Virus record (IMG/VR): IMGVR_UViG_3300028048_000138
Coordinates: 4,739-68,738 of that record
Reading direction: 5' to 3' (one strand)
Source: a virus
Lineage: Duplodnaviria > Caudoviricetes
Length of the DNA stretch: 64,000 bases
Shown in pieces: positions 1-64,000 of the stretch. Both the position numbers and the translations under genes were made by a program. Below the pieces are notes generated by a model, which saw only the letters and a list, made by a program, of their open reading frames with translations, was not told the origin of the DNA and did no database searches. Every line of letters begins with the position of its first letter. Position 1 is the first letter of the stretch.

Positions 1-936
1 TCCGAGCTCTCTGAAGAAGAAAAGGCTCAGATGGCTGAAGCTAATGAGAAGGCACTTAGCGCATTCCGTGCAAGAACACAAGTAGATACACCTATATCCG
101 AGGGTTGGATCCCTCTCGATCGTGAAGAGTTCGGTAAGCGCTCGTTGTTTTATCCAGAGGATTGGGAGTTCTCTATCCGCCCGGCAACCGTGCAGGCTAT
201 TAAGAACTGGACATCTATTGATGAAGAAAACGCAGAAGCACTGAATAAGGTCTTTAACGAGATCATCCGTCTCTGTGTGAGAATAGTTGATGGTAGGGGT
301 ACAGTACATACCTGGCAGGAAGTAAACAGCTGGGATAGGTTCTGGCTTATTCTTAAAGTCCGTGAATATACTTTTGTTAAAGGCGAGAGTAAGATTGAAT
401 ATACTGACCAGTGTGAGAACTGTGATGAAGACATTGTCTTCACTCTCAACTCACAGTCACTCACTTATGAGTTTCCTGATGATGACCTGATTGAGAAGTA
501 TTGGGATGGTGAGAAGTGGATTATTGATCCTCGTGAGTACGATGTTGATCATGCTCCTGTGACCCTCTATACCCCTAAGCTCGGTAAAGACCAGATGATT
601 ATCGACTGGGCTATTGCTAGGGCGCGCCAGGGTAAACGTGATATTGATGAGACGTTTATTAAGTTCCTTGTTTGGATGATTAGTAAACCTTCGCGTGATG
701 CAGTTAACTTTGATTCTCAGGTGCGCCAGGCACAGAGTATTTACAAAGGATGGGATATTGAAATGCATGGATTTATGAATGATGTTGTAAATAACATCAC
801 TATTAATCCTTCCGAGAGACTCTCTACCAAGTGTCCTCATTGCGGTGCCGAGGTCACCAGCCAGGTACAGTTTCCTAACGGTGTCAGATCTCTCTTCCAG
901 ACTGAGACGAGGGCTAAGAAGTTCGGAACGAGATAA
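1..936 (+). CDS. Baseplate hub/tail assembly chaperone, T4 gp26-like (5' partial)
   Basis: Frame is open from base 1; two CxxC motifs (CENC, CPHC); followed by a gp51-like ORF as in T4-like phages. Confidence 0.6.
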   Translation, partial: SELSEEEKAQMAEANEKALSAFRARTQVDTPISEGWIPLDREEFGKRSLFYPEDWEFSIRPATVQAIKNWTSIDEENAEALNKVFNEIIRLCVRIVDGRGTVHTWQEVNSWDRFWLILKVREYTFVKGESKIEYTDQCENCDEDIVFTLNSQSLTYEFPDDDLIEKYWDGEKWIIDPREYDVDHAPVTLYTPKLGKDQMIIDWAIARARQGKRDIDETFIKFLVWMISKPSRDAVNFDSQVRQAQSIYKGWDIEMHGFMNDVVNNITINPSERLSTKCPHCGAEVTSQVQFPNGVRSLFQTETRAKKFGTR

Positions 937-1246
937 AATAAGCGAGTCTCACATAGAGTTCGCTTTGTTCTCGTTATGGAGAATTAACATTAAAAATTTA
1001 ATTAATGTAAAAGCATCCATAGCAAAGAACTTTCATATAGCGCCGTCTGAGATTGATAGGATGCCCATGTGGGAATATGAGTTGTTCCTAGCGGAGCTGA
1101 ACGATCAAATCAAGGAAGAGAATAAACAACAACAGACGGAGATGGATAAGTATCATATTGATGATTATCGTAAGATGACCGATCCGAAGAATATATCTAA
1201 GATGAATAATCCGAAGATGCCTAAAATGCCGAATATAAAGTATTAA
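845..1246 (+). CDS. Baseplate hub assembly catalyst, gp51-like (start uncertain)
   Basis: PSEIDRMPMWEYELFL resembles the gp51-type 'EIENMxPWER' motif; no ATG until 1061; candidate starts are GTG 845 and TTG 965. Confidence 0.5.
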   Translation: MPRSPARYSFLTVSDLSSRLRRGLRSSERDKISESHIEFALFSLWRINIKNLINVKASIAKNFHIAPSEIDRMPMWEYELFLAELNDQIKEENKQQQTEMDKYHIDDYRKMTDPKNISKMNNPKMPKMPNIKY

Positions 1247-1270
1247 AAAAAGACCTTAAGGTCTTTTTTT
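1245..1270. terminator. Bidirectional intrinsic terminator
   Basis: Perfect palindrome AAAAAAAGACCTT/AAGGTCTTTTTTT between convergent genes. Confidence 0.85.
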
Positions 1271-1272
1271 TG

Positions 1273-3378
1273 TTATAATTTAATGTATTTATATAATCTA
1301 CCCACATACCTATAAATGTCCGTGGATGAATTATATTCATATAACTCCATATAATCACTTGTATTGTCACACTTAAAGGGGCCCCTTGGAGTCACTAAAA
1401 ATCCAGTTCTCCGATCATTGAGTGTTCCCACACCTACAGAGAAAATAATTGGTTCCCCACCAGATGTATGTAGTTCGAATTTACGTCCGTCCAAATCAAT
1501 ATACCAAAGGTGTTCATCCTTATTAGGTATCGCAGGAAAAATAGTATATATTGTCCCACTAGGCAATGCTGCTGATACAAGTTTTCCAGCCTGATTATAC
1601 TTTCCACAAGCGTGTTCACCATCAAAAATTGTCACAGTTCCTTCTCCTTCTGCATGAGAATAATCACCACCAGCCATAGTGTTAAGTCCCTCCGAATGAG
1701 AGTATTTTCCAACAGAACCCCCACGATATATTGACACCGAACTACCAGACTCAAAATTGTTGAGTGGTTGGTATAAATATAATCGAAATTGAGTTATTCC
1801 ATCTGAATTACTAGATTCTTCATTAAAACAACTAATAATATATGGCTCACCACTTATAAGAATGTAATCATATGGTAAAAAACTAGGGATTGAAACCGGG
1901 GTAGGTTCATTAAAAATCCACTCGTAATCAGAATCCCCAGAATTGTGTGTTAAAGTACCTTCATGTATTAACCAGCTACGATCAACTCCTCCCTCCACAT
2001 GAGAACCTACACCGATAGATACTGTTCCTTCTCCTTCAGTATGAGAATAATCACCATTTGCTATTGTATGATAACCCTCGGCATGCGAAACTAAACCTTT
2101 AGCGTGTGTCTCATAACCTTCTGCATGAGATTGGTCATTAAATGCTTCAGTATCCCAACCTTCTGCATGAGAATAATCTCCTAATGCATTTGTATGATAA
2201 CCCTCGGCATGCGAACCCACACCACGCACTATATTATAACCTATACTTTCCGCATCCTCATACTGTGTAGCAACTCTACCACCAATCACAATTAAGGGGT
2301 CATCGAGATCATCACGCCACGAAGTTCCTTGTGATCTTAGCGCCCCGTCGTTGGCGGCCATCCCTATTTTCATAACACCATCCCCATCCGAACCAAACGC
2401 GCATGTATTATCACTATCATATGCTTTAACAAATAATGATTTAGTATAATCGGCGGAAGGTGTGACATGTTTCATCAAATTAAAAAATGTCTGTTCATCA
2501 AAATTCTGGGTTACTACCATTTTATTACTATCTCCAACCCACGCTTCAAAACTATCGTCATTTACTTTATGAATATTGCTTATCCAATATTCACTAATAT
2601 CTCCATCTTTTATAACTATACATGAATCGCCATTTTTCCCTTCAAAATTGTCCCAATCATTTCTCCATGAAGTAGATGTTGAATCAGCATTCATGTAATA
2701 TGTTAATCCGGCATTTCCACCCGATACACTCGAATCGGAGTTTATTCTCACTAACCAAAACCTACCATCCTTACCAGAAGGACCAACCGGACCTTGCGCA
2801 GGGATATCTGTTTTATTACCGTTTATCTTCCAGTAAAATCCTCCTACACCTTCAACTGTTTTATAATACAAAGTAGGGAAAGGTTGAGAGTAACTCCAAG
2901 TGGTTGATGTAATGACGCTCCCAGAGTTTTCAATTCCAGCCAACACAAGCATACCGGAGAGGTCGACAGCTCCATGATCAACACTATCAAGATCTGTAAA
3001 TCTCTCATCTATAAATACTATAGGATAACTGTTTTCCCAAGGTTCGTCTGTATCAGGCAAATCACTATTTACTCTTCCTACTGTTATAGGCATACTTGAA
3101 CCTTTTAACTGATTGATTAAAGCGTTAACATCTGCGGCTACCCCTGTATCTCCTATAGCTGTTATTATACCGTCAACATACTTATTATCATCCCCGTCGA
3201 GTAATGAAGACAATGCGATTGAATCAAACTTCCAGCCATCACCAGCAGGACCCTCAGAGAATCCTTTACTTCCAATAACACCGAAGTTTTTATTGATATT
3301 GTCAAATGTTGTTTTTATATTTGCGCCATAATTCTCGCCTAAATCAGGTGCATATATTTTAGTTAATATTTCCGCCAT
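1273..3378 (-). CDS. Tail fibre/adhesin-like protein with 14-aa SHAEG repeats
   Basis: Short collagen-like GPVGPSGKDG; eight to nine 14-aa xxSH(A/T/S)EGxxT repeats of the YadA-head/autotransporter-adhesin type. Confidence 0.6.
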   Translation of the reverse strand: MAEILTKIYAPDLGENYGANIKTTFDNINKNFGVIGSKGFSEGPAGDGWKFDSIALSSLLDGDDNKYVDGIITAIGDTGVAADVNALINQLKGSSMPITVGRVNSDLPDTDEPWENSYPIVFIDERFTDLDSVDHGAVDLSGMLVLAGIENSGSVITSTTWSYSQPFPTLYYKTVEGVGGFYWKINGNKTDIPAQGPVGPSGKDGRFWLVRINSDSSVSGGNAGLTYYMNADSTSTSWRNDWDNFEGKNGDSCIVIKDGDISEYWISNIHKVNDDSFEAWVGDSNKMVVTQNFDEQTFFNLMKHVTPSADYTKSLFVKAYDSDNTCAFGSDGDGVMKIGMAANDGALRSQGTSWRDDLDDPLIVIGGRVATQYEDAESIGYNIVRGVGSHAEGYHTNALGDYSHAEGWDTEAFNDQSHAEGYETHAKGLVSHAEGYHTIANGDYSHTEGEGTVSIGVGSHVEGGVDRSWLIHEGTLTHNSGDSDYEWIFNEPTPVSIPSFLPYDYILISGEPYIISCFNEESSNSDGITQFRLYLYQPLNNFESGSSVSIYRGGSVGKYSHSEGLNTMAGGDYSHAEGEGTVTIFDGEHACGKYNQAGKLVSAALPSGTIYTIFPAIPNKDEHLWYIDLDGRKFELHTSGGEPIIFSVGVGTLNDRRTGFLVTPRGPFKCDNTSDYMELYEYNSSTDIYRYVGRLYKYIKL

Positions 3379-3379
3379 A

Positions 3380-5515
3380 TTATAATAAATTCATTTTTAT
3401 ATCATAAATAATAGTATCTTCATCCCCATGTTCGTAATTAATCACGGTGTCATACTTACTATAAATGTAATCAATCTTATTGGTGTCAGATATATTATAT
3501 ATTTCTCCCAATTTTTCTTTTACAACAGGTAACCAAGGTTCGTCTGCTTCCACTTCAACAGTAAAGTTAATGTATGTAAGTAGATTAATAATATACCCTT
3601 CATCACCCCATACTTGATCATAACCACCAGGAGAGTCAGCTATTTCTACTATACTATCACAATCTTCATTTATATTAAATTTAATATTTTGATTATGACT
3701 GTCCCCCGATATTGTAGATATGGTCAATGTTCCCGACGAACGAACTGGGAAAGTAATATGATTAGATGATTTAAAGAAATCCCATTCGTTTTCAGTGTTA
3801 ATCGCACCATATATCTCCGTACCAAAATTAATACTCAACCCTGCAACATTCGCCTTAACAATAACATCGTATATATATTGCAATAGGTTTTTCAAATCCT
3901 CATACTCTGATAGAGAGGTGTTGGATATTAAATTAGGTAATAATAAGTCATCTATCTTTTTGAAATAAATAATATAATTTTTATCAGACGGGGATTCCAT
4001 ACGAATATCACCCGAAAATATATAATTCGGATAATATACTAATAGTAATTTAATATCCTCTACTGTTTTCTCATCATCACTCATTGCAGTGTCATTCCAG
4101 TAAGACTTTACACCCCCGAGAGTTATTCCCCATCTATCAAACACATCACTTGTGTAGTTTTGTAAAGTAGACATGGCATTCCCACTAATATATACAATCT
4201 TTCCTGGTTGCACCCACCCGAGTGAGTTACAACTATCTATATAAGTTTTTCTTGAAACATCACATGCATACTCGTTAGAAAAGTTATCGTAGTATTCTTT
4301 ATATTCATATTTATCATTATCGTTTACTTCCAGGGCCCCGTTACTACCAATAACAGGAGCTTGTAGGATACCACGATATCCGTTATATATATTAAATGTC
4401 TTGTTAGTCCCAAGATAATTCCAATGAAGGACGTCTTGTGTTAGTTTATTCAATCCGTAAAACTCGGGATAGTCATAGTCTTTTAGATAATCCAATACGT
4501 TTTTTGATAATGGATCCCCATTAACCTCCCACATATCTTCATCAGAGGGAACATCGAGAATTTGTTCATTATAATCAATCCTCACCTTACTGAGAGGAAT
4601 AAAGTTATTTACAACGTATTTATTAATATCAGTGTAATTAGTAAATATATCTTTTCTCTCAAGTACCTCATTCCCCATACTCACCGTCATATCAATATAT
4701 AGGGGGTTGGCAACCACATTATGTATTATATATGAGCTAACTATGTCTTCAAGATTAAAACAGAAGTTAAAGTTAAAGAGTTGTGAAGTAACGAGATGAT
4801 AATTTTTAAACAATTCAGATAACATATTATCCGTTTCTATAAGAGGTCTCTCAAACATGGTAAGGTTATCAATAACATAATTAAGTTCTATATCATCAGA
4901 GAGCTCACCGCTTTCTACGTTCACTCCACTGATTTTAAAGACCTTATTTTCGAAATCAACATACATAACCTTATCATTACCAATAACTTCATCTTCTGGT
5001 TTATATGTTAAATGAATCTTATCTATCCAATCTCCAAAATATGATAAAAACTTATTATGGAATCCTCCATTATCATTTGGCCTAAACACTACTGATTTAC
5101 TACCAACTTGTGTTTTATGTTCCTTATCAAGGTAAGTATTAAATGTAAACTTTAATTTTCCATCAATCTTATCCAACCACACGGGACAGAGATATTCAAA
5201 TTGTTTTTTATAATTAGAATATGACTCCCGACGCCTTGGACCTGCGTATCTAGATATATCGTAATTTGATTGATTATCAATGAAATAATCAGTATTCCAA
5301 AAATATCCTTCTATTTCTTTATAGAATGTCTTAAGGTTATACCCATGACTATTATTAATTAAATAATTCATCTGGATATTATAAGGGACAACTGGAGAAA
5401 GAGGACTGAGATGAAAATCTTGAATTACTAAATCGTCATCTTCCTTACCTATTATTATATCCCATTTACATTGCCCCCCTAAATAGACACTCGTGTTATT
5501 TAATTGAAGATTCAT
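3380..5515 (-). CDS. Hypothetical protein, probably virion-associated
   Basis: Long ORF; ATG 5515 follows the late-type motif at the standard 4-nt spacing. Confidence 0.5.
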   Translation of the reverse strand: MNLQLNNTSVYLGGQCKWDIIIGKEDDDLVIQDFHLSPLSPVVPYNIQMNYLINNSHGYNLKTFYKEIEGYFWNTDYFIDNQSNYDISRYAGPRRRESYSNYKKQFEYLCPVWLDKIDGKLKFTFNTYLDKEHKTQVGSKSVVFRPNDNGGFHNKFLSYFGDWIDKIHLTYKPEDEVIGNDKVMYVDFENKVFKISGVNVESGELSDDIELNYVIDNLTMFERPLIETDNMLSELFKNYHLVTSQLFNFNFCFNLEDIVSSYIIHNVVANPLYIDMTVSMGNEVLERKDIFTNYTDINKYVVNNFIPLSKVRIDYNEQILDVPSDEDMWEVNGDPLSKNVLDYLKDYDYPEFYGLNKLTQDVLHWNYLGTNKTFNIYNGYRGILQAPVIGSNGALEVNDNDKYEYKEYYDNFSNEYACDVSRKTYIDSCNSLGWVQPGKIVYISGNAMSTLQNYTSDVFDRWGITLGGVKSYWNDTAMSDDEKTVEDIKLLLVYYPNYIFSGDIRMESPSDKNYIIYFKKIDDLLLPNLISNTSLSEYEDLKNLLQYIYDVIVKANVAGLSINFGTEIYGAINTENEWDFFKSSNHITFPVRSSGTLTISTISGDSHNQNIKFNINEDCDSIVEIADSPGGYDQVWGDEGYIINLLTYINFTVEVEADEPWLPVVKEKLGEIYNISDTNKIDYIYSKYDTVINYEHGDEDTIIYDIKMNLL

Positions 5516-5519
5516 GACT

Positions 5520-5555
5520 AAATAATAATTGTAATACACAAGTTTCTTATTATTT
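5520..5555. promoter_or_regulatory. Back-to-back pair of late-type TTATTATTT motifs
   Basis: TTATTATTT on minus (5520-5528) and plus (5547-5555), each 4 nt before an ATG. Confidence 0.6.
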
Positions 5556-5559
5556 ATGT

Positions 5560-6120
5560 ATGACGAAAATTCCTGTAAATATTGTGATAGGTAGATTTCA
5601 ACCGTTCACCGATGGTCATATGCGTTGTGTACTCGCTGCTAAGAAACAGTTAGGAATAAATACTGTGATATGTCTTATTGATACTCCAGATAATAAAGTA
5701 GATAAAAGACACCCGTTTCCATCATCCTTGTTACTTCCCATATATAAAGATTTGTGTAATGATTATAACTCCATTTTAGATGTGGTGTTGGTTAAGAATG
5801 CCGATATAGTAAAAATAGGAGAGATACTTAACGATAAATACATTATTAAATCTTGGACATGCGGAACAGATAGGATTGATACATATCAGAAGATGTCAGA
5901 GAAATATAAAGAACAAGCAGGACTAGCAGATGACTTTCAGATGATAGAAGTTCCTCGAGGAGATGAAGATGTATCTGCCACTAAAGTTAGAAAGGCGCTT
6001 CTTGATGGGGATAAGAGAACATTCGAAAAACTTACACCATACGATACTCTTCGGTCTGTTATGAAAGAACCCGACAAGATATATAATTTACTTCGCGAGC
6101 AAATACTGAAAATTAATTAA
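5560..6120 (+). CDS. HIGH-class nucleotidyltransferase (cytidyltransferase-like)
   Basis: GRFQPFTDGH (HxGH variant), GTDR and VSATKVRKA motifs. Confidence 0.75.
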   Translation: MTKIPVNIVIGRFQPFTDGHMRCVLAAKKQLGINTVICLIDTPDNKVDKRHPFPSSLLLPIYKDLCNDYNSILDVVLVKNADIVKIGEILNDKYIIKSWTCGTDRIDTYQKMSEKYKEQAGLADDFQMIEVPRGDEDVSATKVRKALLDGDKRTFEKLTPYDTLRSVMKEPDKIYNLLREQILKIN

Positions 6121-6187
6121 ACCGTCATTTTTTTAAATTAAATTTTTTCAAAAAATTATTATTTGAATAAATTAAGTAAAAGTATAC

Positions 6188-7651
6188 ATGAAACAAAGTT
6201 TTATTTACGAAACCCTTAATGATGCCAAAACAATGTCCATCTCTAAAAATGAGAATGGTCTGATGACCTTAAGTGGTGTTTTTGGTGTTTGTGGTGTACG
6301 TAACAACAACTCCAGAGTTTACGAGACATCTAACTATAAGAAGATGGTTGACGAGATGAAAGAGCGTATTAAAGTGGATGGTGGTATCCCTGGTGAACTT
6401 GAACATCCTCAGTATATGAATATCACTCTGGAAAACATCTCACATAAGATTACTAATATTGACATTGATGAAAAAGGTGTGGTAAGTGGTACTATTACCC
6501 TTCTTAACACCCCAAAGGGTAAGATTGCACAAAGTATTGTTGAAGGCGGTCTTCCTCTTTTCATTTCATCTCGCGCTATGGGTAATGTAGATCCTAAGAC
6601 CGGTGCAGTGACACTTGAAAAGATATCTACATATGACCTTGTCGGTACTCCTGGTTTCTCACAGGCAAGACTTCACCTTAATGAGAGTCAGATGGTTGAT
6701 TTCGAAAACAAGATGAATACCGAAGGAAGCGCAGAAGTTGGTAATGATATTTACACTCAAATCTCCGAGTCAAATATTTACTACGTGACTGAAAAAGAAA
6801 ATAACGAAAATAAAATAGAAGAAAATAATATGGAAATGAATGAGATTCTCGAGAAACTCCAGGCACTCGAGACCAAAGTTGCAGATCTCGAAAAAGAGAA
6901 TGCAGAGTTAAAGGAGTCTGTTGAGAATACTCCTAAGTTTGATTTAGAAAAGATCGCTGAAGGCATCCAGGGTTGGTGTATTAATGAGTTCGCTCCTCAA
7001 ATCGCCGGTTGGATCACCGAAGAGTTCGCTCCTGAGTATAAGGAAGAAATGGTTTCTGAAGCTATGGATTCCTTCAAGGATTACCTCCTCAACGAGGCCG
7101 CTCCTAAGATCCAGACCTGGGTCGTTGAAGAGTTCGGTGGTGAGGTTGAGAAGTGGGCTACCACAGAGTTTGCACAGGGTATCCAGAGCTGGATCGTTGA
7201 AGAGTATGCTCCGGCAACACAGAACTGGCTCACCGAACACTACGCACCTAAGGTGGAAGAACAGATCGCTAACGCAGTATCTGAGTCTAAGAAGAATAGT
7301 CTTTCATCTATCGATGATACACTGAAGCTCCTTGAAGGTATCGAAGTAAGCAAGCCTATCTTCCAAAGCGCTAAGTCCGTTAATGAAGATGCTCCTAAGT
7401 ATATTAAAGAGATGCCTGAAGCAGTACGTCCTCTTTATGAGAGCGCAAGCGATGAGATGAAAGAATCTATCAACCGTCGTGCAAAACTCTATAACTTCGC
7501 AAATGAAGGTTCTATTCAGAGATTCTGGGAAAGCATTGATTTCAATAGCACTCCTACAGTGAAGAACGTTTACGAAGGACTTGATCAGATTACTGATCAG
7601 AGAGAAAGGGCTATCCGCGCCGCCTTCCGTTCTTGGAGAAGTGCACGTTAA
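6188..7651 (+). CDS. Prohead core protease (T4 gp21-like) with scaffold-like C-terminal extension
   Basis: GELEHP, ISSRAMG and TYDLVGTP motifs; acidic helical C-terminal half with 12-aa repeats. Confidence 0.85.
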   Translation: MKQSFIYETLNDAKTMSISKNENGLMTLSGVFGVCGVRNNNSRVYETSNYKKMVDEMKERIKVDGGIPGELEHPQYMNITLENISHKITNIDIDEKGVVSGTITLLNTPKGKIAQSIVEGGLPLFISSRAMGNVDPKTGAVTLEKISTYDLVGTPGFSQARLHLNESQMVDFENKMNTEGSAEVGNDIYTQISESNIYYVTEKENNENKIEENNMEMNEILEKLQALETKVADLEKENAELKESVENTPKFDLEKIAEGIQGWCINEFAPQIAGWITEEFAPEYKEEMVSEAMDSFKDYLLNEAAPKIQTWVVEEFGGEVEKWATTEFAQGIQSWIVEEYAPATQNWLTEHYAPKVEEQIANAVSESKKNSLSSIDDTLKLLEGIEVSKPIFQSAKSVNEDAPKYIKEMPEAVRPLYESASDEMKESINRRAKLYNFANEGSIQRFWESIDFNSTPTVKNVYEGLDQITDQRERAIRAAFRSWRSAR

Positions 7652-7672
7652 TCAAACGTCACATATTGTATG

Positions 7673-7703
7673 AAAAAGAGATCCGTGAGGATCTCTTTTT
7701 TTT
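7673..7703 (+). terminator. Intrinsic terminator
   Basis: AAAAAGAGATCC-gtga-GGATCTCTTTTT plus T-tract after the protease gene. Confidence 0.85.
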
Positions 7704-7736
7704 GATCAAGTTGGGTTTAAGTGTGATTATTTAATC

Positions 7737-8186
7737 ATGTTTCAATCATTAATACTTAATAACAAAACAATGTTTCATTCAGACTTCCTGGACGAAGATA
7801 TGTGGAATCTTTTAGATACTACTTATCAAATGCCGGATAATTTTGATTTTATCATTTATGAAGTCGCTGAAGAAAAATATATAGGTAGACCCGATCTAGT
7901 ATCATTAGATTACTATGGAGATGCTATGTATGCCGATGTGATATGTAAACTTAACGGTATATCTAATCCATTTGAACTTAATGTAGGTATGCTTTTAGCC
8001 CTTCCTGCTCATAAAGATATAAATAATTTCATAACAACACCATCATTAGAAGATAGGGAGCTGGATGTAGAAAATCAAAACAAACCTAAACCAAAAACAA
8101 AGAACGAAAAGAGAAAACCCAATGAAGCAATTGTTGGAAATAAGAGATTTAAGATTGATCCTGCTGCTGGTATAATAATGTATTAA
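7737..8186 (+). CDS. Baseplate wedge subunit, gp53/LysM-like
   Basis: RPDLVSLDYYGD...ICKLNGISNPF pattern. Confidence 0.7.
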   Translation: MFQSLILNNKTMFHSDFLDEDMWNLLDTTYQMPDNFDFIIYEVAEEKYIGRPDLVSLDYYGDAMYADVICKLNGISNPFELNVGMLLALPAHKDINNFITTPSLEDRELDVENQNKPKPKTKNEKRKPNEAIVGNKRFKIDPAAGIIMY

Positions 8187-8190
8187 TGAT

Positions 8191-9591
8191 ATGGCTGATA
8201 TAGTAGTTAAATTTGACCCTACACTTAAACAATCCGATATCGTAGTGCGTATGAGTAATAACGTTAGCGTCGACGAGGTCGGAGAGGAGAATCATCCTAA
8301 AAATGTAACGGATCTTCAACAAACAGCCATCTATGGTGTGCAATGTCCTATCATAGCCATTAACGATGTGGTGATTCAGTATGAGGATATCATTAATTTT
8401 GAACTAAATGATACCGGGGTCGCACCATCATGTTCGGCTACCGTAATTGATAGACAAAATCTTATATCTGAATTAAATACTCCACAATCAGATAATGAAA
8501 TGAGAGTGCAAATACTTCCTCCTTTCGAAGATGTGTATAAAAAAATTGATCTTACATTTTATATATCATCGTTTAATATGATGGGGGATAATATGATATC
8601 AGTAAACGGAACATATAAAAATCCGAAGTTATCTGCGTCACAATTTAAATCGCTTGGAAAAATTAGTACATATGAGATGTTTGAAACCATTGCAAAAGAA
8701 ACAGAACTTGGGTTTGCATCTAATATAGAAAACGGTGAGGATAAACGTTATATGTATTGTAACTTTATATCATATAATGATTTAATAGAAAGAGAACTCC
8801 CAAAAGCTGATGGAGAATGTATGTATGGCTGGTGGATTGATTGTTGGAATTATTTAAATTTTGTTGATGTGAAAGATAGATATGAAACAATTATTCCGAA
8901 AGATGATTTAAAGTTATGGATAACGGGGCTTGCAGATGGTGCAGTACAAGGGGAAGTTAAAGATCCTATAGAGGTTCCAGCTGAATTAACGACACTCTTT
9001 GGTACGGAAGAAAGTCAATTACATGTGTTTGATTATAGGCATAACTCTGATCCAGGAACCAATATGAGTGGAACAGACACGGTTTATTCAATATATAACC
9101 AAGAAAATCATGAATATAAAGATGTATATTTAGGTAATAAAGATGTAGAAAAAGATATATTTACCAACTATCAATATCTAGGGGAAGTATATGGCGAATA
9201 TGATTATATGTTACCTCCAGTAAAACGAGAAGCGTATTTTCGTAAGATGTCTTTAAATCGACTCGAAGTTGATTTAGGATTTCCTTTATTAGGAATTCAA
9301 AGAGGGGGAAAAGTGAATTTTAGTGATTATTATGTTGATGGACAAAGATCTGATATGAAGAAAGATCTTATTGCAAGTGGTGTATATGACGATAATGCTA
9401 AGACAAATGTCCAATTTGAAGAGATAAACCCTGGAACTAATGATTTATTTGAACTCAATAAATCTGTATCAGGACAATATATGGTACAAGGGAATATATA
9501 TAGTTTTTCCAATAGAAGATGGAAACAAACATGTATATTAGTTATGCCGATTGAACAACAACCGAAATTATTAAAGAAAGACGAAGAATAA
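8191..9591 (+). CDS. Putative baseplate hub protein (gp27/late-control-D-like)
   Basis: Size, position after the gp53-like gene and C-terminal SGQYMVQG strand. Confidence 0.45.
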   Translation: MADIVVKFDPTLKQSDIVVRMSNNVSVDEVGEENHPKNVTDLQQTAIYGVQCPIIAINDVVIQYEDIINFELNDTGVAPSCSATVIDRQNLISELNTPQSDNEMRVQILPPFEDVYKKIDLTFYISSFNMMGDNMISVNGTYKNPKLSASQFKSLGKISTYEMFETIAKETELGFASNIENGEDKRYMYCNFISYNDLIERELPKADGECMYGWWIDCWNYLNFVDVKDRYETIIPKDDLKLWITGLADGAVQGEVKDPIEVPAELTTLFGTEESQLHVFDYRHNSDPGTNMSGTDTVYSIYNQENHEYKDVYLGNKDVEKDIFTNYQYLGEVYGEYDYMLPPVKREAYFRKMSLNRLEVDLGFPLLGIQRGGKVNFSDYYVDGQRSDMKKDLIASGVYDDNAKTNVQFEEINPGTNDLFELNKSVSGQYMVQGNIYSFSNRRWKQTCILVMPIEQQPKLLKKDEE

Positions 9592-11492
9592 TGTTTAGTT
9601 ATAGTGATATATATAAATTAGGGGCGACTCCTGGTACTGGTGGAGACAGGCATAATTTTAGATCTACTTCGCGAGATGGATTTAATATGCTAGATGTCCC
9701 CGATACCAGATTTTTTAAATTACTGTTTTATTTTAATAATGAAATAGACGATACTTCGGGAGGTCGAGGTCTTAAAGAATCAAATAATGTTAGCCCTCGC
9801 GAAGGGGACTGGTTCCTAGAAGGAGGGTCCGGACTGCTCACACCTGACTGGAATAGGAGCAGTGATGAATTAAACGGGGGTTATTATAAACTCAACTCTG
9901 CTTGGGGTTACTTGATGAACAACAATGAATGGGAGAGAGCAACCACATTACAGAAATTTGTAGAGTTGCTTTCATCAGTATCGACTAAATCTCCTTGGTA
10001 CTTCCAAGAGATAACCGGATTAGATGAGGCTTTAGGTAGAGAAAATTTTACTATTGGAGAAGAAAGAAAGAAAATATCTATCAAATGCCTACCCGACTCT
10101 ATTGACCATAGGATTGAATCCCTCCTTTCTATGTATCGCTCTATAGTATGGTCTCATGTAAAAAAGTGTGAGGTTGTCCCTGCAAACCTTCGTAAGTTTG
10201 ATATGGGTTTGTTTATTTATTCTGGGCTCACAATAGGACCACATGTTCTCCCGGGTGGTGAGAAAGGAAATACTTTTGATTCGGAATCTTGGAAAACAGT
10301 CAACAGTAATATTACTAATCAAATAACGGAAGATGACAATAATACATCTGATGCGTCGTCAAATGATGTCAATAGAATATATGTGACAGATGCATTAAAA
10401 AATGCATCATATAAATATATAGAATTTCATAACTGCGAGTTTAGCATGGATTCTATTAAATCCGGAATGAGCGGATTAAATAATGCTGATGGATTTAATC
10501 AGGAGTTTAATATTGATATATATTTTGATGATTGTTACGAACAGGAATATAACCAATATATATTAAAATTGTTTGGGGATTTCTTTTTAACTGACATAGA
10601 CCAAGAAACTCATGACAAACGTATAATAGATGGTTATAGAAAAGGTTTAGTAATGGATGCTGATGAAAACTCATATAAGGATGAAACAACCGAACATTTT
10701 AATTACAACAAATCGTTGTCCCCCTATGGAGTTTCTAGTACCCCTCCTAAGATGTCTTGGGTGGAACGTGCCAAACAACAATTTGTAGATGCTGGGAGAA
10801 GCATTGCATCTAATGCGGTTGACGCAGCCAGGAGGGCGGTTAGGGAGACTGCAGATAAAGCAGCTAATGTGGTTGGATTTGGTCCTATATATGGTCTTGG
10901 TAACTTCTATGAAAAGAGTATTCAAGAAAATCTTATCAAGGAAGCAAGGGATCAAGCATCTCAACTTACAAGTAAAGCCATAGGTAATATTAGTGATATG
11001 GCTACAAAGGTTATTAATACGGCACAGAATGCCATACAGAAACCATTACTCGGCGCGATTCAAGTAACATCATCTTATGTGGATGCGGGTGTCAACACTA
11101 TTAATAATGTTATTGGTGGTGGTATAGATACTGTGACCAATATTGCAGATCATACAGTTAATAAATTTGTTGACAATACGGTTAAAGCAGCAACAGCTCC
11201 TGCGGAAAAACTAAACAATATGACTAATAACTTACGTAACAACATGAGTGAGTTTGCAAAAGAAACGAATACATCCATGGATAAGAAGTTAGATGAAAAA
11301 TTTAATATAGAAAAAGAAACACTTAATACATCTCGTCCTAAAAAGAGTCCTGCTGTAGAGAGCCTAGGGAGCATGTCAAATAAACCCAAAACAGAGAGTT
11401 CTAATGATATGAGCTTAGGATCTATGGTATCAGCTGAAGAGCTTGCCGAGAGGGATGCTGCGATGGCTGGTCTCAATGGAGAAAAATTATAA
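9591..11492 (+). CDS. Putative tail-tube/baseplate junction protein with long low-complexity C-terminus
   Basis: PWYFQEITGLD...RKFDMGLFIY tube-like region; Ala/Asn/Thr-rich tail; structural operon context. Confidence 0.35.
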   Translation: MFSYSDIYKLGATPGTGGDRHNFRSTSRDGFNMLDVPDTRFFKLLFYFNNEIDDTSGGRGLKESNNVSPREGDWFLEGGSGLLTPDWNRSSDELNGGYYKLNSAWGYLMNNNEWERATTLQKFVELLSSVSTKSPWYFQEITGLDEALGRENFTIGEERKKISIKCLPDSIDHRIESLLSMYRSIVWSHVKKCEVVPANLRKFDMGLFIYSGLTIGPHVLPGGEKGNTFDSESWKTVNSNITNQITEDDNNTSDASSNDVNRIYVTDALKNASYKYIEFHNCEFSMDSIKSGMSGLNNADGFNQEFNIDIYFDDCYEQEYNQYILKLFGDFFLTDIDQETHDKRIIDGYRKGLVMDADENSYKDETTEHFNYNKSLSPYGVSSTPPKMSWVERAKQQFVDAGRSIASNAVDAARRAVRETADKAANVVGFGPIYGLGNFYEKSIQENLIKEARDQASQLTSKAIGNISDMATKVINTAQNAIQKPLLGAIQVTSSYVDAGVNTINNVIGGGIDTVTNIADHTVNKFVDNTVKAATAPAEKLNNMTNNLRNNMSEFAKETNTSMDKKLDEKFNIEKETLNTSRPKKSPAVESLGSMSNKPKTESSNDMSLGSMVSAEELAERDAAMAGLNGEKL

Positions 11493-11502
11493 TTAATTGA
11501 TT

Positions 11503-11907
11503 ATGAAAACATTATACGAAGCACTTGATTTTAAACAGGATACAATATTTGTTATTGTTAAACCCGGTTTTCTAAAGTACACAAAGGATATTATTAAACT
11601 CTTCGAAGAGAAAGGTTGGGCCTTGGGTAAGATTCGTACCAAACAACTATTACTACAAGAAGCTCAACGTCTTTATGAGCCACATAAAAAAGAGGATTTT
11701 TTTAAACCTCTCTGTGAGTATATGATCAGTGAACCAACAACCGCTATCTTGTTTGTTAGAGACGAACCCTTGAAGAATAAGTTTAAGAAAGTTGGTGAAC
11801 TCAAAGATGTAATTCGTAAGAAGTATGGCGAGAGCGAGATGAGAAATTGCATACATTCAAGTGACTCTGAAGAAAGATTGAATATTGAAAAAGGGATCTA
11901 TTTTTAG
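11503..11907 (+). CDS. ndk: Nucleoside diphosphate kinase
   Basis: VIVKPG, LYEPHKKEDFFKPLCEYMISEP and RNCIHSSDS (catalytic His). Confidence 0.9.
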   Translation: MKTLYEALDFKQDTIFVIVKPGFLKYTKDIIKLFEEKGWALGKIRTKQLLLQEAQRLYEPHKKEDFFKPLCEYMISEPTTAILFVRDEPLKNKFKKVGELKDVIRKKYGESEMRNCIHSSDSEERLNIEKGIYF

Positions 11908-11935
11908 ATCCTTTTTTAATATATTATTTAAAGAT

Positions 11936-12115
11936 ATGGGATTTGAAAAAGCAATAGAACACGGAAAGACAAAACGTAAGCCTTATCGAGGGAGTAAACG
12001 TTTTGATTGCAGCTGTCGTAATCACGGAGAGTGCTCTTGGTGTAGACGGAATCGAACATATAAAACCATCCGAGATCTTGAGAAAACAGATCAGGAGATG
12101 AAGGAAAGTGTATGA
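11936..12115 (+). CDS. Small basic Cys/His protein
   Basis: ATG 11936; RFDCSCRNHGECSWCRRNR; ATGA overlap with the next gene. Confidence 0.6.
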   Translation: MGFEKAIEHGKTKRKPYRGSKRFDCSCRNHGECSWCRRNRTYKTIRDLEKTDQEMKESV

Positions 12116-12582
12116 GTATATTTGATACAAATCTTGTCGAAGAAACCTGGGTTGGTATGGGATATAAATTCTGGAACTGTACCAATCCAAAAAACACCGC
12201 TATCTGGGATGATATTCTAAAATTAAACTTCTCGCGGGATAAACTTAAAGAGAAAGTAAAAGAGTTAATATTACGAGAAGACGGAACGATGAAGATATCC
12301 GAGAGTGAGTTTCAAGACATGAATGATGTTCTTGAAAATCATAGCATATTTAAGTTAAGTAAGGAATACATATATATAATTTTAATTTGTCTCGTCGCCC
12401 CGACCCTTAATGAAAACGATCTTTCAAAAATATTCACTTCATGCCTTAAACAAACCCAACTAAGACGAGGAGCGGATGTGGTGGTTACTGTTAAATTCCC
12501 CGGAAGTGAACATTGTCTTATATTTATCAAAGCAAATACCACTACTCCTCAGGGTATAGGGATTACTTTGAAAAGAAAGTAA
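12112..12582 (+). CDS. Hypothetical protein, MSIFD-start class
   Basis: Starts MSIFDTNL; ends in a beta-strand plus KRK. Confidence 0.6.
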   Translation: MSIFDTNLVEETWVGMGYKFWNCTNPKNTAIWDDILKLNFSRDKLKEKVKELILREDGTMKISESEFQDMNDVLENHSIFKLSKEYIYIILICLVAPTLNENDLSKIFTSCLKQTQLRRGADVVVTVKFPGSEHCLIFIKANTTTPQGIGITLKRK

Positions 12583-12600
12583 TACTCTTATTATTTAAAT

Positions 12601-13419
12601 ATGAATAATACAACGGGAAAACCTATATGGACTAAAGAATTTGAGGACGAGGTAGACTTCGCGTTCATAACAAGAGTACAAAACGAGGTTACATCGGGTT
12701 GTAGTCTACCATTCGCTCTTCCATCCGAACGTATAACAGCTGCCATTATTAAAACAGCACAGTGGTTTTGGCAGATGGATGATCTGGCTGTTGAAGAAAG
12801 ATATTATATAATCAAAAATTCCGATATACGTAAGTGTAATGCATTTAATAAGATAGTTCAACTCCCTCAACAGGTACTTGGTGTACATGGCTGTTATAGA
12901 ATAGACCAAGGTATGAAGATGGGTGTAATGGGTGATTTTAGTATTGAGCGCGTCCTTTTAAGTTCATATTCTATGTTTGGTGGAGTAGGAACGGTAGGTG
13001 GTGGATTCGTACCGGGATCAACACAAGGTTATTCTCTTACAGATATGACAATGTCTATGTATGAGATTGATACATTTGAATCTACACTTAATCCCACACT
13101 TACATATAACTACAATCAATTCTCACATAAACTCGTGCTTCTCGGCGACATCAGTTGGTCGGATGTACTTATTTGTTGTGATCTAAGATGTAGGATACAG
13201 GACCTGTATAATAACTATTTCTTCTTCAAAGCAGTTGTTGCTAATTTAAAGAAAGAACTTGGTAATATATATGGTATCTATGAATTCAAACTTCCAGGCG
13301 GCGTGACTATTAATATCAGTCAACTCACCGACCAAGCAGATAATGATCTTGAAGAAGTAAAAGAATACTTTGAGAATAATAGGGCTGCTGATTATTTCTT
13401 CATGCCAAATACTCTCTAA
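12601..13419 (+). CDS. Neck protein, T4 gp13-like
   Basis: FKLPGGVTIN motif near the C-terminus. Confidence 0.75.
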   Translation: MNNTTGKPIWTKEFEDEVDFAFITRVQNEVTSGCSLPFALPSERITAAIIKTAQWFWQMDDLAVEERYYIIKNSDIRKCNAFNKIVQLPQQVLGVHGCYRIDQGMKMGVMGDFSIERVLLSSYSMFGGVGTVGGGFVPGSTQGYSLTDMTMSMYEIDTFESTLNPTLTYNYNQFSHKLVLLGDISWSDVLICCDLRCRIQDLYNNYFFFKAVVANLKKELGNIYGIYEFKLPGGVTINISQLTDQADNDLEEVKEYFENNRAADYFFMPNTL

Positions 13420-13466
13420 ACATATTGTTATTTATTGCAAAAACATAGTTATTTTCGATTTAAAAC

Positions 13467-13500
13467 AAAAGGATGACCATTTAGTCATCCTTTCTTTTTT
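13467..13500. terminator. Intrinsic terminator between convergent genes
   Basis: AAAGGATGAC-cattta-GTCATCCTTT stem plus T-tract. Confidence 0.8.
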
Positions 13501-13520
13501 CTCTTGTTAAAATCGATTTT

Positions 13521-14312
13521 TTAATCCCCTACATAATCACCAGGACCCTTGCTAGCGTAGTAATCAGTAATACCTTTTCCTACTTCATCCATTACATCGG
13601 CAAATCTCTGGAGTCTCTTGTCTGCACGGAGTTCTGTGAGAAGATCTTTCATTTTCTTTCTATCAAACAGGGCAGTTATCACAATATGATACTCAGGGAG
13701 GAGCGGAGAGTGATCACTTTCGTATTTATATTCAACTTTATAAACAACCGCTTCAAATCCCTTCACGCAATCATACATCTTCTGACGAAGGATAGTTTGA
13801 TCTTCAGCAGGGAGGTTATTATAACCATTTCCATAACGACTAGGTGTAAAAACTGGTGTAATGTCCTTAGTTACTTTTTCAATAACCTTATAATTATCTT
13901 CCCCGAACTGCTTATAAGTAGGAGCAGAAACATCATATCTCAATGTATAATACGGTTCACCAAGTTCAATCTCAGATCTTTTCCCATAATATACTTTTGG
14001 ATTAGTGAACTCGCTGTGTATCAACCCGATATCACTCATTTCTTTATACAGTTCATCAAAGAGTGGACTCTCCTCAAAGAGAGATACACCAACAGTGAAA
14101 TCAGAACCAGCAGAAACGTTCCTCTTAGAGGGGTGTTCTTTCATCCATTCACCAACGCCCTTCACTACATCCTCTTCAAACTGTCCCTTATATTTATCTA
14201 CAAGCGCCATCCACTTAGGGCGAGCGTGAAAAAGATCTGTTTTAATGACCACCCGCTCGAGCTCAGTGTAAGTCTTATTCCGACTAATTATAGATTCAAA
14301 TAATGTTCTCAT
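13521..14312 (-). CDS. Hypothetical protein with MRTLFE|SII leader
   Basis: ATG 14312; leader resembles the MKSLxESLFD family. Confidence 0.6.
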   Translation of the reverse strand: MRTLFESIISRNKTYTELERVVIKTDLFHARPKWMALVDKYKGQFEEDVVKGVGEWMKEHPSKRNVSAGSDFTVGVSLFEESPLFDELYKEMSDIGLIHSEFTNPKVYYGKRSEIELGEPYYTLRYDVSAPTYKQFGEDNYKVIEKVTKDITPVFTPSRYGNGYNNLPAEDQTILRQKMYDCVKGFEAVVYKVEYKYESDHSPLLPEYHIVITALFDRKKMKDLLTELRADKRLQRFADVMDEVGKGITDYYASKGPGDYVGD

Positions 14313-14347
14313 GTATTTAATTAACAATTTTATTCTAAAAATTTATT

Positions 14348-15973
14348 TTAAACCCCAAATATTCTTAATTTTTCATCAGCTAATTTAATTTTTTCTTTGA
14401 GTACTGACACACAATTCTCTAATTTTTTAAGATCACTTTCATCCTGGGTGGACTTATATGAATTACCAAAAGCATTCATATATGCATCCATAAACTCTTT
14501 AAATGTATACATTAATCCGTTATCGCCATAATATGCCGGACCTGAACTAGGTTTCCAAGCTTTATATTGGGAGTTATAGCGTTTAGAATCACGAACCCAG
14601 TTTAAGAAACTAGTTACTTCATACTGGCTGAAAGATTTCGGGTCCTTTGCAACCTTCCTCACGAGTGCAACAACGCGGGTGTTAATCTTCTCATATTCGT
14701 CTATAAGTTTATCATACTCACCACTTTCATCTTTCTTCCTCGCAAGTTTAGCTTGTGCAATCAGATCTTTATATCTCTTGATATTCTCTCGCGCTATGGC
14801 TTTATACTGTTCTACATCACCCGGATTAATCATTCCCTTCCTGTTCTCTTCTCTTTCCTTATGGATATTCCATGCGGTACCAGTATCTGTACCCGTGGCT
14901 CTTCCGGAGTTGATTACAACAACAGTATATCCAACTCCGTAACGAAGGAGTTTTTCTCTGGCCTCTGTTTTTGAATATATCGTTCCAGTACTTACTTTTT
15001 CACTACTACCATTATGAGGAATATTTATCCATTCAATACCAACAGATTGACTACCACGCGCCCTGGCAACATATCCAAAACCACCAATAAACTCCCCTTT
15101 ATCTTCGTTATATACTAATATAACATCAGCTCCTTCGCGGTTATTAGAACTATAAGCATCATAGAAAGCTTTTCCAAGTTCTTTCTTATCCTTCTCATCA
15201 CTCATGTCATAGACATCGATATCGTCGCTGGTTATCTTATCAAGAAGCCTAATAGAGTTCCCACCAAATGATGACTCTTTTCCATAACGGAATACATCTT
15301 TAATACTGCTATAACGATCGGGTTCGTTTTCTCTCCATGAGTATTCTTTATAAGGATATTTCTTCAGCTGACGTGCCAGTCTCTGTAACCACGGGTTATT
15401 AAGAGTCTCGGTTACCACTCCTTCAACAACATCTGCTTCTATTTCTTCAGCACCACAGAAAACTTTCTTAATAACATGAACTTCATTCTTCAGTTGTTCC
15501 GCACTATACTTCTTACCATTACCACTCCAGTATAAGTTTCCGAATACAGCATCAATTCCTTCCCAACTCTTCACCTTCTTACAGTTTGTCACACTCAGAT
15601 CACCTTTGATCATCCCAGGAAGACCCTTAAGAGATGTAAGGGAAGGACATAAGTTGATAGTGATGCTCCCATCAAAAACTGGCATCTTTTCAAGAAAACT
15701 GCCTTCAAGTGTGGTTAAGTTAGGGCAGTTCTCTATAATGAGTTTGCCGTGGAAATCCCTACAATTAAAATGTATTTTATCCGATTTTAACCCTGTTACA
15801 ATAAGTTTACCGTTAACCCTTACAGAACCATCCTTAAAGTTAACTAAATCATATTTTCCTTTACAATTATTTAAAAATGCAGCGGCTGCGTCTTTATTTA
15901 CTTCTTTTGCAAGACGATCATCACCCACTGCATCAAATAAACCTTCGTTTAACACATTGATTAATGACTTCAT
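14348..15973 (-). CDS. Leucine-rich-repeat-like/coiled-coil protein with MKSLINVLNE|GLFD leader
   Basis: LTTLEG, LTSLKG and VKSWEG repeats; late-type motif 4 nt before ATG. Confidence 0.6.
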   Translation of the reverse strand: MKSLINVLNEGLFDAVGDDRLAKEVNKDAAAAFLNNCKGKYDLVNFKDGSVRVNGKLIVTGLKSDKIHFNCRDFHGKLIIENCPNLTTLEGSFLEKMPVFDGSITINLCPSLTSLKGLPGMIKGDLSVTNCKKVKSWEGIDAVFGNLYWSGNGKKYSAEQLKNEVHVIKKVFCGAEEIEADVVEGVVTETLNNPWLQRLARQLKKYPYKEYSWRENEPDRYSSIKDVFRYGKESSFGGNSIRLLDKITSDDIDVYDMSDEKDKKELGKAFYDAYSSNNREGADVILVYNEDKGEFIGGFGYVARARGSQSVGIEWINIPHNGSSEKVSTGTIYSKTEAREKLLRYGVGYTVVVINSGRATGTDTGTAWNIHKEREENRKGMINPGDVEQYKAIARENIKRYKDLIAQAKLARKKDESGEYDKLIDEYEKINTRVVALVRKVAKDPKSFSQYEVTSFLNWVRDSKRYNSQYKAWKPSSGPAYYGDNGLMYTFKEFMDAYMNAFGNSYKSTQDESDLKKLENCVSVLKEKIKLADEKLRIFGV

Positions 15974-15983
15974 ATATCAATAA

Positions 15984-16637
15984 TCAATGATTGCCAGAAA
16001 GAATTTTATATTTGAGATATGTATTATATCCACATAGAAGAGGTTTACAAGTTATGTACTTATTATATATACCAATTAACGAATCTTCATAGTTCTTATC
16101 ACTGGCATATCGTTTTCCGTTACAATCGACGTATTTAATCATAAGATCTTTTTCGGTCTTACCATTAACAAGGTAACGCGACTTCAGCAATTTCATATAA
16201 GGTTCCAATGAGAGATCAGGATGTTTATATTTGCCGTTTTTACTAATCTTCTCATAACTGTGCCCGTCATAAGCAAATACGTTAAATACAGAGTTGGTTT
16301 TCGCTGCCATACCCTTTGTGCCGAAATGTGACTCTAACTGTCCCTGTGCGAGTACAAAGAAAAGGTCAATATCATACTCTTCACAGGCCTTTAAGATAGC
16401 AAGCCCATTCATACAAGTACTTGGAGCCACAGTTCGGATGATACTATCAATGCTCGTGACAAGATCTGCCCGGGCCCCGTCATAAAGGAGTTCTACGTTT
16501 TCGCGATAGATTTTATAAGAATATTCTTTTTTAGAAATTTGAAATACACCAATACCCAAAGCAATAATTAAAAAAACAATGATAATGTTAGTGTTAGTGT
16601 TAGTTTTAAGAAAATTTACAAAATTTTTAACAGACAT
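15984..16637 (-). CDS. Glucosaminidase (GH73-like) endolysin with N-terminal membrane anchor
   Basis: Hydrophobic IIIVFLIIALGIGVF; LAQGQLESHFG and NSVFNV motifs, plus YASDKNY. Confidence 0.75.
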   Translation of the reverse strand: MSVKNFVNFLKTNTNTNIIIVFLIIALGIGVFQISKKEYSYKIYRENVELLYDGARADLVTSIDSIIRTVAPSTCMNGLAILKACEEYDIDLFFVLAQGQLESHFGTKGMAAKTNSVFNVFAYDGHSYEKISKNGKYKHPDLSLEPYMKLLKSRYLVNGKTEKDLMIKYVDCNGKRYASDKNYEDSLIGIYNKYITCKPLLCGYNTYLKYKILSGNH

Positions 16638-16701
16638 AATCTTTATGGGTTTAACCGTTAATGATTATATATAGCAAAATGATTTGTTAAATTTACTATT
16701 T

Positions 16702-16944
16702 TCAACGGTTTTTCCAATGCACATTCTTGAAATTCTTCAAGATATCTATTGATTTTAACATAAAGATTATACAAGAATCATATATTTTTAACGCAAGTTT
16801 CATGATAGGATTTTGGCTCTCAACTATGGGTTTAGAAAGGATGTGTTTTGCTACCCCCTCAGTACCGTAGTCGTATCCTGGAGAATATATTTTCTCCCAG
16901 TTTTTATAAGATTCAAATCTCTGTCCGTTATTTTGCCATTCCAT
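16702..16944 (-). CDS. Hypothetical protein
   Basis: 80-aa ORF tightly packed in the operon. Confidence 0.5.
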   Translation of the reverse strand: MEWQNNGQRFESYKNWEKIYSPGYDYGTEGVAKHILSKPIVESQNPIMKLALKIYDSCIIFMLKSIDILKNFKNVHWKNR

Positions 16945-16945
16945 A

Positions 16946-17641
16946 TTAATTAGATGTTATACTTACATTCTTTGATTCCACAGGAGCAATCTTTTGTTTT
17001 AGCGCAGGTATGAGTGGAGTAAGAGTAGCACCAGCAGGTGCGGTATAAGGACTTGCACTTAGTTTTTTCGCCAATTGATCCAAATCATCACAAAGTGTCT
17101 CTGCAAATTCTTTCCACTTACTAAAAAGCATTACACTATCATCGGCTTTGCCCTCTGCCCCTAATGAAATACTATCTTTATTTATATCAATAATACGTTT
17201 GTCAGCATTCATCTTGAGCAGAACCGAACCATCTTCTCTTATATTTATAATTCCATCTTCTCCTTTTCTTATTACCCATCCATCACCATTAGAGAAATAT
17301 ATAGTTGCCCAGGTAGAATCTTCATATTCTTTATTAACAAGTATCTCCACATTCTCTCCTTCTTCAGCTATCTTAAAATTACTATTGGTAGACATATAGT
17401 CTTTTCTAAACCAATGTAACTGAAGTGAGTTACCCGTAAAATTTAATATCCATACTTCATCCCCCACCTTAACACTTGAAAACGCATTAGCGTGTGGGGT
17501 GAAAAATGGTGGATAGATTGGAGGGAGGAGTTCGGGATCATCTTGATCGGAGAATAATCCCGGTGCCGATGCCTTGATAACCCCATCTTCAAGCACCTGC
17601 ATAACCTTCCCAGGTCGCATTACTCCATATGCATATCTCAT
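16946..17641 (-). CDS. Baseplate central spike, gp5/gpV OB-fold-like
   Basis: GKVMQVLEDGVIK...SSVKVGDEVWI OB-fold pattern followed by beta-rich repeats. Confidence 0.6.
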   Translation of the reverse strand: MRYAYGVMRPGKVMQVLEDGVIKASAPGLFSDQDDPELLPPIYPPFFTPHANAFSSVKVGDEVWILNFTGNSLQLHWFRKDYMSTNSNFKIAEEGENVEILVNKEYEDSTWATIYFSNGDGWVIRKGEDGIINIREDGSVLLKMNADKRIIDINKDSISLGAEGKADDSVMLFSKWKEFAETLCDDLDQLAKKLSASPYTAPAGATLTPLIPALKQKIAPVESKNVSITSN

Positions 17642-18411
17642 ATTCTAGATTCAGATAATTTTATACCAGATTCATTCAGTTTATGTTGTCCATGTCCCCA
17701 CACAGTTACATTAGCTTCCGACCATCCATCACCGGCAGATATTATTGTTCGAGGTTCCCAATAAGGAAAGTTTGTTTCTATCTCAAGAGATAATTCCATG
17801 GTTCTCAATTTATTATCTACAGTGGTTCCATCCATATCAACCATATACTCATTATCTAATGATGTAGGGATAGTGTATGAACATTTAATAGCTTGTCCTA
17901 GATAAGATATATTATATGTTTGTACAAACGCAAGCTTAGATAATACCTGCTGAGTGAGTTCCATCATATCCCCCCAGGAATCCACATAGTACTTACAATC
18001 AACAGTTAACTTCAAAGGCATCCTTCTAAACTCACCCACGAGTGTATACATAGAATCTTCATTTTCATACTGTAACTGACCATGTATATAAGGTGATGTT
18101 AATTGATCGGCTTCGATTGTTAACCCTTTAACTGATACTATACATCTTGGAACCGAGTTGTATACATAATTCTCATTAGATACTTCGAGGGGCTCTATGC
18201 TAGCATCCTGTCCCTTGACACTCAAATACATAGTGTCATCCCCTGTGCTTATTATAAAGTGAGGAATTTTCTCGTTACGTATGGTTAATGAGTCGTTTAA
18301 TTTAACAAGAAGTCCCTTAATTACAATAGGGAAGAAGAGAGATTGGTTGTTTATATCAATCTCCCCTCTTTTAATTTTATCTATCAGTTCTGTTGTTATA
18401 TGTGATTTCAT
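17638..18411 (-). CDS. Tail sheath stabiliser/completion protein, gp15-like
   Basis: MPLKLTVDCKYYVDSWGDMMELTQQVL resembles the gp15 core. Confidence 0.5.
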   Translation of the reverse strand: MKSHITTELIDKIKRGEIDINNQSLFFPIVIKGLLVKLNDSLTIRNEKIPHFIISTGDDTMYLSVKGQDASIEPLEVSNENYVYNSVPRCIVSVKGLTIEADQLTSPYIHGQLQYENEDSMYTLVGEFRRMPLKLTVDCKYYVDSWGDMMELTQQVLSKLAFVQTYNISYLGQAIKCSYTIPTSLDNEYMVDMDGTTVDNKLRTMELSLEIETNFPYWEPRTIISAGDGWSEANVTVWGHGQHKLNESGIKLSESRI

Positions 18412-18420
18412 ATAATATTG

Positions 18421-21400
18421 TTATTTAATACGAGCTTTATCAATTAATCTCCAAAACCAACTTTTTGTTTTTGTCGCGGGTGTGTATGGAGTACCCGTTC
18501 TATTGCTATATGCAGGAACAACATTTGTCATATCCTTACCTGCCGAAATAGTAATACTGTATGTATATGGATCTTTATAAAGTGATGTTCTCAGGTCAAA
18601 TGAAATCGTCTTATTTATTGTCGGATTATCTGTATCGATAGTTCCCCATCCCGCATATTCAATAGCAATAGGAATCTGTAGCGTTTCACCAGGATTAATA
18701 GATTTCTTACTAAACGCTTCTTCAGGAGTCATAAATAATGTTTTTTCATCATATACAACAGGGTATACGTCCATAATAACACCTGAAATGTCTTGAGCTT
18801 GGGCTTGTTCCATCATGATGTAAGATTTATCCAATGACAACTTGCCTTTAATTTTCCATTGAATTCCGGAGTCATAATATTCTGTCCCGTCATAAGCATT
18901 CTTTATTCGGAAGGTAATAATCTGGTTTGTTCGCTGGAGTTTAAGTGTTTCACTATTATTTTCATATGTTTTATAATATACACCTTCTTCACTACTTTCC
19001 TCATGAACACAATATGAACTAGGATCAAATAAATGTTTCTGTAAAGTATTTAATTCTACGTCGGATTCACCCGGGAATAAAGAATATATATTAACTACTT
19101 TATCTGTGATATTAGTGATGTTTATAGCGGCTATGTTAGTAACATACGGCTTACTGACATTACCACCATCAACCTTTCCTTGCCACACGTAATTACCTAT
19201 ATTAATAAGAGGATTCGCTGTAGTGAGTAACGAAGAATCAAATTCAGATAGATCTTTCATAGTGGCTACACCCTTATTATAAGGACTAAGGACAATACTT
19301 GATGAATCACCATATTCAAATGTAACTTCAAGTTGTTCAGATATATCACCAGTAACCTCACCGAGAAGTGTAGCAATATTATTATTCATCTCCTGTAACT
19401 TTGCAGAAAGAGGAACAACGCGCCTATTATCCTCGGTGTAGAAGCCGCTCGCTATATTATCAGGATTATGGAAGTACGTCTTATCTTGATCAATAATAGC
19501 ATCGTCGACATGTTTGATTACTCCATGACCCTCGAGGATGGTTTCAAACCTACGGTTTTCAATGTCACTATTGTTTTCCTCAATCATATCCACTATATCA
19601 ACATCCTCGATAAGTTCTTCAGGGAAGGAAATAGAAAGCACATCACTCCAATTAGATGTAAGCTGTACAAACGGATATCCATAATCGTATACCACCCTCA
19701 CTTTAATATTAACAACCTCACCCTGTGTGATAGGAATATCGAATTGATTGAATGAAGGTTCATTTTTATTATCAATATTCTGTTCAAGAGCATATCCGTC
19801 ATCTGTTTTAACTGTAGGACGAAGCGGTGTTTTAAAGTCATTCCAATCGGAGAAAAGGAAGCTTTGTTCTCCTTCATTAAATGATGTTGCCTTTCCAACA
19901 GACTCAGCCCTTGGATTAACATACTGGTAACGGATCTGCACTCCTTTCACATGATCCCAAGTATCCTCACTAAATCCGGCTGCCATCCTACCTTCAAACG
20001 CTTCGTAATTAACAAACCCACGAATACGATATTTTGCTCTCTCAATAGGAATAGTTGCGTTCTGCGCGGTTTGAGATATAGCCTGCATATTACTATTCAA
20101 ACTATTAATAATGTCGTCTTTCTTCTTATTAAGTTCGGAAAGGGTATTCTCTGCAGTTTGACGGGTACCTGTGGTGTCTTGGAAATTCGTTGTAGATATG
20201 ATTTCCTGTTGATCATTAATTTTTGTTTGTATCTGTTCAAGCTGGGTTTTAAGAACTTGCTTAGATTTATACAGAGATTCAATGGTCTCCATAGCTTTAT
20301 TGTCACTAAGATGACCATTGATCTTAACAACCTTGTTTAATATTTCGTCTGTGTCAATCTTTGCGTCTTGTAAACGCTTAATATCATCATCTGAAAGTGA
20401 TGTTGTTGTAGAACGAGACATCACTGTAGACATCTCATTAAGTATATCTCCTATATTCTTACAATTCTTGTAGTAATCTTCATAATTAACATTATCTTCA
20501 TCCTTAAGTTTTCTTGTATCAACCATTACACCTGTACCCCAGGGGGCGCGAATATTCATACGACTATTAAGAGGAGCAATAGCTACATATATATATTGGT
20601 CTTCCTCGAGAGGAACCTTAACATATTGATCATCTTTAAACTCCTTATAGTTCATAAAGAACTTTAGTTTAGAAGAATCGGGTATATATGTGAGGTCATC
20701 ACCAACCCCAAGGATATTAGCAAATCCATTATAAACATTCCAAAGTTTTACTTCAAGTGTATTGTAATTCAGATCGTCAATAACAAATTTCGTCTTACCA
20801 TCCCAAGTAACAAGATAATCTCCCTTTTCTAAACGTTTTTCAATGGTTTGATCAAATAGTAAGTAGTTAAGACCCTTTTGATATCCTTCGGGTGCCTCCT
20901 CTCCGGCAAGTCTCACTGTGTAATATTGATTTAGATTATCATCAATTTCTTCTTTTACAACCTCTTTAATAATATAGTTGCCGAATCCTAATCCAGAACG
21001 GATAGGAAGCGATTTAACTGTATCATAATATATATAGTCTTTTCCTTCTTGTAGATTATTAAGTAACTTATAAAGATCTCCCCAATTCATCTGCATGGTT
21101 GTATTCTCACCAAGTTCATTAACAAATATCTCTTTAGCTGCATCAGAAATGGCGACAACCTTCCTCACGTCTACAGACACCACATCATTAGGAATACTTG
21201 ATGTATCAAATTTAAGATAAGGAACTGGTGTTAAGAAATCCTTAAATACATTATTTTCTTCATGATAAAATGTATCCTGATTACCCAATACTAATGAACT
21301 GGGTGCTTGTTCAAATTTTCTAACCTCAATTGAACGAGAGTCTCCATCAAATGCAAAATATGCTTCGGATGTCTCCGGTGCATTAACGAGATTCTCAAAA

Positions 21401-21585
21401 TCCATTTGTAGATTATTGAGTTTGTTTTCTAATGAAATAAACGATGGTATTACGTAAGTTGAACCATCGATAGTTACACTGATATTATTTTTATCAGTAT
21501 TAAACGAATCATTCAGTGCTTTTAATAACTGAACATTAGTATTCGTGAGTTTTGTTACTTGTGCAAGATAATCTGATATACCCAT
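18421..21585 (-). CDS. Large structural protein with central coiled coil
   Basis: More than 1000 aa in a tail operon; ATG 21585 lies 23 nt after a late-type motif. Confidence 0.5.
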   Translation of the reverse strand: MGISDYLAQVTKLTNTNVQLLKALNDSFNTDKNNISVTIDGSTYVIPSFISLENKLNNLQMDFENLVNAPETSEAYFAFDGDSRSIEVRKFEQAPSSLVLGNQDTFYHEENNVFKDFLTPVPYLKFDTSSIPNDVVSVDVRKVVAISDAAKEIFVNELGENTTMQMNWGDLYKLLNNLQEGKDYIYYDTVKSLPIRSGLGFGNYIIKEVVKEEIDDNLNQYYTVRLAGEEAPEGYQKGLNYLLFDQTIEKRLEKGDYLVTWDGKTKFVIDDLNYNTLEVKLWNVYNGFANILGVGDDLTYIPDSSKLKFFMNYKEFKDDQYVKVPLEEDQYIYVAIAPLNSRMNIRAPWGTGVMVDTRKLKDEDNVNYEDYYKNCKNIGDILNEMSTVMSRSTTTSLSDDDIKRLQDAKIDTDEILNKVVKINGHLSDNKAMETIESLYKSKQVLKTQLEQIQTKINDQQEIISTTNFQDTTGTRQTAENTLSELNKKKDDIINSLNSNMQAISQTAQNATIPIERAKYRIRGFVNYEAFEGRMAAGFSEDTWDHVKGVQIRYQYVNPRAESVGKATSFNEGEQSFLFSDWNDFKTPLRPTVKTDDGYALEQNIDNKNEPSFNQFDIPITQGEVVNIKVRVVYDYGYPFVQLTSNWSDVLSISFPEELIEDVDIVDMIEENNSDIENRRFETILEGHGVIKHVDDAIIDQDKTYFHNPDNIASGFYTEDNRRVVPLSAKLQEMNNNIATLLGEVTGDISEQLEVTFEYGDSSSIVLSPYNKGVATMKDLSEFDSSLLTTANPLINIGNYVWQGKVDGGNVSKPYVTNIAAINITNITDKVVNIYSLFPGESDVELNTLQKHLFDPSSYCVHEESSEEGVYYKTYENNSETLKLQRTNQIITFRIKNAYDGTEYYDSGIQWKIKGKLSLDKSYIMMEQAQAQDISGVIMDVYPVVYDEKTLFMTPEEAFSKKSINPGETLQIPIAIEYAGWGTIDTDNPTINKTISFDLRTSLYKDPYTYSITISAGKDMTNVVPAYSNRTGTPYTPATKTKSWFWRLIDKARIK

Positions 21586-21663
21586 TATTATACAACTTGA
21601 AATTAAACAAATAATAATGTATAAAAACAAACTCATTTATATTTTCGATATTATTATTTTGAT

Positions 21664-23721
21664 ATGAGTTATAGTATAAATATAGATAAATCAAAATATA
21701 ACGAACAAGGTTCTTCCCACATAAGGATGAATCGCGAGTATCTATTAAATAACCAGATTGCATCTGAGTTTAATACTTACCTCTCATTTGATATACATAG
21801 AACATTTAGTGATATTACCACTGAGAAAGAGAGAGCCGACGCTATAGGAAGGGCTGGAGATGACGGTCAGTTACAATATCAGGTGGGTGTATTAGGAGCG
21901 AAGTCATTATTTAATAGGTTTGGCTCTGTGATTATTGGTGGTGACCCAAAGAGTGGAGACCCAACGGACGCTATAGGAAGTGGTACTTCTTACGACCCTC
22001 TACACTCATCGGAATTGAGAATATCTCACAACGCCCCTCTCATTGATACTCCGGAAAATAGGCTCGCAATGAGAGATATTTCAAGAGATTGCTCCATAAA
22101 AAATCTTGTTGAAGACTCCAAACAAGGATTACTTGGACGTGCTATATACTCATATTCAGATTTCATGTATTGTAAATACCTAGGCAGAACATCGAACAAC
22201 TATCTTGTGACCTTGAGGAGATTTCCTACCCCTGTTGATGATTATATATCTTCTGCAGGTAGCGTGGAAACACGTAATATTAGGAACGCTCCAAATCCTG
22301 GTAGTACATCGGGGGATAAAGCCAGGATTAGTTCATCCAACCCACTTCCAATAGGTACTATGGTGACATGGATGAACACTCCGGGAAATAATCTTGAAGA
22401 GATATTAAAATATAATGTCAAGATGTCGTATAATGAGAAAAAGGCCGACTGGCAGCAGGCTGATGTGAATGCAGACTCCAGCTCAAAAGCACTCAACGCA
22501 CTAGCCGCCTTATCTGACTCTACATACAGGAAACAATATGCGGCTGGTTATGCGGGTGGCGCTATTAATCCTTATATGGAAAAATTCTTACCCCTCGGAT
22601 TAGGTAAAGATATGGATCCACCATATTCTAATATGTTTGGATATGTGGATAATAACCGAGTATATGGACCTGTTGATGCCATCAAAAAAGTGTATTATAG
22701 GGGCGAGGATGGATTGGATTTTGATCAATCATTCAAACTCACATTTGATTATGAACTTAGGAGTTATAATGGTATTAATGGTAAGGCAGCAATGCTTGAT
22801 TTAATATCAAATATTCTTCAAACAACATATAGTCCTGGTGACTTCTGGGGTGGTGGTTATCGTGGAGGTGGTGCACATCAAAACAATATATTCGCTAACC
22901 TGAATATTATGAAATGTAACGGAGGGCTTTCTGATTTCTGGAATGCTTTTACTCAGGATGCTTCGACGATCACAACAAAGATTGGTACTGCAGTGGAGAG
23001 GAATGGTGGTTTATTAGAGACGGCAAAGAAAGTACTTAATAGTCTCGGTGGTATGCTTGCCGGTGGTTTCTTAAATAAACTCGGCAGACCACAACGCTCT
23101 GGCGCATCATCATTACTTGTTAATGCTCCCACTGGGCTTTGGCACGTAACCATAGGTAATCCATATCATCCTATTATGTCATTAGGAAATATGGTATTAA
23201 CAAACACAACCATTACTCATTACGGACCACTTGGGCTTGATGACTTCCCTACAGGTATAAAAGTAGAATGTGAATTAACTCGCGGTATGCCCAGAGATCT
23301 TCGTGGTATACAAACTATATATATGAATGGCAACGATCGTATATATGCTACTATGGGCCCCGAAATATTTGATTTATATACTCATGCTAAACTTTATAGA
23401 AAAGAGAATACAACATCAGCTCAATTAAATCAAGAAAGGCAGAAGATACAAGCGGTTTCAAAAGAAGTTATAAAGATTACTAAAAAAGGGCAAAAAACAA
23501 AAAAAGAAAAAAATGGAAGCACCGTACCTGTACAAAATATTCAATCCGCTGAAGATATGCAAAAAGAACAAAAACAATGGCAGGCAATAAGAGATAAATT
23601 AGGTGATCATTTAAATACCTTACAAGATTTCTTTGGTACAAATGATATATATTCTATTTATCTTGCTTCTGCTGAACAGGAGTTTGGTGCATATAAAGCT
23701 AAGAAAAAGAAGAGCAGTTAA
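21664..23721 (+). CDS. Putative baseplate/tail-tube cap protein (gp48-like)
   Basis: Late-type motif; YELRSY and WHVTIGNP...LGNMVL tube-fold-like segments; precedes gp4. Confidence 0.35.
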   Translation: MSYSINIDKSKYNEQGSSHIRMNREYLLNNQIASEFNTYLSFDIHRTFSDITTEKERADAIGRAGDDGQLQYQVGVLGAKSLFNRFGSVIIGGDPKSGDPTDAIGSGTSYDPLHSSELRISHNAPLIDTPENRLAMRDISRDCSIKNLVEDSKQGLLGRAIYSYSDFMYCKYLGRTSNNYLVTLRRFPTPVDDYISSAGSVETRNIRNAPNPGSTSGDKARISSSNPLPIGTMVTWMNTPGNNLEEILKYNVKMSYNEKKADWQQADVNADSSSKALNALAALSDSTYRKQYAAGYAGGAINPYMEKFLPLGLGKDMDPPYSNMFGYVDNNRVYGPVDAIKKVYYRGEDGLDFDQSFKLTFDYELRSYNGINGKAAMLDLISNILQTTYSPGDFWGGGYRGGGAHQNNIFANLNIMKCNGGLSDFWNAFTQDASTITTKIGTAVERNGGLLETAKKVLNSLGGMLAGGFLNKLGRPQRSGASSLLVNAPTGLWHVTIGNPYHPIMSLGNMVLTNTTITHYGPLGLDDFPTGIKVECELTRGMPRDLRGIQTIYMNGNDRIYATMGPEIFDLYTHAKLYRKENTTSAQLNQERQKIQAVSKEVIKITKKGQKTKKEKNGSTVPVQNIQSAEDMQKEQKQWQAIRDKLGDHLNTLQDFFGTNDIYSIYLASAEQEFGAYKAKKKKSS

Positions 23722-24173
23722 TGAATATTAAAGAATTTAAACCATCCAAGTCTTCTCGCTACAGTCAAGGTTATATCAATGCAGGATCTTGCAAAAAGAT
23801 TTTTCCTCAGTTTGAGCATGATAAAGTGATATACCGATCCTCGTACGAGAAGACTTTTATTCATTGGTGTGAGAGTAGTCCAAAGATTAAACATTGGGCA
23901 AGTGAGTGTATATCAATACCTTACATGAATGCAGAGGATGGACAATGGCATCATTACTACCCCGATTTCTTTGTTGAGTACGTGGATGGCGGGTATGCTG
24001 TGATAGAAATAAAACCATCCTCTCAAACAAAACAACCAGTTAATGAAAACAGTTGGTTTGCGAGAGAATGGCGCAAAAACTTTTGTAAGTGGAAAGCTAC
24101 TAAGGAGTTCTGTGATGCTAAAGGTTGGGATTTTAAGATTCTTACAGAGAAAACTATTAATCAAATGTATTAA
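23721..24173 (+). CDS. Head completion nuclease, T4 gp4/TnsA-N-like
   Basis: YRSSYE, WASE.ISIPY, YYPDF and IEIKP motifs. Confidence 0.85.
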   Translation: MNIKEFKPSKSSRYSQGYINAGSCKKIFPQFEHDKVIYRSSYEKTFIHWCESSPKIKHWASECISIPYMNAEDGQWHHYYPDFFVEYVDGGYAVIEIKPSSQTKQPVNENSWFAREWRKNFCKWKATKEFCDAKGWDFKILTEKTINQMY

Positions 24174-24396
24174 TGTTGTCACATTTAAAATTTCCTTTGA
24201 GGAAATCATCAAGAACATCTTGCTCCCATCCACAACAATCAATTATATAAGACGCACATATCTCAATTGCTCGTTTAGTTTCTTGAGAGAAGTATTGTGT
24301 ATTTATGTCATTTTCTTTGCATATATCATATTGTTCTGCACCTCCACCCGCATAAGAAAAAAGAAGATTTTCAAAATAATGTTCTTCGTTACTCAT
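24157..24396 (-). CDS. Hypothetical protein
   Basis: 79-aa acidic ORF coupled to the upstream ORF by ATGA overlap. Confidence 0.5.
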   Translation of the reverse strand: MSNEEHYFENLLFSYAGGGAEQYDICKENDINTQYFSQETKRAIEICASYIIDCCGWEQDVLDDFLKGNFKCDNINTFD

Positions 24397-24557
24397 ACCT
24401 CAATCAAATCTAAATACACACAAATTGAAAGAATAGTGAGCCAAACAGGTGATACAACAATTGCCGCTAATACAATAAGAAGAGCGAGTGTAGTCAGCGC
24501 CGGCATCCCGAGTAAGAGAATAATCGAACCAAATAACTTTCCAAAAAACTTTTTCAT
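24393..24557 (-). CDS. Small membrane protein (54 aa, not in ORF track)
   Basis: MKKFFGKLFGSIILLLGMPALTTLALLIVLAAIVVSPVWLTILSICVYLDLIEV; ATGA overlaps at both ends. Confidence 0.6.
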   Translation of the reverse strand: MKKFFGKLFGSIILLLGMPALTTLALLIVLAAIVVSPVWLTILSICVYLDLIEV

Positions 24558-24679
24558 ATTTTCTTCGTATATCTATTTTGTTTAATTCTATCTATCACAA
24601 TCAACACCGCGATTGGTAGAACACATGCGATTATAACTCCAACAGATATCCACTGTAATGCATTAAATGTTAAAATCAT
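24554..24679 (-). CDS. Small membrane protein (41 aa, not in ORF track)
   Basis: MILTFNALQWISVGVIIACVLPIAVLIVIDRIKQNRYTKKI; one TM helix with a basic tail. Confidence 0.55.
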   Translation of the reverse strand: MILTFNALQWISVGVIIACVLPIAVLIVIDRIKQNRYTKKI

Positions 24680-24689
24680 ATTATATTAA

Positions 24690-25187
24690 TTAATTTTCCC
24701 TCTGTTTATCTCCCTGCCACTGTCCATCATAGAGTTTATCGTCATCCACCGGGTTACTCTCAAACACCAGGGCCTGCGCGATTCTAGCATAGGGTTCAAT
24801 AGAGATGGGAAGAATGACATGAAGGAAACAACCCATATTCTTCGTTTTAAATCCCCCATCAAACTGTCCGCTATGACAAATTGCACCACACCTCACAAGA
24901 CTTGACCTTGTCTTGATATGAAGGGTAGCGTCACGAGGAACATCACAACCCTGGGTAAACTCTACCTCGTAGTATCCAGGAGATAAAATATAAGACTTGT
25001 CATACTTATATGCTTCCGAAGTAGGAGGGATAATAGATTTACCATCTTCTGGAATAAATCCACCAGCCTTTTCGTTTACTGCACTGATTTTCTTAACCCT
25101 CAGGTCAACTCCCTGCTGCTGAACACATTTCTCATCAGCACCAATGACAATGCCTTTATTAATAATTTCTTTACCTGTTAACTGCAT
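24690..25187 (-). CDS. dut: Trimeric dUTPase/dCTP deaminase family protein
   Basis: QQGVDLRV, KTRSSLVRCG, DGGF, RIAQ and YDGQWQG motifs. Confidence 0.75.
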   Translation of the reverse strand: MQLTGKEIINKGIVIGADEKCVQQQGVDLRVKKISAVNEKAGGFIPEDGKSIIPPTSEAYKYDKSYILSPGYYEVEFTQGCDVPRDATLHIKTRSSLVRCGAICHSGQFDGGFKTKNMGCFLHVILPISIEPYARIAQALVFESNPVDDDKLYDGQWQGDKQREN

Positions 25188-25192
25188 AATAT

Positions 25193-26119
25193 CTATTCTA
25201 TTTTATTCACACAATATTTAATGACTCTCCCTGAATCGAGTGGGTCAATCAGTTTATATTCGTCCCAATCAATCCATTCGTTGTCCATTTTGATTTTTCC
25301 GGTGATGTCATATAATATATTTTTAATATATGTAGCGAAATGATTATCTATAGGATTATACATAATCTTCCCATTAAATCTTTCTGCAAGAATCTTTGCA
25401 AACCAATAACAACAACCATTTGTAAAAGTATCTATTGTTCCCGGATTCTGAAAATGTTTAATAAAATCACACACTTCAGGATCGCCATATACGGGAACGA
25501 ACGGAGATAATTTATGGTTTTTATCATATCTCCGAACATCAACTCCAAATTCATCAATTAACACTTCCCACTGAACACAAATACAGACGCCCATCCACTT
25601 CCTTCCATCTTTCTGTGAGAATGTTTTAATTAATTGATAATCATGACCTTCTTTACTTCTCACGAGTCGACGAATGCAATCTCGATTATCTGCAAATTCT
25701 TTTAATCCATCCCAACTCCACTCATTGGATAGACCCTTTACCATATCCTTAAAGTACCCGTTGTTAGTTACTTCGTAAAAGTAATCAGGAGTAACGTAAA
25801 GGATTATATCGGATTCATCATGAAGACCCCATCCTTCGGTTCGCCCATAGTAGTCACTCCAAAGCTCTATACACATATCTCCTGTCTCCCATGTTCTGAA
25901 TTTCTCGGAGTAGTTTAACCAGAATACATCAAGACCCGGCGCGTAGTACTCTACGGAACAGTCTATGCCTTTTTGCTGAAATATTCTTTGAGTGGGATCG
26001 TTATAATCATAACGTTTAATGCATGTTCCTCCTCTTGAACAATAGAACGCGTCCGCTCGAGGCTGATTACTCTGTTCAACTTTTAGTGATGTAGAAAAAT
26101 TATAATGATGATAACTCAT
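25193..26119 (-). CDS. Two-domain hypothetical protein
   Basis: N-terminal nuclease-like EK...D..IELWS region; C-terminal FTNGCCYWFA...NHF...YDITG module. Confidence 0.45.
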   Translation of the reverse strand: MSYHHYNFSTSLKVEQSNQPRADAFYCSRGGTCIKRYDYNDPTQRIFQQKGIDCSVEYYAPGLDVFWLNYSEKFRTWETGDMCIELWSDYYGRTEGWGLHDESDIILYVTPDYFYEVTNNGYFKDMVKGLSNEWSWDGLKEFADNRDCIRRLVRSKEGHDYQLIKTFSQKDGRKWMGVCICVQWEVLIDEFGVDVRRYDKNHKLSPFVPVYGDPEVCDFIKHFQNPGTIDTFTNGCCYWFAKILAERFNGKIMYNPIDNHFATYIKNILYDITGKIKMDNEWIDWDEYKLIDPLDSGRVIKYCVNKIE

Positions 26120-26130
26120 ACTTTAATATA

Positions 26131-27042
26131 TTAAAAATCGAATAAATTCATTTGAATACTTCCATCGGGGTTGAGTGTTTGATATCCAATAGCTTCAAGA
26201 ATTCTATTAAACGGATCAATCATATACTGTCGGAACATCTCATCTCGAGAGATAGGGGCGTACTGATCAGCCCACTTCGGATACTTACCTCTCTGGAACG
26301 CAAAATAACTAAGATCACTCTTGACTCCTGCACCCTTCGGACGGAACATATAAATCTTAAACTTACTTCCTCCGTACCAAGGATCTCCAGGAAGATTGTA
26401 TTTATTCCTTAACCAGTTATATGTCCCAAGCGCGCGAACATTACTCGGGCACTTCGGCGCTACCTGAAGAGTTTCTCCTGTATCGTTAAGGATATATTTT
26501 GTATATCCGTTAATACCGACACTCGCACATATATCTTCAATAGGAGTGGCAAAGAACTTCACTTTCTCCTCTTGCATCTTGATATTAAGTTTCTGTGTGA
26601 TAAACTGCTCATCTTCCTCTTCAAGAAGGTATCTCACCATCCTTTTAAGACCTTCACGTGCCGCTTTGGGAACACTAGATTTAATCATTTCAAGACCTTT
26701 TACCTTCAATGGAAGATTATCTGTGTCAAAAACCTTGCCGTCTTTCCAGAGAAGGAGCTGTGCGTAACGTTTCTTAACATCGAGACGAACCTCACTTAAA
26801 GAAATTGTCTCGAGTTCGAATGCATGAACCGATTTACCATGCATGCTATCATAGTAAGAATCAATAAATTCCTTATTATGTTGATCCATGAACTCGGTAT
26901 TAAATCTCACTAATATATTAAGTTGTTCCTCTAATGACATCTCCTCCCATCCTTCTATTGTTGAAAGAAGTCCTTCGTAGGAGATATAGAGGCTATCTGT
27001 ATCTCCCCCAGTTATGGCGACTAGTTGTTTTTCTTCTTGCAT
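26131..27042 (-). CDS. DNA polymerase family B, C-terminal fragment (motif C, thumb)
   Basis: GGDTDSLY, KKRYA and KVKGLE motifs; ends QMNLFDF. Confidence 0.9.
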   Translation of the reverse strand: MQEEKQLVAITGGDTDSLYISYEGLLSTIEGWEEMSLEEQLNILVRFNTEFMDQHNKEFIDSYYDSMHGKSVHAFELETISLSEVRLDVKKRYAQLLLWKDGKVFDTDNLPLKVKGLEMIKSSVPKAAREGLKRMVRYLLEEEDEQFITQKLNIKMQEEKVKFFATPIEDICASVGINGYTKYILNDTGETLQVAPKCPSNVRALGTYNWLRNKYNLPGDPWYGGSKFKIYMFRPKGAGVKSDLSYFAFQRGKYPKWADQYAPISRDEMFRQYMIDPFNRILEAIGYQTLNPDGSIQMNLFDF

Positions 27043-27043
27043 G

Positions 27044-28303
27044 TTAAAATATATTTAAAAGTCGACATTCGTTTATCAACACATTAAGATCTGTTGTAAA
27101 TACTTCACTCCAATTTAAGTTATGATCTTTAGCCCATTGACGTTTTTTAACATCTCTTTCAGTCCATGTATATATTGCGGTTTCATAAAATGAATGTTTA
27201 TCATTTTCATTTATTTTAGATTTCCATTTATTAAGCAAATCAATATCATTTGCATTGTTTTCATTATATGGACGGGGACCATGAACCCAACTGCCTTGTA
27301 TTTCTAAATATGAATTTGTTTTAGGAAAATAAAAATCACAATCAAATGGATAATTATCATCGTGGTGTTGATGATCAAATTCTATATTATTATCTATTAA
27401 CCATTGTTTAAAATCTTGTTCTATTTGAGAAGAACAAGAAGTTCCATTTTCTTTTTTAGTAATAAATATTTTATCAAGAATTTCTTTTGATTGTACTGGA
27501 TATTCTACTCCGTATTTTTTTAAATTAGTCTGTTTAATTTTTTCTTTTATTTCTTTCGCTGCAAAAACATTATCAACCCCATATTTTTTAAGATTGATTT
27601 CTTTTAATAATATTTTTATTTCTTCCGCTGCAAATGGATTATCAACTCCATAATGTTCTCTCCATGTTTGTATAGATTTTGACCTCACTTTGTCAGACCC
27701 CCAACCCCAATCACATCCATATTTTTCAAGATTTGTTTGTTTAATTTTTTCTACTGTGATAGGAGATGCCGTTCCCATCCCACCATATTTTTTGGTCATT
27801 GTTTGAATTTGCTTTTTGACAATGTTTTTATTTTGCGATGGAAATCTCACGCCGTAATGATTTTCGCAGGTATCTTGAGATTTTTTTAAGAATTCTTCTT
27901 TTTGTAATGCGCGTTTCACCCCATATCGTTTCATCATTGTTTTTTCAATTTTATCTCTTACTAATTTGGATTGACATGGATTTTCACACCCATATTTCGA
28001 AATATTAGTTTGTTTTCTTCGTTCTTCTACAACTGCGTCTTTTCTACTACAACTAACACAACAATATTTGTGGTATCCTTTTTTAAAATTTATATACGAA
28101 GTCGGTTTACCACATATTGGGCATTTTGGGTAATCATTTAAATTATGAAAATACCAATATAATCTCTCAGACATTTTTAAATTATCCGGATACCCACAAT
28201 TCATCAAATACTCATAAAATTCGGGCCATTTGCTTTTTACATTTTGAGAATTACAATGTCTACTATCTATGTCGTCTATTTTTGGAAATCTGTTTTTATC
28301 CAT
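27044..28303 (-). mobile_element. Free-standing putative homing endonuclease inserted in polB
   Basis: CPICG/YCCVSC Zn motifs; about 20-aa TNLxKYGV repeats; C-terminal CDFYF...EIQGSWVHG (Vsr/DUF559-like). Confidence 0.75.
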
Positions 28304-28339
28304 ATATAGTATTTATTAGTTATTTAATAAAAAATAACA

Positions 28340-30322
28340 TTATAAATATTCTTTTTTAATCCTGATCCCCAGTTTTTTATGTAAATCTGTTAGTTTAAAC
28401 CAATTTTCTTGTAAATATTGTGGGATGTGTCTTTCCATAAGATGAATTAGATCTCTGCCCGATGCTGTTATGTCATTGGAAACCAATATATTATACCAGA
28501 ACATAGCTATGTGAGAGGAGCCCCCATAACAAGAGTTCATAAGTAGCTTACAACCTTGTTCATATGATATGTAATAAGTAATTTGTTCTTTAAGCTTTAT
28601 TTTAAACTCTTTGATTTCTTCAACTTGCATTTTTTTAATATCATCTGCACTTTTAATCTCATAACCCAACTCTTTAAGATCTTTCACAATATTTTCCGGG
28701 TATTGATTCTTTGAAATGTTTTTCCTCTCTAATATATGATCGATATCGGACATCACTGTTGCATCTAATTGTTTCGCTAAGTATTTGCTCACATTTCTAT
28801 CATTCGCAAGTTGTGTCCATATAGTTCTTAATGAATAATCTTGATCATTTTTATATACGCATCCATTAACAGATACAATATAATTTGGATCTTTTCTATA
28901 AGATGTTAATTTATCCTCATCCAAGAATTTCGCCACAAATTCACCCAATTCAGGTTTATCTACAGTCCCTTTATTTTTATAAACTTCTGGGCCAACTACG
29001 ATGTATTTCGAAATATCCGAACGATATTTATTCAATTCATCTTCCAACCAATAATTACCAATAAGATTTTCAAATCCAAAGTTAAGTCCGCGCCCACAAC
29101 TAGGATACAATCCTGAGAAATCGTTACAACACACGAATCTATGTTTACCCGGTATGGGTGCTTTAACGTATGCTCCAACTAATCTATCTCTAACCCTATC
29201 ATTTGTGTCCTCTGGAACCACTACGAGATTTTTCGATCTATAATAATCATACAAAAGTGCTTCTGTCAATGCGATTTTACTAAAACATTTACCGATCATC
29301 TCTTCACAATAAAGTGCCTGAGAATATATATTTTGCATCGTTTTAAATTTCTTATCGAGTAGCTGAACAAGGAGACTATCAATACCATTATAAAATACAT
29401 ATCGATCGTAATCGCTTCTATATAGATCATCAAGTGATCCATCATATTCTATTTTATGAGAATGAATCATTTCTCCCGCTACGAAATCAAGACTCATACT
29501 TTCCTTGATTGGCATGACGACATAGTCGAAGTTTTCTATAACATCCATAAGATCTAAAACAAGGGTATGGCAGGGCATAGATAACCCTACTTTCTCCTGT
29601 CTCTGATTAGTATAATTCTTCATCGTTAAGGAATGATTTGCCGAACAACAACCAAAATAGATATTAGGATAATAGAACTTACAACGATTCTGAATATACT
29701 GCCAGTCAAACATTATCGAATTCCACCCAGCAAGAACAGGAACCACAGCAACTATCTTTTCAAGGAAATACCTAAGCATAGCTTCTTCACTAGGGAACAC
29801 CACATACTTAATCTTTGGCATTGGAAGTCCTAGCTCATGAAAATATTCGAGTTTGTTTATATACTCCTCAAATCTACTCTGAAGAAGCTCGTCTCCATCG
29901 GGCCCGAGTGGTCTCGTCCCAAGAATCATCGCATTACACTCTGGGGAGACAATAGATATGGTTGTGATAGGAAACTTTGCTTCAGATGGCTCAGGGAACT
30001 GTTCAATCTCATCAGGAGAGTTCCTGGTGAGTGTCTCAATATCAAATGTATAAAGCTTTGGATTAGTTTTACCAGCAAGGAGTTTTTTGTATTGCTCAGG
30101 AAGCTCTTTAATGTAATTACGAATATCAAACCTATGTGGTCTCTCGGTCCATCGGATATCACACTTACTCCCATCCCAGTTCGTGTATTTACCTGTAGGT
30201 GTTTTATAATAAGATTTAAATCGTTCTACGTTGAAATTGAGAACGTTTTTTGCTCCGTTTTCCTTGATATAGGAAATAGAAAAATTCTTTTTGTTAGAAT
30301 TATAATTGTAGTCGAGTATCAT
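28340..30322 (-). CDS. DNA polymerase family B, N-terminal fragment (3'-5' exonuclease, motifs A and B)
   Basis: FDIET, GWNSIMFD, YNGID, NDFSGLYPS and KLLMNSCYG motifs. Confidence 0.9.
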   Translation of the reverse strand: MILDYNYNSNKKNFSISYIKENGAKNVLNFNVERFKSYYKTPTGKYTNWDGSKCDIRWTERPHRFDIRNYIKELPEQYKKLLAGKTNPKLYTFDIETLTRNSPDEIEQFPEPSEAKFPITTISIVSPECNAMILGTRPLGPDGDELLQSRFEEYINKLEYFHELGLPMPKIKYVVFPSEEAMLRYFLEKIVAVVPVLAGWNSIMFDWQYIQNRCKFYYPNIYFGCCSANHSLTMKNYTNQRQEKVGLSMPCHTLVLDLMDVIENFDYVVMPIKESMSLDFVAGEMIHSHKIEYDGSLDDLYRSDYDRYVFYNGIDSLLVQLLDKKFKTMQNIYSQALYCEEMIGKCFSKIALTEALLYDYYRSKNLVVVPEDTNDRVRDRLVGAYVKAPIPGKHRFVCCNDFSGLYPSCGRGLNFGFENLIGNYWLEDELNKYRSDISKYIVVGPEVYKNKGTVDKPELGEFVAKFLDEDKLTSYRKDPNYIVSVNGCVYKNDQDYSLRTIWTQLANDRNVSKYLAKQLDATVMSDIDHILERKNISKNQYPENIVKDLKELGYEIKSADDIKKMQVEEIKEFKIKLKEQITYYISYEQGCKLLMNSCYGGSSHIAMFWYNILVSNDITASGRDLIHLMERHIPQYLQENWFKLTDLHKKLGIRIKKEYL

Positions 30323-30387
30323 ATATTACCCAATTTTTACTTGTTAAAATCAAATAAATATATGTATTTTACTTTTATTATTTAAGC

Positions 30388-31932
30388 ATGAAGTTATTGA
30401 CGAACATAATACTCACATCACAAGATATAATCACAAAATCATATGTATTAGAATACAAACCCGCAGAAAACGATATTCATTCTGACACATATAGATACAA
30501 GGGTTCGTGTGATAATGAAAATATCGCAGGAAATATATCTGTGATTATGAATCAAGATGAGTCACATATAGTTAAGTCAGTGAATGAATGGTATTTCGAA
30601 GACACAACGGTCGGTGGGGAGACACAGACTATTCCAAACGCCCATCTTACTATATACTTTCCTCAATATGGGATTGAAGTCAATAATCCAAAAGCTCGTT
30701 ATATACTTACCGCGTCTACTTTTATTGGTGGACACCTTATTGAATTAGGATGTTTTACTTTTAAGAGGACAGATGCTCTTGCATGTACTCCCGTTAAGTT
30801 CGGTGGGATGAGTGAATATTATGAAAGTATCGATTTTGTATTGCCCGATTTATATACTATAATTTCTGAAAACTATTTCAATATAAATGGGGCGCGCATG
30901 GATTTCAATAACGATTTTAATAATGATTATACCATATATCAGGAAAATTTCGATACTAAGGAGATATCGTTAAATCTTTCGTTATATATTGTTGATTTTG
31001 TTGATGATAAATATATTAAATCGGATTCTTGTAATAGTGGGCAAAATAATATTATTATATACGATCCAAAAGATTTACAATTAAAGGCTGGTATTGAATT
31101 GAATGACCGTAATGATGATTATAATATTTGCCTTAATTTAGATTTTAATAAGAAGTCTTCTGATGATAATATAAATGATTATATTTTAAACAATTACGGA
31201 ATTATTAATCCTATAGGTTTATATAGAACTGTTATAATGGATGAAAATGATATATATAAAGCATTCGTAAAAATAGGATTAGAAGATGAATTAAAGATAC
31301 CAATGAATGAAGGACCATCGGTTCAATCATTGGGGTCTTTCTTTAACTGGGATAATTGGAAACCTGGGTTATACATACAATCGTCTATCTCGATTATAGA
31401 TGGTGATACGTGGACAGAGGAGGAAGTGGATGATGGAGAATATGAACCAGCGTTTGTATTATTTTCAAATAAGCTTATATTAACACAAGATTTATTTGCA
31501 AAGTTGATAACGCCGAGTGAGTTTGAAAGTAGAAAAGTAGAAATAAGTGCAATAGACATGAATAATATAAATGTAACGGCCATTAATAAGATAGAACAAA
31601 ATATTAAAACCGTAAATATAAACAACGCAGACACTAAGAGTCATCTTGTACAACCAGTATTCTATCAAACAAGAAATCTTAAGTCAGTCGCTATTCATCC
31701 TGCTGTGACAGAGAATATTTCTCTCCAGTTGGATCAATATAAGTCGAAAGTAAAATCCTTCGTTCTCCAGGTTGAAGGTATTAACTTTAAAGAAACCGCC
31801 AGAACAAGTGCTGGTGTGATATTTAAAGTGGTTGGTAAGTCTCTTCCAAAAACAGTAGACGAAGGAACATTATACATTCTTAATCAGGATTTAGAGTTGG
31901 TAACAACAGGTAAATATATATACATTTATTAA
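30388..31932 (+). CDS. Hypothetical structural protein
   Basis: Late-type motif; first gene of the baseplate operon. Confidence 0.5.
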   Translation: MKLLTNIILTSQDIITKSYVLEYKPAENDIHSDTYRYKGSCDNENIAGNISVIMNQDESHIVKSVNEWYFEDTTVGGETQTIPNAHLTIYFPQYGIEVNNPKARYILTASTFIGGHLIELGCFTFKRTDALACTPVKFGGMSEYYESIDFVLPDLYTIISENYFNINGARMDFNNDFNNDYTIYQENFDTKEISLNLSLYIVDFVDDKYIKSDSCNSGQNNIIIYDPKDLQLKAGIELNDRNDDYNICLNLDFNKKSSDDNINDYILNNYGIINPIGLYRTVIMDENDIYKAFVKIGLEDELKIPMNEGPSVQSLGSFFNWDNWKPGLYIQSSISIIDGDTWTEEEVDDGEYEPAFVLFSNKLILTQDLFAKLITPSEFESRKVEISAIDMNNINVTAINKIEQNIKTVNINNADTKSHLVQPVFYQTRNLKSVAIHPAVTENISLQLDQYKSKVKSFVLQVEGINFKETARTSAGVIFKVVGKSLPKTVDEGTLYILNQDLELVTTGKYIYIY

Positions 31933-31934
31933 TT

Positions 31935-32279
31935 ATGGTTGATTTTTGTTTAAGTACCAAAGGAGGTAAATCAAGTCTCAAGAGTGAGAGAGATCTTATT
32001 GTTCAGCAAGTGGATCTTCTCTTTGATACTACTCCAACGGAAGTACTTGGGTTTGATGGATTTGGTACTGAGTATGATAAACAATTATATAACACTCGTT
32101 TATCTGCAGGAAACTTAAAATCCATCATTGATTCCGATCTCGAAATGCTTAACTTATTTGGATGGAGTCATAACACAGATGTATACCTCATGAAGGGAAC
32201 TGAACGTGATATAGTAGTAATTGATATAAAATTTAGAAAAGGTGGTCAGACACTTCAAAAAACATATAATATTGTATAA
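31935..32279 (+). CDS. Baseplate wedge protein, gp25-like
   Basis: 114 aa; LLFDTTPTEVLG..GFG pattern; directly precedes gp6. Confidence 0.65.
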   Translation: MVDFCLSTKGGKSSLKSERDLIVQQVDLLFDTTPTEVLGFDGFGTEYDKQLYNTRLSAGNLKSIIDSDLEMLNLFGWSHNTDVYLMKGTERDIVVIDIKFRKGGQTLQKTYNIV

Positions 32280-32282
32280 GAC

Positions 32283-33977
32283 ATGAAACTTTTTTCATTA
32301 TTAGAGAACAAATTTAGTAATTTTTTAACCGCGGCTAGAAACTATCTTTCTCAGGCGTTATCAAACTATGGAGATAACTATGGCAACTCAACTATCTTTG
32401 GACAGTTGATTAATGTACTTGGTGGTGTAGTGCAGAATGTAATGCTTTATCTTGAAGACTCACTTACTGAACAAAATAAATGGACAGCACAAAGAAAGAA
32501 ATCTATTTATGGTCTCGCAGCTCAAAGCGGTTATCAACCCGATTTTGGATCAGCCACTGGTGTACAGTTGCTTCTTAGGTTTATTCCTAACAACCAACAA
32601 ACACTTAATGTTATTATCCATAACAGGGAACAACTCACGTGTACGCAGAATGGTCTTAAATACAATATTATACTTCCTCAGGAAGCACTTGTTCTCGATG
32701 TAACAAAAAATCCTACACCGAAATATCTCTATGCTGTTGAAGGTACGTTTGACTCGCAGACATTTGTATCCCGTGGTGGGCAGTATTATACACAAAATTT
32801 TCAATTTGATGGTAATGTTGATGTTAAGTATATGACAGTTACCATAAACGACGAAGAATGGGAATATGTACCATCTATATACGATATGGACCCCCAAGCT
32901 AAACAATATACATACACAGCCGGATTCTCTGGTGGTATTGATCTTATCTTTGGTAATGGTGAACACGGCATGCCGCTTGCGGATGGAGATGTTATTAAAG
33001 TCACTTACCTGATGCATGATGGTGAGATGGGTAATCTCAGCACGGATGTTAATACATATTTTTCATTTGATGGAAGTATTACTGATATATCTGGTGAAGT
33101 CGTGGATGGAAATAATATATTCGTTATTACACTTAGTACAGTTGATGGTGTGACCAGTGGGTCGGATACTGAGGATATAGACAGTGTGAGACAAAATATA
33201 GGATTTAATAGTAGATCCCTTGTACTCGCGTCTCCTGATAATTATAAACATTTCTTAAATAAATATTCGTTTGTGGGATATAACAGAACATGGTCAGAAA
33301 GAGGTTCACTTATTGTTAATACACTGGCTATGAAAAACTATAAATTGAATCTCGATCAAGACATAGATTATTTCAATCTCAGGGAAGAAGACTTCTTATT
33401 ATCTCACGAACAAAAGCAATCTATCATTAATGCAGTCACATCAAGCGGAAATCAGCTTGCGGGTATCACATACAACATTATTGATCCTGAGATATGTAAG
33501 TACTTTTTAACTGTTTATATAAAGATGAAAAGTGATAAGTATGATAGGTTGTATACAGAGAATGCCATTAAAAACTCAGTCGCTAAGTTCTTTGCAAATA
33601 TAGTATCCGATCAATTTATTCCCACATCCGATATTGAAAGAACACTTCTTGACGAAGTGGAAGGGATTGATGGTGTGAATTGTTACTTCTTATCTGAAAA
33701 GAACGAGACCGCATTACAAAATCAGGAATATACAATAAAAACATACGTTTGGAATAATTTAGAAGGTAAATATGACATTAAGGAAGAAACTGTACATTTA
33801 TTTCCTGGAGAGAATCCACATCTCGGACTTGACTCTCATGGAAACATATTACTTACTTCCGATCATGAGTTCCCAGTTCTCATGGGTGGATGGGATTATC
33901 TTACTGTAGATGAAGATGGTAATCCTACAACGGATGAAATATATGTCAACGAACCTTTAAATATAATTTTTGAATAA
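32283..33977 (+). CDS. Baseplate wedge protein, gp6/baseplate-J-like
   Basis: IFGNGEHGMP and SGSDTEDIDSVRQN...RSLV..DNY motifs. Confidence 0.8.
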   Translation: MKLFSLLENKFSNFLTAARNYLSQALSNYGDNYGNSTIFGQLINVLGGVVQNVMLYLEDSLTEQNKWTAQRKKSIYGLAAQSGYQPDFGSATGVQLLLRFIPNNQQTLNVIIHNREQLTCTQNGLKYNIILPQEALVLDVTKNPTPKYLYAVEGTFDSQTFVSRGGQYYTQNFQFDGNVDVKYMTVTINDEEWEYVPSIYDMDPQAKQYTYTAGFSGGIDLIFGNGEHGMPLADGDVIKVTYLMHDGEMGNLSTDVNTYFSFDGSITDISGEVVDGNNIFVITLSTVDGVTSGSDTEDIDSVRQNIGFNSRSLVLASPDNYKHFLNKYSFVGYNRTWSERGSLIVNTLAMKNYKLNLDQDIDYFNLREEDFLLSHEQKQSIINAVTSSGNQLAGITYNIIDPEICKYFLTVYIKMKSDKYDRLYTENAIKNSVAKFFANIVSDQFIPTSDIERTLLDEVEGIDGVNCYFLSEKNETALQNQEYTIKTYVWNNLEGKYDIKEETVHLFPGENPHLGLDSHGNILLTSDHEFPVLMGGWDYLTVDEDGNPTTDEIYVNEPLNIIFE

Positions 33978-36289
33978 TGATTCAGTTTTTTGATAAAGAA
34001 GGAAATTGTTACTCCGGCACTGCTCCATATATCCATTGGTTTGATGGGGGACAGTCAACAGATCTTCAATACGTAAAAAGTATCTTCTTACTATCTAATT
34101 ATAGTGAGTTGACATTTACTATCGAAGACCCTAATAGTAAGTTTAGAATTATTTCTTTCGATGATGTAAAAGAAGTAGAAGAATTTGAAGACGGAGTTAA
34201 TGTATTCCTTAGTAAAACTATAGAAGGAACCCAGTATGGGGATTATTTTGCTTATCAACTTCTCGTTAAAGCAAGTAGTGATGTCCCCGGACAATGTACT
34301 GAGGTTATAAATATTGAAGAACCCGGTGAACAAATGATTATTGGTGCAGACTTCTATGAGTTAGACGAAATAATCAAAATCAATCTTGGAAACAGGGGCA
34401 CAGAGATTCCTGAAACTATTCAAAAAGCTATATATGAAAACAATATAAGGGAAGCTAATATTGACGCTATATTAGTTAATAGAAAGTTTAAGGAATTGAT
34501 TACTAATTACTTAGACATAATGGATGGTAAAGGTTCTTATGATTCATTAGTAAAATCCTTAAAGTGGTTCGAATGGGGTAAGCATGCTCAATTGCTTGAG
34601 GTATGGAAGAATAACGAAGGATACTTTGAAAAAGAACTGGAGAATATACTTTCTGAAGAATATCAGGATTTAATATATACTCATCAAAAAACAAACTACC
34701 TTGCTATTCGTTCTGCTTTGTATGAGTTAACTGATGGTTTTGACGAAGAGAAAAATCCTGTTGTTGTCAGAGATCCTTCTCTTGTTTGGTCAAACGACGA
34801 AATGGGATTAAAGGTGAGTTTACTGGGGGCTTTCTTTGAAAGATATTTTATGCCGATCCACCTAACACTCAAACGAGCTTCTGTTGAAGATATAATATTC
34901 ACTCCAAGTATTAAAATTCTTACAGGAACTCTTCCTAGTAGGGCGAATTGGTTTCATGATGATGTAGTGGTGGATATTGATATGAATCACACGGTGGTGC
35001 TTGGAGAACATGAACCAATTGCTGTGAGTAAAGATACATTTTTTGCATCTACTGTTGGGGTGAGCGGTCAACAAATAAGTCCTACCGATGCTGGTGTGAA
35101 ACCTTTAAGCGAAATCGAATCAGAAACCGGAGAATATCCGGTGGGTTCCGACTCAGACGCTGATGAAGAACTTGGTATCATATGGTCGCATATTCGTGGA
35201 GGTGTGGGTGTAGTTGTCCCTATTACAGTAACGATTCCTATTCCTCGGGGAGATGGCATATCAGCAGAGACATTATATATAAAGAGAACAGGTAGTGATC
35301 CAGTGAGAAAATTTGAACAAAGATATATTCCTTCACGACAAATAACTGTTAAAAAATATGATCCTGAAACAAAAGATTGGGTAAACGCAACAATATATGC
35401 ATGTCAGTTTACATTTTATCTCTTCTCAGATAAGGAGGAAACTGTTGAGTTCTCATTGCAGTTACACTCTCTATCAGGGCACACTTACACTGCATGTTCC
35501 GGATATGATGCTATAGATACTCGTGGTAGTTATATAGATATATTAAAAGTAGGCAATAAAGTATTCGATGGTATATTTGAAGGAGATGATCCCTGGGCTA
35601 CTTGGAATCCTTGGGAAGGGATGATTGATAACGGTAGTGATATAGACCCCAATGATATTAATTATTCCGGTATAACACAATATATAACAAAAGGACCTAA
35701 AAACAAATACTTAAATGAGTTTATTGCTTTATGGGGGGATGAAAATGGTATTAGTGGTCTGTTAAGCAATCCTTATGTGGAAAATAATTATTACGTATTG
35801 AAAACAGATACAGAAGTCGAAGGAGAAGCTATATTTAGACTTATAGGAAAACAAGCGGGTATATTAAATATTAATTTTGAAATATTTTGTAATAGATGTG
35901 GTGTGGATTATGAACAGTATAACCAATATTTAAAGAAATTTAATCATATATTTGTACCTCAACTACATACCTATAATGATATCACGGGAACTGATTTAAA
36001 TGATTATACGATTGATCCCCTTAAGGAACTGATTTGTTTGCGTCCACAATTTAAATGTTCTAAACCAGTTAGTAATTGGTATTGGAAACTTATTAACAAA
36101 TCAAAGATTTCCGATAATGAGATTATCATTAATCAAGCATCTTCCAATATTTATCTTGCCGATGTTGAAAAAACCTTATTAGATAATGGTTATTGGACTG
36201 TGGAATTACATTATAGATTTTCCGACGATGAAAGCAAAGAACATATAATCAAACGAGATTCTGCAATACTTATTAAAAACTCGATTTAA
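33977..36289 (+). CDS. Baseplate wedge protein (gp7/tail-I-like)
   Basis: KGSYDSL..SLKWF motif; follows gp6. Confidence 0.5.
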   Translation: MIQFFDKEGNCYSGTAPYIHWFDGGQSTDLQYVKSIFLLSNYSELTFTIEDPNSKFRIISFDDVKEVEEFEDGVNVFLSKTIEGTQYGDYFAYQLLVKASSDVPGQCTEVINIEEPGEQMIIGADFYELDEIIKINLGNRGTEIPETIQKAIYENNIREANIDAILVNRKFKELITNYLDIMDGKGSYDSLVKSLKWFEWGKHAQLLEVWKNNEGYFEKELENILSEEYQDLIYTHQKTNYLAIRSALYELTDGFDEEKNPVVVRDPSLVWSNDEMGLKVSLLGAFFERYFMPIHLTLKRASVEDIIFTPSIKILTGTLPSRANWFHDDVVVDIDMNHTVVLGEHEPIAVSKDTFFASTVGVSGQQISPTDAGVKPLSEIESETGEYPVGSDSDADEELGIIWSHIRGGVGVVVPITVTIPIPRGDGISAETLYIKRTGSDPVRKFEQRYIPSRQITVKKYDPETKDWVNATIYACQFTFYLFSDKEETVEFSLQLHSLSGHTYTACSGYDAIDTRGSYIDILKVGNKVFDGIFEGDDPWATWNPWEGMIDNGSDIDPNDINYSGITQYITKGPKNKYLNEFIALWGDENGISGLLSNPYVENNYYVLKTDTEVEGEAIFRLIGKQAGILNINFEIFCNRCGVDYEQYNQYLKKFNHIFVPQLHTYNDITGTDLNDYTIDPLKELICLRPQFKCSKPVSNWYWKLINKSKISDNEIIINQASSNIYLADVEKTLLDNGYWTVELHYRFSDDESKEHIIKRDSAILIKNSI

Positions 36290-36300
36290 TAGAGACAAAC

Positions 36301-36334
36301 AAAAAAGATGACCTTTTGGTCATCTTTTCTTTTT
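36301..36334. terminator. Bidirectional intrinsic terminator
   Basis: AAAAGATGACC-tttt-GGTCATCTTTT between convergent operons. Confidence 0.85.
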
Positions 36335-36353
36335 ATATATAAATATAATCATT

Positions 36354-36710
36354 TTATACCCCAAAAATCTTGTTTAAGATGTAATTAAATTCTTCTTCAT
36401 CCTCCCATTCAAAACAAAATGTAGGACCGATTTCTTTTACAACCTCATTCTCTTCTGCACCAAAGTTTACCTCAACAAAAGGAATTTCACTATTATCATC
36501 TCTCACACAACCATCACCAAACATTTCTACATATAGTTTAATATGTCTGGATTCCGCCGGTTGTTCAACTCGTCTACCGTTAACGATAACTACCTGGGGA
36601 TGGTCCTGGATATCTTGTTCGATTATCCATCTCTCACCTTCTCCTGTAAAACCAATTCCTGTTAATTTATCATTAATAAATGATACAAATTCCTCTCGTC
36701 CTTTTCCCAT
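36354..36710 (-). CDS. Hypothetical protein
   Basis: 118-aa ORF in a tightly packed leftward operon. Confidence 0.55.
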   Translation of the reverse strand: MGKGREEFVSFINDKLTGIGFTGEGERWIIEQDIQDHPQVVIVNGRRVEQPAESRHIKLYVEMFGDGCVRDDNSEIPFVEVNFGAEENEVVKEIGPTFCFEWEDEEEFNYILNKIFGV

Positions 36711-36712
36711 AA

Positions 36713-36901
36713 TTATTTTTTGATGTTGTTTGATATATTACGACCGGAAAACTCCTTCCCGATACATAGCGGGAATAAAGCCCAACTCCCCATCACTGCC
36801 AGGAACTCTTCAAACCATGAAAGATTCTTTTTACTTTCGACTAATTCATTCAGTATCCAACCGATACAAAACAACCAATAAATTAAAAACAACATCGTCA
36901 T
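36713..36901 (-). CDS. Small membrane protein
   Basis: Two hydrophobic segments. Confidence 0.5.
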   Translation of the reverse strand: MTMLFLIYWLFCIGWILNELVESKKNLSWFEEFLAVMGSWALFPLCIGKEFSGRNISNNIKK

Positions 36902-36902
36902 A

Positions 36903-37208
36903 TTATTCTACACTTTTATATTCTTTTAATATTATATTTAATTTCTCAAGAATCTTTTCTGAAAAATCCTCCCGCCAATCGTCATCACCTTTCTTTCCGA
37001 AATATCTTTGGCAATCATCAATATATCTTTCCACCGCCTTCCAATAATCTGAATCGAAAAATGACTCCCATGCTTCTTCGTCAGAATCCCAGTTATAAAC
37101 CCCACCATTACTGACATAGAGTTTATCATCAATAAACATTCTCCAAACACTATCACTCCACTCAGTGGTTGTGTTTTTGGTTCGTGGTGTTTTAAAATTA
37201 AACAACAT
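36903..37208 (-). CDS. Hypothetical protein
   Basis: 101-aa Trp/Asp-rich ORF. Confidence 0.5.
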   Translation of the reverse strand: MLFNFKTPRTKNTTTEWSDSVWRMFIDDKLYVSNGGVYNWDSDEEAWESFFDSDYWKAVERYIDDCQRYFGKKGDDDWREDFSEKILEKLNIILKEYKSVE

Positions 37209-37210
37209 AA

Positions 37211-38032
37211 TTATTTAGTTATTGTTCCATTATACTCTTTTTCTGCTATCTTCTTCTCAAGAAGTGCTTTCCGAGCTTCAGCACTCTCAAGTGCACGGAA
37301 GTCGCATGTCTTGATCTTCGTCATGATCCTTCCACCATTTCTTTTGAGAAGTCCGAGTGGCATCTTGAGAACAAGACCTTCGGCGTCATAGTCTTTGTTC
37401 TCGGCGATAGTACTCTTAAATCCTTTCTTGACATACTCAATGGCTTCGTCAATGGTCATATATCCGATTATAGGAACGATGTCCATAGAGAGCTTAGAAG
37501 CGATATCCTCAAGCGATTCTCTCTCAAGCCAGAACTTACCGATCTGTATATCGAAGAGTCTGAAGTCAACATCGTTCTTGATATAATTACCACCTTTCTG
37601 AATACCCACACCATATCCTTCTCCGTAGAGGATGATGGTGTCTGTTGGTTTCTGACCGTTGTGAGTAAATACCTCGATTAGTTTCTCGAGAGGCCACTTG
37701 CGATAGATGTTCTCAAGAAGTTTCCCATTGAGTTGAGCCTTCTCAGTCTTACCGTGTACCTCCATTTTATATTCATACTCCGGAGAACCACCATTCGGAT
37801 CAATCGAACCTATCTCAGGGATGATATAGATACTCATATTGGTTCCGTCGACCTTCTCAGTACACTCAAACTTAATCCCAGCCTTCCTAGCCCAATCAAA
37901 CACAGGATCAACGAGAGGTTCATCAGGTCGGATACAGTTATAGTAAGGAGAGGTTTTATCCAACTCACGCTTGAAGCAAGTGTCGATATGAGGATAAGTT
38001 CTGTGAATGCTTGGTGTTACTGTGTTATTCAT
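37211..38032 (-). CDS. RNA ligase (Rnl2-like nucleotidyltransferase)
   Basis: Motif I EKVDGTN; LYGEGYG, LFDI, EGLVLK and KIK motifs; likely ATG 38032. Confidence 0.85.
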   Translation of the reverse strand: MNNTVTPSIHRTYPHIDTCFKRELDKTSPYYNCIRPDEPLVDPVFDWARKAGIKFECTEKVDGTNMSIYIIPEIGSIDPNGGSPEYEYKMEVHGKTEKAQLNGKLLENIYRKWPLEKLIEVFTHNGQKPTDTIILYGEGYGVGIQKGGNYIKNDVDFRLFDIQIGKFWLERESLEDIASKLSMDIVPIIGYMTIDEAIEYVKKGFKSTIAENKDYDAEGLVLKMPLGLLKRNGGRIMTKIKTCDFRALESAEARKALLEKKIAEKEYNGTITK

Positions 38033-38159
38033 CTTCTTTAAAAATTTTATCGTAAATATGTTTTGCTGTTGTAATACATTCATCTATTGTTCCGTGGATG
38101 CACTCGCTTTGAACAAGCAAAATGGTTCCAAAATAAATAAGATCTTCTTTACTTAACAT
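38025..38159 (-). CDS. 44-aa mini-protein (not in ORF track)
   Basis: MLSKEDLIYFGTILLVQSECIHGTIDECITTAKHIYDKIFKEDE. Confidence 0.55.
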   Translation of the reverse strand: MLSKEDLIYFGTILLVQSECIHGTIDECITTAKHIYDKIFKEDE

Positions 38160-38178
38160 ATTGATTATCAATTAAATA

Positions 38179-38304
38179 TTATTCTGCGCTCGCACATCCC
38201 TCATATAAACGCTTCGCTAGTACAATAGCCTGATCCATATTCGCAACATATCCACTAGTTAACATAATTGTTGCGCAAATAGAAACAATATCTTGTTCAT
38301 TCAT
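38179..38304 (-). CDS. 41-aa mini-protein (not in ORF track)
   Basis: MNEQDIVSICATIMLTSGYVANMDQAIVLAKRLYEGCASAE; ATG 5 nt after the bipartite promoter motif. Confidence 0.6.
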   Translation of the reverse strand: MNEQDIVSICATIMLTSGYVANMDQAIVLAKRLYEGCASAE

Positions 38305-38330
38305 GATTTTATATACCAAATTTATTTTGA

Positions 38331-38918
38331 TTATTTACTATCAATTACATAAATTTTATTTAGGTTCCTCCCCAATCCGTCATAATCAAGTCCATATCCA
38401 ACTACAAAATCATTACTGATGGTGATTCCCATTATCATCTCGTTATCATAAGTCCCTTTTAAAAATTCCCAATGACTGAATCCAGGGTGTTTTTCTTTAT
38501 ATACTTCTAACTTAAAGAGAAGGGATACTATTGTAACGTCTACAGCACCATCCCATTCTAATTTTTCTTTTAAGTAATCAATAGTAAGTCCCGTGTCAAC
38601 TATATCTTCTACAATAATGACTTTCTTACCCCTGACATCATTATCGAGAGATTTTGTGCACTTTATCTTACCCATACTTTTTGTCCCTTGATAAGATGAT
38701 AACTTCACAGTATCAAAGAGCACTGGAAACTTTAGTTTAGTGAATAGTGATGCCGCAAAAGGAATCGCCCCATTAAGAACTGTAACAAAAATTACTGGTT
38801 CTGCTTCGTGTTTAAACTTCTCATTCAATCTAGCAGCAATCCTTCGTGTTGTCTCCTCAATTGTTGGAGTCGATATAAAAGGTTTAAATGTTTTATCTTT
38901 TAATATAATCTTTTTCAT
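38331..38918 (-). CDS. hpt: Hypoxanthine phosphoribosyltransferase
   Basis: VLNGA, SSYQG, VIIVEDIVDTGLT PRPP loop and FVVGYGLDY motifs. Confidence 0.9.
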   Translation of the reverse strand: MKKIILKDKTFKPFISTPTIEETTRRIAARLNEKFKHEAEPVIFVTVLNGAIPFAASLFTKLKFPVLFDTVKLSSYQGTKSMGKIKCTKSLDNDVRGKKVIIVEDIVDTGLTIDYLKEKLEWDGAVDVTIVSLLFKLEVYKEKHPGFSHWEFLKGTYDNEMIMGITISNDFVVGYGLDYDGLGRNLNKIYVIDSK

Positions 38919-39232
38919 GCCTGTCCGTTTTCTTGTAACCATTCATATAAAGATTGATTTTCATACAATTCATTCAAGTTGACATCAAGTGAATCTAATA
39001 TTTCTTCATTCTTATTGTCTCTTGTCATTACCAATTCTTTAAGTTCTGTAAGAGCACCTTCGCCCAATCTTTCGTCCCATGTACCATCTTTAAAACGAAT
39101 GCCGTATTTAAACATGGTACCTGGTTTATCCCATATACTCGTTACTTCATTTATATTAATAACAATCGTACTCCCATACGAATCGCGTATTTCTACCCAA
39201 GGCCAATTGATTGATTTGATATATTTGTCCAT
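38915..39232 (-). CDS. Hypothetical protein
   Basis: 105 aa; ATGA overlap with hpt. Confidence 0.55.
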   Translation of the reverse strand: MDKYIKSINWPWVEIRDSYGSTIVININEVTSIWDKPGTMFKYGIRFKDGTWDERLGEGALTELKELVMTRDNKNEEILDSLDVNLNELYENQSLYEWLQENGQA

Positions 39233-39264
39233 ATATGATAGGTTATCTTGTATTAAAATATCTT

Positions 39265-39924
39265 TTATGATGGGTTATCTTTAACATCACCTATAATTAA
39301 TTCATGTGCATATGGGAGACTTTCGATCCAACTAACAAATTCTCCCCAATCTTCTTTGAGTTTATGATTCTTCCTTTGGAAGTATATGGTTTGGAGTTGT
39401 TTGTAGTTTGTGCTACAACGCATCCAAAGCTCAAGACCCAGTGGACAGTTACTAACGACAGTCATCCAAGCATCATATATATCATCAGGGCCGCCAGTAT
39501 CGCAAACAATATTATAATCTGTAATAAGTTTTTCCATATGATCTCGGGTCTCCTTTGTAACATACTTATTACAACATTTCCCAAAATCCATCTTCACTAG
39601 CCTATGCATCTTAGACATAGATGTAACAATGTCAAAGAAATGATAACGTTGAATCTCTGGAGAAATATATTGAGGGTATTTAAGATCAAAGCTAACTCGG
39701 ATTCCTGTCAGGAAATTATCATGACACTTCACCACCCCTCCTTTACTTGCCTGAACAAGTTTCTTTGCTCTTACCAGACTCTTCTCAAATTCTTCATCGG
39801 TGTACTCTGGGAGATCAAGCCGCATAGCATTTCTGCAAGCAATAACGCTTTCTTTTAGGTCATAAACGCGCGTATTTTTGATTTCTAACATGTTCCTATA
39901 TAATTTATCATCTTTTTGTTTCAA
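39265..39924 (-). CDS. ThyX-like (flavin-dependent thymidylate synthase fold) protein
   Basis: HDNFL, EIQRYHF..TSMS (RHRxxS-like), PLGL...TNYKQL...QR..HKL..EDW pattern. Confidence 0.45.
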   Translation of the reverse strand: MKQKDDKLYRNMLEIKNTRVYDLKESVIACRNAMRLDLPEYTDEEFEKSLVRAKKLVQASKGGVVKCHDNFLTGIRVSFDLKYPQYISPEIQRYHFFDIVTSMSKMHRLVKMDFGKCCNKYVTKETRDHMEKLITDYNIVCDTGGPDDIYDAWMTVVSNCPLGLELWMRCSTNYKQLQTIYFQRKNHKLKEDWGEFVSWIESLPYAHELIIGDVKDNPS

Positions 39925-39953
39925 AGCGAAAATACCTATGTTTTTGCGAGAAA

Positions 39954-41747
39954 TTAAACACCTTTCTTATTGTTCCAAATATATTTTGATTGTCCTGAAT
40001 CATATATTTTAAAATATTGAAGGTTATCCATAATTTTAGATTCAGATAATTCTTTATTAAACCCTAATTTTATTAATTCGGATTTTCTAAATTTATATCT
40101 ATGATATCTGTTTAATTTTTTATCTACATACCAATATGATCCAAAATTACTTTTTGAAAGATCAAAACCCAGAGAATTATAAATATTACCATTACTAATA
40201 TCATTTGAAGAAAATGATTCTATATAATTCGGACCGTATTGCTTTATAAAATATGTGAACATTTTACTAGCTCCTCCAATAACCTGATACCCAAGTTTAT
40301 TACAATATCTATAAAGTTCCCACCCATCAATATGTTTTTTATTGAATATTTTTCGTATCTTCCCAAATGTCATTATAGAAACTAAATCGTTGTTGTAATA
40401 TAATCCTATTTTAATAGAACTGTTTACGTTTCCTTGTAGATGATTCGTGTTTATAAAATTTATTGATTCTTTAGTAGATACAATTTTTACTTCACATTTT
40501 CTTGCATATATGCGTTTATTGAAAAATCCGAGTTTTGATAAGATAATGGATTTTATAATTTCGGGGGTTTTTATTATTTGATCTTCCCATATTGTGAGTA
40601 ATTGAATTCCCTTTTCATTACATTCTTTCCATTTTAAATAATGTTTTTGTGAGTTTTTATTATTCATTCTATTAACGGAATGCCAATAAATACCGTTGCA
40701 TTCTATCGCTATTTTTTTATCGGGAATATAGATGTCTAATTCTTTGCCATTTAATACAGTTCTATCATTAGTAATATAATTAATATGTAAATCATCTAAT
40801 ATGTTTCTGACAAATATTTCTAAAGAAGTTCCTTCAATATTGTCTTTGGAAACTGGGTTTAATTTTGTACATAATTCTATTTTATTATATCTGCGGACTG
40901 TATAATGCTGAGCACTTATATTGAATGTTTTTTCTTTACATTTCAAACAATTTTCATGAGGACATTTACATGTATATTGTAAGACTCCGTTAATTGAATT
41001 AATATCTATTAGATAATCGTCGTGTTTTTTTAAGAAATTTTTGATTTTGGTGTTATAAGCTTCTTTTTGTTTTTCTGGGGATCCAAATATTGTTTTATTA
41101 CCATATTTCAATAAATTTGTTTGAGACGCTTTTTCTCTATTTGTAAAATGTTCAATCCCATATTTATTTAAACATGTTTGTTTTGATTTTTCTTGATTTT
41201 CTTTTAATTGTAAATTTGTTTTCACGCCATATTTCTTTAAACACGTTTGTTTTATTTTTTCCTTTATTACTGGAGATGAAGATGGATTATCGCAACCGTA
41301 ATTTTTAATCCAAGTTTGTTTTTTCTTTTTCGATATTTCTTTATTATGAAGCGGACATGAACAACCATATTTTTCAACATTAGTTTGTTTCATTTTATCA
41401 ATAATTCCTTGATATTGAGAAGAATGTTCAACCCCATATTTATTTAAACATGTTTGTTTTGATTTGGATTGAACTTCTGGAGATGATGATGAGCATTTTG
41501 TGGAACAAAATCTTCTATAACCAACATTAAATGAATGATATTTTACAAATTTACCACAAACTGAACAAACCGGATGAGAATTTATATTATGATAATACCA
41601 ATAAAGTTTTTCGGAAAATGTTAAATTTTCTTCAATATATTGATTATTAATCCATGTATAAAAATCTGGGAATTTTTTCTTTATAAAATTCCCAGTTAAT
41701 TGACCCGGTTTAAGATTTTTTAAATATTCTAAAGATGGAATTTCCAT
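39954..41747 (-). mobile_element. Free-standing putative homing endonuclease
   Basis: Same N-terminal Zn domain and KYGV repeats as 27044..28303; ELDIY...AIECNGIYWH nuclease motif; extra C-terminal domain. Confidence 0.75.
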
Positions 41748-41793
41748 ATATTAATCTCATTTAATTAAAAAATAATTAAACTTTGATTAATAT

Positions 41794-42600
41794 TTAAACT
41801 CCTCGTTTGTCACCCCACGCCCTAATATGGAGCCTATCAGTATACATCCAGTCATTAGCAATCGCAGCTTCCATGGTCTCACGGCAATGAGCATCAACTT
41901 GATCTTTGGTGATACCTTCCGGCATCAACATAGTGTTCTTATTAGGATGATTGCGCATCCAGTACCTCAACTCATTATCATCACCCATGTTAACAAACTT
42001 GGACATTTTTGCATATATATCTTTTATTTCCCCTACACATTCTGGCCCGCTATATACAAACTTGAACTGATAAGGGACACCACAAGTAACCACATTAAAA
42101 AGATTTTTATAATTAATCCTCGTCTTGTCGTGATGATCCGCCTGTTCTTTGGTAAGAAATTTGAGTTCATGATCAACACTGGTTCCAAGTTTTGGAGATA
42201 CACTATAGAGACTAATCTTATAATCTTTTGACAAAGTATCCAATACGGGGAGCGAACCATTAGTTTCAATAGTAATCACCCAATCCTTACGGATTTTGAA
42301 AATCTCTGTTAAAAACTCCTTCAACCCCTCTCTCTGGAGGAGAGGCTCGCCGCCAGTAATAACAACATGATTCACTCGGTCGTGTTTAGATGTAAGTTCT
42401 GTAAATGCTTCCACCAACTCATTCATATCAGAATAAAGAGGTTTCTCTGGTTTAAATGAGCTATATGCAGTATCACAAATAGAATCCTTAAATACACATC
42501 TTAGATTGCATCCCGTTGTCCTGATAAAATAAGAAGGGACTCCCGCAAAGCGACCCTCACCTTGAATTGTTGGTCCAAATAACTCACAGATATTTAACAT
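41794..42600 (-). CDS. queE: 7-carboxy-7-deazaguanine synthase (radical SAM)
   Basis: TIQGEG, FIRTTGCNLRC...CDT (Cx3Cx6C variant), ITGGEP, IETNG, SVSPK and RLHI motifs. Confidence 0.9.
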   Translation of the reverse strand: MLNICELFGPTIQGEGRFAGVPSYFIRTTGCNLRCVFKDSICDTAYSSFKPEKPLYSDMNELVEAFTELTSKHDRVNHVVITGGEPLLQREGLKEFLTEIFKIRKDWVITIETNGSLPVLDTLSKDYKISLYSVSPKLGTSVDHELKFLTKEQADHHDKTRINYKNLFNVVTCGVPYQFKFVYSGPECVGEIKDIYAKMSKFVNMGDDNELRYWMRNHPNKNTMLMPEGITKDQVDAHCRETMEAAIANDWMYTDRLHIRAWGDKRGV

Positions 42601-42627
42601 GTTATATATATTTATTTAATCTCTTTC

Positions 42628-43140
42628 TTAAATTTCTTTAAAATAATCCTCGATCTCACCTTTCATCTCATCAAAATGCTCGATATTTCCCTCGCCATCA
42701 ATATTAATATATACATAATCACCATAACCGCTATCCTCGATAGCAAGAAAATTCGGAACATAATATTGATCATATTCTTTTGTGATATTCACAACAGGTT
42801 TCATATCTGAGTTCAAAAATACATATTCCCCATCATCACAAACCTTGTAATGTGTCCGGAGACAAAACCCTTCGGGCCAATCAAGAATTTTACCGTTCTC
42901 CAAATCAATAGTGATTTCCCAATAGTACTCGGGATCACCACGATAATCGCGTTTTTCAACAACACAGGGAGTAATTTCTCTCATTCCTTCACTTTCTTCA
43001 TCTGTATCATCCACACAAGGATCAATCCAAGTTTTTCCACCATCTTTAGAGTAATCGCAATCCTGCCAATATCTTACACCCATAGTAGCGCGAAGAAAAC
43101 TAATTTCTTCTTTAACAATAGTTTGACGTTCAATTTCCAT
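42628..43140 (-). CDS. Conserved phage hypothetical protein
   Basis: VRYW..., IDLENGKILDWP, HYKVCD.G.Y and YVP...GYGDY pattern. Confidence 0.55.
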   Translation of the reverse strand: MEIERQTIVKEEISFLRATMGVRYWQDCDYSKDGGKTWIDPCVDDTDEESEGMREITPCVVEKRDYRGDPEYYWEITIDLENGKILDWPEGFCLRTHYKVCDDGEYVFLNSDMKPVVNITKEYDQYYVPNFLAIEDSGYGDYVYINIDGEGNIEHFDEMKGEIEDYFKEI

Positions 43141-43141
43141 A

Positions 43142-43735
43142 TTACTTAAGATTTATTTGCTGAGGAATAACTGGATTAACAATATACTTTCCAGTTTCAA
43201 TGAAGTCTCTCAATGCTGGTGACCAATCCCTCTTGACTCCTTCACTAAATACAATTTCTTCTTCCCAAAGTGGATTCCAATTGATTTTTTCATCACGTTC
43301 ATCACATCTTGCCATACCGGTAACAGTCTCGTTATATTCTACATTAACACACCTGACTCTATCTTCTCCATTATTAAACTGAGTGTTATCGAGAATCCTG
43401 TTAATGTAATGCATGATGAAGATGCTCAACATTTCTGCACTAGGATTAAATGGAATAAGGATATAACGATCATTAAACTTTTTAAAAAATTCAATCGCTT
43501 CTGGATCGTCTTTTGAACAGATGATATGACAATGATCCATACTATCAATCCATGATCCAATGGTTTCTTTCATAAGACCAAAATCCATTAACATCTGAGC
43601 ATTGTCGAGTTGACGACCTTCAAAGAATACATCTATCACAGCACTGTGACCATGATATGAATGACTACAACGCTCACTTGTACAGTTACGTACTATATGT
43701 GAGCTTTCACAACGGAATCTCTTTCTAATTATCAT
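43142..43735 (-). CDS. queD: 6-carboxy-5,6,7,8-tetrahydropterin synthase
   Basis: SHI...C...HGHS, MDFG, DH and NPSAE motifs. Confidence 0.85.
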   Translation of the reverse strand: MIIRKRFRCESSHIVRNCTSERCSHSYHGHSAVIDVFFEGRQLDNAQMLMDFGLMKETIGSWIDSMDHCHIICSKDDPEAIEFFKKFNDRYILIPFNPSAEMLSIFIMHYINRILDNTQFNNGEDRVRCVNVEYNETVTGMARCDERDEKINWNPLWEEEIVFSEGVKRDWSPALRDFIETGKYIVNPVIPQQINLK

Positions 43736-43762
43736 AACTTAAATCTATTTGTATAAATATAT

Positions 43763-43794
43763 AAAAAAAGACCCTCACTTTTAGTGAAGGTCTT
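43763..43794 (-). terminator. Intrinsic terminator
   Basis: On minus: AAGACCTTCACT-aaa-AGTGAGGGTCTT plus T-tract. Confidence 0.75.
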
Positions 43795-43815
43795 AAAATA
43801 GTGGTTTTAAATCAA

Positions 43816-45069
43816 TTATTCCGCATCTGCGAGTTTTGAGGCAAGCTCGGAGAGAATAGCGAGTTTAGCAGGGTCATTCTTGAACTTCTCTGTCAGAGCA
43901 GCGATACGCTCTTTATAACCGTTCTTTTCATTCACCTTAGCTTCTTCCTCAAGCCTAGCTTTTTCTTCCTCATCAACATTAGCCATATGACTCTTTACAG
44001 CTTCTGCGTAAGCTTCACCAAGTTCTACGTTGGTCTTGGATTTAATGAATGAAAGGGTTGTTATAGCATCTTCGTTAACAGTCCATTTAGCATTGTGGTT
44101 GGACTGAAGAAGTGTAGCATAGAGATCACTACCAGCTTCAATAACAACAAACTTATCACGGTTAGTGTTATAAATAGAGACATTATCAAGATTTACAATA
44201 TTATTGTAGTTCTCAAAGGTGAGTGCAAGAGCCTCGAGTGCAGCTGCAACCCCCTTATTAATGGAACCAGCAACAACAAGGTTGTTATGTTCACGGAGTT
44301 CGTCGACGGTCTCGAAGAGATTTTCAACTCCATTTGCACCAACGCGCTTGCAAGTAATCTTTTCATCAGCCTCACTAATTGTGTACTCACCATTACCTAT
44401 CTTTGCAGTAAGTGTGCCCTGGTCAAAGGACACCATATTGCTTTCGAGGAGAGAAGAAATAGTCTTGAATGTGTTGGATACTTCATTCCAACCAGCTTCC
44501 TGAACTTTCTTATCTTCGTCAATCTTGTAAACGGAACCAGCAACTTCAAAGAAGAAACCATCACCCGCGTTCTCTACAAGAGAGATAGGATGAACTGCTG
44601 TGTATTCAGCTGTTGATTCAACGATAGGAGTGTCTGCATAGACCTGCTTTGCGATGTTACGGAATGCTTCGCAGAACATAACGTTCTTTAGTGCACCAGC
44701 TTTAATATACTTAACCACGTTCTCTTCATCCATCTCAAGTAACTTCTCTACCTGCTTTGCAGCGTTGCGATTGAGATAATTATAAGACCTTCCGTTAGCA
44801 TTGATATCCTCACATGCACATGCGAGTGCCCAGCTAGCCTTGTTAGATGTGATATAATCACTTACCTGTTCGAGCACAGTATTAACACCATTATCATAAC
44901 GAAGACTTGCAGCTTCCTTAACGAATTGATTAACAAGCGAACATGTAGCGTTGTTAGCCATCAGGAACGACTTGTATTTATTTAACATATTGTTACCACT
45001 CTGAGTCTGACCGGCTGACTCGTTTAAAATTGAAGCAAATTCCAATCCGGCTAAAATCTTAATGTTCAT
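43816..45069 (-). CDS. Highly expressed acidic protein, candidate head/prohead core component
   Basis: Monocistronic; codon usage like the protease gene; several (L/I)xE-S/A sites; late-type motif upstream. Confidence 0.45.
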   Translation of the reverse strand: MNIKILAGLEFASILNESAGQTQSGNNMLNKYKSFLMANNATCSLVNQFVKEAASLRYDNGVNTVLEQVSDYITSNKASWALACACEDINANGRSYNYLNRNAAKQVEKLLEMDEENVVKYIKAGALKNVMFCEAFRNIAKQVYADTPIVESTAEYTAVHPISLVENAGDGFFFEVAGSVYKIDEDKKVQEAGWNEVSNTFKTISSLLESNMVSFDQGTLTAKIGNGEYTISEADEKITCKRVGANGVENLFETVDELREHNNLVVAGSINKGVAAALEALALTFENYNNIVNLDNVSIYNTNRDKFVVIEAGSDLYATLLQSNHNAKWTVNEDAITTLSFIKSKTNVELGEAYAEAVKSHMANVDEEEKARLEEEAKVNEKNGYKERIAALTEKFKNDPAKLAILSELASKLADAE

Positions 45070-45126
45070 ATTTATTTGGTATGTTTATTTCTTATATAAT
45101 AACTTATTTATTCATTTTGTTGAAAA

Positions 45127-45234
45127 TTATGACTGTTTAATATCTTTCATTGTAAGATCGGTTAAAAGAGTCCAAATATGAGTTCCGTATCCGGGCCTAT
45201 CTGAATCAAACAGGCTTTCTCTTAAACTTTTCAT
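45127..45234 (-). CDS. 35-aa MKSLRESLFD-leader ORF (possible remnant; not in ORF track)
   Basis: MKSLRESLFDSDRPGYGTHIWTLLTDLTMKDIKQS; ATGA overlap with the upstream gene. Confidence 0.55.
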   Translation of the reverse strand: MKSLRESLFDSDRPGYGTHIWTLLTDLTMKDIKQS

Positions 45235-45891
45235 AATTTATCAGCTAATCTTTTTACTTCTTGTGAAGGAATGGGTTTTCCAATCTTACAATATTTATCA
45301 ATAAGTTTATCAATCCTTATTTTAAAACTATCACTATTAAACACAAATATAGCTGTTTCTAGTCTGTCTAAACAATCTTTAATTGCTTCTTTATCACTAA
45401 ACGAATGCCCGGGTCTACCATCACGAGATAAACTTTCTATTTCGGCGAACCTATTATAACGATCTTGTATCTTCATCGGTGGATTGCTACCGTCAGCTTT
45501 TTTTATTTCAAACCATAAATCGGGTGACCACAAACACCATAAACTTTCATCATCTACATTTTTATCCATCGGAACCACAAATTCTGGGCGGAAATATACA
45601 TAGTATTTAAAAGGTTTTCCGTTAATATTAAAATCAAAAACTTTACCCAACCCCCCCGTTTGGTTTATCCGCGTTCATATCACGGGATATTATAATTGAT
45701 TCGGTTTCACTGAATCCATAATTTGAATGAATTTCATATTTAATCCCATACTTATCGTATAAAGATTTTATCTCGTTCATAAACTCATATTTTAACATAT
45801 CGGGAGTCACTCTTGTGGGGAGATCTTTATCAAACAACGATTCCGTCATTTGAGTCTTCGAATCAAACAAACTTTCACTTAAACTCTTCAT
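45231..45891 (-). pseudogene. MKSLSESLFD-leader gene frameshifted at a G7 tract
   Basis: Track ORFs 45643..45903 and 45231..45650 fuse into a 219-aa ORF if one G of the G7 run (C7 on plus, 45651-45657) is removed. Confidence 0.55.
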
Positions 45892-45892
45892 A

Positions 45893-46474
45893 TTAGACAT
45901 CATCTCTTTTTACAAACTCCCATCTTAATACTTCGGGATAATTTATATGTTTATTCTTATACCCATCATAATAAAGCGAAATAAAACAACCAAACCTCGA
46001 TCTGCAATCTACTTTAAAATAAAAATATTTACCACGAGATTCGTCTTTATATTCCGGGAGTATATATTTATCAAGTTTAGGAGTAAATTCATCACGAAAC
46101 CTACTATTAAATCCTCCAAAGTAATATTCTTCTGTATAAGGAATACTCAAAATAAGACGAGCAAAATCCTCGGTTTTCTTATTTGTATCGGCATTTCTCA
46201 TCATATATTTATCTGCATTCGCATATGCATACAGACCAAGATCAATCTTATCTCCACCCCACTTTTTAAGGTCTTTCTTTACAGCTTTCCAATCAATCAC
46301 ACCCAAAGCATTATTCCCGTCATAATCACCGGTAGGAATGATAACCTTGCTCAATCCTTGACGGAGCTTATAAACCCATTGTCCATCAAAGAAAACGATA
46401 TCCTTGAGTTGATTTCCGATGGGTTCTCTTTCAACTAAATCTTTATCAAACAAACTTTCACTTAAACTTCTCAT
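45893..46474 (-). CDS. MRSLSESLFD-leader family protein
   Basis: Leader motif; ATGA coupling. Confidence 0.7.
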   Translation of the reverse strand: MRSLSESLFDKDLVEREPIGNQLKDIVFFDGQWVYKLRQGLSKVIIPTGDYDGNNALGVIDWKAVKKDLKKWGGDKIDLGLYAYANADKYMMRNADTNKKTEDFARLILSIPYTEEYYFGGFNSRFRDEFTPKLDKYILPEYKDESRGKYFYFKVDCRSRFGCFISLYYDGYKNKHINYPEVLRWEFVKRDDV

Positions 46475-46950
46475 CTCTTCTCAAACTTTATTATAACATC
46501 GGTGTATTCTGTCATGTTTGATTTTGTTATATGTAATTCAATAATATCAAGATCCTTCGAGAAATATACTGCACCATGTTCCCCCGAAAGACTCACATCA
46601 ATACCTCTTCTAAATAGAGGAGAACGAGCGAGGGGTTTGAATGTGTCGATAATATCTTTATCATAATAAGGTTTTGGTTTATATGGAAAATCAGCAACTA
46701 ACCCCGCTATCATCTCTATAGTTTCAAGATACTTATTGTCATAATGACTATTTTGAGGGACCTCACTTAAATCTAATTTTTTATCTTTAGCGGCCTTCTT
46801 AAGTTTACTCATATTGAACATAGTGGTTATACGCATAAATGGAGCATCCCTATTTGTACTGGTGATCCAAACTGGTTTATATACATCGCCAAATTTAATA
46901 TCTTTCTCGACGAGGTCTTTGTCAAATAAACTTTCACTTAAACTTTTCAT
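46471..46950 (-). CDS. MKSLSESLFD-leader family protein
   Basis: Leader motif; ATGA coupling. Confidence 0.7.
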   Translation of the reverse strand: MKSLSESLFDKDLVEKDIKFGDVYKPVWITSTNRDAPFMRITTMFNMSKLKKAAKDKKLDLSEVPQNSHYDNKYLETIEMIAGLVADFPYKPKPYYDKDIIDTFKPLARSPLFRRGIDVSLSGEHGAVYFSKDLDIIELHITKSNMTEYTDVIIKFEKR

Positions 46951-47444
46951 TTCTCTATAAAAATTGCTCTTAATTTAATCCATTTAGTCCTCGCACCAAA
47001 TCGTTTTGATATTTCAAAATATAATTCATGTTGAGCATATACTGGTTTATAAAGCGCAATATTCATATCGGATTTATTCACGTATTGAGGAAAATCTTTA
47101 TTAATTATATCATCATATAAATCATACCACGATAGGTCGTCGACTCCAGGAAGTATGGGTAAGTTACAAACCACTGTAAGCATCCTTAAAAACGGTTCAA
47201 AAATATCAGGTCTTTGATCATTTGAAACAAATTTAATATCTTTATAATCAATAGGTTTGATTGATTTAATTTTCGATTTAAACATCTTTTCAATCAACAC
47301 CTTATCTTCATCGGGGCCGTTATGAAAACTATAATAGTCACCCCAGATGGTGTCAATTGACTTTATTTTATACTCATCTCCAATCTTCGGAAGATCTCTT
47401 TCAACCAAATCATTATCAAACAAACTTTCTTTAAGACTTTTCAT
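46947..47444 (-). CDS. MKSLKESLFD-leader family protein
   Basis: ATG 47444 overlaps the end of the upstream gene by 14 nt. Confidence 0.7.
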   Translation of the reverse strand: MKSLKESLFDNDLVERDLPKIGDEYKIKSIDTIWGDYYSFHNGPDEDKVLIEKMFKSKIKSIKPIDYKDIKFVSNDQRPDIFEPFLRMLTVVCNLPILPGVDDLSWYDLYDDIINKDFPQYVNKSDMNIALYKPVYAQHELYFEISKRFGARTKWIKLRAIFIEK

Positions 47445-48111
47445 ACCAAGAAGGAATTTTTTTAAGAGATTTACAATTAGCAAACATATTATACGTATCA
47501 TTAACATTCCTCACATTCCATTTAGAGAGATCAGAGTTGAATGATGAACAACCATTAAACATAGAACGCATATTTTTCACTTTACTCACATCCCATTTAG
47601 AAAGATCGGAGTTGAATAATCCACAGCCAAAAAACATAAAACCCATATCATTAACATTCTTTACATCCCATTTAGAAAGATCAGAGTTGAATGATTTGCA
47701 ACGTTGAAACATACCCTCCATTTCAGTCACATTCTCCACATTCCATTTAGAGAGATCGGAATTGAATTTTCCACATCTACAAAATGTTTCATTCATATAT
47801 TCAACATTAGAAAAATCCCACTTTGAAAGATCAGAATTAAATGATTCACAACCATAAAACATGAAATTCATATCTTTAACATTACTCACATCCCAACGTG
47901 ATATATCTATATTACAAATATTTAAATCCCTGAATAGATCCGGCATGTCTTTTATCTTACTCACATCAATAATATTAAGATTAGCATCGGGTCCTTGTAA
48001 TTCGAGTTGTTCTTTGATGCAATCAACCAATTCATTTCTTGTTTTGGGGTGATAGAGTATATCTCTTTTAACTAAATCATTATCAAACAAACTTTCTACT
48101 AAACTCTTCAT
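47431..48111 (-). CDS. DUF285/BspA-like repeat protein with MKSLVESLFD leader
   Basis: Five to six 25-aa WDVSNVxxMxxMFxGCxSFNSDLSK repeats. Confidence 0.8.
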   Translation of the reverse strand: MKSLVESLFDNDLVKRDILYHPKTRNELVDCIKEQLELQGPDANLNIIDVSKIKDMPDLFRDLNICNIDISRWDVSNVKDMNFMFYGCESFNSDLSKWDFSNVEYMNETFCRCGKFNSDLSKWNVENVTEMEGMFQRCKSFNSDLSKWDVKNVNDMGFMFFGCGLFNSDLSKWDVSKVKNMRSMFNGCSSFNSDLSKWNVRNVNDTYNMFANCKSLKKIPSWYEKS

Positions 48112-48146
48112 ATATAAAAAATAAAGGGAATCATTTAGATTCCCTC
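48112..48146 (-). terminator. Terminator hairpin overlapping a late-type motif
   Basis: On minus: AGGGAATC-taaat-GATTCCCT then TTATTTTTT-ATAT-ATG. Confidence 0.6.
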
Positions 48147-48286
48147 GTTTTCCTAGCGTTTCTTTTTGGACCATCTAATATATCGTTCCAATATGGATCA
48201 ATCCGCATATCCTTTAATAAAAAGGATTTAAGATCGATATCTGGAATCTTTATTTTTGGTACTTTTGGTTTACGATCCTTGGCCAT
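48131..48286 (-). CDS. 51-aa basic protein (not in ORF track)
   Basis: MAKDRKPKVPKIKIPDIDLKSFLLKDMRIDPYWNDILDGPKRNARKTRESK fills the gap. Confidence 0.5.
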   Translation of the reverse strand: MAKDRKPKVPKIKIPDIDLKSFLLKDMRIDPYWNDILDGPKRNARKTRESK

Positions 48287-48288
48287 TA

Positions 48289-48972
48289 TTATCCTTCTGT
48301 AATTTCATCCTCAACATCAACCGCTAGGTGAGCACCACAAGGACAAGTAGGGCCGCGGTCTTTATATTTATTATACATCTTCTTACTCACTTTACAACTC
48401 CATCCACAGTTAGGACAAGTGTATGTGTAATAATTTTTCTTTTTATCCTTATCATCACCTCCCTTGTGTACGGCCACGGCCTTACCAGGATAAGCACCCC
48501 ACTGCTTTACCAAGCTCTTATAAACACTTTCAAGAATACTCACCAGGTAAGAAGAAGGATTATAACTCTTATAAGGTTTTTCGAAATAATACTTTTGTGC
48601 AAGTGATTTAAATTTCTTTGTGGATGCCTTTGGTTCATTAAAGAACGCGTGGATACACTCAAGCGCGAGAACACCCAACATCTCGATAGGGTCTTTTATA
48701 TTATGAGATACTAGGATTGTTGTAGGGAAGAAATCATCAAGGGTCACATCCTCTCCATCAAACGGCTGGATGCATTCCGTTAGTTTCTGTCCACCACATT
48801 TACTAGCGCTAATCTGATATCCGTGATTAAGAATATCAAGATCTCCTTCAAACAACTGAGCATCAAGCTCTTCCACCGCATGCCTCAACCACTCCTCTCG
48901 AGTCATACCATCATGAGGTTTAGAGACAGCTGTCAACTTTTCAATTTCAGTCAATGGTTTAATTTCGTTCAT
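48289..48972 (-). CDS. SprT-like protein with degenerate zincin motif and C-terminal Zn ribbon
   Basis: TREEWL start; LALECIHA in place of HExxH; CPNCG...CPCG. Confidence 0.55.
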   Translation of the reverse strand: MNEIKPLTEIEKLTAVSKPHDGMTREEWLRHAVEELDAQLFEGDLDILNHGYQISASKCGGQKLTECIQPFDGEDVTLDDFFPTTILVSHNIKDPIEMLGVLALECIHAFFNEPKASTKKFKSLAQKYYFEKPYKSYNPSSYLVSILESVYKSLVKQWGAYPGKAVAVHKGGDDKDKKKNYYTYTCPNCGWSCKVSKKMYNKYKDRGPTCPCGAHLAVDVEDEITEG

Positions 48973-48983
48973 GATTTAATATA

Positions 48984-49742
48984 TTAATCGTTTGTTTTAA
49001 CTTTAAATTCATCCCCTTCTATAACTAGATACTCTTTAAGGTCGCAGTCACAAAGCCAAACATCGGGGCATTTGTCAATATCTAATCCTAACTCGGTCGG
49101 ATCATCATATTGTTTCTTTATAACATCTTTAAGATTAATGACTCCTCTAACAGTTGTGTGTCCCACAACATATGTCCACCCAGGAAGGGCATAATCAATA
49201 AGGGTCTGAGGACGAATCCAGGTAGGACCCTGAGTCTTGGAGATACCATAGTAATCGCTCATCTTACAAGGACGAAAACCAAAGAGTTCACTTGGAGGGA
49301 GATTATTAATATCTTCTACTGCCTCACACCCACTATCATGAAACCACTGGCTAGTGATGCCTGCGTGAGAGAAAACAATATCTTTATATACATAAACCCA
49401 CTGAGTATCACGAAGATATCTATCTTTTAACTCCGGTTTAGACATTTCCTTCTCCACACCCCCAAAAAAACTACAACACTCCGCCCAGTAGTATCCCAGA
49501 TGTTGCATATCATGATTACCCCGGAGAAGAACAACGCGTTCAGGATTCTCTTCTTTAAATGAAAGTATATCTATGAGGGTGTCGAGTTGCATCTCAGGAG
49601 TAATATCTCTCTGATGAGTGCTCACATAGTCGCCAAGAAATATAAAAAGGTCTGCATCACTCTCACGATCTACAATAGTCTTCCAACCACTCCTACCATG
49701 TACGTCGCCGATGCATACTATTTTATTTAGACATTTGTTCAT
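48984..49742 (-). CDS. Calcineurin-like metallophosphoesterase
   Basis: GDVHG, GDYV, RGNHD, SHAG and VGHT motifs. Confidence 0.9.
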   Translation of the reverse strand: MNKCLNKIVCIGDVHGRSGWKTIVDRESDADLFIFLGDYVSTHQRDITPEMQLDTLIDILSFKEENPERVVLLRGNHDMQHLGYYWAECCSFFGGVEKEMSKPELKDRYLRDTQWVYVYKDIVFSHAGITSQWFHDSGCEAVEDINNLPPSELFGFRPCKMSDYYGISKTQGPTWIRPQTLIDYALPGWTYVVGHTTVRGVINLKDVIKKQYDDPTELGLDIDKCPDVWLCDCDLKEYLVIEGDEFKVKTND

Positions 49743-49774
49743 GATATTATATAATTAAATTGAGGTATTTATTT

Positions 49775-50068
49775 ATGAATTACATTGTACTACCCACTTG
49801 TATAACTGTGTATGATTCTTACAAAGTATCCAAAAAAGAATTTAAACCATTCTTAAATGATTTGAGAGAAGGATATATTGGTAATTTAGTGTTGTATTAT
49901 AGATCCAACTGCAGTCTCACTAATGAATGGGTTTGTCATAATTTCCTATATATGATTGGATTTTTTAGAAGTCATACAAAAAATGTAGATATGCAATATC
50001 CTTTGAAGTGGTGGGAAAAAATAGTATATCCCTGTTTTGGATGGTTTTGTAAGTTATTTGTTAAGTAG
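49775..50068 (+). CDS. Hypothetical protein
   Basis: Lone rightward ORF in a leftward block; NEWVCHNFLY motif. Confidence 0.55.
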   Translation: MNYIVLPTCITVYDSYKVSKKEFKPFLNDLREGYIGNLVLYYRSNCSLTNEWVCHNFLYMIGFFRSHTKNVDMQYPLKWWEKIVYPCFGWFCKLFVK

Positions 50069-50142
50069 TACCCCCTACAGGATTCGAACCTGTGACACAC
50101 GGATTAGAAATCCGTTGCTCTATCCAACTGAGCTAAGAGGGC
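50069..50142 (-). tRNA. tRNA-Arg (anticodon TCT)
   Basis: Cloverleaf GCCCTCT/AGGGGGT, D arm GCTC/GAGC, anticodon arm ACGGA-TTTCTAA-TCCGT, T arm ACAGG-TTCGAAT-CCTGT; no encoded CCA. Confidence 0.95.
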
Positions 50143-50155
50143 CTATAACTATGAA

Positions 50156-50323
50156 TTAACTTTTATACTTATAATCCTCGCACCTTTTTCCTGTTTCTCT
50201 ATCCCGACAAATATGCCACATCCCACAACATCTAGAACAATAACCCCAGTTAACACTACCCATAATAATATGAGTATTAATTATTTTAATAATATCAATT
50301 GTCGGCGTAATATATTTATTCAT
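50156..50323 (-). CDS. 55-aa Cys-rich peptide with YxxP-type leader (not in ORF track)
   Basis: MNKYITPTIDIIKIINTHIIMGS-VNWGYCSRCCGMWHICRDRETGKRCEDYKYKS. Confidence 0.65.
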   Translation of the reverse strand: MNKYITPTIDIIKIINTHIIMGSVNWGYCSRCCGMWHICRDRETGKRCEDYKYKS

Positions 50324-50522
50324 CTTTTGAATGTATTGATTTGAAAAGACAATTACAAAGAATAGTTAATCCCCAAGCCTGCCAATACGTTATTTTTACC
50401 AGACCAAAGATCACCGGCATCAACCAGTTCCATAACAACATCACGAGTACTGCAATAATAAATGACAGTAAAACTGCGAGAAAAATAATAAGAATGGATG
50501 ATCCAAAAGATTCGTTACTCAT
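50316..50522 (-). CDS. Small two-TM membrane protein
   Basis: LWNWLMPVIFGLVKITYWQAWGL motif. Confidence 0.65.
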   Translation of the reverse strand: MSNESFGSSILIIFLAVLLSFIIAVLVMLLWNWLMPVIFGLVKITYWQAWGLTILCNCLFKSIHSKDE

Positions 50523-50524
50523 AT

Positions 50525-50815
50525 TCACTTCTCCATAATTTTAAAAGTTGCGATCGTATCAATCTGTCCGTTGTGATTGGTGATCGTGGTGTCATTAACT
50601 ATCTTGTAATCCTTATAATCATAAGTGCGGTGTTTATAGTTGTATGATATATGCAAACAACCAACGGCCGCGTAAAGAATTCCGATTATACCAAGAACCA
50701 ACCCTTTCCAGGATTTCTTTGTATCACCGCGTTCGATAGTTGTCATCACCTCGGCAATCATCCAGCCGAACAACACACCCAAGAGGATGTAAAGAATAAA
50801 AATAAAAATCGTCAT
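50525..50815 (-). CDS. Membrane protein
   Basis: Two hydrophobic helices. Confidence 0.55.
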   Translation of the reverse strand: MTIFIFILYILLGVLFGWMIAEVMTTIERGDTKKSWKGLVLGIIGILYAAVGCLHISYNYKHRTYDYKDYKIVNDTTITNHNGQIDTIATFKIMEK

Positions 50816-50817
50816 AA

Positions 50818-51201
50818 TTAGTAGATTTTAAAATATTTTTCGATATATTGCTTAATTTCATCAATAACAACCATAATATCCATTTTATTATTAGCGTTTC
50901 CTGTCCACTCTTTATTCGAACTATCGCTATTGACCCATCCGAGGAAATGATTTTTGGGTTTCACCCCTCTCATACTAAACGGAGTCACATACCCATCAAA
51001 CGTATCGGGAAAGTAATAAATAGATGCATCGGTATAGCAATCATCAACATGGATGATTTTTTCCCAGAACTCTGTGTCAGTATCCCATTTCCAGGGAGCA
51101 CCCCACTGCTTGCTTTTCTCGAACCCCATCTCCTTAAGGAAATTCTCAGAGATCCGCTGCTTACCGGATTTAATCTGCTCGTATGTATTAAATATTCCCA
51201 T
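50818..51201 (-). CDS. Hypothetical protein
   Basis: ATG 51201 lies 5 nt after the bipartite promoter motif. Confidence 0.55.
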   Translation of the reverse strand: MGIFNTYEQIKSGKQRISENFLKEMGFEKSKQWGAPWKWDTDTEFWEKIIHVDDCYTDASIYYFPDTFDGYVTPFSMRGVKPKNHFLGWVNSDSSNKEWTGNANNKMDIMVVIDEIKQYIEKYFKIY

Positions 51202-51234
51202 GTATTTATTTATCAAATCATATACGAATATTTA

Positions 51235-52125
51235 CTAAAAATCCCCATAATAAACCTGACAGCAAAGCAGCCCTTTATCCCTCCACATCTTCACCACGCG
51301 ATCGCGATCATCAAATACAGCAATAACGTTGTATTTATCTTTAATATACTGATCATATATCTCTTCTTTCACAACGGAGTCGTTCCGATGGTCACCCTCC
51401 ACCCTGAATATAATATCCCATTTATCTCGTCTTCCTATGTTATTCAATATCCATTGTGTCGTATCTCTCGTGCACTGTGCTGTTCCTTCACGTCCCGAGA
51501 CAAAAATGACTTTTACACCAGTATCCATAAAATGAGATAGTATGTAGTTCATTCTCGGATCGAATGTATCTTCGGAGACCTTTGTAAGATCGTAAGGTGA
51601 ACGACCGTTTCGCAGGGCAACAGTACCATCAATATCACAAATCACTACACTCGGAAGAGAGTAATCGGATTGTTTTATAGGTCTGTCGTCAACAAACTTT
51701 GAAAGTTTTTCGGGAAAATAATTTTTAAAGAATCTTCTTATAACATCCTTACCCACGGCCCTGCCGCCATCCTTTTTCCTTTGTTCATCTCTCTTAAGTG
51801 CTTCCTCGTAAGATATGTCAAAGAATTTGAACTCAATTTCACATTCAAGTTCTTTCGCTAGTTTATTCCATTTAGTAATAGTTTCAGGATTGAGGTTAGT
51901 CGCATCTATAATTACATCGAGATAGTTCTTCCATGCCTGACGAATAGCGTATTCTTCCATCTCGGATATATACTGTTCATGATCAGGATTCCAGTAAGTG
52001 CCAGTCCCCTCGCGAATAGAGTCGCGGGACACAATGACAGTATCTGGATGTTTTTTTATATAATTTTTTGCCCAAGTGCTCTTTCCACTTGCAGGTACAC
52101 CCTGAAGAACAATTATCTTACTCAT
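51235..52125 (-). CDS. pseT: Polynucleotide 5'-kinase/3'-phosphatase (T4 PseT-like)
   Basis: GVPASGKST P-loop, IIDATN, HAD DIDGT and FDDR motifs. Confidence 0.9.
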   Translation of the reverse strand: MSKIIVLQGVPASGKSTWAKNYIKKHPDTVIVSRDSIREGTGTYWNPDHEQYISEMEEYAIRQAWKNYLDVIIDATNLNPETITKWNKLAKELECEIEFKFFDISYEEALKRDEQRKKDGGRAVGKDVIRRFFKNYFPEKLSKFVDDRPIKQSDYSLPSVVICDIDGTVALRNGRSPYDLTKVSEDTFDPRMNYILSHFMDTGVKVIFVSGREGTAQCTRDTTQWILNNIGRRDKWDIIFRVEGDHRNDSVVKEEIYDQYIKDKYNVIAVFDDRDRVVKMWRDKGLLCCQVYYGDF

Positions 52126-52289
52126 TTCTTTCTAAATAAATCTATAAAATACAACCACCCACACCTGATACTCTCTTTCCAAGAGATTTTTGTGTTATAC
52201 TTAATCCAGCAGATATCAAACAATAGTGTAATCACTCCTGCTAAGATTCCTGTGAATATAAAAAACAATATTGTCCCCAATACAAACAT
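52122..52289 (-). CDS. 55-aa membrane protein (not in ORF track)
   Basis: MFVLGTILFFIFTGILAGVITLLF...; ATGA overlap with the PNK gene. Confidence 0.55.
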   Translation of the reverse strand: MFVLGTILFFIFTGILAGVITLLFDICWIKYNTKISWKESIRCGWLYFIDLFRKK

Positions 52290-52301
52290 ATTTTAGTTTA
52301 A

Positions 52302-52481
52302 TTAATTTTTCAGATCACTGTCAACATCCTCAAGTATATCTTTAAATATAACTTCAGCTTCCTTTAATGTATAATTAAGTTCATCTACGAGATAATCCTT
52401 AAAATCAACCGTACCATAACACTTCGTGGCCATCACATGAAGCACGTAGTCAATTAATAGTTCTTTCGTTGCGTCCATCAT
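52302..52481 (-). CDS. 59-aa acidic protein (not in ORF track)
   Basis: MMDATKELLIDYVLHVMATKCYG... Confidence 0.5.
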   Translation of the reverse strand: MMDATKELLIDYVLHVMATKCYGTVDFKDYLVDELNYTLKEAEVIFKDILEDVDSDLKN

Positions 52482-52485
52482 AATA

Positions 52486-53157
52486 TTATGCTATCAAATT
52501 AGACATTACATCCATCAATTCTTTATTGCTTTTAATATATAGAATTATCTTCTTTACTTTTTGAGAAACAAGACCTTCACTCACACCAAATTCCTTCGCT
52601 ACATCCTTACCTTTCTCATCAGCAAATCCCTTCAAACCAAACACCCTGTAAAAAATCTCGCAATCCCTCTCGGAGAATTTCTTTTCGATCATCTCATAAA
52701 GATACTCATAAGGGTCGCCTTCATCCCAGATGGACCTCTCATAACACCCATATTTATATTCCCTAGAAGATACATTATCATCAGAATCGCCATTAATAGA
52801 ATCCTCTCCAGATACCACTGACAGTGAAACCGAATTAAACACTGCTTCACCATTCTGTGATGCTTTCTTCTGTGCGTATGCGCTTAAGGTCACCGTCCTG
52901 AGTTCCTTGTCCAATGAACTAAGAATATTATTACGGATACTCCATCCGGCGAACTGCTTAAAGTTAAGCTTGCTGCGTTCATCATCGTAGTTCTTCATAG
53001 CAAGCACAAACCCTTCGTAAGCCATGCTCTTCACAGCTTCCCAGTCAATCTTAACCTTAGATGCAAACTGTTTAGTGAGTTTGTTGATAAGGGGTTCGTA
53101 CTGCTTCACAAGGGCGGTTTTCTCCCTCTCATTAATATTACTGTAAATTTTACTCAT
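52486..53157 (-). CDS. Sigma-70 family RNA polymerase sigma factor
   Basis: Region 2 (YEPLI...AYEGFVLAMKNYD...FKQFAGWSIRN) and region 4 HTH (GKDVAKEFGVSEGLVSQ). Confidence 0.85.
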   Translation of the reverse strand: MSKIYSNINEREKTALVKQYEPLINKLTKQFASKVKIDWEAVKSMAYEGFVLAMKNYDDERSKLNFKQFAGWSIRNNILSSLDKELRTVTLSAYAQKKASQNGEAVFNSVSLSVVSGEDSINGDSDDNVSSREYKYGCYERSIWDEGDPYEYLYEMIEKKFSERDCEIFYRVFGLKGFADEKGKDVAKEFGVSEGLVSQKVKKIILYIKSNKELMDVMSNLIA

Positions 53158-53162
53158 GCATT

Positions 53163-53193
53163 TATTTACTAAAAATTTTAAGGATATTTACTA
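53163..53193 (-). promoter_or_regulatory. Bipartite promoter TAGTAAAT-N17-TAAATA upstream of the sigma gene
   Basis: Same architecture recurs at 16668-16698, 38310-38340, 51207-51237, 54896-54926 and 58613-58642 (N16). Confidence 0.7.
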
Positions 53194-53204
53194 TTTATTT
53201 CTTA

Positions 53205-53492
53205 TTATTTTCTTTTTTTTAGTTCGAGTATGGTGAAATCATCGTCTAATACTCGTCTTGAGTAATCAGGAATCTTCAGTCCGAGTTTTCTCCAAATAAA
53301 CTGCATTACAATCTTACTAGTGTCTTTGATTAATTTGGTACGCTGTGGATCATGGAAATATATACCACCTGTGTTTATTTTTCCCATTTTATCATCCCAT
53401 TCTTCCAAAATAGGTTTAAGTTCTTCTTTAATTGTTTCATAAAGAAGTTCCTCACTATTTTCTTTCGGACTATTTTGGTCAAATATAGACAT
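53205..53492 (-). CDS. Hypothetical protein, MSIFD-start class
   Basis: Starts MSIFDQN; ends ILELKKRK. Confidence 0.6.
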   Translation of the reverse strand: MSIFDQNSPKENSEELLYETIKEELKPILEEWDDKMGKINTGGIYFHDPQRTKLIKDTSKIVMQFIWRKLGLKIPDYSRRVLDDDFTILELKKRK

Positions 53493-53506
53493 CTCTTTAA
53501 ATATAT

Positions 53507-53668
53507 TTAACTCATGTTTTTGTGTTTAATCTTACGAGTATATTTTTTCTTATTTCTAAACACTTTCTTAAAACTAATAGGATGCCCGTAAAGTTCTATT
53601 TCAGCTTCGCGGGATCCTCTTCGGATGGCTTTGATAACATCTTTCTCAGTATGTAATTTAACTTTCAT
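53507..53668 (-). CDS. 53-aa basic protein, ArfA-like C-terminus (not in ORF track)
   Basis: MKVKLHTEKDVIKAIRRGSREAEIELYGHPISFKKVFRNKKKYTRKIKHKNMS. Confidence 0.6.
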   Translation of the reverse strand: MKVKLHTEKDVIKAIRRGSREAEIELYGHPISFKKVFRNKKKYTRKIKHKNMS

Positions 53669-54362
53669 TTTTAGTAATCATCAATCTAAATATTATAGAA
53701 GGAGAATCAAATAATGCGTTTTTCTTCAAGAGACCACCACGAAGGATATTATCTGTATTAAACCAATAACATTTCTCTCCTCCTACTTCATCTACATACA
53801 ATTCAATTCTAAACGCATGTGAGCGTGAAGTCCCGATGTATTTCGGTATACAACGGACCCTTACCTTGCATCCAGGGCGAACATGTAAAAGAATATTGTT
53901 TTCTATGCTCCCCGCAACAACCTTCCAATATTTTGAGTAATCTGGAGTAGGTTCATATGAAAACCAATAAAAATTTTCAGATTCGTCAAATTCGGGTTCA
54001 TTAAATTTATGTGATTGACTTTCTTCCATTGGGAGATTCTTATCAAAATCTCCGTTAAGAGCTACCAGTTTTATGAGGTCATGTATATTATTAATGTCTT
54101 CATCGAATATCTCGCTATATCCAACCCACTTCCTTTTCTCTCCTACGAAACATTCAAACTTATTACTACTCAAAACGTAATCAGATCTCATGTCCGGAGG
54201 GAGTGTGCATTTACGACTAACTGGAACCGACGACTCTCCTATTCCTAACATCTTATTTCTAGTGATGATGTCACGATCGTGCCCATTTCTATATTCACAT
54301 TGTTCAATATGGAATATATTGAACATTTTATCTAGGAAATTGTCTGCGTCAAATATGCTCAT
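53658..54362 (-). CDS. Hypothetical protein, MSIFD-start class
   Basis: Starts MSIFDAD. Confidence 0.6.
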   Translation of the reverse strand: MSIFDADNFLDKMFNIFHIEQCEYRNGHDRDIITRNKMLGIGESSVPVSRKCTLPPDMRSDYVLSSNKFECFVGEKRKWVGYSEIFDEDINNIHDLIKLVALNGDFDKNLPMEESQSHKFNEPEFDESENFYWFSYEPTPDYSKYWKVVAGSIENNILLHVRPGCKVRVRCIPKYIGTSRSHAFRIELYVDEVGGEKCYWFNTDNILRGGLLKKNALFDSPSIIFRLMITKNES

Positions 54363-54874
54363 TATGCAACTGTATTAAAAATCGAATGTTTCTCAGCCAA
54401 CCATTTCGGAAGGGTAACGTAAACCTTACAGTTCTTCCTCTCTACCTTCACCTGACTCTTAGGAACGTAGATATAGAAGTTACAGGGACGTCCGTACATA
54501 TCCCTCTTCCTTCCTCCTACATACTTATAGGAGTTAGCTCCTGCGCTCATCAGTACTCCCTGCTCGAGGACGTAAGTGAGGATCTTAGACCCTTCCTCTT
54601 TCTTAACCTTCCAGGCCTCCTCCCTCTCGATCCTCTCCTTTTCTTTCTGCTCCTCCCAGGCGCGGTGCTCTTCCTCGTACTGCTCTAGTGTCTTAGTGCT
54701 TTCCAGCAATGCCCTCTGTCCACAAGCGGTCAAGGTCCCGTCCTGACGGATGTAGCTGCTGATGATATAAGCTACATTCAGGCCATCGGTGATCAGAAGC
54801 GCACCACCGCGAGTGATTCTGAGGAGAGTGATACCGGATTCGTAAGTGTGAGGGAATGTCATCTGTGTGTCCAT
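54362..54874 (-). CDS. Hypothetical protein with elevated GC
   Basis: About 50% GC by hand count; own bipartite promoter motif. Confidence 0.65.
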   Translation of the reverse strand: MDTQMTFPHTYESGITLLRITRGGALLITDGLNVAYIISSYIRQDGTLTACGQRALLESTKTLEQYEEEHRAWEEQKEKERIEREEAWKVKKEEGSKILTYVLEQGVLMSAGANSYKYVGGRKRDMYGRPCNFYIYVPKSQVKVERKNCKVYVTLPKWLAEKHSIFNTVA

Positions 54875-54983
54875 AGCTCTATATCTTTATGTATATATTT
54901 ACCAAAAGCCGGACAAAAATTTACTAAAAATCTGTAAAATTTTAATCTAAAAATATATATAATTTACAGATATAAATTTAATA

Positions 54984-55541
54984 TTATTTTTTCTTATTTC
55001 CAAAAATACTTATATTAAATTTTTCGTATTGGTTTGCAGCAAACACATCAAGAATGTAATTTGCTGATTTCCTTAAAATAACAAAAGCATTATCATCACC
55101 CACCCATTCATATGTCCGCATCACCTCCGTGTATCCATCAAACTCAGCGGGAGTGTCTTCAATCACTTTTGCACCGTTCTCGGTTAGATAATCTTCAATA
55201 ATCTTTATAGTGCCACTAGGGTCCTTATCCGGTCTCTCTGTCCAAGCAAGAGTGATCCGGTAAGTTGATTCTTCTATAACAGGAGGTTCTGGTTGAAGGA
55301 TTATTGGTGAGAGTGTTTTTTCTTTAATATTAGTTTGAGCATCTATAATACCCTTGCACTCTATTGCTCGTTTAATATACGACGATGTATCATTAACATC
55401 AACTCCATTTTTACGAAGTTTTTCGACTATATCAAAATACTCTTTTACTTGTTTCTCGCAATTGGTATTTCTACGAATATGATTTTTTATAACTTCTTTA
55501 ATGTTATAATGTTTTTTCTTGAGATCTTGAATATTATCCAT
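54984..55541 (-). CDS. Hypothetical protein
   Basis: 185-aa ORF. Confidence 0.55.
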   Translation of the reverse strand: MDNIQDLKKKHYNIKEVIKNHIRRNTNCEKQVKEYFDIVEKLRKNGVDVNDTSSYIKRAIECKGIIDAQTNIKEKTLSPIILQPEPPVIEESTYRITLAWTERPDKDPSGTIKIIEDYLTENGAKVIEDTPAEFDGYTEVMRTYEWVGDDNAFVILRKSANYILDVFAANQYEKFNISIFGNKKK

Positions 55542-55578
55542 TTGTTGAGTGATTATTGAGATAATATATTTAATTCAT

Positions 55579-56184
55579 ATGTTATCATTATCTCCAAGAT
55601 ACGATTTATTTAGGTTTGCTTTTCCAAAGGATTTTATTCCCAAGGAGGTAAACGATAAATATCAAAAGGTGCTTTCAAAGAACGCCGGTGTGCTCACCAC
55701 ACCCATAGACTATCTTAATGAAAGCATCCAAGGGATTAATATACCTGGTATATCCGATCTCACTATAGATCAAGAGCAACATTCACATAATAGTATATCA
55801 GGAGAGAGACTTAATGTAGAACCAATTAGACAAAATACTTATAAAACACCAGCTAATCCCCTCGCTAATATATCTAAAGAGGTTACTGTTACATTCCGTT
55901 TTAATCAAGGATTCTATAATTACTTCCTTCTCTATGAAACTATATTCTGGAAGTACTGTAAACCACTGGATTATCCTAATGAAGATTATCTCTATATAGA
56001 CCTCATGGATGAAACTGGACGAGTAACTGCAAGGATAAAATATTATGATTGTCATATAAACGGCATCGATGGTATTGATTTGAATTATTCAAAGATTGAA
56101 AGAGATACCGGAACGTTTGATGTAGTATTTAAATTTAATAACATCGACTTTGTGTTTGTTGATGAAGAAGGAAATGAAATATAA
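55579..56184 (+). CDS. Tail tube-fold protein (gp3/gp19-like)
   Basis: IQGINIPG, EVTVTFRFN, DCHINGIDGIDLNY and FDVVFKF pattern. Confidence 0.5.
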   Translation: MLSLSPRYDLFRFAFPKDFIPKEVNDKYQKVLSKNAGVLTTPIDYLNESIQGINIPGISDLTIDQEQHSHNSISGERLNVEPIRQNTYKTPANPLANISKEVTVTFRFNQGFYNYFLLYETIFWKYCKPLDYPNEDYLYIDLMDETGRVTARIKYYDCHINGIDGIDLNYSKIERDTGTFDVVFKFNNIDFVFVDEEGNEI

Positions 56185-56190
56185 TTGATT

Positions 56191-57128
56191 ATGAAGAAGT
56201 TATCTAATTTTATAAATGAGTCCGGATTGAAGAACTCATCAATGTAATTCTCGAAGCTGATAACAGCTGGGGTGAAATATTTGAAAATGTAATTTGCGAG
56301 GCGTGGAATAGTAAAGGCACGAGTCTCGGTGATTATGAGAAAGAGGTGTCAAGGCGTGGGCTTGATCCAATAGTGGTAGCAGAGAATATATATAAAAGTC
56401 TCTCAGATGCTAAAATAATGGATGAAGACGAAACGCTCGTTAAACTCGATAATGTCCCTGACACCACCGAAGAATGGTATGAATTAGGTATGTATACAAA
56501 GAAACCTAATACCACCCCCAAAACAGATATCATTGTGTCAAGTAAGAAAGGAGTTAAAATATCAGTAAAAGAAGAAAGTGGTGCGAGACTCATGAGCGGG
56601 GCTATCAATGAAACTATAGCAACTATCCGCGTTGCTGTTGAAGAGAGTGGTGACGTGGCCCTGAAGGAATTTGCTGAAAGCATATTTGAAAAACTCAAAG
56701 GTCATGACACACGCGGACGTATCAAAGGCACCACGGCTGGAATCCTCAAGAAACTCAAACTCCGTGAAGATCCGAATGCAGAACCTGAAGATAAGAGTGA
56801 GAAAGTGATATGGTATATTGAACAAGCCAAACGCGAGCTCGCTGCTCTGATTAAAGAAATTAAGAAGTTCCCCAAAGCATATCGCGCACTGCTTCACGAG
56901 GCCATCACAGGTGAAGTAAAATTCGGAAAAGATAATCCTGCTTGTGCTAATTATGTGTTGACGTGGAATGATAAAGGTGAGTGTGATGTATACGATGTGG
57001 ATGAATATATCAATAAATTCGGAGCATCATATAAGATATATGCTACATATAAATCATCCAGTGTTAAAGTTGCGGGTGTGAAGAGCGGTGAGCGAGACAG
57101 TTGGATGGTGATGTCTTTAAGTAATTAA
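56191..57128 (+). CDS. Putative PD-(D/E)xK nuclease-like protein with a frameshift near its 5' end
   Basis: MKKLSNFINES (from 56191) joins the long frame (open from 56220) by a -1 shift; PKTDI...KISVKE motif. Confidence 0.5.
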
Positions 57129-57160
57129 AATGAAAGGAACCGGTTCCTTTCATTTTAATT
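57123..57160. terminator. 38-bp perfect palindrome, bidirectional terminator
   Basis: AATTAAAATGAAAGGAACC/GGTTCCTTTCATTTTAATT spanning both stop codons. Confidence 0.8.
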
Positions 57161-58414
57161 TATATATATGTGTGAACTCTTATCCCGCCCATCATTCTTA
57201 ATCAACCCATCAAACCGAATCAATCCATTTTCAATCATCTTTAGGATGATTCCTGGTGTATAGAAATCACTGCGTTTAAAAATTCTGAACTTTACATCGA
57301 AATCCTTTCTATTTTTAGATTGTTCGGTGTCCACTTTTAGATGTGTGAACTTTTCAAGGAGAGGATAGACAAATGCGTCATGACAACCATTAATCCTATA
57401 GATGGATTCTTTGGTAAACTCCCCATCGAAGAAGAATGCATCCCAGTTCTCAGTCATGTTCTTCACGAAGAGATCAACGCTCTCTTTGCTAAGATGATTT
57501 CTATAAGTTTGAATTTTACACTTTGCGAAAATCTCTATAATTTCTTTATCCGAATAACCCAATGCATGTAGGCGTTTATAAGAATCAATCATCTTATCTT
57601 CCATTACACTATATCCAAAGAAATTCAGGTCGTCTGAAAAGAAGTCATCCATTGCATTTACATCGGAATCTTTTTGACAATCAAGCCTACCTCCAAACGC
57701 CTTTATCTCGAGATTAACCCCAGAATCGGTACAGATATCTCCATCCATAAGGTTATTCATATCACTTATTTTCATCATCAAGAGATACTCACCATTACCA
57801 ATAGCCGTTCGCCCGGCCTGTCGTATATTATAGAGTTTAGAAAGGAGCTTGGGAGGAAAACTAGGAAAGATTCTTCGATAGCTATTAACCCCACTATTAT
57901 ATAGTTTGATAAACTCCTCGCCGGTGTATGTCTTCTTCACATCATCATATAGGTCTATTCCTTTAGTCATCTCAGTCTTGATGATGTCATCTATAAATCT
58001 CATTGCAACATCTTCAGAGAATCCGTTAATTGGATTCAAATGACCTTTTGGTGTGCATCTCTTATAAGGAAAGAAGAAACGCATGTAACGGAGTTTTCGT
58101 TCTATATCACAAGGACAGATATCAATCTCATGTTCATCTATGTAATTCCTGATATTTCTCTCATATAGAACGTTTCTCAGAGTCGCATTATATTTTCTGT
58201 TGACCTTCTCTCTGCGATTCAACTCAGCCACTTTCCTGTTGCTTGTATGGCGATTCTTAACTCGGATCTCTCCCAGGAGCATATATAGGAGAGAAATATC
58301 ATCATGATATTTAGGACGAGCTTCGCACCACGCAATGCGATTTTTCACAGCATTCTCCGTCTTATAGAGCTGACGGAGATGATTAAGCATTTGTTTATTC
58401 ATTATTGGATTCAT
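57155..58414 (-). CDS. Hypothetical protein with PD-(D/E)xK-like motif
   Basis: IGNGEYLL...GDI...NLEIKA. Confidence 0.5.
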   Translation of the reverse strand: MNPIMNKQMLNHLRQLYKTENAVKNRIAWCEARPKYHDDISLLYMLLGEIRVKNRHTSNRKVAELNRREKVNRKYNATLRNVLYERNIRNYIDEHEIDICPCDIERKLRYMRFFFPYKRCTPKGHLNPINGFSEDVAMRFIDDIIKTEMTKGIDLYDDVKKTYTGEEFIKLYNSGVNSYRRIFPSFPPKLLSKLYNIRQAGRTAIGNGEYLLMMKISDMNNLMDGDICTDSGVNLEIKAFGGRLDCQKDSDVNAMDDFFSDDLNFFGYSVMEDKMIDSYKRLHALGYSDKEIIEIFAKCKIQTYRNHLSKESVDLFVKNMTENWDAFFFDGEFTKESIYRINGCHDAFVYPLLEKFTHLKVDTEQSKNRKDFDVKFRIFKRSDFYTPGIILKMIENGLIRFDGLIKNDGRDKSSHIYIN

Positions 58415-58577
58415 TATTAGATAGTAACGTTTCTGCAAGCAACTTCTTTTCTTCACGAGTGAGCTTAAACTTCTTTATGTTTTTGGTTGCCCAATCAATA
58501 TACTGAGGATCTTTCTGAATAATCTCAGATACAGTTCTCCCTCGGTACATTCCAAATGAAATAATGTTAGTATTCAT
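58395..58577 (-). CDS. Small DUF3820-like protein
   Basis: FGMYRGRTVSEIIQKDPQYIDW. Confidence 0.6.
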   Translation of the reverse strand: MNTNIISFGMYRGRTVSEIIQKDPQYIDWATKNIKKFKLTREEKKLLAETLLSNNESNNE

Positions 58578-58662
58578 ATATTAACCTATTGATTAAATAC
58601 TTTTATATATCATATTTATAAAAAATCTTGAAAAATTTACTACACAACACAATTATTTTAAC

Positions 58663-60516
58663 ATGAACAGCAAATTTAATCCCATAAAAGAAGATAAAGA
58701 AGGTGTAGTAGCAAGAAGGGTCATTTGGTCAACAGAAGCTCTTAATACTGCTATAAACGGATTAAAGGAAGGTAAGAAACTCGTCGCTAATCCATTTTAT
58801 GAAAATAATATAAAATTACTTAAAGATAATCTTGTGTTTAATAGAACACCTGAAGAGATAGCCGAGTGGAAGAAGTGTGCAAAGGATATTCTTTATTTTG
58901 CCGAGAAATATTGTGTATTGATGACCCCAGAGGGTCGACAACATATACATTTGAGGGATTATCAAAAAAAATACCTATTACATTTATTTAATAATAGATT
59001 ATCAATATATCTTTCAGCTCGTCAATCAGGTAAGACAACTTCTTCTGCTATCTTTATTCTTCATTATCTCCTCTTTAATTTTGATAAAGTTGCACTCGTA
59101 ACAGGTAATAAACGTAAGACCGCTGTTGAAATACTTGATAAAATTAAAAACATCTATCTTGAACTACCTTACTTTATTAAAGGAGGGGTTCATAAATGGA
59201 ATGAAAGTGAAATAGTTATTGATAATGGTTGCAGGGTTCTCGCGGAGGCTACTACTCTCAACACGGGTATTGGTTTTTCCATCAATTTCTTATACCTCGA
59301 TGAGTTTGCCCATCTACCCGCGAATATTGCGGAAAAGTTCTATAATAACATTTTCCCAACCATGGCCGCAACTAAAGGTAAAGTGGCTATCAGTAGTACT
59401 CAAAACGGGTATAATCTATTCTATCGTATATATAAATCTGCGGAGGCTGGAGAGAACGACTATAAAGCATTTAAAACCGACTGGGATGAGGTACCCGAGT
59501 GGAACCCAGAGAAGAGATGTTGGGAGCCAAGAGATGAGGCATGGCATCAAAAACAGATAGCTAACTATGGTAGTGAGGAGGCGTTTAATAGTCAGTTCGG
59601 CACGGAGTTCGATGTGGGAGCGAAAACCCTCCTTCATCGAAACACCATTAGAAAACTTCGTCAGAATGTTGAAGAGTTTGTTCATCAAGACCTACCAGGA
59701 GTGTCTCAGAGTGAGAATTACTATTGGAAACCCGGCTATGATCCTCAGTCACAGCTCCGACAGGACTTCATAGTTATAACTGGTGACCTTGCGGAAGGAG
59801 TGAATAAAGATTATACTGTGTTTGATATATGTAGACTTATTGAACCCGGATCGGGCAAACTTGAATGCATAGGGTACTATCGTACCAATGAGACTGATCG
59901 TCGTGATGTGGCAAAAACCATCACGGAACTAATTGCTATACAATGTGATATCAACCACACTCTACTGTCCTTTGAAAGAAACACATATGGTGAGTTCTTT
60001 CTTAAGCTCATTGAAGAACTACAAGATGAGATCCCTGGATTTGATATGAGTTGTTTGGTGAAGTATTATAACGATACCAATACCAGATTTGAATATGGAA
60101 TAAAGATAAGTAGAGGGAACAAGAATACAGCATGTATACTCTTTAAAGAGGACTTTGAGAAAGGGTTGATAGATAATAAATCAACAGTCTTTGTTACGGA
60201 GATTGGTAACTTTACGGATAGTGAGGATAAGGGAGTTTGGAAAGCAGCATTTGGACATGATGACGTGGTGATGTCTATGGTGCAGATTGAGTTTGTTAAG
60301 AAGACACTTCAATATATATTACTTAAACAAGATTTTGACGCTCAATCAGTTGCGAGTAACGATACTAATTATAATCCATATTCTAGCATGTATGATAGTG
60401 TGATACCAAACGAGTTTAGAAGTGGATTTTATGATGGTTTTGCTGAAAGTGGATTTAGGAGTATATATGATTTCGAAAGAAACTCCAATGAGAGCAGATT
60501 GAATAGATTGTCATGA
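58663..60516 (+). CDS. terL: Terminase large subunit (T4 gp17-like)
   Basis: LRDYQ, ARQSGKTT Walker A, LYLDEFAH Walker B, SSTQNG, GDLAEG and HDDVVMS motifs. Confidence 0.92.
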   Translation: MNSKFNPIKEDKEGVVARRVIWSTEALNTAINGLKEGKKLVANPFYENNIKLLKDNLVFNRTPEEIAEWKKCAKDILYFAEKYCVLMTPEGRQHIHLRDYQKKYLLHLFNNRLSIYLSARQSGKTTSSAIFILHYLLFNFDKVALVTGNKRKTAVEILDKIKNIYLELPYFIKGGVHKWNESEIVIDNGCRVLAEATTLNTGIGFSINFLYLDEFAHLPANIAEKFYNNIFPTMAATKGKVAISSTQNGYNLFYRIYKSAEAGENDYKAFKTDWDEVPEWNPEKRCWEPRDEAWHQKQIANYGSEEAFNSQFGTEFDVGAKTLLHRNTIRKLRQNVEEFVHQDLPGVSQSENYYWKPGYDPQSQLRQDFIVITGDLAEGVNKDYTVFDICRLIEPGSGKLECIGYYRTNETDRRDVAKTITELIAIQCDINHTLLSFERNTYGEFFLKLIEELQDEIPGFDMSCLVKYYNDTNTRFEYGIKISRGNKNTACILFKEDFEKGLIDNKSTVFVTEIGNFTDSEDKGVWKAAFGHDDVVMSMVQIEFVKKTLQYILLKQDFDAQSVASNDTNYNPYSSMYDSVIPNEFRSGFYDGFAESGFRSIYDFERNSNESRLNRLS

Positions 60517-60526
60517 TTATTTAGTT

Positions 60527-61039
60527 ATGAAAAGTTTAATGGAATCATTGTTTGATACTGATTTAGTTACTCGTAAGTTGTCTATAGAGAAGTATATGGA
60601 CGACTTTAGTAGCACTGCTCTTGAGAAGTTAGACCCCGAAGAGAGAAATACCCTATTCGACACTCTCTTTGAAAGCGGAAAAGTTTGTAATGCCGCTGAA
60701 CTAAGGAAGACTCCTGTTGATTTGACAAAAAACATAATAATGATGCGTTCAGATGATCCAGACATGCTCAAAAAATTAGATGAAATCCACTATCAGTGGA
60801 GATATAGTTATATATATAGTCTTTTATTTGAAGGTGAAGAAAGAACGTTTATTGCCAGTTTAGACGGCACTGGTAGTGGAAAATATTATTACTGGGATAA
60901 CGAAAGACTCCCTCGCGCTGATAAAGCACGTAACTGGAAAGCAAAAGTTGCTGCTTTTTATACGCAAGACTGTTCCTATTCTATTATATCCAACGAGAAA
61001 TGGGTGAAAGAAATAATTGATAGTATACTTACAGATTAA
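60527..61039 (+). CDS. MKSLMESLFD-leader family protein
   Basis: Leader motif; late-type motif 4 nt upstream. Confidence 0.7.
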   Translation: MKSLMESLFDTDLVTRKLSIEKYMDDFSSTALEKLDPEERNTLFDTLFESGKVCNAAELRKTPVDLTKNIIMMRSDDPDMLKKLDEIHYQWRYSYIYSLLFEGEERTFIASLDGTGSGKYYYWDNERLPRADKARNWKAKVAAFYTQDCSYSIISNEKWVKEIIDSILTD

Positions 61040-61040
61040 T

Positions 61041-61718
61041 ATGAATGATTTAAAAACATATCTCGAATGTGGTCCTGCTGGTGCATCAACACCGGCTAAT
61101 ACTATGGGCATGGGTAATCCCGGACAACTCTCGCCAGATACTCTTACCGAGCCCGTGGGTGGAATAGAGAAAACTGCAAAGACTCTCAAACAGAACGATC
61201 GTAAGAAGAAAAAGAAATTTAAATCCCTCTCTGAGTCAATCTTCGATGATGATCTTGTAACACGCGATATGTCCAGGTTTGGTAGTATGTTTAAATTAGA
61301 TAGTGTTGAGATTAAAGAAAAAGTGTTAAAACCGGGCCCTCTTAATCACGGTATACCCACTATGTTCGATACAAACCTCAAAATCGGTGATTTATATAAA
61401 ACCACCCTACTCTCAAAAGACACTGGGATTCATGTGACTAAAGATCCAAACACCATCGCAGCAGCACTGGATAAGATTATTTGTGATACAAAGATAACCC
61501 CGGAGTTCTTTAAAATGACCCTTTATGATTTTGGTAGGATGCTCTGTATAGAAAATCGTAAATATTACTCAAGAATCCTTCTCAGAGATTCATACTTAAA
61601 TATGTCTGCTGATGTGTATGCGTTTGATAAAAGAGATAACTATGATAATCTCGTTTTAGATACTGATGTCATACGAATTGAGTTCTTTCATATTACATTA
61701 ACATATAAAAGAAAGTAA
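61041..61718 (+). CDS. Leader-family protein with N-terminal extension
   Basis: Starts MNDLKTYLE; internal FKSLSESIFDDDLV at 61218. Confidence 0.65.
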   Translation: MNDLKTYLECGPAGASTPANTMGMGNPGQLSPDTLTEPVGGIEKTAKTLKQNDRKKKKKFKSLSESIFDDDLVTRDMSRFGSMFKLDSVEIKEKVLKPGPLNHGIPTMFDTNLKIGDLYKTTLLSKDTGIHVTKDPNTIAAALDKIICDTKITPEFFKMTLYDFGRMLCIENRKYYSRILLRDSYLNMSADVYAFDKRDNYDNLVLDTDVIRIEFFHITLTYKRK

Positions 61719-61719
61719 G

Positions 61720-62289
61720 ATGAAAAGTTTAGTAGAAAGTTTGTTTGATTCGAAGACTCAAATGACGGAATCGTTGTTTGATAATGATTTATCTAAGAAG
61801 AGAATTCTTCTTGGTGATGTGGTGGAACTAGAGACATGGGAGTGTGCCAACCTCGAGGAATACAGTGTGCTCGGACCTGTTCTGGATAGTACGTTTTCCG
61901 CCAAACTCAAAAACAAAATTATAAAACTTCCAAAGTGGAAAAAATTTCTATCTCCATTTGAATCAATATACAATAAACCATTTAGTAGTCTTGATATAAA
62001 ACAACAAGCTAGAAAATATATAGGTGTTTGGCAGTTATGGACGTTTACCTGGGTAGTGATGTGTTGCACTTCACTTAAAGAGATTCCAATCAAACTCAAT
62101 GAGTTTATGAAGGAGATTAGTAGGGATATTAATGATGAGTTTGGTGAAGATTTCCACATCACGAAGACGGACATCTCCCCACTTGAAGGATTAGGCGATA
62201 TGAAGGGACTACCGAGACTCGTTGTTATTAAGTTTAAAGTTTATGGTAGAGAAATTGTTGTTTATATGAAATTAAAAAAGAGAGACTGA
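61720..62289 (+). CDS. MKSLVESLFD-leader family protein (doubled motif)
   Basis: MKSLVESLFDSKTQMTESLFDNDL. Confidence 0.7.
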   Translation: MKSLVESLFDSKTQMTESLFDNDLSKKRILLGDVVELETWECANLEEYSVLGPVLDSTFSAKLKNKIIKLPKWKKFLSPFESIYNKPFSSLDIKQQARKYIGVWQLWTFTWVVMCCTSLKEIPIKLNEFMKEISRDINDEFGEDFHITKTDISPLEGLGDMKGLPRLVVIKFKVYGREIVVYMKLKKRD

Positions 62290-62307
62290 CATCTCTCTTT
62301 TATTTTT
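62275..62307. terminator. Bidirectional intrinsic terminator
   Basis: AAAGAGAGA-ctgaca-TCTCTCTTT between convergent genes. Confidence 0.7.
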
Positions 62308-62755
62308 AGAATCCATATTCATCTAACACTTCATCTATTCTTTCTCTCACCACATCAAACCAATTTAATATATAAGGATATTTACTCAATCCCGCGATAG
62401 TCCACATGTCATGAACTTCTTCTCTAGCATTCTTTGGAGATGCAAGTTTTGTAAACCTACTACACTCCCAATCAATCACCATCCCTTCCCAATCAAACCT
62501 ATCAAGAACCTTTCTTATATCTCCGTCTACACACTTTCCTAACTTATCATTCAACCACTCAAGATGATGCTTATGATGATGCCTGTGTAGTTGTTGTACT
62601 TTTGTGTAAGGTAGAAAGAGACGTAACCATGGTTTTTCGATATCATGGAAAAGATACTTAACCTTCCATATACCATGGTTTAGTGCTGTCATCTGAAAAG
62701 CACACCAGTGAGCAAACCAGTAAGGAAATGTAGATCGTTGTTCTTTTGTAAACAT
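62306..62755 (-). CDS. HD-domain-like protein
   Basis: AHW...HDIEK...HRHHHKHH...MVIDWE. Confidence 0.55.
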   Translation of the reverse strand: MFTKEQRSTFPYWFAHWCAFQMTALNHGIWKVKYLFHDIEKPWLRLFLPYTKVQQLHRHHHKHHLEWLNDKLGKCVDGDIRKVLDRFDWEGMVIDWECSRFTKLASPKNAREEVHDMWTIAGLSKYPYILNWFDVVRERIDEVLDEYGF

Positions 62756-62757
62756 AA

Positions 62758-63549
62758 TTAAAATTTTCTTTCCCTTTCCATCCTGCGAATACATTCTTCT
62801 GGGGTCTCTCCGGGCAGGAGATTATAACTACACCCTATGCATCCACCTTTCCAAGTCTCTTTCCCTTTGCCCACTTCCTGTTTAAATGAAATCTCTATAT
62901 ATTCTCGTTTAATAGCGAATCTCTTTGTCCATGTAAGCCATTTTGGCCTCCACTCTCTACTTTCCTTCCAATATTCACAATCAATCTCGGAACCATGATA
63001 TGAATCAATATATTTAGTATAATGTTTATTTACTCTCTCATCATCCGAGTAACATATATATGGGTTTTTCTGCCCAAGAAGATCTGAGCTAACCATCTCC
63101 CCATCCTTCGTCTCAACAAGATGAGCTATATGAATTTTTGTAAAGAATGGAATGTCCCAAGTCCACCACTTGGTTCCTCCTCCCCAGTTTCCATCACCTC
63201 CTTTATATAACCAAAAGGTATTATCATGTATTGCGACTCCCCACTTCGGAGCATCACAGTCACCATCAGGAAATCTCTTACTCTTCCAAGGAAGTTTAAA
63301 TACTGAATGCCATCCCAAAACACTAATATTGAGTTCGGCATTTCCAGAGTCATAACCGCATTCTTCGTAGGAAATATCAAACTGCCAAGAATGCCAACCA
63401 ACATACCAATGATCTGGGGTATATTCACCATCCTTCTGTCTCTTCAGGAGATAGAAGCATTCGCCATTCTTTTTCGCAATCATCCTACCAAAGAGATACC
63501 AATACTTGCGATCACTACCATAAACTCCTTTTCTAAATATCTTGCCCAT
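62758..63549 (-). CDS. Hypothetical Trp/Gly-rich protein
   Basis: 263-aa ORF. Confidence 0.55.
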   Translation of the reverse strand: MGKIFRKGVYGSDRKYWYLFGRMIAKKNGECFYLLKRQKDGEYTPDHWYVGWHSWQFDISYEECGYDSGNAELNISVLGWHSVFKLPWKSKRFPDGDCDAPKWGVAIHDNTFWLYKGGDGNWGGGTKWWTWDIPFFTKIHIAHLVETKDGEMVSSDLLGQKNPYICYSDDERVNKHYTKYIDSYHGSEIDCEYWKESREWRPKWLTWTKRFAIKREYIEISFKQEVGKGKETWKGGCIGCSYNLLPGETPEECIRRMERERKF

Positions 63550-63555
63550 AATTTT

Positions 63556-64000
63556 TTATACCAATACTTTATCAATCATGCCGTACTTAAGCGCTTCATC
63601 AGCAGACATCCAATAATCTCTATCCGCGTCTTTCGCCACTTTTTTATAAGACTGTCCCGTGTGAGAAGATATAATATTATATAAGTCTTTCCTACACTTC
63701 TCAATCTCCTGTGCTTCAATAAGGATATCGCTAGCCTGTCCAATGGCTCCGCCCATAGGCTGATGAATCATAACCCTGGAATGAGGAAGCGCGGAACGAA
63801 GACCCTTCTCACCAGCACATAAGAGAATTGCACCCATGCTCGCGGCCCATCCGGTACATACAGTAGAGATAGGGCAGGGGATAATCTGCATAGTATCATA
63901 TATAGCTAATCCCGCAGGAACACTACCGCCTGGTGTGTTAAGATATATAGATATATTCTCCTGACTATTCACTGACGACAGATAAAGGAGTTGAGCCTGA
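63556..64000 (-). CDS. clpP: ATP-dependent Clp protease proteolytic subunit (5' partial)
   Basis: Frame open to the window end (QAQLLYL); YLNTPGGSV, AASMG, SRVMIHQP and RDYWMSA motifs. Confidence 0.92.
   Translation of the reverse strand, partial: QAQLLYLSSVNSQENISIYLNTPGGSVPAGLAIYDTMQIIPCPISTVCTGWAASMGAILLCAGEKGLRSALPHSRVMIHQPMGGAIGQASDILIEAQEIEKCRKDLYNIISSHTGQSYKKVAKDADRDYWMSADEALKYGMIDKVLV

Follow-up and report, generated by a model that had tools for sequence, protein, structure and literature searches.

A two-part N-terminal leader on tandem, diverged genes of an uncultured jumbo phage: a putative T4-type capsid-targeting and cleavage signal

The array and its cassettes

The DNA analysed here (the window, 64,000 nucleotides) belongs to an uncultured jumbo phage from cattle gut. 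Six tandem minus-strand genes, with starts from 48111 to 45234, begin with M-K/R-S-L-x-E-S-L-F-D. Starts and N-termini agreed with an earlier reading of the sequence alone (the sequence-only reading), as did the close packing of the genes: the junction at 47444 overlaps by 14 nt, those at 46950, 46474 and 45234 by an ATGA, and at 45891 a single nucleotide separates the genes. The back-translated leader motif, GARWSNYTNTTYGAY, had 12 matches in the window against 0.22 expected, and no shuffle gave 12. The reversed pattern had no match in four phage records.

Cassette 1 (47431..48111, minus strand, 226 aa) joins the leader MKSLVESLFDNDLVKRD to a DUF285 repeat body, and the earlier assignment to this family was confirmed (PF03382, E = 8e-71; 235.7 bits, passing the gathering cut-off of 25). 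Cassette 2 (46947..47444, minus strand) has the leader and a 165-aa body that ends in RAIFIEK and matched no known family in Pfam or PHROGs. Cassette 3 (46471..46950, minus strand) has the leader and a 159-aa alpha/beta body ending in IIKFEKR; it has 22 orthologous clusters. Cassette 4 (45893..46474, minus strand) has the leader MRSLSESLFD and a 193-aa body of the FFDGQWV type, related to a 541-aa protein encoded at 14348-15973. The three C-terminal ends listed earlier, IIKFEKR, RAIFIEK and WEFVKR(DDV), were all found.

Gene 5 is split. Its 5′ part (45643..45891, minus strand) has a doubled leader, MKSLSESLFDSKTQMTESLFDKDL, and stops after 82 aa, as a G7 homopolymer (45651..45657, minus strand) puts the cassette out of frame. 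The 139-aa ORF that makes up the 3′ part (45231..45650, minus strand) would continue it if the tract were G6. Contigs from the likely source run retain G7, while a related-strain contig (run X2) has one base fewer, leaving the frame open. Contigs of runs X2 and X5 cover parts of the array, and readings from them refer to the covered parts. The 35-aa stub reported earlier is present as cassette 6 (45127..45234, minus strand), the leader being fused to the C-terminal end IWTLLTDLTMKDI. It can now be described as a deletion remnant of a 200-aa gene, intact in the relative G001, of which the C-terminal ~15 to 20 aa remain behind the leader.

We compared cassette number and order across relatives, as the sequence-only reading had proposed. 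The flanks are 80–87% identical, although the array has six cassettes here versus four, in another order, in G001. On the left, upstream of the array head, a conserved 51-aa gene (48131..48286, minus strand) is 86% identical in G001; directly downstream of the array, a 417-aa gene (43816..45069, minus strand) with the N-terminus MNIKILAGLEFASILNE↓S (the arrow marks a cut, predicted in the present phage) is 87% identical. Within the array, the G001 ortholog of cassette 1 has 64% identity and a different array position, cassette 4 has 52% identity to G001 213519, and cassette 2 matches the G001 array at the leader level only. Arrays of related phages differ by gain, loss and rearrangement of cassettes.

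The conserved DNA block at the gene starts, put earlier at about 45 bp, measured only about 30 to 39 nt. AGT accounts for 67–78% of leader Ser positions versus 26% genome-wide, and TTA for 64% of Leu-4 versus 23%. Doubled leaders are 81–92% identical over 72 nt and 19–48% identical thereafter. This sharp fall of identity where the leader ends, together with the codon bias, speaks for the earlier proposal that the leader DNA is also a recombination handle, but 5 to 6 codons occur at the leader's Ser and Leu positions, and selection therefore acts chiefly on the peptide. The same bias and the same fall could also be explained by conservation at the nucleic-acid level, either as a translation-initiation enhancer (in mRNAs that lack a leader or a Shine-Dalgarno sequence) or as a recombination site, the peptide being a by-product; the promoter-like motifs described below, which end 4 nt ahead of the ATG, would fit as well. 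We regard this explanation as very improbable. The codons used at Ser and Leu positions include AGY/TCN switches with the amino acid fixed, the motif also occurs internally, behind linkers and in fused ORFs, and the free codon is exactly that of the middle residue of the putative cleavage motif.

The leader and its two modules

Four leader-bearing genes of the window lie outside the main array. Three follow terL, as the sequence-only reading had stated. The first (60527..61039, plus strand, 170 aa) carries MKSLMESLFDTDLVTRK and has ATTATTT-N4-ATG in front. The second (61041..61718, plus strand) has an internal copy: it begins MNDLKTYLE and continues with a Gly/Pro/Lys-rich linker and then FKSLSE↓SIFDDDL. 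P0265 is of the same type. The third (61720..62289, plus strand, 189 aa) has a doubled leader. The earlier tally overlooked a tenth member, the 541-aa gene mentioned above (14348..15973, minus strand), with the long leader MKSLINVLNE↓GLFD and ATTATTG-N4-ATG in front.

From these and related sequences, the leader is composed of two parts, a pre-sequence (module A) directly abutting a core (module B). Module A is found as MKSLxE, in a 10-aa version MKxLxEYINE, doubled, or behind a linker of ~60 aa, and in each of these its end is [L/I/M]-x-E; module B reads S-L-F-D-x-D-L-V-x-K-D. In three genomes we counted 62 core motifs, 43 of them after [LIM]-x-E, 17 after Met1 and two as the inner copy of a doubled leader. 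Thus [LIM]-x-E stands immediately before 43 of the 45 non-initiator cores, against a background of 1.8% for [LIVM]-x-E, and its middle residue is unconstrained (12 different amino acids). A further count placed 59 of 61 cores no more than 20 aa from an upstream Met; the remaining two followed [L/I]-x-E. The core was always N-terminal or right behind [L/I]-x-E, never C-terminal. Fused forms retain an internal ITE↓SLFD junction, and among the long leaders are MKTLTEYINE↓SLFD and MKHLKEYINE↓GIFD. In alignment A1, residues E6, S7, F9 and D10 are invariant while mean column identity is 12% overall.

The two modules also occur apart from each other. About 28 genes in the three genomes (class II) begin M-SLFD without a pre-sequence and form separate arrays without the late-type motif; examples in the window start with MSIFDTNLVEE, the core directly after Met1 (12112..12582, plus strand), MSIFDADNF (53658..54362, minus strand) and MSIFDQNSP (53205..53492, minus strand, 95 aa). 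Another 11 to 13 genes per relative genome (class III) begin MKxIxEYINE and have no core. They sit within 15 and 17 regular-expression matches, where permuted patterns gave 0.3 to 1.1. Both the long leaders and the class III N-termini read MK-x-[LI]-x-[EQ]-[YF]-I-x-E. The sequence-only reading had proposed a constant tag with an L-x-E site on variable cargo. Comparative support for this is strong, except that the constant tag has to be divided into two separable modules, because the conserved block SLFDxDLVxKD sits mostly beyond the predicted cut and because the M-SLFD genes exist. Since class II genes have the core without a pre-sequence, the core may have a role of its own.

A candidate enzyme for the [L/I]-x-E cut is encoded at 6188..7651 (plus strand; 85% identical in G001). 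It is a prohead protease of the T4 gp21 / phiKZ gp175 family, with matches to phrog_207 (2e-44), Peptidase_S77 (33.6 bits, cut-off 27) and Peptidase_S80 (33.4 bits, cut-off 23.4). The 417-aa protein downstream of the array has more than 900 homologs; in 15 of 17 sequences that were aligned, residues 15-17 read [IL]-x-E. It is possibly a head core or scaffold-like protein. Its AF2 model is of low confidence (pLDDT 59), too poor to name a fold, and PDB sequence searches with this protein and with a 466-aa protein gave no matches.

Spread of the family and diversity of the bodies

A search with the leader profile found 320 protein clusters (at 50% identity) among 1.84 billion, nearly all matching at residue 1. 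Related jumbo-phage contigs have 16 to 24 members each; a complete genome has ~24 class I genes, or ~50 genes across all three N-terminal classes. The leader was found in none of 50,697 cultured or deposited phage records searched at the protein level, and at the DNA level the only matches among deposited phages were to DUF285 repeats of Prevotella Lak phages.

Most members have 130–210 aa (median 175 aa), with a median pI of 6.8. By BLAST, 46 members fell into 34 clusters, and by jackhmmer into 29. DUF285 was the sole Pfam domain (5 of 43 members), and for the other bodies Pfam and PHROGs gave no family. Pfam showed no ADP-ribosyltransferase domain in any member examined. PADLOC defence models gave only four single-member matches, all weak (E 1.6e-4 to 6e-3). 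In an AF2 model of cassette 3, the body has a mean pLDDT of 86 and leader residues 1-13 are below 50, so that the leader is predicted to be flexible and to lie outside the fold. Fold searches with this model gave no usable match (best E of 0.15 with Foldseek against PDB and 0.056 against BFVD, best Z of 3.8 in a wide VIA-align search, nothing in the ESM Atlas).

These data bear on whether the motif might be an integral part of one shared fold, as in an ordinary expanded paralog family whose N-terminal helix is the slowest-evolving part of the fold or an oligomerisation helix, with no role in targeting or processing. The narrow size range, the many members with hGDhY just behind the leader and a terminal strand ending F-x-K-R, and a deep profile that connects about 9 bodies would agree with such a family. 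However, DUF285 repeats and alpha/beta bodies are incompatible with a single fold, the 29 to 34 clusters stay unlinked, and the modelled leader is outside the fold. The leader is also found on 541-aa and 343-aa proteins and behind 60-aa linkers, and an [LIM]-x-E with a free middle residue is not expected of a helix packed in a fold. We therefore consider an ordinary paralog family quite improbable and the bodies mostly unrelated.

Comparison with packaged phage proteins and interpretation

The tagging principle is already known from phage T4; the scale and the two-part design are new. The T-even internal proteins (IPs) are diverse proteins with the tag alone in common (PMC3012670). In the T4 record, IPII and IPIII start with MKTYQEFIAE↓A, and in the IPIII tag residues 4 and 7 serve targeting and residues 8 and 10 processing (PMC9026906). 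The family described here is like the IPs in having a short N-terminal tag on otherwise unrelated small proteins, a tag end (L/I)-x-E that is the gp21-family cut motif (cleavage being predicted here), and loci that vary among related phages. MKTYQEFIAE and MKTLTEYINE share M1, K2, T3, E6, I8 and E10, with F to Y at position 7. At the mapped positions 4, 7, 8 and 10, the long leaders and class III genes resemble the IP tag; the short form resembles Alt instead. T4 Alt starts with MELITE↓LFDEDTT, its six residues being removed by gp21 at ITE-6 (PMC5694885), and Alt.-1 starts with MELITELFDG. Both MELITE↓LFDED and MKSLxE↓SLFDxD have a six-residue pre-sequence that ends in [I/L]-x-E at residue 6, followed by L-F-D-x-D.

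There are also clear differences. The bodies here have no homology to T4 proteins, and at the median pI given above they are not uniformly basic, as T4 IPs have been described (PMC9026906). The commonest pre-sequence is 6 aa with a conserved 11-aa core behind the cut, whereas the T4 tag is removed whole. Each complete genome has ~24 class I genes (~50 in all classes) versus three in T4, they stand in tandem, closely packed arrays, and their packaging is predicted. Compared with Alt, a 682-aa enzyme with a second, C-terminal cut, there is an extra Ser after the cut. In phiKZ and SPN3US, many head-internal ejection proteins, some in paralog families, are cut after Glu by a gp21-related (S80) protease (PMC7411985, PMC5694885). 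The type of protease, the Glu-ended site (predicted here) and the protein families are alike, but their propeptides are about 110-130 aa, the motif is A/S/G-x-E, and no short common leader has been reported. [quoted passage not shown] However, DarB is one large protein with no cleavage motif, no tagged cassette family and no sequence similarity.

ATTATT[TG]-N4-ATG stands in front of terL, the head-tail adaptor and a baseplate-like gene. It also precedes the class I heads 60527, 15973, G001 144442 and G001 156411, and no class II gene. Of the late-type motif noted earlier, the main array head has only a copy with one mismatch. RNA-library contigs over the array are of low depth, with DNA carry-over possible, and timing cannot be read from them; a contig across 43820-45070, at the 417-aa gene, has a depth of 24.6.

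We favour the explanation that the leader is a signal of the T4 type for capsid targeting and cleavage, carried by diversifying cargo, a reading that on the sequence evidence we hold to be somewhat probable. The 43 of 45 rule, the parallels to T4 Alt and the IPs, the gp21-family protease, the flexible leader, the diversity of the bodies and the cassette turnover all argue for a tag and an L-x-E cut on variable cargo. For the members, we infer packaging, cleavage, timing and effector function. The tagged genes would be expressed along with the head genes, and the N-terminal signal would dock each protein on the prohead core. There, the prohead protease would cut behind Glu and expose Ser-Leu-Phe-Asp. 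The mature proteins would remain inside the head and pass into the next host along with the DNA; there, their diversified bodies might act as host-takeover or anti-defence effectors. Several points count against this. The resemblance to T4 may be due to convergence, as it spans just 8 to 10 residues; the median pI departs from the basic character described for T4 IPs; the promoter-like motif at the main array head has a mismatch; the leader was found in no cultured relative; and the RNA-library contigs over the array are of low depth. Moreover, the core, conserved beyond the cut and present in the M-SLFD genes, may have a function unrelated to packaging.

The last point leads to an alternative in which the core is a short docking peptide that needs a free N-terminus and binds a common cytoplasmic hub of host or phage (for example a sliding clamp, a polymerase or a chaperone). 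There would be no packaging, and the pre-sequence, cleaved by some protease or left in place, would be an addition for regulation or maturation. In support of this alternative, no other part is as well conserved as the core, which the predicted mature protein retains, the leader is flexible in the AF2 model, and in the M-SLFD genes removal of Met1 by methionine aminopeptidase would leave the same Ser or Gly exposed. The clamp-binding tails of T4 are also alike in composition, gp43 ending in SLDFLFG and gp55 in SLDFLYEAND. A clamp-binding reading of the core was nevertheless rejected, as the T4 motif is C-terminal with another residue order, S-L-D-F-L-[FY] rather than S-L-F-D-x-D-L. Docking also leaves unexplained why pre-sequences of all lengths have the gp21-type end, why they follow the T4 IP tag pattern and why class I heads have the late-type motif. 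We think this alternative unlikely, and docking and packaging could both hold.

If the capsid-targeting explanation is true, the T4 principle would be ancient, reach distant uncultured cattle-gut jumbo phages and be scaled up to dozens of fast-diversifying cargo genes per genome. Candidate injected effectors (anti-defence or host-takeover) with no known folds could then be recognised easily and in large number, and there would be a directly testable predicted cleavage rule, [L/I/M]-x-E↓S/G. For phages of Bacteroidota-rich ecosystems, the leader would also provide a short, natural tag with which foreign proteins could be loaded.

The M-SLFD class raises the question of what the conserved post-cleavage peptide does, that of T4 Alt included. 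One speculative answer, which we hold rather doubtful, is a two-module N-terminal code, in which module A would direct head loading and module B would be a common handle that has to be a free N-terminus to work. In class I proteins, which would be injected, the prohead protease would free module B; in class II proteins, which would be made directly in the cell, methionine aminopeptidase would do so. One hub, of host or phage, would then meet an identical neo-N-terminus on dozens of effectors, both injected and newly made, and the Alt N-terminus of T4 would survive as a relic of this system. Such a code would govern about 50 genes, by a rough estimate perhaps a sixth of a 240-kb genome.

A bipartite promoter, TAGTAAAT, was noted by the sequence-only reading. 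Being rare in G001 and G003 (three copies each), it is of no use for timing class II genes across genomes; this record has nine copies.

A leader array and its likeness to T4 targeting sequences

Six closely packed minus-strand genes at 45127-48111 (cassettes 1 to 6; starts 48111, 47444, 46950, 46474, 45891 and 45234) each begin M-K/R-S-L-x-E-S-L-F-D, as the sequence-only reading had stated. We call such genes class I: a pre-sequence ending in [L/I/M]-x-E, followed by the core SLFDxDLVxKD. The back-translated leader pattern matched the window 12 times against 0.22 expected. The three further members proposed beyond terL (58663-60516) were also found just after it, at 60527, at 61041, with an internal leader copy behind a Gly/Pro/Lys-rich linker of ~60 aa, and at 61720, with a doubled leader copy. 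A 541-aa protein (14348-15973) starts with a longer variant, MKSLINVLNE↓GLFD (the arrow marks the predicted cut). The same record, a 68.7-kb IMG/VR fragment (window, bases 4739-68738) rated 42% complete by CheckV, has two additional members to the left of the window. Near the array are a tRNA-Arg(TCT) gene (50068-50142, minus strand) and a large HNH/homing endonuclease gene (39954-41747, minus strand; phrog_3339, E = 1e-121).

The best-supported explanation, which we hold with modest confidence, is that diversifying cargo carries a capsid-targeting and maturation signal of the T4 type. In T4, the internal proteins (IPs) and Alt carry capsid targeting sequences of 10-20 residues; these dock on the prohead core, and gp21 removes them (PMC7411985). 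From Alt, six residues are cleaved off at ITE-6 (PMC5694885). The T4 record shows MELITE↓LFDEDTT at the start of Alt and MELITELFDG at that of Alt.-1, a duplicated fragment of Alt. The short leader is in register with Alt, with [L/I] at position 4, E at 6 and then (S)-L-F-D-x-D. IPII and IPIII start MKTYQEFIAE↓A, and IPI starts MKTFKEF...ITE↓A. The long leaders, together with genes that have a pre-sequence-like start without the core (class III), agree with the IP tag at positions 1, 2, 6, 8 and 10, and at position 7 with Y for F. For the IPIII tag, targeting is assigned to residues 4 and 7 and processing to residues 8 and 10; with Asp at position 10, the tag still targets but is no longer processed (PMC9026906). 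The T-even IPs are diverse defence-countering proteins with only the tag in common (PMC3012670). A prohead protease of the T4 gp21 family is encoded here (Pfam S77 and S80 above cut-offs; phrog_207, 2e-44), and its counterpart in the related complete jumbo-phage genome G001 is 85% identical.

The leader family is lineage-wide. The exact DNA pattern of the leader found three related viral contigs, and with a degenerate pattern, strict matches numbered 18 in a 240-kb record (100% complete), 10 in one of 54 kb and 9 in one of 112 kb, against none for the reversed control. With looser protein patterns, 23 to 24 class I members were counted in G001 and 16 in a second relative, G003. A 39-position leader profile searched against 1.84 billion proteins matched 320 clusters (50% identity) at E ≤ 0.001, nearly always at residue 1; most of the proteins were 130-200 aa long. 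A few matches of 350 aa from other metagenomes (P0148, P0149) are two cassettes in one ORF with an internal leader, a natural polyprotein-like form. One fused ORF retains the internal junction ...YINITE↓SLFD, with only ...ITE↓SLFD of the inner leader. None of the deposited phage genomes searched carries the leader; in terL, Tenacibaculum jumbo phages and Sphingomonas phage PAU come nearest among isolates (~30% identity). The sequence is present in bovine gut metagenomes of several studies.

Anatomy of the leader and the classes sharing its parts

The invariant part of the leader is not its start but the core S/G-[LIV]-F-D-x-[DN]-[LI], usually followed by V-x-K-D. Among 62 cores counted in three genomes, 43 directly follow [L/I/M]-x-E, a tripeptide with 12 different amino acids at its middle position (background frequency of [LIVM]-x-E, 1.8%), and 17 directly follow the initiator Met; the remaining two are inner copies in doubled leaders whose upstream copy is canonical. 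A separate positional count of 61 cores placed an upstream Met within 20 residues for 59 and [L/I]-x-E before the other two. Pre-sequences are 6 aa (MKSLxE), 10 aa (MKTLTEYINE, MKHLKEYINE, MKSLNEILNE, MKTLMESLQE), 17 aa (doubled) or about 65 aa long, and every form ends in [L/I/M]-x-E. Among orthologs of one body, the first ten residues vary only at the middle residue of L-x-E.

The chief complication for the targeting explanation is that the conserved block lies mostly past the predicted cut and also occurs on proteins without a pre-sequence. Some 28 genes across the three genomes begin with M-S-[LIV]-F-D-x-D-I-I-x-K (class II), including 12112-12582 (plus strand), 53205-53492 (minus strand, start 53492) and 53658-54362 (minus strand, start 54362) in the window. 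They form arrays of their own, with nine genes at G001 1380-8175 (stretch L037) and six at G003 106548-108911 (stretch L054, about 6548-9100), and share no body cluster with class I. On these grounds the core, as a free N-terminus, may have a function of its own. A two-route model follows from this possibility, an N-terminal code in which the prohead protease (class I) or methionine aminopeptidase (class II) would expose the core as a common handle for one hub; we regard it as tentative and rather unlikely. That the core is purely a cytoplasmic docking motif would suit its occurrence directly after Met1; given the [L/I/M]-x-E before most cores, we consider it less likely as an exclusive reading.

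Class III starts closely match the T4 IP tag MKTYQEFIAE. Their pattern, MK-x-[LI]-x-[EQ]-Y-I-N-E, has 15 matches in G001 and 17 in G003, against 0.3 to 1.1 for permuted patterns; 11 of the 15 and 13 of the 17 lack a clean core. Examples are G001 9850, 60594, 95873, 133761 and 229874, and G003 5751, 10535, 43218 and 104340.

Cassette bodies and array plasticity

Cassette 1 is a DUF285 repeat protein; DUF285 occurs in 5 of 43 members, among which no other Pfam family was found. The DUF285 repeat region (47417-47947) attracted contigs at depths in the thousands with many loose ends from all four runs, and similar repeats occur in many other cattle-gut organisms or phages. The 46 bodies fall into 34 BLAST or 29 jackhmmer clusters, and a deep profile of cassette 3 connects about nine members, which have in common hGDhY behind the leader and a final strand that ends F-x-K-R. 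The bodies thus comprise one sizeable remote-paralog group and many unlinked bodies. A plain paralog family, which the connected group would fit and the unlinked bodies would not, is therefore less likely as an exclusive reading. In the AF2 model of cassette 3 (19 sequences; pLDDT 86, pTM 0.83), residues 1-13 scored below 50 in pLDDT and the alpha/beta body begins near residue 18; structure searches with this model returned no fold match.

Cassette number and order, which the sequence-only reading expected to differ among relatives, do so. Between flanking genes 80-87% identical to those of the window, the G001 array has four cassettes rather than six, in a changed order: its DUF285 cassette (64% identity) follows the FFDGQWV-type cassette (52%), which it precedes in the window. 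The G001 array contains no orthologs of cassettes 2, 3 and 5; the window's 35-aa stub exists there at full length, as the last cassette (200 aa). In other relatives (proteins P0012 and P0015), cassette 3 heads the array behind the same upstream sequence. A G7 tract (45651-45657) breaks cassette 5, and contigs from the likely source run show the tract too; in a related strain sampled by another study it is one base shorter (G6) and the frame is open. Either cassette 5 is truly a pseudogene, or it is phase-variable.

The conserved 5′ DNA had been proposed as a recombination handle. Where doubled leaders stand on unrelated bodies in two genomes, identity is 81-92% over 72 nt and 19-48% beyond it, and codon usage is far more uniform in the leader than in the genome as a whole. 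Homogenisation or recombination of DNA at the leader boundary is plausible. Yet five to six codons are used at each Ser or Leu position, and the constraint therefore falls mainly on the peptide. A leader acting as a nucleic-acid element, to which the codon uniformity would be suited, is accordingly less likely as an exclusive reading.

Late-type motif and expression

At structural and packaging genes starting at 5515, 5560, 7737 (baseplate-like), 12601 (head-tail adaptor-like), 15973, 21664, 30388, 58663 (terL) and 60527, several of them large, the promoter-like motif ATTATT[TG] precedes the ATG by exactly 4 nt; at the protease gene and further large genes it lies 22 to 27 nt upstream. The starts at 60527 and 15973 are class I heads, and the motif also precedes class I heads at G001 144442 and G001 156411 and many class III genes, but none of the 28 class II genes. 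The late-type motif claimed for the main array head is there as a copy with one mismatch, conserved in G001. This common motif suggests co-expression of class I genes with the structural genes. If ATTATT[TG] is a -10-like element, the mRNAs of these genes would be leaderless.

The array adjoins a 417-aa ORF (43816-45069, minus strand). Among contigs of another study's metatranscriptome library, one exactly matched 43820-45070 at a depth of 24.6, ~7x that of its neighbours, and ended 1 nt before the ATG, and short contigs at depths of 3 to 4 lay in cassettes 1 to 3; such contigs are no proof of transcription or of transcript ends. As assembled, they hint that the 417-aa gene is highly expressed, possibly from a leaderless mRNA. 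Its product is strongly conserved (over 900 homologs of at least 59% identity), and 15 of 17 aligned sequences carry [IL]-x-E↓[SA] at residues 15-18.
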